Assembly (NCBI GenBank): GCA_950097015.1
Contig: CATNEN010000025.1
Location: forward strand, 6,510,001 to 6,574,000
Direction of reading: 5' to 3'
Source: Macrostomum hystrix
Taxonomy: Eukaryota; Animalia; Platyhelminthes
Length of the DNA stretch: 64,000 nucleotides
This document shows, one piece after another, positions 1-64,000 of this stretch. A model generated the notes under the pieces. The model saw nothing but the letters and a program-made list of their open reading frames with translations, had not been told where the DNA came from and ran no database searches. Numbering within the stretch: the stretch's first letter is position 1; the number at the start of each line of letters is the position of its first letter. Made by a program: the position numbers and the translations under genes.

Positions 1-1289
1 TTTTTAATTGCTTTTTGCTTAATCAACACAGGAAGTAGCAGACAGTGTTATAATTTATGGACCTTCCACATTTGCAGCAATGGGAGCCTGTGGGTTCGAA
101 CCATCGACCTCCCTATGTAAATCTGGAGCAGCATTTGGGCACACAACAGCCTCTGCGTTTCCTATAAACCTAGTTCGAAGTTTTCAAAATCAAGCCTAGC
201 AACAAAGCATGCCCAGAAATTTCCACATTTTAACCTGTTTGCATGGTCGATTTTTTCCTGAATTTATTTATACCTTTTACCGATTTTTAAACCATCCTAC
301 TGACCCGGACGAAATGCAAGTAGTGTAGATGAATATGCTTGCCTATTTGATAAAAATTCCAGAACAGATGGTGGAGCATGGACCCTGATCTGTTGCTAAC
401 TTCCATGGGATATAATGTGCGTGCGTTGCAGCCTAAAGCCACGCCAATGATAATCCCTAATCCCAATCTTCTAATCACAGATTTCTGTCAGTGCACGAAC
501 GAGAGAAATTATCACTTGGCTTTATATACTTGCTTGTCACCCGCCTTGCTTTAAAACTGATCTCAAATCCCATTTTTAATCAGAAGAAAATAACTTGAAA
601 TCGAAATTACTCAATTTCAGAGGTAGGCTGATTGAGGAACCTTACCTTCTTGTGTTCACCTAAAAATCACAATCACATTTTTGGGTCATTTTACTGCCTC
701 ACAAATCTGTCAAGTATTTATAATTTTTTTATACCAGTGTAAGAGAACCCGACGTTGTTACGTGTTAGACATTGATTTCTTGCAGGAAAATGTTTTGTGT
801 GCAAACACACGTACAATGTAAAAAAACTACGTCATAGATGACGCTTGAGTAAAAACGTTTGCAAGCGTATTACGGTAGAATAATAAAAATACTTACTTGT
901 TAGAAATACTAATATTAGTAATTGTCGATAGTTTTAGTGCGCAAAAGTAAACAAAAAAACACGACAGGGAAATTTTTGTAATTCAGGAAAGAGTTTAAAG
1001 ATAAAAAAATCGAAAAAACTTGATTTCCAAATGTAAATTTCTTTAAAATCTAAGATTTCTTTAAAATGCAATATTACATGGAAATCTAAGGCTTTTCAGC
1101 AATCAGAGGCTTCTTGGAAATCGATGATTTCTTCGAAAGCAATGGTTTCTCGGAAGTAGGTGGCATCTTGGAAAAGAAACAAAATTGATAGCTTTTTAGA
1201 TATCAATGATTTTTCGGAAATCAATTACTCCTTAGAGATCTTCGGTTTCTTTTACAAAAAATGATATGGTAAACATAGTTTCCTTCGAA

Positions 1290-1681
1290 AAATCCGAAGA
1301 TTTCTTAGAAACCGAAGATTTCTTAAAAACCGAATATTTCTTAGAAACGAAGATTTCTTAAAAACCGAAGATTTCTTAGAAACCGAAGATTTATTAGAAA
1401 CCGAAGATTTCTTAAAAACCGAAGATTTCTTAGAAACCGAAGATTTCTTAAAAACCGAAGATTTCTTAGAAACGAAGATTTCTTAAAAACCGAAGATTTC
1501 TTAGAAACCGAAGATTTCTTAAAAACCGAAGATTTCTTAGAAACGAAGATTTCTTAAAAACCGAAGATTTCTTAGAAACCGAAGATTTCTTAAAAACCGA
1601 AGATTTCTTAGAAACCAAAGATTTCTTAGAAACCAAAGATTTCTTAGAAACCGAAGATTTATTAGAAACCGAAGATTTCTT
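1290..1681. repeat. 19-20 bp minisatellite (GAAACCGAAGATTTCTTA[A/G]A) in the ODAD2 intron
   Basis: Tandem copies are directly visible and end about 50 nt before the acceptor at 1733-1734. ORFs 1466-1693 and 1537-1794 are repeat read-throughs. Confidence 0.95.
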
Positions 1682-1734
1682 TGCACGTTGCATCTAATCA
1701 TCCCCGCCTGACCCTTGAACGTCCCTCCGTGCAG

Positions 1735-2971
1735 GTTCTCGTCAACGTAGTCGGCGCCCTCGGCGAGATGGCCGCGGAGCAGCAGAATCGGCACGCGATT
1801 CGCAAGGCCGGAGGTGTTGGGCCGCTCGTCCAGCTGCTGACAGGTACCAATCAGGCGCTGCTGGTCAACACGACGCGAGCTGTGGGTCGCTGTGCCCAGG
1901 AGAAAGAGAACATGGCCATCATCGATCGCATGGACGGTGTTCGCCTGCTCTGGTCTCTGTTGAAGAACTCGAACCCGGATGTGCAGGCCAGCGCTGCGTA
2001 TGCCATCTGTCCGTGCATCGACAATGTCAACGATGCTGGCGAAATGGTCCGGTCATACGTTGGTGGATTGGAGCTGATTGTTCATCTGCTCAGGTCCGAC
2101 AATATCAAGGTGAGATTATCGATTCAAGTCCCGAATGCGAATCGAAATCCTAAATGATCTTGAAATCCTCAAAATGAGATCTTCCGATTTCGGATCCGGC
2201 AGGTTCTCGCCGCCATCTGCGCAGCCGTCGCCAGCATCGCCAAGGACGAAGAGAATCTCGCCGTGCTGACTGACCACGGCGTCATTCCGCTGCTAGCGGG
2301 ACTCACCCGCACCCACGATGAGGAGCTCAAGCGGCACCTGTCCGAGGCCATTGCCTGCTGCTGCACCTGGGGCAACAACAGAGTTGTCTTCGGCAAGGAG
2401 GGCGCTGTGGCTCCGCTGGTGTCCTACCTGCGGGTGAAGGTAGAGCCCCTGGGAGTGACTCACTCGGCTCAACTAGGAATGACTCACTCGGCTCAACTGG
2501 GAATGACTCACTCGGCTCAACTAGGAATGACTCACTTTGCTCACCTGGAAATGACTCACTCTGCTAAACCTGGGAATGACTCACTCTGCTCAACTGGGAA
2601 TGACTCACGCTGCTCACATGGAAATGACTCACTCTGCTCAACTAGGAATGAGTCACTTTGCTTACCTTTACTCAACTTGAAATATCTCCCAACTCATCCA
2701 GGATCCCAAGGTGCACCGCAGCACGGCCCGCGCCCTGCACGAGCTTAGCCGTCACCCGGACAACTGCATCGCCATGCACGACTGCGGCGTGGTGCGCCAC
2801 CTCCTCGGTCTGGTCGGCTCCGACGATGAAGCACTGCAGCTGGCCGCCTCGGGCTGCATCGCCAACATCCGGCGCCTCGCCATGGCAAACGAGAAGTCGC
2901 GCCAGAACGCCAAGGCTCGCGGCGGCGGCGGCGGCGGCGGCAACGGAAAATCCGCGGTGGCTGCGAAGTAG
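1735..2971 (+). CDS. ODAD2: Armadillo-repeat outer dynein arm docking protein (ARMC4/ODAD2), last three exons; 5' exons lie upstream of the window or were not found
   Basis: Exons 1735-2109, 2203-2439 and 2702-2971 (stop TAG) join through phase-0 GT-AG introns. The translation [11 protein letters not shown]...[13 protein letters not shown]...[12 protein letters not shown]...[23 protein letters not shown]...[17 protein letters not shown]...[16 protein letters not shown] is colinear with the C-terminal ARM repeats of ARMC4 as I recall them. Confidence 0.92.
2450..2660. repeat. 24-bp minisatellite in the last ODAD2 intron, each unit with TGA(C/G)TCA
   Basis: The TGA(C/G)TCA heptamer recurs at a 24-nt period from 2456 to 2648 (9 units). 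Confidence 0.9.
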
Positions 2972-4092
2972 ATCCTTGAACTTCTATTTCTAAGAAAACT
3001 ATTTATTCTAACAAAATATTTGCATGGCGTTTGTTCTATGTAACCGAAAATTCTTTTTTTCTGATCTTAGATCGCCGATCCGTTAAATTTAAATTGACGG
3101 GGAGTAAAAATTTCTCAGTCTCGAACCGCCGCCCTCTCCCAGCTTCCTGTCACCTGAGCAAAATTGGAAATGTTTAACTGACTTTGGCTGGAAAGCCTTA
3201 CTGACAGTAGCAACATGGGGACAAGCGGGCCTGTGCCGACGTTTTTTAATACTTTTTTATCACTGTTAATTTTTTTTGCAGTTCAAGTAAATAAAATTTA
3301 TAAGCAACAATTCAGATAATTTAAAGACAAAAGTAAAACATATTGATGCCTGTAAGAGGTTTTTGTCTTTTGGTAATTCTTGAGAACAGTAGCAAACTAG
3401 ACAACTATAAATCAATTATATTTTTCTATTATCCTAAAATATGGAAATCAAAACTGAAAATATTATTTTAAATGAATTTACAAAACTATTTCCCCAGAAA
3501 AATATTCTTAGAAACTACTTTTCGAAATAAAAATTACCTGGAAACGTAGCGTTTTAAATTTCAGGACTGCACTAATCTTGTCCATCAACAAGAACTATTT
3601 TCTTGCTCTTCTAGTGCGCTTCAATTCCGAAAAATTCTGTCCTGACCCGACCGAAAGTAGCATGTCAACTTCCGTTTCATCGGAGCCGCTAAAAAGAGGA
3701 CTCGTGGTAGAGGGATAGAAAAAATAAAACATTTCTGAAGGCCGAGAAGCGTGCCAGAATCAATCTGATTTAGTTTCCAATCTGACAGAGGCATGGTTGA
3801 GTGAGACGGTCCCACAGAACACGGACGGCCGCTGTTTGCTATTTTTAGGTTTCATAATCAAAGCTAGATAGCGTTTGCCCGACGGTGGTAGTCTGCCATC
3901 ATACAGTCGGTCATCTTGTAGATTCGTGTGCGCGTGTTCCTAACAGATAGTTAATTATACATTTTTTCATCAGCCGAAGCGGTCTGAATTTCGGAAATTT
4001 TAGCCAAATTAGAATAAAAAATTCTTTCTGGCTTCAAAGCATAGGTATGTTGGATCCCGAAAGCTCATGCATGTCGAAATGCTCATAATGCT

Positions 4093-5323
4093 GGAGAACA
4101 GGTGTGCGGCAGAACAGGTGTGTGTGTGTGTGGGAGAACAGGTGTGTGTGTGTGTGTGGGAGAACAGGTGTGTGTGTGTGTGGGAGAACAGGTGTGTGTG
4201 TGTGTGGGAGAACAGGTGTGTGTGTGTGTGGGAGAACAGGTGTGTGTGTGTGTGGGAGAACAGGTGTGTGTGTGTGGGAGAACAGGTGTGTGTGTGTGTG
4301 TGGGAGAACAGGTGTGTGTGTGTGGGAGAACAGGTGTGTGTGTGTGGGAGAACAGGTGTGTGTGTGTATGTGTGTGGGAGAACAGGTGTGTGTGTGGGAG
4401 AACAGGTGTCTGTGTGTGTGGGAGAACAGGTGTGAGGGAGAACAGGTGTGTGGGAGAACAGGTGTGCGGCAGAACAGGTGTGTGTGTGTGTGTGTGTGGG
4501 AGAACAGGTGTGTGTGTGTGTGGGAGAACAGGTGTGCGGCAGAACAGGTGTGTGTGTGTGTGTGTGGGAGAACAGGTGTCCGGCAGAACAGGTGTGTGTG
4601 TGGGAGAACAGGTGTGAGGGAGAACAGGTGTGTGGGAGAATAGGTGTGCGGCAGAACAGGTGTGTGTGTGTGTGTGTGTGGGAGAACAGGTGTGTGGGAG
4701 AACAGGTGTGTGGGAGAATAGGTGTGCGGCAGAACAGGTGTGTGTGTGTGTGTGTGGGAGAACAGGTGTGTGTGTGTGGGAGAACAGGTGTGTGTGCGGC
4801 AGAACAGGTGTGTGTGTGGGAGAACAGGTGTGTGTGTTGGAGAACTGGTATATGTATGGTAGAACAGGTGTGTGTGTGGGAGAACAGGTGTGTGTGGGAG
4901 AACAGGTGTGTGTGTTGGAGAACATGTATATGTATGGTAGAACAGGTGTGTGTGGCAGAAAAGGTGTGTGTGGCAGAACAGGTGTGTGTGGGAGAACAGG
5001 TGTGTGTGGGAGAACAGGTGTGTGTGGCAGAAAAGGTGTGTGTGGCAGAAAAGGTGTGTGTGGCAGAACAGGTGTGTGTGGGAGAACAGGTGTGTGTGGG
5101 AGAACAGGTGTGTGTGGCAGAAAAGGTGTGTGTGGCAGAAAAGGTGTGTGTGGCAGAACAGGTGTGTGTGGGAGAACAGGTGTGTGTGGGAGAACAGGTA
5201 TGTGTGGGAGAACAGGTGTGTGTGGGAGAACAGGTGTGTGTGGGAGAACAGGTGTGTGTGGGAGAACAGGTGTTTGTGGGAGAACAGGTGTGTGTGGGAG
5301 AACAGGTGTGTGTGGGAGAACAG
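4093..5323. repeat. Compound minisatellite GGGAGAACAG(GT)n between the convergent ODAD2 and K2P 3' ends
   Basis: A fixed GGGAGAACAG core is followed by a variable (GT)n spacer. All ORFs here (CVWENR..., HTPVLP...) are repeat translations. Confidence 0.95.
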
Positions 5324-6310
5324 GAAAGGACTGAAAGGATTTAATCAAAAGCAAATCGATAAATGGCAAATTAATATGCTGAAAAGTCTTATCGAGCTCT
5401 TGTGTTAACTAAAAAAATCTTTTTTAAATATCTTTTTCACAATAAATATCGTTCTCTTCTCTTCAATAAATGCTACAAAAGCAATGAGGAAGTGCCGCTG
5501 GAAAGTCAAACAAAATTGCGTGCTGTTTCAGAGCTGACAGTGTGTGACAGTGATTGCGGATTGGTATAGCAAGCAGAAAAAGCAGAAAATAAAAGAATAA
5601 CATTCATTACAATAGCCTTGCTGAATTAACAGAGAGATCAAACTGAAAGAAAAAGTCGAACATTTAAGTACAAGATGATTATTTTAACATTGAAGTATAG
5701 CTCGTACTCGTAGATGCCTAAAATAAGTACGAAACATTTTGCAATCCTTGCTTCTTATAATCGTGGATTCGAAGAATGATGAGTTCATCGAATAAATATT
5801 CATATATTCATAAAGTCCTAGAACTCAATAATGGCTTTATGTAAAAAATTCGAGAATAGAAATTTTCTGCAAACTTTCTAGGAAAGCACATTTAAAAATT
5901 CCGATTTTGAATGGTTTTATTTTGCTTTTTAGAATCGATATTTCGAAGAAATCATTTTTAAAATTCAAAATTTTTGAAAGTTGACCCTCCTTATGATATA
6001 CATTTGTTGGACTTCATTTTATAGAATCTGGACATCCTATAAGAAAGGTTTTTTAGTCTAGATTTTTAATGATGAGGTCTTAAAATGTTTTTTTTCAAAG
6101 CTATGAAGGTTTTTAGAATCTAGGTTTCTTAGAATTAGGATTTCTTAGAATCAGGATTTCTTGAATTAGTATTTTTAGAATCAGGATTTCTTAGAATCAT
6201 AATTTCTTAGAATGTGGATTTCCTAGAATCTTGATTTGTGCCCGTGGTTGTAGATTTTTTAGAATATTCATTTCTTAGCGATTTTTTAGTTTTAGAAACA
6301 GAATTTCTTA

Positions 6311-6890
6311 GAATCAGGGGGTAGTTAGAGATGGGATTTCTTTGAATCTGGTTGTTAGGGATGGGATTTATTAAAATCTGATAGTTAGAGATGGGATTTC
6401 TTTGAATCTGGTTGTTAGGGATGAAATTTATTAAAATCTGATAGTTAGGGATGGGATTTCTTTGAATCTGGTTGTTAGGGATGGGATTTATTAAAATCTG
6501 ATAGTTAGAGATGGGATTTCTTTGAATCTGGTTGTTAGGGATGGGATTTATTAAAATCTGATAGTTAGGAATGGGATTTATTTGAATCTGGTTGTTAGGG
6601 ATGGGATTTATTAAAATCTGATAGTTTGGGATGGGATTTATTTGAATCTGGTTGTTAGGGGATTTATTAAAATCTGATAGTTAGGGATGGGATTTCTTTG
6701 AATCTGGTTGTTAGGGGATTTATTAAAATCTGATAGTTAGGTATGGGATTTCTTTGAATCTGGTTGTTAGGGATGGGACTTATTAAAATCTGATAGTTAG
6801 GGATGGGATTTCTTAAAATCTGATAGTTAGGGATGGGATTTATAAAAATCTGATAGTTAGGGGTGGGATTTCTTTGAAGCTGTTAGTTAG
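6311..6890. repeat. Alternating 30+30 bp dimeric minisatellite containing TTAGGG
   Basis: Unit A ATGGGATTTCTTTGAATCTGGTTGTTAGGG alternates with unit B ATGGGATTTATTAAAATCTGATAGTTAG(A/G)G. The array ends about 45 nt from the K2P stop codon. Confidence 0.9.
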
Positions 6891-6933
6891 ATATGATTTC
6901 ATTGGCTGCCATGTAGCTTTCAGTTTGTTGTCT

Positions 6934-9900
6934 TCACTGATCGTTGCTGAATTTCACACTCAAAACGGTCGTTGGCGTCGCAGCTGCCACTGCGGTGTCG
7001 GTAGCCTCCATTCGTCGCCTCTGTAGTCGTCGCAATCGACGACGCCTTCTTCGTCTCGCCTCGGCACGTCTGGCCGCGGCCGCTGATGAGGCAGCTGACG
7101 CCGCAGCCGCTGCGGCCGCAGCGGCCACTGCCGGATCGGCCGGTACAATGCCAAGTCGACGTCCCAGTCGACGCACCTTCTGCACAACCTCCTCCTGCAT
7201 CAGCTTGAAGCACATTGCGAACACCGAGAGGCCGATGGCAACATAGAGTGTCGTCGCAATGAGCTTTTCCTTTGGGTTCTGCGAGTTCACTTCGGTGCCT
7301 TCGAGTTAAAAAAAAATAATTTTACCTTCCCGAAATGTTTAGTATAGAACGCAAAGTTAAAAGTGCGGTTGACCAAAAATATTGCGATAGAGAACGGGGT
7401 CTAAACTATGATTGCCCCTAGCAGCGGAAAATGCAGCGATGACAGGTCAATCCCGTGCAAACATGTCAACCCTGCTGCCATCTGGGATTGATTAATGTAA
7501 GTCCGCACTTGCCACATTACTAACAGCTGTGGGTGCTGCTTTGCTGCATTATTTACGTTTTGTGGAGGAGACAGTTGGTTAGGGACGACTGTTTGCTAAA
7601 AGCGGTCGCTTAGCCTGTCACAGCTGATAGATTTAAACTTTAGGAATTATTAATTAAAGCATGTAAAACTTGTATACACGGACAAAGGTAGGCCCCAGCT
7701 AGGCGCATTGTTTGTCTAGAAAAAATATGAAAAAGCTGTGTAAAATGTTTATTAAGTACCACCGGCTAAAGCAAATGTTTTAAAAGTGCAACTACCAGGT
7801 AAAAATTCACGAGCTTCAAATAGGAAGTCGTTTACATCAAAGTGTTCGAAACCTTTGTGTTCCCCCGTTGAACTCAACCTACTCAAATAAGATTTTATCA
7901 GAGGTTAAGATGAGCTGAGCTCGTGTGCTCAAAGATACATTTTCTTCTATTGGTTTTTTCTTATCAAGAGAATGCTTAATAGGTCAACTGCGAGAATTGA
8001 TTGCAACGCAGGAGCCAGGGCCTCAAATTAGAGCAGAGTCTCAGGAGGGAGAGCAGAGTCTCATGAGGGAGAGCAGAGTCTCAGGAGGGAGAGCAGAGTC
8101 TCATGAGGGAGAGCAGAGTCTCATGAGGGAGAGCAGAGTCTCATGAGGGAGAGCAGAGTCTCAGGAGGGAGAGCAGAGTCTCGAGGGAGAGCAGAGTCTC
8201 AGGAGGGAGAGCAGAGTCTCAGGAGGGAGAGCAGAGTCTCATGAGGGAGAGCAGAGTCTCAGGAGGGAGAGCAGAGTCTCATGAGGGAGAGCAGAGTCTC
8301 AGGAGGGAGAGCAGAGTCTCATGAGGGAGAGCAGAGTCTCAGGAGGGAGAGCAGAGTCTCATGAGGGAGAGCAGAGTCTCATGAGGGAGAGCAGAGTCTC
8401 ATGAGGGAGAGCAGAGTCTCAGGAGGGAGAGCAGAGTCTCATGAGGGAGAGCAGAGTCTCATGAGGGAGAGCAGAGTCTCATGAGGGAGAGCAGAGTCTC
8501 AGGAGGGAGAGCAGAGTCTCAGGAGGGAGAGCAGAGTCTCAGGAGGGAGAGCAGAGTCTCAGGAGGGAGAGCAGAGTCTCAGGAGGGAGAGCAGAGTCTC
8601 AGGAGGGAGAGCAGAGTCTCATGAGGGAGAGCAGAGTCTCAGGAGGGAGAGCAGAGTCTCATGAGGGAGAGCAGAGTCTCATGAGGGAGAGCAGAGTCTC
8701 ATGAGGGAGAGCAGAGTCTCAGGAGGGAGAGCAGAGTCTCAGGAGGGAGAACAGAGTCTCAGGAGGGAGAGCAGAGTCTCAGGAGGGAGAACAGAGTCTC
8801 AGGAGGGAGAGCAGAGTCTCAGGAGGGAGAGCAGAGTCTCATGAGGGAGAGCAGAGTCTCAGGAGGGAGAGCAGAGTCTCATGAGGGAGAGCAGAGTCTC
8901 AGGAGGGAGAGCAGAGTCTCAGGAGGGAGAGCAGAGTCTCAGGAGGGAGAGCAGGGTCTCAGGAGGGAGAGCAGAGTCTCAGGAGGGAGAGCAGAGTCTC
9001 AAGAGGGAGAGCAGAGTCTCAGGAGGGAGAGCAGAGTCTCAGGAGGGAGAGCAGAGTCTCATGAGGGAGAGCAGAGTCTCAGGAGGGAGAGCAGAGTCTC
9101 ATGAGGGAGAGCAGAGTCTCAGGAGGGAGAGCAGAGTCTCATGAGGGAGAGCAGAGTCTCAGGAGGGAGAGCAGAGTCTCAGGAGGGAGAGCAGAGTCTC
9201 AGGAGGGAGAGCAGGGTCTCAGGAGGGAGAGCAGAGTCTCATGAGGGAGAGCAGAGTCTCAGGAGGGAGAGCAGAGTCTCATGAGGGAGAGCAGAGTCTC
9301 AGGAGGGAGAGCAGAGTCTCAGGAGGGAGAGCAGAGTCTCAGGAGGGAGAGCAGAGTCTCAGGAGGGAGAGCAGAGTCTCAGGAGGGAGAGCAGAGTCTC
9401 ATGAGGGAGAGCAGAGTCTCAGGAGGGAGAGCAGAGTCTCAGGAGGGAGAGCAGAGTCTCATGAGGGAGAGCAGAGTCTCAGGAGGGAGAGCAGAGTCTC
9501 ATGAGGGAGAGCAGAGTCTCAGGAGGGAGAGCAGAGTCTCAGGAGGGAGAGCAGAGTCTCATGAGGGAGAGCAGAGTCTCAGGAGGGAGAGCAGAGTCTC
9601 ATGAGGGAGAGCAGAGTCTCAGGAGGGAGAGCAGAGTCTCAGGAGGGAGAGCAGAGTCTCAGGAGGGAGAGCAGAGTCTCAGGAGGGAGAGCAGAGTCTC
9701 AGGAGGGAGAGCAGAGTCTCAGGAGGGAGAGCAGGGTCTCAGGAGGGAGAGCAGAGTCTCAGGAGGGAGAGCAGAGTCTCAAGAGGGAGAGCAGAGTCTC
9801 AGGAGGGAGAGCAGAGTCTCATGAGGGAGAGCAGAGTCTCAGGAGGGAGAGCAGAGTCTCAGGAGGGAGAGCAGAGTCTCAGGAGGGAGAGCAGAGTCTC

Positions 9901-12900
9901 AGGAGGGAGAGCAGAGTCTCAGGAGGGAGAGCAGAGTCTCAGGAGGGAGAGCAGAGTCTCAGGAGGGAGAGCAGAGTCTCAGGAGGGAGAGCAGGGTCTC
10001 AGGAGGGAGAGCAGAGTCTCAGGAGGGAGAGCAGAGTCTCATGAGGGAGAGCAGAGTCTCAGGAGGGAGAGCAGAGTCTCAGGAGGGAGAGCAGAGTCTC
10101 AGGAGGGAGAGAAGAGTCTCAGGAGGGAGAGCAGAGTCTCAGGAGGGAGAGCAGAGTCTCAGGAGGGAGAGCAGAGTCTCAGGAGGGAGAGAAGAGTCTC
10201 CTGATGGAGAGCAGAGTCTCCTGATGGAGAGCAGAGTCTCATGAGGGAGAGCAGAGTCTCAGGAGGGAGAGCAGAGTCTCAGGAGGGAGAGCAGAGTCTC
10301 CTGATGGAGAGCAGAGTCTCAGGAGGGAGAGCAGAGTCTCCTGTGAGTCCAAAGGTTTCAAAAATCTAATGCAACAAAACAACGATCTCACCGGGCACGA
10401 TATCGCCAAAGCCGATTGTACTCAAAGTGATGAAGCAAAAGTAGGACCACTTTATGTAGTCCGCCGTCTCCCAGATTGTGAACATGAACGCTCCCAGCAC
10501 AACGTAGCCAATCATGACGGCGATAGACAGGCTCAGTGGCACAGTCACGTGACGCAATCTACGCCGAAGCTTGTTGGATGAAACTCGGCGAGAACTATTT
10601 CCTGCGCCGATCAGAATGCCGTTGGACGACCTTGACAGCCGCCGCTCCGGATTGGCTGGCTCGTCCTCCATGCCGGATGTGCTGGACGACACGCAGCTGC
10701 TGTCGTCACTGTTGGAGTCTCCAGCATCCAGGCTGATGTAGCTGATTCGTTGAGGCTTCAAATACTTCGCATCCTCTTCGGCGGCTTCCTTGGCATTCAA
10801 CGGAGGAGCTTCGGCCGACGTCGGCGTGGTGGCAGCTGAGACAACGCCGCTACCATCGGCCGGGACTCCGAGACAGCGCCAGTCGACAATCGGCGCCTCG
10901 CTTGGAGTCTCTTTTGATTCGGCAGCGAGTGCGGAGTGCAGACCCTGCTGCGGCGTGGAGACGCTTCGTCTGATGGCTCGCCTCGGCCGCATCGGCGATA
11001 TCGGCTTAGCCGGCAGGAGTCGCGAGGTGACGTAGGCGCGCCGAGCTCGCGGATCTTCCGGATCCAACTCGGGCGAGTCGAAGCTGCTCAGCCGAAGGCC
11101 GGCGGGCAGCGAGTCCGACTTGTTGACCCCTGCACCAAAGCCGGTGTCTTCGCTGCTCCTGGCAACACCGCCGACTACTCCGCTAGGGTGGCACTGCGGC
11201 AGCAGAGGCTGGGCAAAGCGTTTCTTAACGCGGATCATGTCCAGAGCCAGTTTGGCAGCCGCAGCCTGACTTCCGTTCTGGTCGCCTCCCGTAGCAGTTT
11301 CCGACTTGGCCTTTGCTTCGCACAGTCGGAATCTTTTGAAGTACGGCCGGCACAGATTGGTGTACAGGAGGCGAAATCCGTCGGCCAAGTAGTCGCCGAT
11401 GTTGTTGAGGTACAGGAACATCAGCGGAATGCCGAAGAATGCGCACACGATGGTGCAGATCATGCCAAGCTGAGACTTCGGCGCTGCGTGACCGTAGCCT
11501 GCGGGCGAGTTTGAGACTCGTGTGACTCAAATACATGACCGGATTCACTCCCGTCTCTTTCACTCCCGGTGAGTCCCCGTGATCGTGACTCCCCTCCACT
11601 TTGTAATCTCACCCTCTACTACCCCTCCTCTCTCTAGTCTCAATCTCTACTACCTCTCCTATATCTAATCTCACCCTCTACTACCCCTCCTATCTCTAAT
11701 CTCACCCTCTACTACGCCTCCTATCTCTAATCTCACCCTCTACTGCACCTCCTATCTCTAGTCTCACCCTCTACTGCCCCTCCTCTCTCTAGTCTCAATC
11801 TCTACTACCTCTCCTATCTCTAAACTCACCCTCTACTACCCCTCCTATCTCTAATCTCAATCTCTACTACCCCTCCTATCTCTAATCTCACCCTCTACTT
11901 CCCTACTGCAGCCTGGTTCAGTTTTTCAGATTTTTTCAGAATTTAGTGTCAGTCCTGTACAAACAAAAAAGAGATATTTTCTAGACATTTTTAATAAAAA
12001 ACTGTCTCTCAGGGGATTATGTTCAGCAGTCTTGATCCCACAAAGAATTGGGATGTGAAAAAACTAAATTAACGACTGTCTGTATCCAGGAAGTCAGCAA
12101 GATCCCACAAGCTAATGCCTCCTCATTTTGGAATAGCATATTTTTTGTTTCCAGCCAAGACTTCAATTTGTACCAACTGCGTTTTTCGCTAAATATGTAG
12201 GACATTGCGCGCGATTGTGAGTTACACAACAAAAGTTAGTGACGCCAGTACAGAGTCACACTAGAATGAGGCTATAGTATGAGTCACACTAGAATGAGGC
12301 TATAGTATGAGTCACACTAGAATGAGGCTATAGTATGAGTCACACTAGAATGAGGCTCTAGTATGAGACACACTAGAATGAGGCTATAGTATGAGTCACA
12401 CTAGAATGAGGCTATAGTATGAGTCACACTAGAATGAAGCTATAGTATGAGTCACACTAGAATGAGGCTCTAGTATGAGACACACTAGAATGAGGCTATA
12501 GTATGAGTCACACTAGAATGAGGCTATAGTATGAGTCACACTAGAATGAGGCTCTAGTATGAGACACACTAGAATGAGGCTATAGTATGAGTCACACTAG
12601 AATGAGGCTATAGTATGAGTCACACTAGAATGAAGCTATAGTATGAGTCACACTAGAATGTTTATAGTAGCAATCTGTCCAATACTTGTAATCCAAAATT
12701 TGCCGCGAGTCCAGACTAGGGTGTCCACCGGAGCGAGCTCAAGAATTATCGGTAAGCTTAAACATATGAGCTAAAATTCTATTACGCTCAGATTTTTTGT
12801 CTGAACCCAATAATTTTGCGACCATTCCTTCTACGTTGCTCGACGTCTAACAAACCAGTCATATTATTTCTGATTTGATTAACGACATTGTTAGGAGTTT

Positions 12901-14057
12901 TGTCACACTGAAATCTACACACTATGAACATTTGCTAACAAAGTTTCAATAATAGTCCATGGACTGAACGTTCCTGCGACAATGCCAGGTATGAATGCGA
13001 GGGAGTGTAAATGAATGCGAGGGAGTGTGAGGGGTGTCAGGGAGTGCGAGGGAATGTGAGGGAGTGTGAGGGAATGTAAGGGAGTGTGAGGGAATGTAAG
13101 GCAGTGTGAGGGAATGTAAGGGAGTGTGAGGGAATGTAAGGGGGTGTGAGGGAATGTAAGGGAGTGTGAGGGATTGTTAGGGAGTGTGAGGGATTGTTAG
13201 GGAGTGTGAGGGATTGTTAGGGAGTGTAAGGGAGTGTGAGGGAGTTTAAGGGAGTGTGAGGGAGTGTGAGGGAATGTGTGGCAGTGTGAAGTTTGTGAGG
13301 GAGTGTGAGTAAGTTTGAGAGAGTGTGAGGGTCGGAGTTGATGATGTAAGGAGTGTATAGAGAAGCACATAATTTAGTTTAATCTTCACAGTGCACTGTG
13401 CTCACCAATGGTAGTGATCACGGTCACCACGAACAGCAACGCGCCAGCGAAATTCCACGTGAATTCTTCCTCGTCAAAGCTGCCATTCCAGCCTTTCTCC
13501 TTCACTAGCCAGGTGACATTGGCGATGATACCAGACACAGTCTGATTGGCCGCCTCGCGCAGTCGGCGAATCAGACCCTCGGCACATCCGGCCACGGCGG
13601 AAGCAGGCGAGCTGGCGTTGAACTCAATCGGGCACAGCTCAGCAGCCTGTTGCACAACCAACTGCTCGGTCACTCTTAACCGAAATCTCGAGGCCTCGAT
13701 TTTCACCAGCTGCTCCTCAGGCATTTCGATGGCTCGAAAGATCAGGCCGCCAACGAAGGTGTAGGCAACAATCAGTCCCGATAGGCCCAGATGGCTGAAG
13801 ATGAAGGCTACGAATTTCTTGCAGAAACTCTTTGCCTCCCGCAGCTGACGCCGGCGACGCTCCAGCTTCTTTTGACGTCGTCGCTCCTGCCGGGAGAGAC
13901 GCTGACGGACTGAGCGCTGCTGAGGTTGCTGCTGCTGCTCCTGCTCTAGTGAGCCTGTCGGGTCGCCTTCCACAACAATATCTACTTCCAGAGCTACAGC
14001 AGCATCGTCAGTGGCATTAACTCCGCAACCGTTGCTAGCTTCGACTTCGGTAGTCAT
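6934..14057 (-). CDS. Two-pore-domain (K2P/TWIK-family, TWK-18-like) potassium channel
   Basis: Exons 14057-13406, 11498-10392 and 7298-6934 join through phase-1 GT-AG introns. Splicing restores P1 (NFAGALLFVVTVITTIG|YGHAAPKS) and P2 (YFCFITLSTIGFGDIVPG|TEVN), four TM segments and the M4 exit LSVFAMCFKLMQEEV. Confidence 0.93.
8030..10343. repeat. 2.3-kb 20-bp minisatellite GAGGGAGAGCAGAGTCTCA(G/T) in K2P intron 2
   Basis: The 20-nt period is near perfect, with two main variants (CAGG or CATG). The many RESRVSGG ORFs are artefacts. Confidence 0.97.
11600..11905. repeat. 31-bp pyrimidine-rich minisatellite in K2P intron 1
   Basis: TCTAATCTCACCCTCTACTACCCCTCCTATC recurs at 11604, 11635, 11666 and onward. 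Confidence 0.9.
12253..12660. repeat. 28-bp minisatellite GAGTCACACTAGAATGAGGCTATAGTAT in K2P intron 1
   Basis: About 14 tandem units with a 28-nt period; most contain TGAGTCA. Confidence 0.95.
13010..13330. repeat. 10-bp GAGGGAGTGT-type repeat, downstream side of K2P exon 1
   Basis: Degenerate tandem array of the same family as 14960-15990. Confidence 0.9.
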
Positions 14058-14959
14058 TCCTGAGTAGGATGTCAGAAGACTGACACGATCAAGCGAGTCT
14101 TTGGAAGCCTTAATCCTTAGGTTATTGTCTATAGGACTCTCTACTGCTACTGGGCCTTATTAGCGTCTTTAGCATTTATCAGCCTGGTTGCACTCTAATT
14201 AGTCCAATGGAATGAGCCAACCAATAAGGAGACTGCTGCGTATGACATTCTCACCCACTCGCCTGTCTTCCTGTCCTAAAATTTTCTACCCAATTTTAAC
14301 AGGTAAATAAACACCAGGTAGAGACGGATGGCCTGTCTAAACATCCAGTCCCTCCTATTCTATAAAAATATTTCTTTGAAGAAATATGAGACGATCGTTA
14401 AAATGGCACGACAAAGTTCTTGGCGGCGGGAAATTTCTCCCACTCCCAGGTGTTAGATGCGGGGATAAATCCGTACAACCCAGGCTCTAAAATTTCTGCG
14501 CTTTTGTTCCCGCAAAAATTTCCTTTGGAGTTAAAGTTAGACAAAAGATGGTGACGATTGGCCAGAACTGGCGCAATCGATCGGAGTGGAAATCAGAGAA
14601 CGAAGCAGAGTATCATCTGCAGCCAAGGCCTTGGCATATTTGAGAAGGCTGTTGAGAAATCCCTCAAAACCCACCTGTTCAGGCCAGAAAGTCCTTTTAC
14701 GAGAACACGCCTCTTTCCTACTCCCCCATGTCTGTCTTGGGAATAAAATGCCCCTGTTCCTGCTTCTAGCAACATAGGCGTTTAACACTGCTTTAGCAAA
14801 GCACAATCTTAAGGCTCATTGTAAAACCTTCTGGTTTTGAAAAAATTAACAAGTTTTACGCAAAAAATCTGTATGCTTTTTGTCATTGATTTTGGAGTCT
14901 GGGAAAAATTTTCAGAAAGCCTGAATGCATCTGCAAAAGCTTGAGAACTTACGCGTATT

Positions 14960-15990
14960 AGGGAGTGTGAGGGAGTGTGAGGGAGTGTGAGGGAGCGTGA
15001 GGGAGTGTGAGGGGGTGTGAGGGAGTGTGAGGGGGTGTGAGGAAGCGTGAGGGATAGTGAGGGAGTGTGAGGGAGTGTGAGGGAGTGTGAGGGGGTGTGA
15101 GGGAGTGTGAGGTAGTGTGAGGGGGTGTGAGGGAGTGTGAGGTAGTGTGAGGGGTGTCAGGGAGTGTGAGGGAGTGTGAGCGAGTGTGAGGGAGTGTGAA
15201 GGAGTTGAGGGAGTGTGAAGGAGTTGAGGGAGTGTGAGGGAGTGAGAGGGAGTGTGAGGGAGTGTGAGGGAGTGTGAGGGGGTGTGAGGAAGCGTGAGGG
15301 ATAGTGAGGGAGTGTGAGGTAGTGTGAGGGGTGTCAGGGAGTGTGAGGGAGTGTGAGCGAGTGTGAGGGAGTGTGAAGGAGTTGAGGGAGTGTGAGGGAG
15401 TGTGAGGGAGCGTGAGGGAGTGTGAGGGAGTGTGAGGGGGTGTGAGGGAGTGTGAGGGGGTGTGAGGGAGTGAGAGGGAGTGTGAGGGAGTGTGAGGGAG
15501 TGTGAGGGGGTGTGAGGAAGCGTGAGGGATAGTGAGGGAGTGTGAGGGAGTGTGAGGGGGTGTGAGGGAGTGTGAGGTAGTGTGAGGGGTGTCAGGGAGT
15601 GTGAGGGAGTGTGAGGGAGTGTGAGCGAGTGTGAGGGAGTGTGAAGGAGTTGAGGGAGTGTGAGGGAGTGTGAGGGAGTGTGAGGGAGTGTGAGCGAGTG
15701 TGAGGGAGTGTGAGCGAGTGTGAGGGAGTGTGAAGGAGTTGAGGGAGTGTGAGGGAGTGTGAGGGAGTGTGAGGGAGTGTGAGCGAGTGTGAGGGAGTGT
15801 GAAGGAGTTGAGGGAGTGTGAGGGAGTGTGAGGGAGTGTGAGGGAGTGTGAGCGAGTGTGAGGGAGTGTGAAGGAGTTGAGGGAGTGTGAGGGAGTGTGA
15901 GGGAGTGTGAGCGAGTGTGAGGGAGTGTGAGCGAGTGTGAGGGAGTGTGAAGGAGTTGAGGGAGTGTGAGGGAGTGTGAGGGAGTGTGAG
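14960..15990. repeat. 10-bp GAGGGAGTGT-type repeat, upstream of K2P
   Basis: About 1 kb tandem array; ORF 14958-16079 (SHSLTLPHTP) is its translation. Confidence 0.95.
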
Positions 15991-16881
15991 TGTGATTTAG
16001 CGAAGTAGATGGAGAGAGTGATGGAGTAATGGAGAGAGGAGTGTAAAGAGAGGATAATGTTGAAGCGAATAGGATGCATAGAGAATGTTGGTCAATCTTC
16101 AGTGTACAATCAAAACTGCCAGCAACAAAAAAGTATTAGCCTAACTGAGCTCATATCTCAGCTGAATCAGCTGGTTATCTGAACTAGCCAACTGACTGAA
16201 GTGCCTTGCGCATACAACTAGTGGCCAAAGATTCGGAATCGAAGAAAAAATCTCAGATTTACTAGCAAATTGGTCATTCTCCCAGTCGGCTATTCCCAAA
16301 TAATTTTTTCATGCGCCCAGCTTCTTTAGACTTTAATTAAACTGCTTGGGGATGTGACTAGGAGGGTCGATTTGTCCCAAACCTCAGCCTGCTGCATCCC
16401 AATTGGCAATAAAGGCTGGGTGCATGGAAAATAGACGAAACGAATATCGAGAGGAAGTCCAGAAGCAAAATAAGAGCATTCAGTTATTGCAGCTCTCCAC
16501 TAGAAGGAAATTCATAGCGTTTACAACAAATAAATGCCATGGGCAATTTCTTCAATTGAACCAAAAGAGACCGAATGAGAATGAGCATTCAAAAATAGTA
16601 CTATGCTATTCATACATTTAGTTCACAATATCCTACCAAGTTAGTTATTACTATCTCATTTGTCATCTACTACTTCACAATCATCAAATAAATTAGTCGA
16701 AAACTACTTCAAAGTTGTTGTAGTGAATTCAGTATTAATGCTCAAACTTTCAATTACATCAGCATTAAAAAATTCTAATTGCATTGCGACAGTGAAAATA
16801 ATATTTCATAGCTTTTTTATGCATTCACACGTTACTAATAGTAGCAATGGAAAAATGTTGAATTCCGTTAAGCTTAATTAC

Positions 16882-17250
16882 TAATAATAATAATAAAAAT
16901 AATTGCAGGAGGGCTGCGGGCAATGGCGCATCATTTGGTGACACTAGACCCGCAGCCAGCGAGAAGGCAATTCTGCTCATTTCGCTGACCCCTGAGCACA
17001 CACGCACACAGATACTGTACGCAGGCATACGCTCACACAGGTGTGTACATCTGCCCTGACTTTCTCATCGTCAGGCAGTGTACATTTAACTGTGCCTTGG
17101 AGGTTGGCCATCAAGGGTGTAAATTGCACGACAAGCCCCCAAGCCTTCTCTCAGCGGCTGCGCCCCAAATAAATGTGGCCTCGCCGTGGAATCGAACTTA
17201 GGGACCTTGGTGCGAGAGGCAAACGCGATAACCGCTCTGCCACCGACCCC
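16882..17250 (-). mobile_element. tRNA-derived SINE, family 1 (about 370 bp)
   Basis: The minus strand starts GGTGGCAGAGCGGTTATCGCG...AAGTTCGATTCCACGGCGAGGCCA (A box, B box, tRNA-like head) and ends in a (TTA)/T-rich tail. Its body is closely similar to the copies at 43770, 51312, 54648 and 55628. Confidence 0.85.
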
Positions 17251-17544
17251 CTTAGCAGCATCTTTAGTAGGCTCATTTCCCAGTGGAGACCTCACAGACT
17301 CACAAACCAGATGCAGTCTCTTTATTCTTATTTCTAAGAAACAATTCCAATTCCTAAATTAACAACGTGTCCACTAATTTTATTGTAGAATTTAAAAATT
17401 CAGCTCAAATTCCTTTTTTCTCCCCATCATGGGATTTGTCTATAGCGGCTGCAGTCTGCTGTAGGGTCCTCAGTGCAATGGGTTATAAGGTCCGTATTTG
17501 TGTGACCACCCCAGGCTGTGGTACTTCGTGACGCACCGCTCACT

Positions 17545-17591
17545 AAACCAATGCTCAGCTAAGTTGCAGGGGCATCTGTTACCATGGCGAC
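17545..17591 (+). promoter_or_regulatory. CCAAT box plus RFX X-box-like site (GTTACCATGGCGAC, 17578-17591); candidate HUNK promoter
   Basis: Motif match only; consensus donors follow at 17763 (GTGAGT) and 17844 (GTAAGT). Confidence 0.45.
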
Positions 17592-18021
17592 GCGTCATTT
17601 GGCGCCTGCATAATTTAGGTTGGCCGCTCCCTCACCCCCCATGCTGAGATGTCTTAAAGCTGTAGGAAGTAGAATGTATGTAGCAATCCCAATCGGTCAC
17701 GGGTATCTGACGATCCTCCGACAACAAAAAATCTCTGCTACGAGTAGAGCAAGTTTGCAGCGGTGAGTTTAAACTTATTCCACACTCGGTGCTTTTCGTT
17801 TGTTATCTTCGGATAAAGACTGATTGACAGATGTCAGTGCACAGTAAGTAAGTGTCACTTTTTTTCAAACATGATGATATCGGTTAGTCTATACAATCTA
17901 AGATAATAAATTTGTTTTAATGCTTTCAAAACATATTTCATATTAACAGTAGAAATACCACGGGCTATTTTAAGTGTCCAAATGTTTCTTTTTCTGAATC
18001 TCCTAGAATATACCTAAGGTA

Positions 18022-19040
18022 CCTTTTCAAGCTCGACTTTGGCAAAAGCGACTTCAATTTTGGCAGCCCATAGAAAAGGCGTATGCCTGCCAGCAACATG
18101 TCTATGGTCAACTGTGGTAGAATCGGTTAAGGCGTGCATTCAAAATCCCAACTTGACCCAACAACCCAACTTGACCCAACAACCCAACATTCAATGCACT
18201 AACCTCACTCATGAACTCATGGAACTTGACTTCGGTGAAGCCTCCAGTATGGTGTCGAAGGTGTACCAATCCAAGCTGCGAACTGATAGCCAGGACGACA
18301 GTCAGATTCTGTCCGCGCTGGCTGTCGGGCATCATGACGGCACGTTCACCGGCACCTGCCCATCCCTTTGTCCTTGCCGTCCACAAATTACAGCCAAACT
18401 CGGCCACGTAGATGAGATTGTGTGCGAAGATGCCGGCTTCCATAAACCACTGCATGTGGTCGAAGCGCGCCGCCTTGGTGATATCCGAATTCCAGTGCTC
18501 ATGCACTCGCCGAACGTCCTTCAGCGTGATGTACAGAGTTACAGTCCAGGCGACGGCTGATTGCCTGCACCGACACGCCAGGTGCGCCTGGAAGTTCGGC
18601 TCCATCTTCTCCTTCATCTCCCTCAACGTTATGGTGGGCTTCTCTTCAACAAACCGAGTCACAGCATTTAACATTGGTGGTGTAAATTTTGGCCTCACGG
18701 CTCCCCCTCGTTGCTTCAGCGCAACGCGATCTTCAGTGACAAACCTGTGGATAATTGTGTCGGCAGTGGTTCTCTTTATGTCGAGATCCTTCGCCAGTCG
18801 TCTCCAGTCTCTTCCTTCTTGGTAGCTGCGCACCAGCCGTTCTCGATCCTGCAGCGATATACTCGCGTTCAGCATATTGTTCGGTTGAGTTGCTAAAATT
18901 CGCACATTTTTGCCAAAGTTGAATGCTCGCTTTAACCGATTCTACCACAGTTGACCATAGACATGTTGCTGGCAGGCATATGCCTTTTCTATGGGCTGCC
19001 AAAATTGAAGTCACTTTTGCCAAAGTCGAGCTTGAAAAGG
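18022..19040 (-). mobile_element. Internally deleted Tc1/IS630-type (DDE_3-like) DNA transposon with 122-bp TIRs
   Basis: Inverted repeats 18022-18143 and 18919-19040 have few mismatches and flanking TA dinucleotides (18020-21, 19041-42). The ORF carries an HTH region and a YV(A)EFGCNLWTARTKGW motif (first catalytic Asp changed to Ala) and is truncated before the second and third catalytic residues. Confidence 0.92.
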
Positions 19041-20155
19041 TACGAGTATATTCAACCGATTGCCAAGAAAATCAAGAAAACTGGCACAAACTTCACCGCT
19101 CTCATCGATTAAACAACTTTCATAGTCACAAAATGGTTCACCACCAATGGTTTTCGCTTTTATTTAAGGTCCCGCCAGTCGCTGCCGATGCTCCAGACGG
19201 TGATGAAGGGACCCTGGTGACTGGGAGGCTGAGAAAAAAGGTCCCTACGACAGATGGACTCAGATTATTGAACCAATTCGCAATAGAGGTTCATTAACAG
19301 GAAAAGTTGTGTAGTCTTTCTACTGTAAATAGTGATGATGCCAGAGATAAAAGTGCTTTAATTAAGCTGTCTTTGGCGACAGACTGTTGGTCTGAAGTCT
19401 TCTTCAAAAAAGCAACGCAATGAAGCACACACGCAGTCTCATTAGTCTGTAAGTCTTTCAAACTGCGCCTGAAATTAAGCGGCATTTTGTTAAAGGCCAA
19501 GCAAACTCAACTCGATGGGACAATATATAATGAGCTGAGGCCATTAACCCTTTAGTACTAGAAACATCTCGAGCTGTTTGTTAGTCCCACGACGAAGACC
19601 AAAGCAGCAGCAGCAGCAGCAGTTGTAGCAAAAAACTAGTATAGCTATCCAAATAACTTGTCGCCCTAGCAGTCCTCCCTGTCTATTGTGTGTGTGGGGC
19701 ACTATTTTCTCTAGCCCACAGAGTCGAAATTGAATCGTTTTGCTTCAACCAATCCGCAAGTCTTCTTCTTCGCTCTCCTCTATGTGAGTCGCTCTCTCTC
19801 TCTGTCTTCACAGTTTTACCGTGAAACAAAATGTCCACTCTCTGGATAATTTGCGTAAATATTTCCAGACACACTCAGACTCGCACGCTAGTACTGGTTA
19901 ATAGGCATGCGTTGTTGGGGTGGCCTAGTGACCAAAGCAATTTGAGAGAGAGAGAGAGAGAGAGCTCAATCTTCGCCGCTGCATTAACGGACTACCCGTT
20001 CGTCATCAGTGCTATATCTATCTTAGCAATGCGTCGTTTTTAGTTTTTTTGTTTTAAGTCTTTCGCACTTTAGGCGCAGACTATTCTTCCATTCCTCTGT
20101 TGGGTTTGATGCCCGCCAACAGTTGTCACAACTGGCGCCAGCGGGTACTAATTTC

Positions 20156-26730
<6,575 letters not shown>

Positions 26731-27049
26731 AATTATGGATTATGGATTTTCTTGCTGAAAAACTGTCGTGTTGGATTTGCTTTTCATAATTTTACTCCTA
26801 CGTTAAAAAAGTGCCTCGCGTTTCCGGTAGCGCCAAGAAAGGGCAACTTTCTATTTTTCTTATAAATGAAGAAATTCAATGGATATTTTAGTTTTTTCGC
26901 ACCAGAAATCACAGCTTAACTGCTGCGCAAATGCAGAGCCAAAATTGCCTTCACGACATTTTGGCTGTATATTTATAAATAGCGAGTAGAGTTTAGATAA
27001 GTTCTCTGCGTCTCCTTGTGTTCTTGTTTTATCTTTGGTTTTAAAGACT

Positions 27050-27665
27050 AGACTAAAATAGAATAGAGTAGAATCGAATAGACTAGAATAGACTAGAATA
27101 GAATAGAATAGAATAGAATAGAATGGAATAGAATAGAATAGAAAAGAAAAGAATAGAATAGAATAGAGAAGAATAGAATAGAATAGAATAGAATAGAATG
27201 GAATAGAATAGAATTGAATAGAATGAAAAAGAATAGAGTGGAATAGAATGGAATAGAATAGAGTGGAATAGAATGGAATAGAATGAAATAGAATAGAGTG
27301 GAATAGAATTGAATAGAATGAAATAGAATAGAGTGGAATAGAATGGAATATAATGAAATAGAATAAAATGGAATAGAATTGAATATAATGAAATAGAATA
27401 GAGTGGAATAGAATGGAATAGAATGAAATAGAATAGAGTGGAATAGAATTGAATAGAATGAAATAGAATAGAGTGGAATAGAATGGAATATAATGAACTA
27501 GAATAGAGTGGAATAGAGTGGAATAGAATGGAATAGAATGGAATAGGATAGAGTGGAATAGAATGAACTAGAATAGAATGGAATAGAATGAAATAGAATA
27601 GAGTGGAATAGAATAGAATGGAATAGAATTAAAAATAATAAAATAGAATAGAATAGAATAGAACA
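27050..27665. repeat. (GAATA/GAATG)n pentameric satellite downstream of HUNK
   Basis: Directly visible. Confidence 0.95.
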
Positions 27666-27689
27666 CAAAATATTTTGCCAGATCGCGAA

Positions 27690-27875
27690 ACACTAATATT
27701 ACTGTAAAAAACATAATATTACTGTACAAAACATAATACTACTGTACAAAACATAATATTACTGTACAAAACATAATATTACTGTACATAACATAATATT
27801 ACTGTACAAAACATAATATTACTGTACGAAACATAATATTACTGTACAAAACATAATATTACTGTACAAAACATG
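27690..27875. repeat. 20-bp minisatellite ACATAATATTACTGTACAAA
   Basis: About 9 tandem copies. Confidence 0.93.
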
Positions 27876-28287
27876 TGTCTTATATTAAAGTTCATTCTTG
27901 AACTCGCGTTGAAGGTTTTCTGTTGGCATTCGGTCGTCATGGAAACTCCACTGGTCTGGTTACAACTGTGGGGGATAGGCCGGAGGTCGGGGTGGACCAC
28001 ATTGAGGCTTGGGCTACTTCCGGCTTGAGACTAGGAGAGCATGAAGCCAGTCCACACATCATCTGCAGAGACTGCTACGGGATGGCCAGTGAAAAGCAGT
28101 CAGGAGACACGGGAGGAGAGAGAGAGAGAATGAACTGGCAGCACAGGGTAGCACAATTGGGAATTGTGCACGCTAGCCAACCAATCTCAAACTCTTTCCC
28201 AAATCCATAATAAAGATGAAGCTAGTTGAGCACACTAGAGCAAAGGAGACTCAGTAGATTGATTCAAGCCGACTTCTCTGCCAGACG

Positions 28288-30191
28288 ATGCTCAACTTGG
28301 TAGATTTCTTCTGCCTAACTTTGATAGCCATTCTGCTTCCAGCTACAGATGCTACTGATCTAGGTAAGAAAGAGTTACTGGAATCTAGTCTAGATGGTCT
28401 AGACCCGAACTGCAGAAAACATCCGGAGATAAAGAATCGTCCCAAGATCCAAATCCAAAGAATCGTCCCAAGATCCAAATCCAAAGAATCGTCCCAAGAT
28501 CCTTAGCTAAAGAATCGTCCCAAGATCCGTAGCTATAGAATCGTCCCAAGATCCGTAGCTAAAGAATCGTCCCAAGATCAGTAGCTAAAGAATCGTCCCA
28601 AGATCCGTAGCTAAAGAATCGTCCTAAGATCCGTAGCTAAAGAATCGTCCCAAGATCCGTAGCTAAAGAATCGTCCCAAGATCTGTAGCTAAAGAATCGT
28701 CCCAAGATCCGTAGCTAAAGAATCGTCCAAAGATCCGTAGCTATAGAATCGTCCCAAGATCCGTAGCTATAGAATCGTCCTAAGATCCGTAGCTATAAAA
28801 TCGTCCCAAGATCCGTAGCTAAAGAATCGTCCCAAGATCCGTAGCTAAAGAATCGTCCCAAGATCCGTAGCTATAGAATCGTCCCAAGATCCGTAGCTAT
28901 AAAATCGTCCTAAGATCCGTAGCTAAAGAATCGTCCTAAGATCCGTAGCTATAGAATCGTCCCAAGATCCGTAGCAATAGAATCGTCCCAAGATCCGCTG
29001 CAACAGAATCGTCCCAAGATCCGCTGCAACAGAATCATCCCAAGATCCGCTGCAACAGAATCGTCCCAAGATCCGTAGCTATAGAATCGTCCCAAGATCC
29101 GCTGCAACAGAATCGTCCCAAGATCCGCTGCAACAGAATCGTCCCAAGATCCGCTGCAACAGAATCGTCCCAAGATCCGCTGCAACAGAATCGTCCCAAG
29201 ATCCGCTGCAACAGAATCGTCCCAAGATCCGCTGCAACAGAATCGTCCCACAAATAATCGAGTCACAGACTCATAGCCAGATTCCTCAACTATCCCGATC
29301 CGCAGTTCTGGATGGCCCGGTGTCCATCAGCAATTTGTCCTGCTTCGAGTGCTCCGAGACGTTCAACAAAGCAACTCCGTGGATGGCAAATACCACGTGC
29401 CAGTCGTTAATTGGTTTGAATGGCAGGCCTTGCATGGCGGCGCAAACGTTTTGCACTGTGAGTCCGCTTGAGAGAGGAGAGCAGAGCGAGGAGAGGGAAT
29501 GTGGGAGAGAGGATAGAGGAGAGGATAGAGGAGAGGATAGAGGAGAGGATAGAGGAGAGGATAGAGGAGAGGATAGAGGAGAGGATAGAGGAGAGGATTG
29601 AGGAGAGGATTGAGGAGAGGATAGTGGAGAGGATAGAGGAGAGGATAGAGGAGAGGATAGAGGAGAGGATAGAGGAGAGGATAGAGGAGAGGATAGAGGA
29701 GAGGATAGAGGAGAGGATAGAGGAGAGGATAGAGGAGAGGATAGAGGAGAGGATAGAGGAGAGGATAGTGGAGAGGATAGTGGAGAGGATAGAGGAGTGG
29801 ATTGAATAGAGGGGAGAGCAGAGCAGAGAGAGGAGAGAGGAGAGGAGAGAGGAGGTGGAAAGTGGAGAGAGGATAAAGAAGGTAACATGCATCTTAAATC
29901 CCTGTAGGGACACAGATCCCTACAAATTCTTCACGCCACGCCACGCCAACCCCTCAGGTGGCAATCTCTATTCAATACGATGTGCTGATCTCGATCAGTC
30001 GGGGCTGCACGGACACCTGCGTTGAGGGCTGCATCTACGATGGCTACCCGATGACGCAGATCAACTGCGTGAACTGCTGCACAACCAGCTTCTGCAACAC
30101 AATGAGCCACGGAAGCAGAATTAGCCTCAACTGGAGAGGCCTGGTACTGCTACCGTTCGCACTGGTGCTGCTGACCTCTTGGACTGGTTAA
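28288..30191 (+). CDS. Ly6/uPAR (three-finger, quiver/sleepless-like) secreted protein with probable GPI anchor
   Basis: Exons 28288-28363 (signal peptide MLNLVDFFCLTLIAILLPATDA), 29306-29457 (LSCFECS...C...C...FCT) and 29958-30191 (RGCTDTC...NCVNCCTTSFCN, then a hydrophobic tail) join through phase-1 then phase-0 GT-AG introns. The CxxC start and CCxxxxCN end define the LU domain. Confidence 0.88.
28430..29250. repeat. 26-bp minisatellite AGAATCGTCCCAAGATCCG(TAGCTA[A/T]/CTGCAAC) in Ly6 intron 1
   Basis: Period 26, with a block-wise switch of variant near 28990. Confidence 0.95.
29505..29790. repeat. 12-bp GAGGATAGAGGA repeat in Ly6 intron 2
   Basis: Directly visible; the EERI/SSPL/SILS ORFs are artefacts. 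Confidence 0.95.
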
Positions 30192-30631
30192 AATGGAAAC
30201 TGAAATATTCGAATGATAGTAAGCTACTCGGACTGTACATAATTAAGTATTGATTGTCTTTTTGACAGTTTTTTCTTGGAATTTTGTAGCGACGAGTGCT
30301 GCTTTTGTTGTCTTTTTTGCTTTTTAGCTTCGAAAAACATGGCAAACTATTTTCATTACTCGTAAAAGGCCCCACTATCCAGTATCGAATAGCTTTACAA
30401 ATAGCAAAAAAAATTAGTTTAAGCGAGTTTCAAATCTAATAGACGCATTCGTTTTATAAATTGTATCGCCATAATAAGTTTATTTTAGCCACCAGATCCA
30501 GATTTTTTCAGTTTTTTTATTTCTTGGGAAAGCCTAGTTAAACGGCGTGACCGAAAGAATATTTCAGGAGGGCTGCAGGCACATTCTGCCCATTCCGCTG
30601 ACTCCTGAGCACAAACGTACATTTTCAATTA

Positions 30632-32274
30632 TAGCTTTTTGCGTTCAATTTTGGACAGCGGGCTTTCAATTTCGGCAAGGGTCTATGTGTCAGTCTCCCA
30701 TCCCCTCCCATTGGTGTCTATGGCCAGAAAATGCACAGGCGGGCTTTCAAATTCGACAGCGGGCAATCAATTTCGGCATGCAAACGGATTGACTGGAACT
30801 TCTCTCTTACTGGCACTCCTCAGCTCGTGGCAGCTGTCTATGGTAGAAGCAGCTTGACTGCTCGTTAATATGACAGATATCACAGAGGGAGAGAGTTTAG
30901 CAACACTGAGTCTTCTCTGTTAAAATCTAACAGTTTAACATGGAGCATCGGCAGTATGCAACGATATCCAGAGACAAAAGAGATCTTGTCATCCAGGCTT
31001 GGCAGCGCGGAGAGCTCGGGACTGACATATCAAGGATGCTTGGGGTGAAGCGCTCAACCGTGTACAGCATCTGTCACGCTTTTGACACGGAGGGGAGAAG
31101 GTATTCATTGCCTAAGGGTGGTAACAGGCGCCAAAAGCTCACCAACCCCATGAAGAATTTCCTGATGCTACACTGCAGCAGTTGCGTACTCGCTTGCTGG
31201 CCGAGTTTCAGGGTACGCTCGATAGTGTTGAAATCTCGACCATTTCGAGGGCACTGGACGCTCACCTTTACACAATGAAGTACCCCTCGAGGGAAGGTGA
31301 CGTGCTGGCTGCGAGGAACTCCGAGGAAAACAAAGCCAGGAGACATGATTTCGCCAACTGCCGCCTTTTGTTGAGCTGGTGCATCTTGATGAGTCCTGGC
31401 TACGGAGTCTGGACTCGGCGCAGCTTCGGTCGAAGTGTGCGAGGAAAGCCAGTTCTCAGATTTGTGCACACTCAGAAGAGCCCTGGACTCAACCTCATTC
31501 TGGCAACTTCTCCTACTATCGGCTTGGTGGAGTTCAGCCTTGAGATCGGTTCTGTGAACCGTGAGTGCGTGCAGATTTTGGTCCCTCGAATCTGCCAGAG
31601 CGTTGCCGCTCATCTGCCAGAAGGCCATCAGTGTGTGATTCTGCTGGATGGGGCTCGGTTTCACCAGGGGCTTCAAATTCCACTGGAATTTGAAGGTCGC
31701 ATCAGCTTCCGCACCTTGCCGCCATACTCACCATTCCTGAACCCAGTGGAGCTGGCACACAGTGCGTTCAATGCTGCAGTGAAGCGCCAACTGAGTCAGC
31801 CAGCTGTTCAGCAGGAATTTGCCCTTATTCCGGAGGACATGAGCGCTAGGGACTGGAGGATAATGGTGTTGAGGCAATGGATGCCATCACCCAGCAGAAG
31901 TGCAGTGCTTGGTTTCAGCACACACTGCGATTCATCCCTCCGTGCTTGGCTAGAGAAAACATTTTGGTATAAATGTTGACTATCTTTGTCTTTGTGGTCC
32001 GACTTGTTTCACACGTTCGCGACTCTATCGTAGTGTCCCAGTTTGCATTGAATTCATTCAACAAAATTTTCGCGTTTTTCAACTCCGAAATATATATACA
32101 GTTTAAATGTTTGCTTAAGTGGATTAATGCCGAAATTGATTGCCCGCTGTCGAATTTGAAAGCCCGCCTGTGCATTTTCTGGCCATAGACACCAATGGGA
32201 GGGGATGGGAGACTGACACACAGACCCTTGCCGAAATTGAAAGCCCGCTGTCCAAAATTGAACGCAAAAAGCTA
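30632..32274 (+). mobile_element. Frameshifted Tc1/IS630-type DNA transposon with about 148-bp TIRs
   Basis: Inverted repeats 30632-30779 and 32127-32274 are flanked by TA (the exact end is ambiguous by 2 nt). The transposase is split over frames: HTH at 30940, a LDES motif near 31385 in another frame, then LLDGARFH and PYSPFLNPVE. Confidence 0.92.
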
Positions 32275-32590
32275 TAATATGAATTCGCAATACATGCACA
32301 CCAATGTTAGTTGTCGTCAGGGTCTCCGACAAGAATCGTTAGTTTATCGCTAAGGGCGCAAAATTTAAATTCACGCGGGTGGACTTTCACGAAAATCCGT
32401 CATTCGGTTCGGGAGCTATCGTGACGTAGGCAGTGTGGGTATTTAAAATACACAAATTTTTCATTTGCCAAGCGATTTGCCACTGTTGTCTATGGTAAAT
32501 ACTGACAAGTTAGCTAGTTAGCTAGTTGAAAGGAATAATCAGCGCAGCGCGTCAATCTGCTGCTTAGCTACAACAGCGACTGGGATTAGA

Positions 32591-34959
32591 ATGGCATCCG
32601 ACTCATCCGCAACACCACAGCTTATCTTCGGCCAGCCGATCTACGCCACCGTCGAGGAGCGCTATGACAATGAAGGAAGCTCTGGCAGTGGAAATGAAGA
32701 CGAGGAATCAGATATGAAAGAGAGCGACAGTGAAATCTACAGCAACAGCAATTCTTCAGACGGCAGCTCCGATGGCTACGACAGTGTTTGCGACGGTGAC
32801 GGAGACTACAGCCTCCAGTCTTCCAGCCTCACAAACAGATCAGCAGCTGAAGACTTGAGCAGCGAAAGTAGCGAAGATGAAGACCCGACAATCCTGAGTG
32901 CGGACCAAACCGTCGTCGAAGCCGAGAAGAACTCGTCCATGTTCTTGTGGGCTGAGCAGCTCACTAGACTCCTCAATGTTGCGGAATATCAAGCTGAAGT
33001 AAGCACGCAGAAATATGAAGACTGGACCGCTGCCGGCTCTCATAATAAGAACAGTTCTGTTAGGCAACTGAAGCTGCAGAATAATCAAAATCAGGAGCCT
33101 CAAAACATGCATAAGAGCCAAAAGCAGCAGAATGAGGAGGAGGAGCAGCAGGAGCAGCAGGAGCAGCAGCACCAGCAGCAGCAGCATAAGCAGCAGGAGC
33201 AACTGGAGCAGCAAGAGCAGCAGACGCAGCAGGAGCAACTGGAGAAGCATAAGCAGCAGCAGCAGCAGGAGCAGCAGGAGCAGCAGGAGCAGCAGGAGCA
33301 GAAGGAGCAGCATAAGCAGCAAGAGCAGCAGGAGCAGCAGGAGCAACTGGAGCAGCAAGAGCAGCAGACGCAGCAGGAGCAACTGGAGCAGCATAAGCAG
33401 CAGGAGCAGCAGGAGCAGCAGGAGCAGCATAAGCAGGAGCAGCAGGAGCAGCAGGAGCAGCAGGAGCAGCAGGAGCCAAGGCACACGGTAATCGATCCAG
33501 AATATGTGATTTGTCGCACAATAAACGCCTGCTTAAGCCTGCTGCAGGAAGGGTCATACCAGGATTGCGAAGAATGTGTCAAGACACTCTCTGTGAGTCA
33601 AGAAAGCTTTTTTTATTGCATTCCGTTAGTAGACTAAGCATGAAGAATCATGATTGAAGCACTGGGAAACCCAGAAGAATGCAGATAAATAAATAAATAA
33701 TTCTTGAGTAATCTAGGAAAATCATAGAAAAATCGCGGAAAAATCCTATAATAATCCCAGATAGGTCACGTAAAATCCCAAGGCAAAATTTTAGAAAATT
33801 TCATGATAAATCTCAGAAAAATCACTTAAGAATCCAGGAAGTACAATAAAACTATGTAATAACCTCGGATGCATAACCAGGTAAATCTCGGGATGAACCC
33901 CGGAAGAATCCTAGATAAATCCCTGAAGAATCCTGAATGAATCTCTGATAAAATCCCTGAAGAATCCTGAATGAATCTCTGATAAAATCCCTGAAGAATC
34001 CTGAATGAATCACTGATAAAATTCCTGAAGAATCCTGAATGAATCACTGATAAAATCCCTGAAGAATCCTGAATGAATCTCTGATAAAATTCCTGAAGAA
34101 TCCTGAATGAATCTCTGATGAAATTCCTGAAGAATCCTGAATGAATCACTGATAAAATCCCTGAAGAATCCTGAATGAATCTCTGATAAAATCCCTGAAG
34201 AATCCTGAATGAATCACTGATAAAATCCCTGAAGAATCCTGAATGAATCTCTGATAAAATCCCTGAAGAATCCTGAATGAATCACTGATAAAATCCCTGA
34301 AGAATCCTGAATGAATCTCTGATAAAATCCCTGAAGAATCCTGAATGAATCACTGATAAAATCCCTGAAGAATCCTGAATGAATCTCTGCATCCCCAACA
34401 GACAGGCGATAATTCTCCTTTGGGCTGCCGGAATCTTCTTGACCGACTGTGCAACCTGGAGACTCTGCTGCTCTACCTGCAGCTCACTTACCGATCGAAG
34501 CTGTCAGACGCCAGGCTGAAGGAGCTCTGCCTGCTGAAGCGAAGCATAAGCGCCCTTGAAAGCTGCCTCCTACGCCAGGAGGCTGACAATGCTCTGGCCT
34601 CGGCTACTTTATCGCACCAACGGCTGGAGCGCCACGGTTGGGCCAACTTGCGCCGCGGCTGGAGCAAGTTGCCTCTGCAGGACTTCAAGCGTTTTAACCC
34701 GCAAGTGGCTGATGCGAATCTACGCCCGGTCAGCGTCAAACCCGAGGACAAGTGGCTCCGGGCGTACATGCCGGCATCGGATCAGGCGAACCTGGCCGTC
34801 ATCCTAGCCGAACCCGAGTCTCTGGGTAGTCAGCGACTCGGCCGCATGTTGGCCATGCCTAAACGACGCGGCCGGTTCACCCGACTAAAAAGCAGATTCC
34901 AACGAGACGTCTACGAAGACATGATTAGCAGGTTCCGCTTTGCTGGCTTGGACCGTTGA
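32591..34959 (+). CDS. Unrecognised protein: acidic Ser-rich N-terminus, Gln/Glu repeat tract, basic helical C-terminus
   Basis: Exons 32591-33592 and 34402-34959 join through a phase-0 intron (TCT|GTGAGT...CAACAG|ACA) with a GC-rich, open second exon. No family motif was recognised. Confidence 0.7.
33900..34390. repeat. 34-bp minisatellite AAATCCCTGAAGAATCCTGAATGAATC(T/A)CTGATA in an intron
   Basis: Period 34; it ends about 10 nt before the acceptor at 34400-01. Confidence 0.95.
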
Positions 34960-34964
34960 TTAGC

Positions 34965-35570
34965 TTCGGAACGCTCATAAAATGGTCGCTCATGGTTCAT
35001 GACGCTCATAAAATGGTCGCTCATAGTTCGTGACACGCATAATATAGCCGCTTAAATTATATGAAGCTCATAATATGCTCGCTTATAGTTCCTGACGCCA
35101 ATCATAATATGACCGCTCATGGTTTGTGACGCCACTCATAATGCGACGCTCATAATTCTTGACTCTCAAAAAATCGTCGCTCATAGTTCATGACACTTAT
35201 AAATGGTGTCATGAACTATGAAGCTCATAATATGCTCCCTCACGCTTCATGACGCCACTCATAATATGACCACTCATGGTTTATGACGTTCATAATATGA
35301 CTGCTCATAAAATTTTTGCTCGTAGTTCATGAGGCTCATAAAATAGTCGCTCATGGTTCATGACGCTCATAATATGACCTCTCATGGTTCGTGACGCTCA
35401 CAAAATGGTCGCTCATGGTTTATGACGTTAATAATATGACCGCTCATAAAATTTTCGCTCGTAGTTCATGACGCTCATAAAATTGTCGCTCATGGTTCAT
35501 GACGCTCATAAAATAGTCGCTCATAGTTTATGACGCTCATAATATGGCCGCTCTTTGTTCGTTACGATCA
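34965..35570. repeat. Degenerate about 32-bp GACGCTCATAAAATGGTCGCTCATGGTTCAT repeat directly after the stop codon
   Basis: Recurrent CGCTCAT/CATGAC cores. Confidence 0.85.
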
Positions 35571-36205
35571 TAAAGAAATAAGGGTCGCTAAAACAGATAA
35601 TGCTAACAAGGTGGAAAGCATAGATATGAAGTTCATTTTGTGAGTTTATTTTTGCATGAAACTTTTACTGACTAAAATAAAAAGAAACAACAAAACAGCT
35701 GACGGGTTCTACTGTAAAATTACTGTAATATTTCTCTTTGGTAATGGCTGTATTTAAACTTTAATCGCGTTGCATACGGTTCGATTGAGTTTAGCAAATA
35801 TTGGATTTGAATTTAGCTTAGCAAATCAGGTTACTATAAACAGAACTATAATTTTGAGGAAGTTAATTAGTGATTGATGAAGCAATTTTATGCACTGCTA
35901 AGTTTTCCATTGCTATTCCATTGCGTGAAGCTGTGAACACTTTCTCTGCTCAATCAATTAAGCAGGCCGGTGATTTTTTGTGATTAATTTTAGAGCACAC
36001 AATTCTTTTTTGGGGAGATATTTAAGTGCTTTTTTCTTCTTTGAGAGAGAGGAGGGATAAGACCAGCCAAAATTTCATTGGCTAAGCACAAGATTGCGCC
36101 CATTGGTTCACAGATAAGCTAATAAAAACCATCAGAAATCATCTTGCCTGACAGCTTGTTCTAGAAGTTGATCTTGTTTTATATTGCGACAATTTCATTT
36201 GCACG

Positions 36206-39044
36206 ATGAGAATTTCCAGCAACTTTTCTGTAACTTTTCTGCTGACTCTGTGTGCCATTGCGCACGACATTATGATAACTGATGCAACCGCAGAACTGCT
36301 GGCTGCTGACAAAGGTGAGGCAACTGCTGTGGGTGGCTTGTGCAATTTACACCCATGAGAGTGTTAGTGTACACTGACTGACGATGACAATTTTCACACA
36401 AGCTTATTGTTATTTTTAGGCATTTTTGGCAATGAAATCTCCATTGTGATTAAGTTTGAGTTTGACTCGACATTCAGCGCACCGAGGCTACTGAAGTCAA
36501 TTGAAGTTAGAATTTAATTAAGACGTCTCAGGTTGTGATCAGGAACATCGACTATTGATAGTTTTTTATCTAATAAAATTGCTTTCTGAAACTCAACCTA
36601 ATTCTGTCAACCGGGAAGACGAAAATATATCAGGAGAGGGTAGAAAAACATGACACTCCTTGCCTTGACCAATCAGATCATCATATCGGAGGGGGGGTAG
36701 AAAAATTAGATGCTCGTTGGCTTGACCAATCAGACCGAAAGGATAGAAAAACGTGACCTTCGTTGCCTTGACCAATCCGATCGGAGGGGTAGAAAAAAGC
36801 GATTTCAGGGCATAAATTTCTCAATTGCACAAATTTCAAATTAATCAGGGATCTTGCGTTGGACGCACTTTTATGTGGAAACAGGAAACAGTCTAATCCA
36901 ACATGAAGACTCTGAACTTACACGCAGCTTATTCAAGTACAAAATAAAATTGCTATGCCGGGAATCCGGAATCTCATATTATTTTTTTACAGAAAGTCAG
37001 CCTCTAAAGCTGCCTTGCACATCCTCTCCTTCGGGTGGTAAAAAATTGAGTCTTGTATCTAGACATCCTGTCAGTTCATTTTCTTCTTACTCTCATTTCT
37101 GAAGCAAAATTTTGCTACTTCGTTTGGTTTCTGCTGATAAAGAATAATTTTAGAATCGATAAAAGGGCCAAAGTTCTTGCTTGTTCAATTTCAATAAAAG
37201 CCCTCGTGGTCGCAAGAACTTTTAGGAATTACACAGGAAATTCTCTGAATAAAAAAATGCTGCAATTATTTCTATCCATCGATCTTTATTTGGTTTTAGA
37301 TTTTCTCTCAAATCAAAGCGGCTACAAGACAGGCAAACCAGCAGCATTTTTAAAGTAATAAAGGAAATTAAACATTTTTCTATTCAATACAACAATTTTG
37401 TTTGATAACAACGGTAAGATGATCAGTGATGCTTTGAAAAAAACATTACGAGCCTAAAAATGGAACTAAAACATGGGTTTAAATGTATAGGGTATTAAGG
37501 TATCGAATTAATCAGAAATACCACTGATTGGGAATCCTACTGATTGGGAATCCCACTGATTAGGAATCCCACTGATTGGGAATCCCCCTGATTGGGAATC
37601 CTACTGATTGGGAATCCTACTGATTGGGAATCCTACTGATTGGGAATCCTACTGATTGGGAATCCTACTGATTGGAAATCCCACTGATTAGGAATCCCAC
37701 TGATTGGGAATCCCTCTGATTGGGAATCCTACTGATTAGGAATTCCACTGATTGGGAATCCTACTGATTGGGAATCCTACTGATTGGGAATCCTACTGAT
37801 TGGGAATCCTACTGATTGGGAATCCTACTGATTGGGAATCCTACTGATTGGGAATCCTACTGATTGGGAATCCTACTGATTGGGAATCCTACTGATTGGA
37901 AATCCCACTGATTAGGAATCCCACTGATTGGGAATCCCTCTGATTGGGAATCCTACTGATTAGGAATTCCACTGATTGGGAATCCTACTGATTGGGAATC
38001 CTACTGATTGGGAATCCTACTGATTGGGAATCCTACTGATTGGGAATCCTACTGATTGGGAATCCTACTGATTGGGAATCCTACTGATTGGGAATCCTAC
38101 TGATTGGGAATCCTACTGATTGGGAATCCTACTGATTGGGAATCCTACTGATTGGGAATTCCACTGATTGGGAATCCCACTGATTCGGAATCCTACTGAT
38201 TGAGAATCCTGCTTATTGGGAATCCTACTGGTTGGGAATCCTACTGAATGGAAATCCTTCTGATTGGGAACCCTGTTGATTGGGAATCCTACTGATTGGG
38301 AATCCTACTGATTTTTATTCCTACAAATACAAAAGTTTCTACAGTACAGAACAATATCGCTAGTCAAACCTGAATTATATTTGGAATTGCGAAATATATT
38401 CTCTCGTCTAGAAAAGTTCTTTCCTTCGATCAAAAAATGTACCACTGTTTGATTTCAGATCATCAAGATTTCCCTCGCGACGGCAAAGTATTATCTTACA
38501 AACGCTACAATGCGATGAGTAAGCTATGAGTAACCTATTGTATCAAATGTTTGGTCAAGTTGCAAGCAAGATTAAGGAATAATTGATTCATTCGCTGTTC
38601 TAATGCTTTTACCCAACTAAGATTCTTGGTCAATGCTAATTAGATTAGTTGTCACGACCAAATCTATGGGTCAATTTGTTTTTCGCATTTCTTGCAAAAA
38701 TGTATTACAACTGCAATAAGTACACACTAGTTTATAGCGTCATCTCTAGTAGATACAATTATGCTTACTGAATACTAATAAATCACCCCAATAAAGGTCG
38801 GGGGTTCGATTCCCGACTACACTGAAAAAATTTGTGTCCTTTAGCATGACACTTCAAATAAGCAACCACAATAGTACTACTCAATACCACTTCAGACATT
38901 CAGTTCGGCAGTCAGATCCCATGGGAGAGCGACGACATCGTCTACGCCAACGGCTTCAAGCCGCTCCGCGGCAAGCGAGCAGAGCAGGCGGACGAGTCCA
39001 AGAGCAGGCCGCAGCGGCCCCGTCACCACCTGAACGGAGTCTAA
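36206..39044 (+). CDS. Amidated neuropeptide precursor (tachykinin-related/natalisin-like), 105 aa; absent from the ORF track
   Basis: Exons 36206-36314, 38459-38518 and 38896-39044 join through two phase-1 introns (G|GTGAGG...TTTCAG and A|GTAAGC...CTTCAG). Translation: MRISSNFSVTFLLTLCAIAHDIMITDATAELLAADKDHQDFPRDGKVLSY-KR-YNAMNIQFGSQIPWESDDIVYANGFKPLR-G-KR-AEQADESKSRPQRPRHHLNGV*. Confidence 0.78.
37520..38315. repeat. 16-bp minisatellite CTGATTGGGAATCCTA in neuropeptide intron 1
   Basis: About 50 tandem units; the minus strand reads CCCAATCAG. Confidence 0.95.
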
Positions 39045-40249
39045 AAAAATGGTTTTGCACATCAAATTTGGCAATGCCGCCGACAGACTAATAATAAGAG
39101 CTAGGCTCTATGCGCAAGTGCAATCACTGTTTCTATGGGCATATATTTACAATATCTTCAAATACTCAGCATCATGTAAAAAAAATGTTTGTATTTGAAA
39201 TTCGCCCCGTGTTCCTTCTACTGTTAAAAAATAAATATCTACTTGAGTTAGCTACTAAACTAAGTAGTGAGCTGCGCAAATGGATTTGGGAATAGATTTC
39301 GATTGCACTTTACAGCTAATCACGAGCGAGTTACCGAATACCCTAATGCCCAATGCGTGTTTTTTCCTAGATGGGATTTCTTCCCAGAAACTTTTTCGCA
39401 TGGCAAGGTCTGGCATTTGCATTATTGGTCGCAACTAGGATAAAAGACTGCCTGGACTGCTGATGGGATGGCGAAGTTTTTTGGGGCAATGGGAATGGGA
39501 AAAGACAGGTGCAAGCAGAAGCGTGTGAATCTTCTAGTTAATTAATTTAATTAATAGGTTAGGATTTTTTAAATACTTTAATGAAAAACTATTTAGTAAC
39601 ACGTTCATATTCCAGAACAACACAAAATTCAGCAGTTCGCTCGAGTTATTTTCTGCCCCTATATACGTACCTTCAATATCATATTTGCCCGTGTAATAGG
39701 CCGCGACCACTGCCGCAGATGATGAAGAGGCTGGGAGGCTGGGGGAAACTGGCTATCCCCATTGAAGACCAATTATCAGTAGCGGCTATCTGCACATCTG
39801 CAGGTGCACTAGATAGACCCAGCCTCTGGGCAGTTGGAATTTTCTTGTTAAAGCTCCAAATAGAGAGATCTGACATGCCATCTAGATAGATCGTAACATT
39901 GCATCTAGGCACTGTCTGACCTTAGGAATTCTGGGATTCTGAATTTGGGATTGTGGCGTGTCGGATAGATTTCTATAGTGCACTTCATTCTTAATCCAAC
40001 CGTCCAAATGGGATTTGTTTCCCGTTTCCTGATTTCTCCCGATCTGATAAGAGACCAAGTCAAAGGCGGGGCAGAAGGCTAGAAGGCTTTCCGCTTGTCG
40101 AAGATAATTAGGCTACTAATTTAACAAAGATTCATTCGACCTTTACAATAACCATGGAATACAAATGCAAACCAGCCGATTCACCGAAATCGGACCAAAG
40201 TACTGGCCAAATTTTATCGAATATAATATTAACCCTGCTAGTAGACCTG

Positions 40250-41135
40250 ACTAGAATCGAAGCAGGAATCGAAGGAGCAGTTGCAGATTGAATCGAAGCA
40301 GGAATCGAAGGACGAGGTGGCATCTAGAATGTAGGAATCAAGGAGTGGTAGCATCTAGAATGCAGGAATCGAAGGAGTGGTGGCATCTAGAATGCAGGAA
40401 TCGAAGGAGTGGTGGCATCTAGAATGCAGGAATCGAAGGAGTTGTGGCATCTAGAATGCAGGAATCGAAGGAGTTGTGGCATCTAGAATGCAGGTATTAA
40501 AGGAGTGGTGGCATCTAGAATGCAGGAATCGAAGGAGTTGTGGCATCTAGAATGCAGGAATCGAAGGAGTTGTGGCATCTAGAATGCAGGAATCGAAGGA
40601 GTTGTGGCATCTAGAATGCAGGAATCGAAGGAGTGGTAGCATCTAGAATGCAGGAATCGAAGGAGTTGTGGCATCTAGAATGCAGGAATCGAAGGAGTTG
40701 TGGCATCTAGAATGCAGGAATCGAAGGAGTTGTGGCATCTAGAATGCAGGAATCGAAGGAGTGGTAGCATCTAGAATGCAGGAATCGAAGGAGTTGTGGC
40801 ATCTAGAATGCAGGAATCGAAGGAGTGGTAGCATCTAGAATGCAGGAATCGAAGGAGTGGTGGCATCTAGAATGCAGGAATCGAAGGAGTGGTAGCATCT
40901 AGAATGCAGGAATCGAAGGAGTGGTAGCATCTAGAATGCAGGTATCGAAGGAGTGGTGGCATCTAGAATGCAGGTATCGAAGGAGTGGTGGCATCTAGAA
41001 TGCAGGAATCGAAGGAGTGGTGGCATCTAGAATGCAGGAATCGAAGGAGTGGTGGCATCTAGAATGCAGGAATCGAAGGAGTGGTGGCATCTAGAATGCA
41101 GGAATCGAAGGAGTTGTGGCATCTAGAATGCAGGA
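40250..41135. repeat. 32-bp minisatellite TGGCATCTAGAATGCAGGAATCGAAGGAGT(G/T)G upstream of the NTPDase
   Basis: Period 32 (40381, 40413 and onward). Confidence 0.95.
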
Positions 41136-41750
41136 ATCTCACTAGCAGGTATATACGGAATCGTTGTACTGATGTATATGTGCTGTTGCACCAGAAATCT
41201 AAGTTGGAATTGCACTACTATTCAGGTAAAGTCGTCACATTAATCATACGCTGGTGCGAGGTTATATGCTTATTGGTTTATATAGATATTCCATTGCTTT
41301 GTGTTACACTCAGACAGCCCAGTTCAGCATCTGTTTCAGAAATAATATTTTACTGTCAAACCTGTTTATCAACAGTCGATACGAAGCAGCATCCTGCAAT
41401 GTTTCCAGCATCCCCTCTCTATCAGTTTTTCTTACCAAGAAACATAATCATTCTCTTCGGGGTGAACAAACAATGTTTGAAACGATTTTACATAGAAAAA
41501 CATGGGTGGGTAACCGCTGTGTTTTTGGAAACGCATACTTTAGTGCACTTTTGCCAGTGCAGCCTATCAGATTACACTGGATGGAGTGCGACTTGAGGCA
41601 CCCAGAGCCAACCAGAGTGCTTGCAGTCGCTGGCTAATATTATTAATAATTTTCTCGTTTTCTATCCTTTTATTTTTAGATTTTTTCTGGCCAAAAAAAT
41701 TCAGATAGATTTCAACATTGCTTTTGAATATTCAGAGTTCATTTATTTGT

Positions 41751-41764
41751 GTTGCTATGGTAAC
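41751..41764. promoter_or_regulatory. RFX X-box consensus GTTGCTATGGTAAC overlapping the predicted NTPDase ATG
   Basis: A 14-nt match to GTTGC(C/T)ATGG(C/T)AAC; motif evidence only. Confidence 0.5.
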
Positions 41765-44700
41765 TAGTCGTCTCGGACTCACGCTGCTCTGCTACTGTCT
41801 TCTTTTAGAGGCCGTTAGAGCAAAGCTGAACTCTCTGCAAGGTGACGCTTTGTCAAAGGATGCAAGCCGCAGATTTAACAGCTTGCCCACTGATCAACGG
41901 CATCAACCAAACTCGGGCTGGAAGACATCGCGACCCACCCAGCAACCGATTGTAGCCACCCAGCAACCAATTCCATCCACCCAGCAACCGATTGTAGCCA
42001 CCCAGCAACCAATTCCATCCACCCAGCAACATATTGTAGCCACCCAGCAACCAATTCCATCCACCCAGCAACCGATTGTAGCCACCCAGCAACCAATTCC
42101 ATCCACCCAGCAACATATTGTAGCCACCCAGCAACCAATTCCATCCACCCAGCAACCGATTGTAGCCACCCAGCAACCAATTTTAGCCGCCCAGCGACCA
42201 ATTCCATCCACCCAGCAACCGATTCCATCAACCCAGCAACCGATTGTAGCCACCCAGCAACCGATTTTAGCCACCCAGCGACTGATTCAACCAGCCCAGC
42301 AACCGATTTTAGCCACCCAGCGACTGATTCAACCAGCCCAGCAACCGACACAAACAGCCCAGCAACCGACTCAAACAGCCCAGCAATCGACTCAAACAGC
42401 CCAGCAATCGACTCAACCAGCCCAGCAACCGACTCAAACAGCCCTGCAATCGACTCAAACAGCCCAGCAACCGACACAAACAGCCCAGCAACCGACTCAA
42501 ACAGCCCAGCAATCGACTCAACCAGCCCAGCAACCGACTCAACCAGCCCAGCAACCGACTCAAACAGCCCAGCAACCGACTCAAACAGCCCAGCAATCGA
42601 CTCAACCAGCCCAGCAACCGACTCAAACAGCCCAGCAATCGACTCAACCAGCCCAGCAACCGACTCAACCAGCCCAGCAACCGACTCAAACAGCCCAGCA
42701 ACCGACTCAAACAGCCCAGCAATCGACTCAACCAGCCCAGCAACCGACTCAAACAGCCCAGCAACCGACTCAAACAGCCCAGCAACCGACTCAAACAGCC
42801 CAGCAATCGACTCAACCAGCCCAGCAACCGACTCAACCAGCCCAGCAACCGACTCAAACAGCCCAGCAACCGACTCAACCAGCCCAGCAACCGATGCCAG
42901 ACAAGTACCTGCTCGTGCTAGACGCAGGCAGCACAGGCACCAGAATCAACGTCATGCACTTCCAGCCAGACGCGGGCCATTCAGCTGGTCTGCGTCTCGT
43001 CCGCTTGGATTACGAGAGCGTCCGGCCCGGGCTCTCGGCCTATCGGCACTTCCCCAACCGGGTGGCGGCGAACCTGGCCCCGCTGTTGGCCTTCGCGGCG
43101 CAGCGCGTGCCAGCGGAGGCGCCGCCGACGGCAGCGGTGCTGGCCGCCACGGCCGGACTGCGGAGCCTCCAGCGATCCGACCAGCAGCGACTGCTGATGT
43201 CGGTCAGGCGGGCTTTGAAGACTGGCGCAGCCAGAGGGTCGAGAATCGGGCCGACCTCGGCTCGAGTGCTCAGCGGCACCGAGGAGGCGCTGTTCGGCTG
43301 GCTGGCCGTGAACTTCCTCATGAACTCGCTGGGCCGTGGCGCGAACTCTGCGGCCAGCACCTACGGCATGCTGGACATGGGCGGCGGCTCCACCCAGATT
43401 GTCTTCCAGCCGGAGCAGCCAGACCCGGCAGATCAGTACTCGGTGCCGTTCCGCACCCTCGGCGGCCGGGTGTTTGTGCTGCATCAGCACAGCTACCAGA
43501 CGCTTGGAATGTCGCAGGTGAGATGACTTTCAATTTTTGGAAAGTCCGGCTTTTGAGCTACTATAAGTAGACAAAAAGCACACTGATGCTTTTTTTATAA
43601 AAACAAACAAAAATGAGCGCAAAAGTTCGTTGTGCACTTTTAAATTGTATCACGCAAAGGGAAGTTGTAGGCCAGTGCGTTTGGCTGCTGAATGTGTGGT
43701 CTGGAGTTCGAATTTCAGGACAGGGGAAAAATAGTTATGATTGCTGGAGGGCGACTGAGGACAACGTTTAGTGGCACTAGACCCGCAGCCAGCGAGGAGG
43801 CAATTCTGCCTATTCCGCTGACTCCTGAGCACACACGCACACAGATACTGTACGCAGGCATTCACTCACACAGGTGTGTACATCTGCCCTGACTTTCTCA
43901 TCGTCAGAAAGTTTACACTTTCACTGTGCCTCGGAGGTTGGCCCTTAAGGGCGTAAAATTGCACGACAAGCCCTCAAGCCTTCTCTCTAAATAAATGTGG
44001 CCTCGCTGCGGAATCGAGCTCAGGGACGTTGGTGCAAGAGGCAAACTCTTTATAACCGCTCAGCCACTCACCTCCAAGCACAGGGAAAACAGTAGGCGTC
44101 CTTGATTGATAGATTGAAATAACAGCCAATGATACAGCCGCAGCTTTTAAATTTCTGCGTACAGCGTATTGCGGTAGGGCCCAGTCCACGGACTGAACAG
44201 TTGCAGAAGTGGACTAAACCTAATAGGGTTGTTTCTAAGTGATTTCAATCTCATTTCGTCATTTGCCAGGTGACCCTCGACCTTCTCGGCCACAGCGAGG
44301 ACAGCGGCGACGGACACTTTGTGACCCCCTGCCTGGCGGCCAACTTTTCCGCCAATTTCAGCTTCGGCGCCATCACTGTTGTAGTTCAGGGCGACAATCA
44401 GGTTAGCGATGCCGAACGGTTCGATCTGTGCGCTCAGCAACACGAGCATCGACTCAATGCGGCCAATGTGCACAGGTAGGCGGCGGCTTCTGGAGGAGTT
44501 TAACAGGGGTGACTGAAGTTTAAAAAGGGAGACTGTAGTTTAACAGGGGAGATGTAGTTTAACAAGGGAGATGTAGTTTAACAGGGGTGACTGAAGTTTA
44601 AAAGGGGAGACTGTGGTTTAACAGTGGAGATGTAGTTTAACAGGGGAGACTGTAGTTTAACAGGGGAGACTGTAGTTTAACAGGGGATACTGTAGTTTAA

Positions 44701-47700
44701 CAGGGGAGACTGTAGTTTAACAGGGGAGACTGTTGTTTAACAGGGGAGACTGTAGTTTAACAGGGGAGATGTAGTTTAACAGGGGAGACTGTAGTTTAAC
44801 AGGGGAGATGTAGTTTAACAGGGGAGATGTAGTTTAACAGGGGAGATGTAGTTTAACAGGGGAGATGTAGTTTAACAGGGGAGATGTAGTTTAACAGGGG
44901 AGACTGTAGTTTAACAGGGGAGATGTAGTTTAACAAGGGAGATGTAGTTTAACAGGGTAGACTGTAGTTTAACAGGGGAGATGTAGTTTAACAGGGGAGA
45001 TGTAGTTTAACAGGGGAGATGTAGTTTAACAGGGGAGATGTAGTTTAACAGGGGAGATGTAGTGTAACAGGGGAGACTGTAGTTTAACAGGGGAGACTGT
45101 AGCTTAACAGGGGAGATGTAGTTTAACAGGGGAGACTGTTGTTTAACAGGGGAGACTGTAGTTTAACAGGGGAGACTGTAGTTTAACAGGGGAGATGTAG
45201 TTTAACAGGGGAGATGTAGTTTAACAGGGGAGACTGTAGTTTAACAGGGGAGATGTAGTTTAACAGGGGAGATGTAGTTTAACAGGGGAGACTGTAGTTT
45301 AACAGGGGAGATGTAGTTTAACAGGGGAGATGTAGTTTAACAGGGGAGACTGTAGTTTAACAGGGGAGATGTAGTTTAACAGGGGAGATGTAGTTTAACA
45401 GGGGAGATGTAGTTTAACAGGGGAGATGTAGTTTAACAGGGGAGATGTAGTTTAACAGGGGAGACTGTAGTTTAACAGGGGAGATGTAGTTTAACAAGGG
45501 AGATGTAGTTTAACAGGGGAGACTGTAGTTTAACAGGGGAGATGTAGTTTAACAAGGGAGATGTAGTTTAACAGGGTAGACTGTAGTTTAACAGGGGAGA
45601 TGTAGTTTAACAGGGGAGATGTAGTTTAACAGGGGTGACTGAAGTTTAAAAGGGGAGACTGTGGTTTAACAGGGGAGATGTAGTTTAACAGGGGAGACTG
45701 TAGTTTAACAGGGGAGATGTAGTTTAACAAGGGAGATGTAGTTTAACAGGGGAGACTGTAGTTTAACAGGGGAGACTGTAGTTTAACAGGGGATACTGTA
45801 GTTTAACAGGGGAGACTGTAGTTTAACAGGGGAGACTGTTGTTTAACAGGGGAGACTGTAGTTTAACAGGGGAGATGTAGTTTAACAGGGGAGACTGTAG
45901 TTTAACAGGGGAGATGTAGTTTAACAGGGGAGATGTAGTTTAACAGGGGAGATGTAGTTTAACAGGGGAGATGTAGTTTAACAGGGGAGATGTAGTTTAA
46001 CAGGGGAGACTGTAGTTTAACAGGGGAGATGTAGTTTAACAAGGGAGATGTAGTTTAACAGGGTAGACTGTAGTTTAACAGGGGAGATGTAGTTTAACAG
46101 GGGAGATGTAGTTTAACAGGGGAGATGTAGTTTAACAGGGGAGATGTTGTTTAACAGGGGAGATGTAGTGTAACAGGGGAGACTGTAGTTTAACAGGGGA
46201 GACTGTAGCTTAACAGGGGAGATGTAGTTTAACAGGGGAGACTGTTGTTTAACAGGGGAGACTGTAGTTTAACAGGGGAGACTGTAGTTTAACAGGGGAG
46301 ATGTAGTTTAACAGGGGAGACTGTAGTTTAACAGGGGAGATGTAGTTTAACAGGGGAGATGTAGTGTAACAGGGGAGACTGTAGTTTAACAGGGGAGACT
46401 GTAGTTTAACAGGGGAGATGTAGTTTAACAGGGGAGATGTAGTTTAACAGGGGAGACTGTAGTTTAACAGGGGAGATGTAGTTTAACAGGGGAGACTGTA
46501 GTTTAACAGGGGAGATGTAGTTTAACAGGGGAGACTGTAGTTTAACAGGGGAGATGTAGTTTAACAGGGGAGACTGTAGTTTAACAGGGGAGATGTAGTT
46601 TAACAGGGGAGATGTAGTTTAACAGGGGAGACTGTAGTTTAACAGGGGAGATGTAGTTTAACAGGGGAGACTGTAGTTTAACAGGGGAGATGTAGTTTAA
46701 CAGGGGAGATGTAGTTTAACAAGGGAGATGTAGTTTAACAGGGTAGACTGTAGTTTAACAGGGGAGATGTAGTTTAACAGGGGAGATGTAGTTTAACAGG
46801 GGAGACTGTAGTTTAACAGGGGAGATGTAGTTTAACAAGGGAGATGTAGTTTAACAGGGTAGACTGTAGTTTAACAGGGGAGATGTAGTTTAACAGGGGA
46901 GATGTAGTTTAACAGGGGAGATGTAGTTTAACAGGGGAGATGTAGTTTAACAGGGGAGATGTAGTGTAACAGGGGAGACTGTAGTTTAACAGGGGAGACT
47001 GTAGCTTAACAGGGGAGATGTAGTTTTACAGGGGAGACTGTTGTTTAACAGGGGAGACTGTAGTTTAACAGGGGAGACTGTAGTTTAACAGGGGAGATGT
47101 AGTTTAACAGGGGAGATGTAGTTTAACAGGGGAGACTGTAGTTTAACAGGGGAGATGTAGTTTAACAGGGGAGACTGTAGTTTAACAGGGGAGATGTAGT
47201 TTAACAGGGGAGATGTAGTTTAACAGGGGAGACTGTAGTTTAACAGGGGAGATGTAGTTTAACAGGGGAGATGTAGTTTAACAGGGGAGACTGTAGTTTA
47301 ACAGGGGAGATGTAGTTTAACAAGGGAGATGTAGTTTAACAGGGTAGACTGTAGTTTAACAGGGGAGATGTAGTTTAACAGGGGAGATGTAGTTTAACAG
47401 GGGAGATGTAGTTTAACAGGGGAGATGTAGTTTAACAGGGGAGATGTAGTGTAACAGGGGAGACTGTAGTTTAACAGGGGAGACTGTAGCTTAACAGGGG
47501 AGATGTAGTTTTACAGGGGAGACTGTTGTTTAACAGGGGAGACTGTAGTTTAACAGGGGAGACTGTAGTTTAACAGGGGAGATGTAGTTTAACAGGGGAG
47601 ATGTAGTTTAACAGGGGAGACTGTAGTTTAACAGGGGAGATGTAGTTTAACAGGGGAGACTGTAGTTTAACAGGGGAGATGTAGTTTAACAGGGGAGATG

Positions 47701-48978
47701 TAGTTTAACAGGGGAGACTGTAGTTTAACAGGGGAGATGTAGTTTAACAGGGGAGATGTAGTTTAACAGGGGAGACTGTAGTTTAACAGGGGAGATGTAG
47801 TTTAACAGGGGAGATGTAGTTTAAGAGGAGAGTCTTAAGGTTTTAACATATAGCTTTACTTATCAGATTGTTATTACACAGGTCAGACTATAGTTTTACA
47901 GGACGCTAAAGTTTAACAGGCGAGGCTGTAGGATTTAACAGGTTAGACCCTGTCCAGGGTCTAACCTGTAAAAACAGGCGAAACTTTAGGTGAACAGGTG
48001 AGAAAGCAGGTAAACAGGTGAGAAAGCAAGTTAACAGGTGAGAAAGCAGGTTAACAGGTGAGAAAGCAGGTTAACAGGTGAGAAAGCAGGTTAACAGGTG
48101 AGAAATCAGGTTAACAGGTGAGAAAGCAGATTAACAGGTGAGAAATTAGGTCAACACGTGAGATAGCGGGTTAACAGATGAGACAGTAGGTTGACAGGTG
48201 ACAAATTAGGTTAAAAGGTGAGAAATTAGATAAACAGGTGAGAATTAGGTTAACATGTGAGAAAGCCGGTCAATGGGTGATAAATTAGGTTAACTGGTGA
48301 GAAAGTGGGCTAATAGATGAGACAATTTTGTTGGTGATGAGGCTGTCATTTTAAAAGTTTGTAAACAAACTATCCCATTATTTTTCTCCCGAAAATCGCA
48401 GACTGCCGCAGTCTCCAACAATGCGCTTTGTCGCCGTGTCGTCCTATTATTATTCGGCCAACACATTCTGGCAGGAGTGGCCAGACACAGCCATGCCAGT
48501 CCCGGGCCAGCTCACAGTTGCCTACCTGGCCTCCGCGGCTCGCACCGCTTGTCGCCGGCCGGTTAGTCGAGGCCGCTACGCGCCCTACACCTGTATCGGC
48601 CTAGTGCACATCTCCAACCTGCTGGCCAAGGGCTATGGTTTCCCAGCGGAGCAGAGACTCTACGTCACCGACAAGATCGACGGCCACTCAGCCAATTGGC
48701 CGCTAGGGCTGGCCGTGCACTGGCTCACTGGCGACGGAGCCGACGGATTCAGCGTTGGCAACTCTAGGAGAGTGCTCCACGGCGGCCAAGCTGACGGCAC
48801 CTTCGCCGATAAGACCGGCGACAGTGGCGAAACTTTCGAGTCTTTTGCCGGAGTCGACGAGCAGCCGGCATTGCCGCGTCCGTCTAAAACAGCTGCTCAA
48901 ATTGAGCACACGCCCTGCTGGCTGTTGACGGTGGCTCTGACTGTGCTAGCAGCTGTGACGCAACTGGGACTCGTCTGA
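41757..48978 (+). CDS. GDA1/CD39 family NTPDase (apyrase, ENTPD5/6-like) with signal peptide and hydrophobic C-terminus
   Basis: Exons 41757-43517 (possibly split by an in-frame intron 41842-42900), 44270-44475 and 48402-48978 have consistent phases 0 and 2. All apyrase conserved regions are seen: ACR1 DAGSTGTR, ACR2 ATAGLR, ACR3 GTEEALFGW, ACR4 DMGGGSTQ and ACR5 NWPLG. Confidence 0.9.
41935..42895. repeat. 21-bp tandem repeat (TQQPIVA / AQQPTQT when translated) inside the NTPDase locus
   Basis: Period 21 and stop-free in the NTPDase frame; whether it is coding or intronic is unresolved. Confidence 0.9.
43770..44078 (-). mobile_element. SINE family 1 copy, tail-truncated, in an NTPDase intron
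   Basis: Aligns by eye with 16930-17250, including the tRNA-like head. Confidence 0.85.
44485..47822. repeat. 3.3-kb satellite of mixed 19/20-bp units GTAGTTTAACAGGGGAGA(T/CT) in an NTPDase intron
   Basis: It starts about 10 nt after the donor at 44476; rare variants recur in blocks. Confidence 0.97.
47990..48310. repeat. 20-bp AGGTTAACAGGTGAGAAAGC repeat near the 3' end of the same intron
   Basis: About 15 copies that decay toward the acceptor at 48400-01. Confidence 0.9.
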
Positions 48979-49626
48979 CCTTCAACCGAGCTTGGAATGT
49001 CTTGACTAGTTTTTTGAAACTATCTTTCATATCTTGACTGCTGTGGTTAATATTTGGAAATATTTCCGCGGGACAGACCGAGAGGACGGGAGTTCGAATC
49101 GCAGAAAATTCTGTGAGTGTGGCGACTCCCTAGTCCATGGACTGAACAGCTGTACAAAGCCTTTGGAGTGTGACTGCCTGTACATCTAATCAAAATTGGT
49201 GGGGCATAATTTCTAACTTCTATTTCTTCCTATGAGTAAAGGTTGTGAGTTCGAATCCCATCATTTGTAACAATTTACAAAAGTTCGTTAAGATCACTTT
49301 GGCATCTACAGACAAAAAACAAGTGTTTGAAATAGCGCCAGGTAAATTATATTTCTGCTCGATTTTATTTCTTTTTCTCCCTTTGTTGTAATGTGCCTTG
49401 TCGTGTACTTTTAAAGTGTCGGAAATTTGTCTTTTTTATTGTTTATTGCTCTATCTATATGGAAAAACAACCGCTAACTTGAACGCAAACCTCACCCAAT
49501 CACCCACTAGATAGATTTTGGTGTTTAAAAAAATGGAAAGTTGAAAATATATTATGCATATTTGCAAACATGCCGAGCTGAAAAGTTAAAAATTTATTAT
49601 TTACCTAGAATGTCTTACTAAGTCAA

Positions 49627-50375
49627 TACAGTATCAGTACACAATCTGTGTACAGTATCAGTACACAATCTGTGTACAGTATCAGTACACAATCTGTGTA
49701 CAGTATCAGTACACAATCTGTGTACAGTATCAGTACACAATCTGTGTACAGTATCAGTACACAATCTGTGTACAGTATCAGTACACAATCTGTGTACAGT
49801 ATCAGTACACAATCTGTGTACAGTATCAGTACACAATCTATGTACAGTATCAGTACACAATCTATGTACAGTATCAGTACACAATCTGTGTACAGTATCA
49901 GTACACAATCTATGTACAGTATCAGTACACAATCTGTGTACAGTATCAGTACACAATCTATGTACAGTATCAGTACACAATCTGTGTACAGTATCAGTAC
50001 ACAATCTGTGTACAGTATCAGTACACAATCTGTGTACAGTATCAGTACACAATCTGTGTACAGTATCAGTACACAATCTATGTACAGTATCAGTACACAA
50101 TCGATGTACAGTATCAGTACACAATCGATGTACAGTATCAGTACACAATCGATGTACAGTATCAGTTCACAATCGATGTACAGTATCAGTTCACAATCGA
50201 TGTACAGTATCAGTACACAATCTGTGTACAGTATCAGTTCACAATTGATGTACAGTATCAGTTCACAATCGATGTACAGTATCAGTTCACAATCGATGTA
50301 CAGTATCAGTACACAATCTGTGTACAGTATCAGTTCACAATCGATGTACAGTATCAGTTCACAATCGATGTACAG
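49627..50375. repeat. 24-bp minisatellite ACAGTATCAGTACACAATCTGTGT, intergenic
   Basis: Period 24, with variants accumulating toward the 3' end. Confidence 0.96.
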
Positions 50376-50736
50376 AATGCACCGTTTTAGTGCAGTATTA
50401 TTGTTTGTAAGGTAGTATTTTTCTGATACAATTCTTTTTTCAAAAGTACATAATGAGGGAAATATGTACTAACTAAAAAAATGTTCGAAGTCTCAACCAA
50501 GAAGGTGCAAGCTTCATTTACCAAACAAAGAATACATTGAACAGTTTGAGCAACCAGCTAGTCACGCTTTGAGCACGGACTAACGATGAAAAAAAGAGAT
50601 CATTAGGCAGAGCGGGCACTGCTTCTAGAGAAAGTTAAGTAACGGAAGGCTAGGATGATCTATTGTTTTCGAGTCTAGTTAGGACTGACTTAAGAAGAAC
50701 GAATCCACAGTTCTGCTTTAGCATTCGACAACAAAA

Positions 50737-52126
50737 ATGTCTGGCTTGCTGCACAGCCTGCCTCCCGAGCTGCTGTCGCAGATCTTTCTACGCCTGCCGA
50801 CTGTCTCGGACTTGCTGCACAGCGCTGCCGCCAGTCGCCATTTCGAAGCTGTCATTGGCACGGGCCACTTCCTGCTGGAATATTCCCGTCAGCGCCGACT
50901 CCTGAGCCTCATCAGCAGCCGCGGCTGGCAGGCGCTTGAAGGACATCGCTTAGCCGGCGGTAGCTGCTGCTCGTGCTGCCTGGAGTTCCTCATGACTGGC
51001 GAGGAGCTGCTGGCGGCACGGCGAGTCGGTGGCGGACTTCGCGAAGGTCTAGCCAGGGCGAGGCGGCAGGGCTACCTGCACATGGACATTCGGGGCGTGG
51101 AGGTGCTCACAGTGGCAGCCGATGCCGGCTTGTTTTCTCACCTGCCTGAGGGGCGGCTCGCACTGCAGCTTGAAGAAGGATGCACGGCCGGAATCGAACT
51201 TCAGACTGTCTATGCCTGCAACGGTATTCGTGAGTTATTCAATTTCCTATTCTTGAGAACAATGGGTGCTGATGTTTAAAGATGATTGTGCCTTAAGAAC
51301 GCTCGCACGAGTGTCTGTGTGCGTGTGTGCTCAGGTGTCAGCGAAATTGGGCAGAATTGCCTCCTCGCTGGCTGCTGGTCTAGTGTCACCAAATAATGGG
51401 GCCATTGCCGGCAGCCCTCCTGCAATTATTTTTTTTATTTAAGAAGTAGATCTCGTTGTCTGCTTCAAGCTTTATTTGTGAAAACATAGATTTAATATTT
51501 CTTTTTTTCCTTTTCTATGTATGCCCTCCTCTGTCCATATAGGAAAAGTAAAGAAAACAGAATGAAGATGAAATTAGTTTCTCGTTTCTTGACAATTTCA
51601 ATTTTTTTAATGCTAATCCCCAGACCCCCGGCTAACCCGGGTCGCCTACAGCATCGTGGCCTCCAATCCTGCCGGATCGCCAGACGATGTTCGTAGATAC
51701 CGTTGGTTCAGCAACCGGGTCGCCCTGGACGATCTTCTACAACTCGACGCAGCCAATGGCGAGTCTCTGAACTGCGAGGCTCGCCAACTGCTGGACAACT
51801 GCCACGCAGTTCAGCTGCTGCTGCTGCTGCCGGATGATCCGCGCGATTCGAGCGTCAGAGACATCATTCGCCGCATTATGGCGCCATTCGCAGCTGTTCC
51901 AGGCCGACGACCGCGTCATCCGGTGCCGCTGCTGGTGGCGGCTGTCGGGCAGCGAACCAGCCGCAGAGACAGTCATCGGGAGGACGCCCGCCAGCTGATT
52001 CATCTGGCTGGGCTGGACAGGCTGGACGGCCACGCCTGGCTGGCAGGCAGGCCGGACAGTCGGCAGGACTGGGCAACCGCGCTGCGTTGGCAGCTCGCCC
52101 ACGTGCTGGAGGACATGTTTCTGTAG
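50737..52126 (+). CDS. FBXO4: F-box protein, FBXO4-like (F-box plus degenerate small-GTPase-like fold)
   Basis: Exons 50737-51229 and 51624-52126 join through a phase-1 intron (C|GTGAGT...CCCAG). The F-box LHSLPPELLSQIFLRL is clear. Segments FLMTGEEL, GCTAGIELQ, RRIMA...PLLVAA, HAWLAG and ALRWQL line up with FBXO4 as I recall it (LMSSEEL, GIGSGVNFQ, HIMA...RPLLVLS, HPWLV, GIEWIL). The gene symbol is tentative. Confidence 0.68.
51312..51440 (+). mobile_element. SINE family 1, 3' fragment, in the F-box gene intron
   Basis: GTGTGCTCAGG.GTCAGCGAAAT.GGGCAGAATTGCCTCCTCGCTGGCTGC...GCAATTATTTTTTTTATT matches the family 3' end. Confidence 0.85.
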
Positions 52127-53521
52127 CTCCAGCACGCACACACAATTTATAAAAAAAGGCTGCGATATGTAGTCTATAAGCACTAATCTAAATTAGTTTA
52201 AGAGTTCTATCTAGGGTTTTAGCCTAGTTGAAGCAACTTGTCTCTAAACTCTGCGTGGCTTCAGTTCGCCCAAATTTTTACGCAGCCTTCGGCAGTTTCT
52301 GCGGCCGCGCCACAAAAAAGTGTTTATCCGAGTTAAACCATTATGCGAGTAAATCGACGCACAACAGACTAAAAAATGAATGCTAATTTGTTGCATTCGT
52401 TGTTTTATTTCGACGCATGTTGAACCAGCAACTGGATACCATATTTGCTTATTTTGGTCTGTTCAACAGGTCTAGATTAATAGACATGATGGATGGAGTC
52501 TGAACTGATTGCGAGAGACGAAGAAATGATTTTCTTCAGTAAAAAAACATTCCAGTCATTAAAATGGTATTTAGCATAAAAAGCATATGTGCATAAAAGT
52601 TCATGCTTAATATTGAACTGGACGAGTTGTCAGGCTGCAAGGTAAAATCATCCACCGATAAAAAACTGGAGCCGTAATAAATAAGTTTCCATCGAGTTCC
52701 TGTCCTTTATTGCTACACACATACACTTCACTTTATGAACAATTTCAATTATACTAAAAATGAAATATATTTATTATATATAATATATCCTGGAAGCTAT
52801 GTGCATGCGTAAAACTATATACACATTCCCTGTCCAAAGTGTACATTGAGGTCTCTATGGCTTGTACACTCTTTCATACCCTCCGCTGACGACATCCTCA
52901 CTCCCCCACCCTACCCCTCCACTCTTCACTAGCCCTTATGTACATTAGATTCCTGGCCTGTACATTTCTCGGCCAGCTAAGACTAGCTAACCTCACTCCC
53001 ATATTCCTCTTCATTATCCATCAGAATTGCTACCAAATATCCTAAGATTGTAACTTGCACCCCGTAAACATGATAAGCAGCAAACAGTCGAGACTACGTA
53101 CGGTTACGTAAAGTTAAGCAGATGAAATTAACGAGAAGAAAAATGTAATTAAATAAAATGAAGCACTTAAAACTTAGATAAATGGTACAATGAACAATCA
53201 CAAAACGCAACTAGAATAAAAACTTTTTTACGAGACGAAAAAATCATAGTCAGAAGAAAATTTGTTGCTAAAAAGAAATTCTAAAGAGGTATTTACAACA
53301 TTATCGCGATTACCTCATGCCTGTGAGCGCAGCCATTCCTACTTCTAGTAGCTACCATAGAATATTATGTCTTAGATTTTTGCGTGCCCAACTCTGGGCA
53401 AATATTTGCGAAGTGACCATACTAAATTGCTTTCTGCTAGCTAAAAACTGAGCAGCACTACTCTGACAATGCTCGTATGTGAGCATAGCAGAATTGTGCA
53501 AGCCAGTAAGGAGACGAGCGG

Positions 53522-56500
53522 TTAGCTGAAGCGTAGCCTTCCAGCTGATGCGGATGTTGAAGCGGCCACCTGCGCCGCCGCCGCCGACGCCACCCGGTTC
53601 CCGGTGCTGCTCGTTGACACCAGTAGAACGTGATGCCCGCCAGCGCTACCGCCGCCGCTGGCTAATCGCTTTGGAACTGCGCGATCTTGATCCTGGCATA
53701 GCAACAAGCGAAAGCGGGATCTTGTTCGATTTACATAGAAGGTTGAGATTCACTGTTGAAACCATCGCGTCAGTAAAGTGAAATTCAGATTTCCCATATT
53801 TTGCATCCACAATATTTACTCACCGGGAGAGGCTCCGGTCTGCCTCCGCCGCCGCCGCTGCCGCTTATAAGCCCTGCAGATGACGTCCGCGGCGATGCAA
53901 CAGGAGGTGGCTGCTGACGAAGTCTGTATCATTGTAGTGAGAATTGATGTTTGTGAGAATAACGGATTAGAATTGAAAATATTTTTTTCTAGAAACTGAT
54001 TAGAATCCATCCATTAAAATCGAAAACGCTCAGTAGTTATCTACCTCACTCCGCTATCGATCGTAGGTAGACACACCCACCCCACTTTGCCATCAATCGT
54101 GGGCACCCAACTCACTCCGCTATCGATCGCTGACACCCACCTCATTCCGTCAAATACATCGCCTATATACCGACAGCTGGAGGAAACAAAAATAAATTTA
54201 AATACTCGTACAAGTACAAGGGCAGAAAACTGCTTATTTACAAGGTTACTAGAGGCGTGAAAAAATATTACAAAAAATTATCCTGCCTACAATTAAGAGA
54301 GTAGTTCTAGATGGGAGAATTTTCAGGTGAGAGTTAAAAATGCACATGGATTCAGCCAGCAGTTTTCACACTCGATAAGCAGCTCGCTGTGGCAGGCCTT
54401 AATGGAAGTCGAAATTTACAATTTTCGCCCGCTCAACAAAAATTATTTTAGCATGCGAAAAAAAACTGATGGAAATGAAAAATTCCAGCTCTCTGGAACT
54501 AACCAGCACAGAACAGACCAAAGTGAAACACCAAATTTCGCTGCCTACCTGTACCCACCTTGGATAATAACTTAGATTCTCAGACAAAAAATGTAATTTA
54601 TTCTCTCGACCGACTATTTAAAATGTGTGAATAAAATAGCAACTACAGGCTTGGGAGTCTCAGCGGTTAACGCGTTTGCCTCTATCACCAAGGTCCCTGC
54701 AGAGCTCGATTCCGCGGCGAGGCCACATTCATTTGTGGCGCAGCCGCGGAGAGAAGGCTTAGGGGCTTGTCGTGCAATTTACGCCCTTGATGGCCAACCT
54801 CCGAGGCACAGTGGAAGTGCACACTGCCTGACGATGAGAAAGTCAGGGCAGATGTACACACCTGTGTGAGCGCGTGCCTGCGTACGGTATCTGTGTGCTC
54901 AGGAGTCAGCGAAATGGGCAGAATTGCCTCCTCGCTGGCTGCAGTTCTAGTGTCATCAAATGATGCGCCATTGCACGCAGCCCTCCGGCAATTATTTTTT
55001 TTATTAACTAACGCTTTGCTTCGTTTCAAATTCAGAAGAAAACGAATTTTTTTCAGGAAATTCGATAAAACTTTTAGCGTTAATGCTCACGATATACTAC
55101 TGCTCATAGCGTTCTCAACCAGCGGCTGCACAAACCCTGCCGCCGCACCGCGAAGGTTGTAGTCGCTGGCGCTGAACACGCCGACGCTACCGCCGCCTCC
55201 GACAACAGCAGCCGCAGATTCTGCAGGGCGTCGCCTCTTTTTCTTGCCGGTGCGTCGACGATAAGCCGAAATTGACTCCGCCGGTGTATCAGCCGAAGCA
55301 GACCCCGCCGCGGAATTGGCTTCAGTGTAGGCAGCCGGGAGCGGCATAAGCTGGGCGGGCAGCAGAGGGCTCGATGCCGGATGTTGACGCTCCTGATGCT
55401 TTGGCTTGATTACAGCTGAGGGTGCGAAGAAAAAAAGAATAGAAAAGAGTAACTAGAATTCATTACAGACGCCCCATTGACTCTGTTATAGAAAACTGTC
55501 TGATACGCACACGGCAGTCCAAATCAACCACACCCACCTCACTCCGCTATAGATCGATAACATGCCCATATAGAGGATGAGTTGCGGAGCGGTAAGGCGT
55601 CCACTCCAGCCCATGGGCCTATGAGCTGGATGCCGCGGCGAGGCCACATTCATTTTGGACGCAGCCACGGAGAGAAGGCTTCGGGGCTTGTCGTGCAATT
55701 TACGCTCATCAGGCCTAAGCCCCAGGCACAGTCATAGTGTACTCTACTTGACGATGTGAAAGCCAGTGTAGATGTACACCTGTGAGTATGTGCTTGTGTA
55801 CGTATCCGTGTGCGTGCGTGTGCTCTATGGCTTGCGGAATGGTCAGAATTGCCTCTTCCCTGGACGCGTTTCAACTGTTACCAGATACTGCAGGCCCTGC
55901 GTTTATGAGTTCTATTTAATGTAGCTAAATATTGTTTCCCACCAAAATGCCGTTTTGCTCTAGCTAAACGGCATGCCGACCCACTCCGGTATCAATTGGT
56001 GACAATACCCACCCCACTCCGTAATCGATTGGTGACACACCCACCCCACTCCGTAATCGATTGGTGACATACCCACCCCACTCCGTTATCGATTGGTGAC
56101 ATACCCACCCCACTCCGTTATCGATTGGTGACACCCATCCCACTCCGTTATCGATTGGCTACTTACACTTTACACTGCGCCATGAACATTAAAAGAAGAC
56201 TTTGCGAACTATAAGCATCAAAACTTGTCAATAATAATATTAGGTATGCTGAAAATATTTTTCCCCACGATTGAGCGAATTTAAGCGGAGAGACAGAGTG
56301 TGACCTCTCTTTGCTCGCCAAGGATGTCTTAACAGAAAGAAAAGCTTAAGCATGATTAAACACCGCTTTTCTGCCGGACCATGATCCCGCTGAATTTCCC
56401 AATTTCCTCTTCCTTCTCGTTAATATCTTCCAACAGTCAACAGGGCCAGAAAACAAAGGAGGAGGTTCAAAGTCGAAATGAAAGAACACGCAGTGGCAGA

Positions 56501-59500
56501 CTTACCGCCTTGATTAGTTTAGGGTAGGGGGTCAGAGAGAATCTTTGTCTGAGGTCTCTCGTGTGCTTCCTAGAGGAAAATTAGCTCAATTTAATCTAGA
56601 TAACCTTTGATAAATACTTTCTCAACCTATAAAGTGTGGCAAACAAATTTTAATAAAAAAATATTCTGATCGACTTTTTTTCTTAAAGATAAAAGATATC
56701 ATTCAGTCCCTACAGTTATGAAAACAATCTTCTCCCAAGAACTGACACAACCTTCTCCCAAGAACTGACACAACCTTCTCCCACGAACTGACACAACCTT
56801 CTCCCAAGAACTGACACAATATTCTCCCACGAACTGACACAACCTTCTCCCAAGAACTGACACAACCTTCTCCCAAAAGCTGACACAACCTTCTCCCAAG
56901 AACTGACACAATCTTCTCCCAAGAACTGACACAACCTTCTCCCAAAAAATGACACAACCTTCTCCCAAGAACTGACACAATCTTCTCCCAAGAACTGACA
57001 CAATCTTCTCCCAAGAACTGACACAACCTTCTCCCACGAACTGACACAATCTTCTCACACGAACTGACACAACCTTCTCCCAAGAACTGACACAACCTTC
57101 TCCCAAAAGCTGACACAACCTTCTCCCAAGAACTGACACAATCTTCTCCCAAGAACTGACACAATCTTCTCCCAAGAACTGACACAACCTTCTCCCACGA
57201 ACTGACACAATCTTCTCACACGAACTGACACAACCTTCTTCCAAGAACTGACACAATCATCTCCCAAGAACTGACACAAACATCTCCCAAGAACTGACAC
57301 AAACATCTCCCAAGAACTGACACAATCATCTCCCAAGAACTGACACAAACATCTCCCAAGAACTGACACAAACATCTCCCAAGAACTGACACAAACATCT
57401 CCCAAGAACTGACACAAACATCTCCCAAGAACTGACACAATCATCTCCCAAGAACTGACACAAACATCTCCCAAGAACTGACACAAACATCTCCCAAGAA
57501 CTGACACAAACATCTCCCAAGAACTGACACAAACATCTCCCAAGAACTGACACAAAAATCTCCCAAGAACTGACACCATCTTCTCCCAAGAACTGACACA
57601 ACCTTCTCCCAAGAGCTGACACAATCTTTTCCCCAGAACTGACACAACCTTCTCCCAAGAAATGACACAAACATCTCCCAAGAACTGACACAATCTTCTC
57701 CCAAGAACTGACACAATCTTCTCCCACGAACTGACACAATCTTCTCCCAAGAGCTGACACAATCTTTTCCCCAGAACTGACACAACCTTCTCCCACGAAC
57801 TGACACAATCTTCTCCCAAGAACTGACACAACCTTCTTCCAAGAACTGACACAATCTTCTCCCACGAACTGACACAACCTTCTCCCACGAACTGACACAA
57901 CCTTCTCCCAAGAACTGACACAATCCGCTCACCCCGCGGCTTCCTCTCCGTGTCGAGTGGACCGCCTTCGCTGTCATTGTCTTCGCCGCTGCCCACCGTA
58001 GCGACAATCTGCGAAGACTGAAACTCAGGCGGAGGCGGCAGCGCATCGTCCGCTTCGACTTCATCTACGACATTATTTTCATCGGCTCGAGCGGCCTCCT
58101 TGAATTCCACTTGCAGTCGGTGCTGCAGTTTGTAGGGCGTCTGAGGACCTCGAAACAGACGACGCTCCGGTGAGCCAAGTGGCGGCCTCGGGTGGTGCGC
58201 CGGCTGGTCCGCTGGTAGGACGGAGTAAAGGCTTAGTGTTCCTTTCCCCCCTAACACCTACCTCAGTCTCACTCCCTTTCCTCCTGACACCCACCTCACT
58301 CTCGTTGCCTTCCCTCCTGACGCCCACCTCACTCTTATACCTTCCCTCCTGACACCCACCTCACTCTCATGCCTTCCCTCCTGACACCCACCTCACTCTC
58401 ACCTCACTGACACCTTTGTCCTTATTGATAGCGGCACCATCTAAATCTAGGGTTTGACATCAATCTCTCTTTAACTAAATACTAAGCTACAAGCTAGTAA
58501 GTTGTTGACAACTAAAAATGAGTTCATAAACAACCACCTTGATATAGTTGAACTTCGTATCGCACAGTCGCTGCCGGTTCACTCGCCCGACGTCCTTCAA
58601 CTGGACGCTCAGCCACCGCCGCAGCCCCAGCCACAGCAACTGGTTCCCTTCCTTCCCGCTCTCCTTCGGCGCCAACATTTTCATCAGGCTCTGTTACAGG
58701 TTTTAACTGAATTTGCTGCTGCTGCTGCTGCTGCTGCTGATTGTCGCCATTCTCAATCGAGCTTTCGCGCGACGTACCGCCACCGCTAGCGCTGCCGGCT
58801 GTGTAGACCAATCGGCGCCGGCCAGAGGAGGGCGACTTCGATCTGGGCGTTGGCGGCGGCGGCGTTCGTGGAGGCCTCGGCACTGGAAATTCCTGGAAAT
58901 CGTTTTTAAACGAGGTAAAACTTAACCTACATCTAGTAGAAATCGCTGTCAGAAATAAAACAATAAAGAAAAATGTGCGAATAACAACATTAAAAACGAG
59001 CAAAAGTTTCTAGCCCTTCTTCTAGACAGTGTGTGAGAGTGTATGCAAAGCGGTGAGCATGCAAAGATGTAACAACGGTTTTATGTCGAATCTACAATAA
59101 TCAGCACCCACGCTCATCGCCTCCCTGAGCCTCACTCCCGAGAGCCAGTTGCAGGCGCCGCTGCTTCTACGACGGGGGGCCGGTATCGGCGCCTGTGGCG
59201 GCAGCATCGCCGCCACGGAGGCCTCGCTAAACAGCCTCGGTCGGGGCCGACCTACAGGGCCGCAGCCACCGCGACTGGCGCTGATTGACTGGGAGCGCAA
59301 CCGGTAATTATTGTCGAAGTAGCTGAAGCTGTCCAGATTGATGTTGAACTTGAGGTTCGGGTTGCAATGGATTAGGAGTAGCATTGCTAATCGGGCTTGA
59401 AAACACAATAATTAAAAACACTAAATCATCACATGCTCATAAACTTTAACGATAAGAGTATAAAATCATGCCTGAACAAGCTAAAAGCATGCCTGAACAA

Positions 59501-61977
59501 GCACATATTTCATAAGAATAGCATTTAGTCATATCGAGAACAATAAATTACGAGGGTTCGTAAACTGTTCTATTCAACGATAGATGGTCATTTTACTGAC
59601 CGCGCAAGACCCATGAGCTGATGAAAGTTGCCCATGAATCTCGGCTGCACTGTGCCCCGTCTTCCAAAGGGTGTAAATCACACTCCTCTGGGCAAAACTT
59701 GAATGCACATCCATTATCTTTAGCACAGCAAGAAATGAAAACAAAAATGCTCGTACTGAAGCCAAGTCCCAGTGAGAGATATGAAGATTTCATTCCATCT
59801 TTTCCAGAGACAACTTTCAAATTATAACTTCATTATGATTTTTCCAGAGACATATCTATCTTTGTCGCGGATTGAGAAATTGAGAAATTTTGGTTGAAAG
59901 AGTGACCTCAGTCGAAAGCACTTTCGTAGCATTCCGATAGCTTGTTGATTTACTGTAAGTCTATGTTTGAGGTCCTGTTAGTTTTTCGTTGATGACTTCT
60001 ATTTCCCTAGTCTGTTAGAAAAAAGATTTGAATTAATATAAAGAAGAGACTTGCCGCTATAAGACTGTGTCAAATCACGTTATTTGAACCATCAGAACAA
60101 AAGATATAATCAAAAGTAACACTACTTTTGGGACAGCCCTCGTATTTATCCAACTTATCCAACCAAATAAGTTGGATTTATCCGAAAAAATTTCAGACAT
60201 ACTCAAAGTACGAGTACAACCCACACTGACGCCTCCACTCTAATCTAGCGCGAAAAAACCCCAGCATCACACCTCCACCCTTATCTGGTGCGCATATAAC
60301 CCTAGATAACACATTCGCCCCTGATCTGGTGCGCGAAAAAAACCCAACATCACACCTCCACCCTTATCTGGCGCGCATATAACCCTAGATAACACATTGG
60401 CCCCTGATCTGGTGCGCGAAAAAAACCCAACATCACACCTCCACCCTTATTTGGCGCGCATAAAAAACCCTGCATCACACCCACCCCTAATCTGGCACGC
60501 TGAAAAAACACATGATCACACCACACAATGGTGTGATCATGTGTATTGCGGCCACACAATACGCGACGGGCCAGCGCTAGTGCAGCTGCACTCCAAACCC
60601 CTTAATCTCAGATTAGTTGAGGTGGGCTTTTGTGCCCAGCCAGCCGACTCGCTAAGTCGGGGAGGGCGTTGTGCGAAGTCACGCCACTTTTTCGCACCTC
60701 TCTAGGCCCCTCTATCACCCTCTACGAGTATGTTCAAATATAAATATACTCGCCATGCAGCCCACGATCTTCGCTGCCATCTCTTAAGCAAATAGGCCTT
60801 CCGCCTTAACTGTTTATATTGTACTCACAGCTGGCTGTTTGTTACTGGCAGGCCCAGCCGTCTCGTCTTCATTGGGTGCCACCAACTTCTGCCTGTAGTG
60901 GCTGGCCAGAATCAGCTTGCAGTAGTGCAGCCGGCGCTGCTTGGCGCAGTCCCAGGCTGTGGCACCTTCGCTGTCGCGCGAATCAATTTCAGCTGGCAGA
61001 GAAAAACAATTTCAGTTGAGCTACTGACGATTAGCGTTAAATGAGCCATGCAAAATGTGAGCAGTCATTTGATTGGGGTAAAAGTGCATCACTTTCAAAT
61101 CTGCCTCTACTCCAGGTTGCTGCTGGTAAACCAATGAAAGCGTGAATTGGAACGGGCAATTAGGGACAAAAACTGCGACAAACCAAAATGTCTTCTTTAA
61201 AGACTCGTTCTTTAATCGTGCTTCGAGTTCTAATTCAGGCTAAAACTGGCTCAGACCGGACGTATGAAGTCTGGCGCTCATTCTAAGGTAGTAAACTACT
61301 GGCAGGACTTGGCCAATCGTTTAAGATAAAGCCAGCCAAATGCTTTGAGTTCAAAACAGAATTTTGACCTGCCCTGTGGGGCTAAAGGGATTAACACCCT
61401 GAGCTTGGACAGGAAAAAAGGAAGTCGAAATTCTCGACGTGGTAAAAAGGGGAATTGGAAGCATTTGGGTTTTAGATTTTGGGCTAAGAGAGTTTACTTC
61501 AAAAGTTTTCCAATCGATAAAAAGCAGTCTTCAAAGCCAAAAATAGCTGATAACATTTTTTATTACACCTGCCTCCATTGGGCCAGATGTGCAGCCGATA
61601 GCACAGCCGCAGATATTGCGCGGCGCATCTGAAGACTGCGTACGACTGTCCAGTCCATGGACTGGGGAGACGCCACACGCATAGGGTGTCTTTGTCCTCT
61701 GTCTTGCGAAAGGACACAAACTGTTTCAGTGGAAATGGGAATCGAACCCCTGACCTTTAAGTCGAGAGTCACTCTAACCACTAGGCTACAACCCCCTGGT
61801 TGATAAGGCTAGCCAGACAGACGGCATCCTCACCTCCTTGATCAAGCAGGAAGTTCAGCAATTCTCCGTGTCCGCCTATGGTGGCGAGGTGAATAGCTGA
61901 CCGGCCATCGTTGTCAATAGCTTCCAGTGCTGACTTGCCGCCGGCATCCAGGATTAGCTGGCAGGCTGACATTGCGC
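53522..61977 (-). CDS. Ankyrin-repeat protein with long disordered Pro/Ser/Gln/Gly-rich C-terminus (5' part beyond the window)
   Basis: Exons are 61977-61834 and 60992-60829 (ANK repeats DNDGRSAIHLATIGGHGELLNFLLDQG|AEIDSRDSEGATAWDCA), then about 59288 (or about 59382/59392)-59112, 58892-58538, 58211-57933, 55415-55091, 53923-53824 and 53692-53522 (stop). All junctions are GT-AG and phase-consistent except the one between 60829 and the 59.1-59.4 kb exon. Confidence 0.72.
54648..55000 (+). mobile_element. SINE family 1, near full-length copy
   Basis: tRNA-like head GTCTCAGCGGTTAACGCG...GAGCTCGATTCCGCGGCGAGGCCA, conserved body and T-rich tail. Confidence 0.87.
55628..55862 (+). mobile_element. 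SINE family 1, older diverged copy
   Basis: GCCGCGGCGAGGCCACATTCATTT...GAGAGAAGGCTTCGGGGCTTGTCGTGCAATTTACG...CAGAATTGCCTC matches the family body. Confidence 0.75.
55985..56160. repeat. 32-bp CCCACCCCACTCCGT(A/T)ATCGATTGGTGACA(C/T)A repeat
   Basis: About 5 tandem units; related dispersed units occur at about 54040-54150 and about 55530. Confidence 0.85.
56725..57925. repeat. 23-bp minisatellite AACTGACACAA(C/T)CTTCTCCCAAG in an ANK-gene intron
   Basis: Period 23; it begins about 7 nt after the minus-strand donor at 57932. The LCQFLGE ORFs are artefacts. Confidence 0.96.
58240..58410. repeat. About 32-33 bp CTCCTGACACCCACCTCACTCTC repeat in an ANK-gene intron
   Basis: About 5 degenerate units adjacent to the acceptor at 58212-13. 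Confidence 0.8.
59551..60142 (-). mobile_element. Mariner-family remnant (592 bp, internally deleted)
   Basis: The ends are TA|CGAGGG (59549-56) and CCCTCG|TA (60137-44). ORF 59574-59765 has QRSVIYTLWKTGHSAAEIHGQLSSAHGSCAVSKMTIYR, resembling the first mariner HTH. The terminal match extends only about 6 bp. Confidence 0.75.
60235..60520. repeat. About 83-bp tandem repeat (about 3 copies)
   Basis: GCGCGAAAAAA.CCC..CATCACACCTCCACCCTTAT recurs at 60248, 60331 and 60414. Confidence 0.85.
61560..61790 (-). mobile_element. tRNA-derived SINE, family 2 (variant b)
   Basis: The minus-strand head TGTAGCCTAGTGGTTAGAGTG...GGGGTTCGATTCCC carries A and B boxes. The 3' part is shared with 23925-24020. Confidence 0.8.
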
Positions 61978-62199
61978 CTGGCAGGACGGGATAACAATGG
62001 GATTTAGGTGAGTGACAGCTGGACGTGACTTTAGTACTGCACTCCCCACAGAAAGGCGCGTTAATGCGTCTGATCGGGATATTGTGATAATGGCAAAAAT
62101 TGCTTTAGTTTTCATAGTCTTCTAAACATTGGCCCAGTGTTTACTCATCTAGTTCAAAGTATAGGACGATATCAGCCCATTCCACTGATAAACAGCAGA

Positions 62200-64000
62200 C
62201 ATCAAACACACACACACTCACTCACACACTCACACACTCACACTCACACTCACACACTCACACAATCACACACTCACTCACACACTCATACTCACACACT
62301 CACACTCACACACTCACACAACCACACACTCACTCACACACTCACACACTCACACACTCACACACTCACACAATCACACACTCACTCACACACTCACACA
62401 CTCACACACTCACACACTCACTCACACACACACTCACTCACACACAATCACACACACACACACTCACTTACATACTCACACACACTCACACAATCACACA
62501 CTCACACACACACACTCACTCACACACTCACACACACACTTACTCACACACACTAACTCACTCACTCACACACTCACACACTCACTCACACACTCACACA
62601 CTCACACACTCACACACTCACACACTCACACACTCACTCACACACTCACACACTCACACACTCACACACTCACACACTCACTCACTCACTCACACACTCA
62701 CTCACTCACTCACACACTCACACACACTCACACACTTACTCACTCACTCACACACTCACACACACTCACACACTTACTCACTCACTCACTCACTCACACA
62801 CTCACTCACACATTCACTCACACACTCACTCACACACTCACTCACTCACTCACACACTCACTCACTCACTCACACACTCACACACACTCACACACTCACT
62901 CACTCACTCACTCACTCACACACTCACACACTCACTCACACACTCACACACTCACACACTCACACACTCACACACTCACACACTCACTCACACACTCACA
63001 CACTCACACACTCACACACTCACACACTCACACACTCACACACTCACTCACACACTCACACACTCACACACTCACACACTCACACACTCACTCACTCACT
63101 CACACACTCACTCACTCACTCACACACTCACACACACTCACACACTCACTCACTCACTCACTCACTCACACACTCACTCACACACTCACTCACTCACTCA
63201 CACACTCACTCACTCACTCACACACTCACACACACTCACACACTCACTCACTCACTCACTCACTCACACACTCACTCACACACTCACACACTCACACACT
63301 CACTCACACACTCACTCACTCACTCACTCACTCACACACTCACACACTCACACACACTCACTCACTCACTCACACACTCACACACTCACTCACACACTCA
63401 CACACTCACACACTCACACACTCACACACTCACACACTCACTCACACACTCACACACTCACACACTCACACACTCACTCACTCACTCACACACTCACTCA
63501 CTCACTCACACACTCACACACACTCACACACTCACTCACTCACTCACTCACTCACACACTCACTCACACACTCACACACTCACACACTCACACACTCACA
63601 CACTCACACACTCACTCACACACTCACACACTCACACACTCACACACTCACTCACTCACTCACACACTCACTCACTCACTCACACACTCACACACACTCA
63701 CACACTCACTCACTCACTCACTCACTCACACACTCACTCACACACTCACACACTCACACACTCACTCACACACTCACACACTCACTCACTCACTCACTCA
63801 CTCACTCACTCACACACTCACTCACACACTCACACACTCACTCACACACTCACTCACTCACTCACACACTCACACACACTCACACACTCACTCACTCACT
63901 CACTCACTCACACACTCACTCACACACTCACACACTCACACACTCACTCACACACTCACACACTCACTCACTCACTCACTCACTCACTCACTCACTCACT
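62200..64000. repeat. (CA/CT) microsatellite CACTCA(CA)n, at least 1.8 kb, in an ANK-gene intron; runs off the window
   Basis: Directly visible. Confidence 0.98.

Follow-up and report, generated by a model that had tools for sequence, protein, structure and literature searches.

The tachykinin-related peptides of protostomes canonically end in FxGxRamide, and they are usually 9–11 residues long and follow a KR site (PMC6880623). The oyster tachykinin FGFAPMRamide deviates from this motif (PMC4200219); at the receptor of the oyster, no residues other than the first Phe and the last Arg are critical (PMC9521575). Nemertean tachykinins, of the form GFYAVRamide, are encoded in precursors that are mostly single-copy and have a short tail (PMC8557429 supplement). 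As of 2019 no tachykinin was known from flatworms, and the natalisin family, together with its receptor, is regarded as a duplication in the arthropod lineage (PMC6880623).

The NKY peptides are defined by an N-terminal Lys accompanied by FW[RQ]P[LM]G and by a C-terminal Tyr (PMC6425005), and they occur as long single copies of 38 to 43 residues. Nemertean NKY precursors have a conserved FGSQI core and end in KPFRY-G (PMC8557429 supplement). Platynereis NKY-1 has FGSRI and ends in NGIKAMRY-G, while Capitella NKY-1 has FGSRL, a 10-residue spacer and the end AGIKAMRY-G. The FW motif is absent or eroded in one Lottia member and in Dinophilus, whose NKY-like peptide lacks it and ends in FKGMRF-G. 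NKY1 has already been reported from a polyclad flatworm. NKY peptides activate sNPF-type receptors weakly, apparently via their RY-amide tip (bioRxiv 712687).

Here we describe a locus of the flatworm Macrostomum hystrix that is a real, probably unannotated small neuropeptide gene. The core of its peptide resembles that of NKY-1, and the tip resembles that of spiralian tachykinins.

Results

The analysed DNA (the window) is a stretch of 64,000 nucleotides in which an initial annotation had proposed a hidden neuropeptide precursor made of three short exons. We could reproduce the proposed reading in silico: 36206-36314, 38459-38518 and 38896-39044 (109, 60 and 149 nt) have GT-AG ends and matching phase (1/1), and they join into an ORF of 105 aa that contains both the hydrophobic N-terminus and the GFKPLR-G-KR sequence described. 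Across all six frames, the window contains the pattern GFxxxRGKR once, where Markov shuffles predict 0.02 occurrences. GC3 of exon 3 is 0.84, compared with 0.63-0.84 in the other coding exons of the window and a GC content of 0.35 in the surrounding intron. The features of the locus are listed below.

36075..36127, + strand: putative promoter, with two reverse CCAAT boxes (36075 and 36100) and a TATA-like TAATAAAA (36120, + strand), pattern matches alone
36206..36314, + strand: coding part of exon 1, with ATG, putative signal peptide, short acidic stretch and phase-1 donor AAG/GTGAGG
37523..38313, no strand: tandem array of a 16-mer in the intron, 49 copies, about 790 nt
38459..38518, + strand: claimed exon 2, 60 nt, phase 1-1, which would add a KR site; unsupported
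38792..38854, + strand: intronic SINE-like fragment derived from a tRNA and present in high copy, T-arm GGGTTCGATTCCC, unrelated to the peptide
38896..39044, + strand: last coding exon, which encodes the body of the peptide, the signal for amidation and cleavage, and a 21-aa tail before the stop
38904..38918, + strand: FGSQI, the NKY-1-type core, the same five residues as in nemertean NKY precursors
38949..38978, + strand: NGFKPLR-G-KR, comprising the C-terminus, the Gly amide donor and the dibasic site; Tyr is absent between R and G
39045..39235, + strand: 3' UTR, with AATAAA at 39230 and contig ends at 39140 and 39166

The region 36075..36127 is the probable promoter of the neuropeptide gene. 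The window holds 14 CCAAT-type boxes, two of which lie upstream of exon 1 with a spacing of 25 nt. Several CCAAT boxes also occur in a short direct repeat in intron 1 (36634-36782); ORF text near 54327-54575 looks similar to this repeat, which is possibly a dispersed element. The SINE-like fragment reached a summed depth of 1000-2300 inside many different contigs and has copies near 24084-24107 and 61700-61759. It was considered as a tRNA gene and is not one.

Elsewhere in the window, we recognized by eye broken Tc1/mariner (IS630-like) transposase ORFs (18108-18905 and 30940-31979), exons of an Armadillo-repeat protein and a HUNK/SNF1-like kinase with a long low-complexity tail (1681-2993 and 20123-26730). 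An NTPDase-like ORF at 41718-43526 has a long Gln/Pro/Thr repeat between its signal and its catalytic part. The minus strand carries exons of a two-pore potassium channel at 10366-14057, whose nearest database proteins are 30-41% identical; the only named match of one of these exons is to a protein of the flatworm Clonorchis, at 30%.

In order to examine transcription, contigs from three public runs of one study were aligned to 38320-39850, downstream of exon 1 and of the tandem array, and contig orientation was checked by reference to how long the loose ends were in further records of this alignment. In this stretch the contigs of the three runs covered 38894-39166 and the high-copy repeat, and the adjoining unique intron was uncovered. 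From this confinement of coverage to exon 3, the UTR and the repeat, the three runs are probably RNA. Two coding positions differed between the runs and the assembly, 38963 and 39032, and both differences are synonymous in the proposed frame of exon 3, whereas at least one of them is non-synonymous in each other plus-strand frame. One run had an 8-nt deletion at 39111, which falls in the UTR, outside the ORF. Exon 3 (38896-39044) is coding and transcribed, and the frame assigned to it initially was correct. GFKPLR-G-KR was intact in all three runs, with no indel; thus, the missing Tyr before the Gly is not an assembly error.

The claimed exon 2 fared differently: its depth was 0 in each of the three runs, and no joint was called. 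At the exon 3 acceptor, two contigs depart from the genome sequence, as expected of a spliced transcript; their further 47 and 24 letters, upstream of exon 3, occur nowhere on 38320-39850. Both match exactly 2 nt (AG, 38894-38895) into the intron, mismatch-free. Exon 1, which ends in AAAG, shares exactly 2 nt with the intron end, while exon 2, which ends in ATGA, shares 0, so these joint letters fit exon 1, and not exon 2, as the partner of exon 3. Eight donors within 30000-38860 fit the joint; exon 1 scores best by far and is the sole one of the eight with a signal-like start. We infer that the transcribed gene likely consists of two exons, exon 1 and 38896-39044, and encodes a precursor of 85 aa. 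The three-exon model thus probably does not hold for the observed transcripts, and because exon 2 is unsupported, the KR site and the 29-residue peptide that had been predicted from it are unsupported as well.

At most, the claimed exon 2 is a rare cassette exon. It is unlikely, but compatible with any of the readings considered below, that the three-exon form is a regulated cassette isoform in which inclusion adds the KR site and gives the 29-residue peptide, whose start, KR-Y-N-A-M, would then echo the NKY start K-x-F-W-x-P-M. The exon has a length of 60 nt, phase 1-1, a CAG acceptor and a GTAAG donor, and only two low-depth contigs inform the joint. However, the joint letters of both contigs exclude it, it is uncovered in three runs, and candidates of this kind arise by chance: there are 59 phase-compatible open candidate exons, among which it ranks third.

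Peptide precursors of this type typically follow the prohormone route, in which a convertase cuts at a dibasic site, a carboxypeptidase trims the product, and PHM/PAL turns the exposed Gly into an amide. The N-terminus of the 85-aa precursor is predicted to be a signal peptide, with a hydropathy peak of 2.5 over residues 9-19, a basic residue at position 2 and A-x-A sites; these sequence features would place the cut after residue 19, 27 or 29. The putative signal peptide would take the precursor into the secretory pathway. The required Gly plus dibasic site is present after the peptide (R-G-K-R, 38967-38978): a prohormone convertase would cut at Lys63-Arg64, carboxypeptidase would trim the end, and PHM/PAL would convert Gly62 to an amide on Arg61, releasing a single long peptide ending in NGFKPLR-amide. 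Such a peptide would comprise 32-42 residues when counted from the signal cut, or about 25 when cleaved at the single Lys36. The precursor contains one copy of the peptide, with a length of 25-42 residues depending on the choice of N-terminal cut. The product is thus likely, as judged from the sequence, an 85-aa preproneuropeptide that releases one amidated peptide of 25-42 residues. The original proposal of a hidden precursor whose one long Arg-amide peptide is interrupted by an intron is upheld.

We compared the peptide with published NKY and tachykinin sequences by eye and with short motif tests. The initial annotation had called it tachykinin/natalisin-like, and its tip fits relaxed tachykinin motifs. 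As in the oyster and nemertean tachykinins, the C-terminus reads G-F-x-small/Pro-hydrophobic-R-amide followed by KR, and the residues critical for the tachykinin receptor, an aromatic at -5 and a terminal Arg-amide, are both present. The statement in the annotation that some molluscan tachykinin-like peptides have FxPxRamide was borne out by the oyster FGFAPMRamide (PMC4200219). As in the nemertean tachykinins, the peptide occurs once, close to the C-terminus of a precursor that has a short tail; single copies had been described as unusual, a view that does not hold for spiralians, as most nemertean tachykinin precursors are single-copy (PMC8557429). In contrast to spiralian tachykinins, which have 7-11 residues, the peptide here has 25-42, with Pro rather than Gly at position 3 and no upstream KR. 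The strict FxGxR-amide is absent, the tip being F-K-P-L-R, and the peptide does not lie as a short segment between basic sites, since the supported isoform has no KR upstream and the nearest Lys is 25 residues off.

These likenesses might be explained by another gene of the tachykinin type, a paralogue with a single copy and an N-terminal extension that acts on a tachykinin receptor and has its FGSQI by chance. The G-F-x-P-x-R-amide tip matches oyster FGFAPMRamide as well as the nemertean pattern, in which GFYAVR-G-KR occurs once close to the C-terminus and a short tail follows; Lottia, Platynereis and abalone have two tachykinin genes each, and chelicerates are predicted to have extended tachykinins as long as 37 residues. 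Against this, the tip departs from strict FxGxRamide, there is no dibasic site within 25 residues upstream whereas usual tachykinins are 9-11 residues long after KR, and an FGSQI at NKY spacing stays unexplained. We consider such a paralogue possible but doubtful.

The natalisin half of the proposal is poorly supported. The peptide shares the loose FxxxR-amide consensus, but this is a weak motif, with a chance of about 0.005 of occurring before any amide site, and the natalisin precursors of arthropods and tardigrades are multi-copy while the one here has a single copy. Moreover, the family is known from arthropods and tardigrades only (PMC6880623).

The body of the peptide matches NKY-1, which had been overlooked, and this likeness accounts for more of the peptide than the tachykinin one does. 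The peptide contains FGSQI, then ten residues, then NGFKPLR-G. The motif pair FGS[QRK][IL] and K-[PAG]-[FLM]-R with a spacing of 8-14 residues, taken from the published sequences of annelid, nemertean and phoronid members after the match had been noticed, is present. When the 18 upstream residues were shuffled, 263 of 2,000,000 shuffles gave the core with an allowed spacing (p 1.3e-4, uncorrected and for a motif chosen post hoc); roughly corrected for about 70 families, p becomes ~0.001-0.01. With the NKY-1 peptides of annelids, nemerteans, phoronids and some molluscs, the gene shares a small precursor with one long amidated peptide, the FGS[QR][IL] core, a spacer of about 10 residues, and a tail of the form G-[IF]-K-x-hydrophobic-R or K-P-F-R. 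The 32-42 residues counted from the signal cut would be in keeping with the roughly 35-43 of the single long NKY-1 peptides.

Several NKY-1 features are lacking. The peptide has neither the terminal Tyr/Phe nor the GPLP(V/I)ET stretch nor the K-x-F-W-x-P-M-G start; it ends in R-amide, with no C-terminal RY- or RF-amide. The N-terminal Lys with FW[RQ]P[LM]G is absent from the exons and from all three plus-strand frames upstream, where no hidden exon was found. In the supported isoform no dibasic site precedes the peptide, and while the compared NKY precursors end 0-6 residues after the amide Gly, the precursor here has a 21-aa tail after the cleavage site. Because the terminal Tyr and the FW motif are absent and the tip departs from FxGxRamide, we place the gene in neither the NKY nor the tachykinin family.

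Homologue searches were run exon by exon, with queries of 36-60 aa, lengths at which sensitivity is low. Protein searches with the short exon 1 and exon 3 queries returned no homologue, a result of little weight for queries this short; the sole database match of exon 3, to an 83-aa tandem repeat, was rejected as weak matches summing up. With the same short exon queries there was no match in Pfam, nothing beyond unnamed low matches in the ESM Atlas, and no homologue among metagenome contigs, and an FKPLR peptide was not found in a literature search. That no homologue appeared in any database searched, together with the lack of the diagnostic features of both NKY and tachykinin, would suit a lineage-specific orphan neuropeptide with its own receptor, whose likeness to the two families is coincidental or too remote. 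The insensitivity of the searches weakens that argument, and two separate NKY-1 motif matches in the right order and spacing speak against an orphan, which we think quite improbable.

The corazonin/GnRH pattern is F-S-N-G-W-H-P, with the motif of a pyroGlu start and F/Y-S/T-x-G/D/S-W. Y-A-N-G-F-K-P in the peptide has a superficial likeness to F-S-N-G-W-H-P, but it lacks the Trp at its invariant position, and the signal peptide is not followed directly by a pyroGlu start. Likewise, a pyrokinin whose residues were swapped would have to do without PRx-amide, and F-x-P-R-L/M/V-amide does not occur. Both identifications are very hard to sustain. Planarian eye53, leucokinin (GFKPWG) and allatotropin were also considered and rejected, their motifs not being found.

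Discussion

Our preferred reading, which we rank above tachykinin paralogy and hold with a confidence slightly better than even, is that the peptide derives from NKY-1, no longer has its Tyr, and today possibly works through tachykinin-type receptors. We prefer NKY-1 descent because it explains the core, the spacing, the tail and the length, at the price of two losses. By such descent, the peptide would be a divergent NKY-1 type in which the FGS-Q-I core and the G-F/I-K-x-hydrophobic-R tail persist and the ancestral FW..G motif at the N-terminus and Tyr at the C-terminus have disappeared. It counts against this reading that both name-giving residues, the N-terminal Lys and the C-terminal Tyr, are absent along with the FW motif, that the precursor has the 21-aa tail, and that our exon-wise searches found no bridging homologue in another flatworm.

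Without its Tyr, the peptide would no longer be an RYamide, and its binding to sNPF/NKY-type receptors is expected to be poor, while an aromatic at -5 together with a terminal Arg-amide could confer tachykinin-like action on a rhodopsin-type GPCR. From these residues we put the chances of action on a tachykinin-type receptor at about even. The full sequence of events, in which an NKY-1 gene lost its Tyr codon, the RY-amide became an FxPLR-amide and the peptide switched to a tachykinin-type receptor, seems rather unlikely as a whole.

An NKY body with a tachykinin tip in a tractable flatworm would allow a direct test of which part of an NKY peptide decides receptor choice, and of whether the loss of one residue can shift a ligand to another receptor family. 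Should the gene prove to be just a further tachykinin, or an NKY paralogue that has eroded, it would add modestly to the flatworm neuropeptide catalogue. If the switch is true, a ligand would have changed naturally from one family to another within the RFamide/RYamide/tachykinin receptor group while retaining a recognizable NKY body, and this would also bear on the question of the true NKY receptor. The peptide may therefore show how a member of one hormone family drifts towards a receptor that belongs to a different one.
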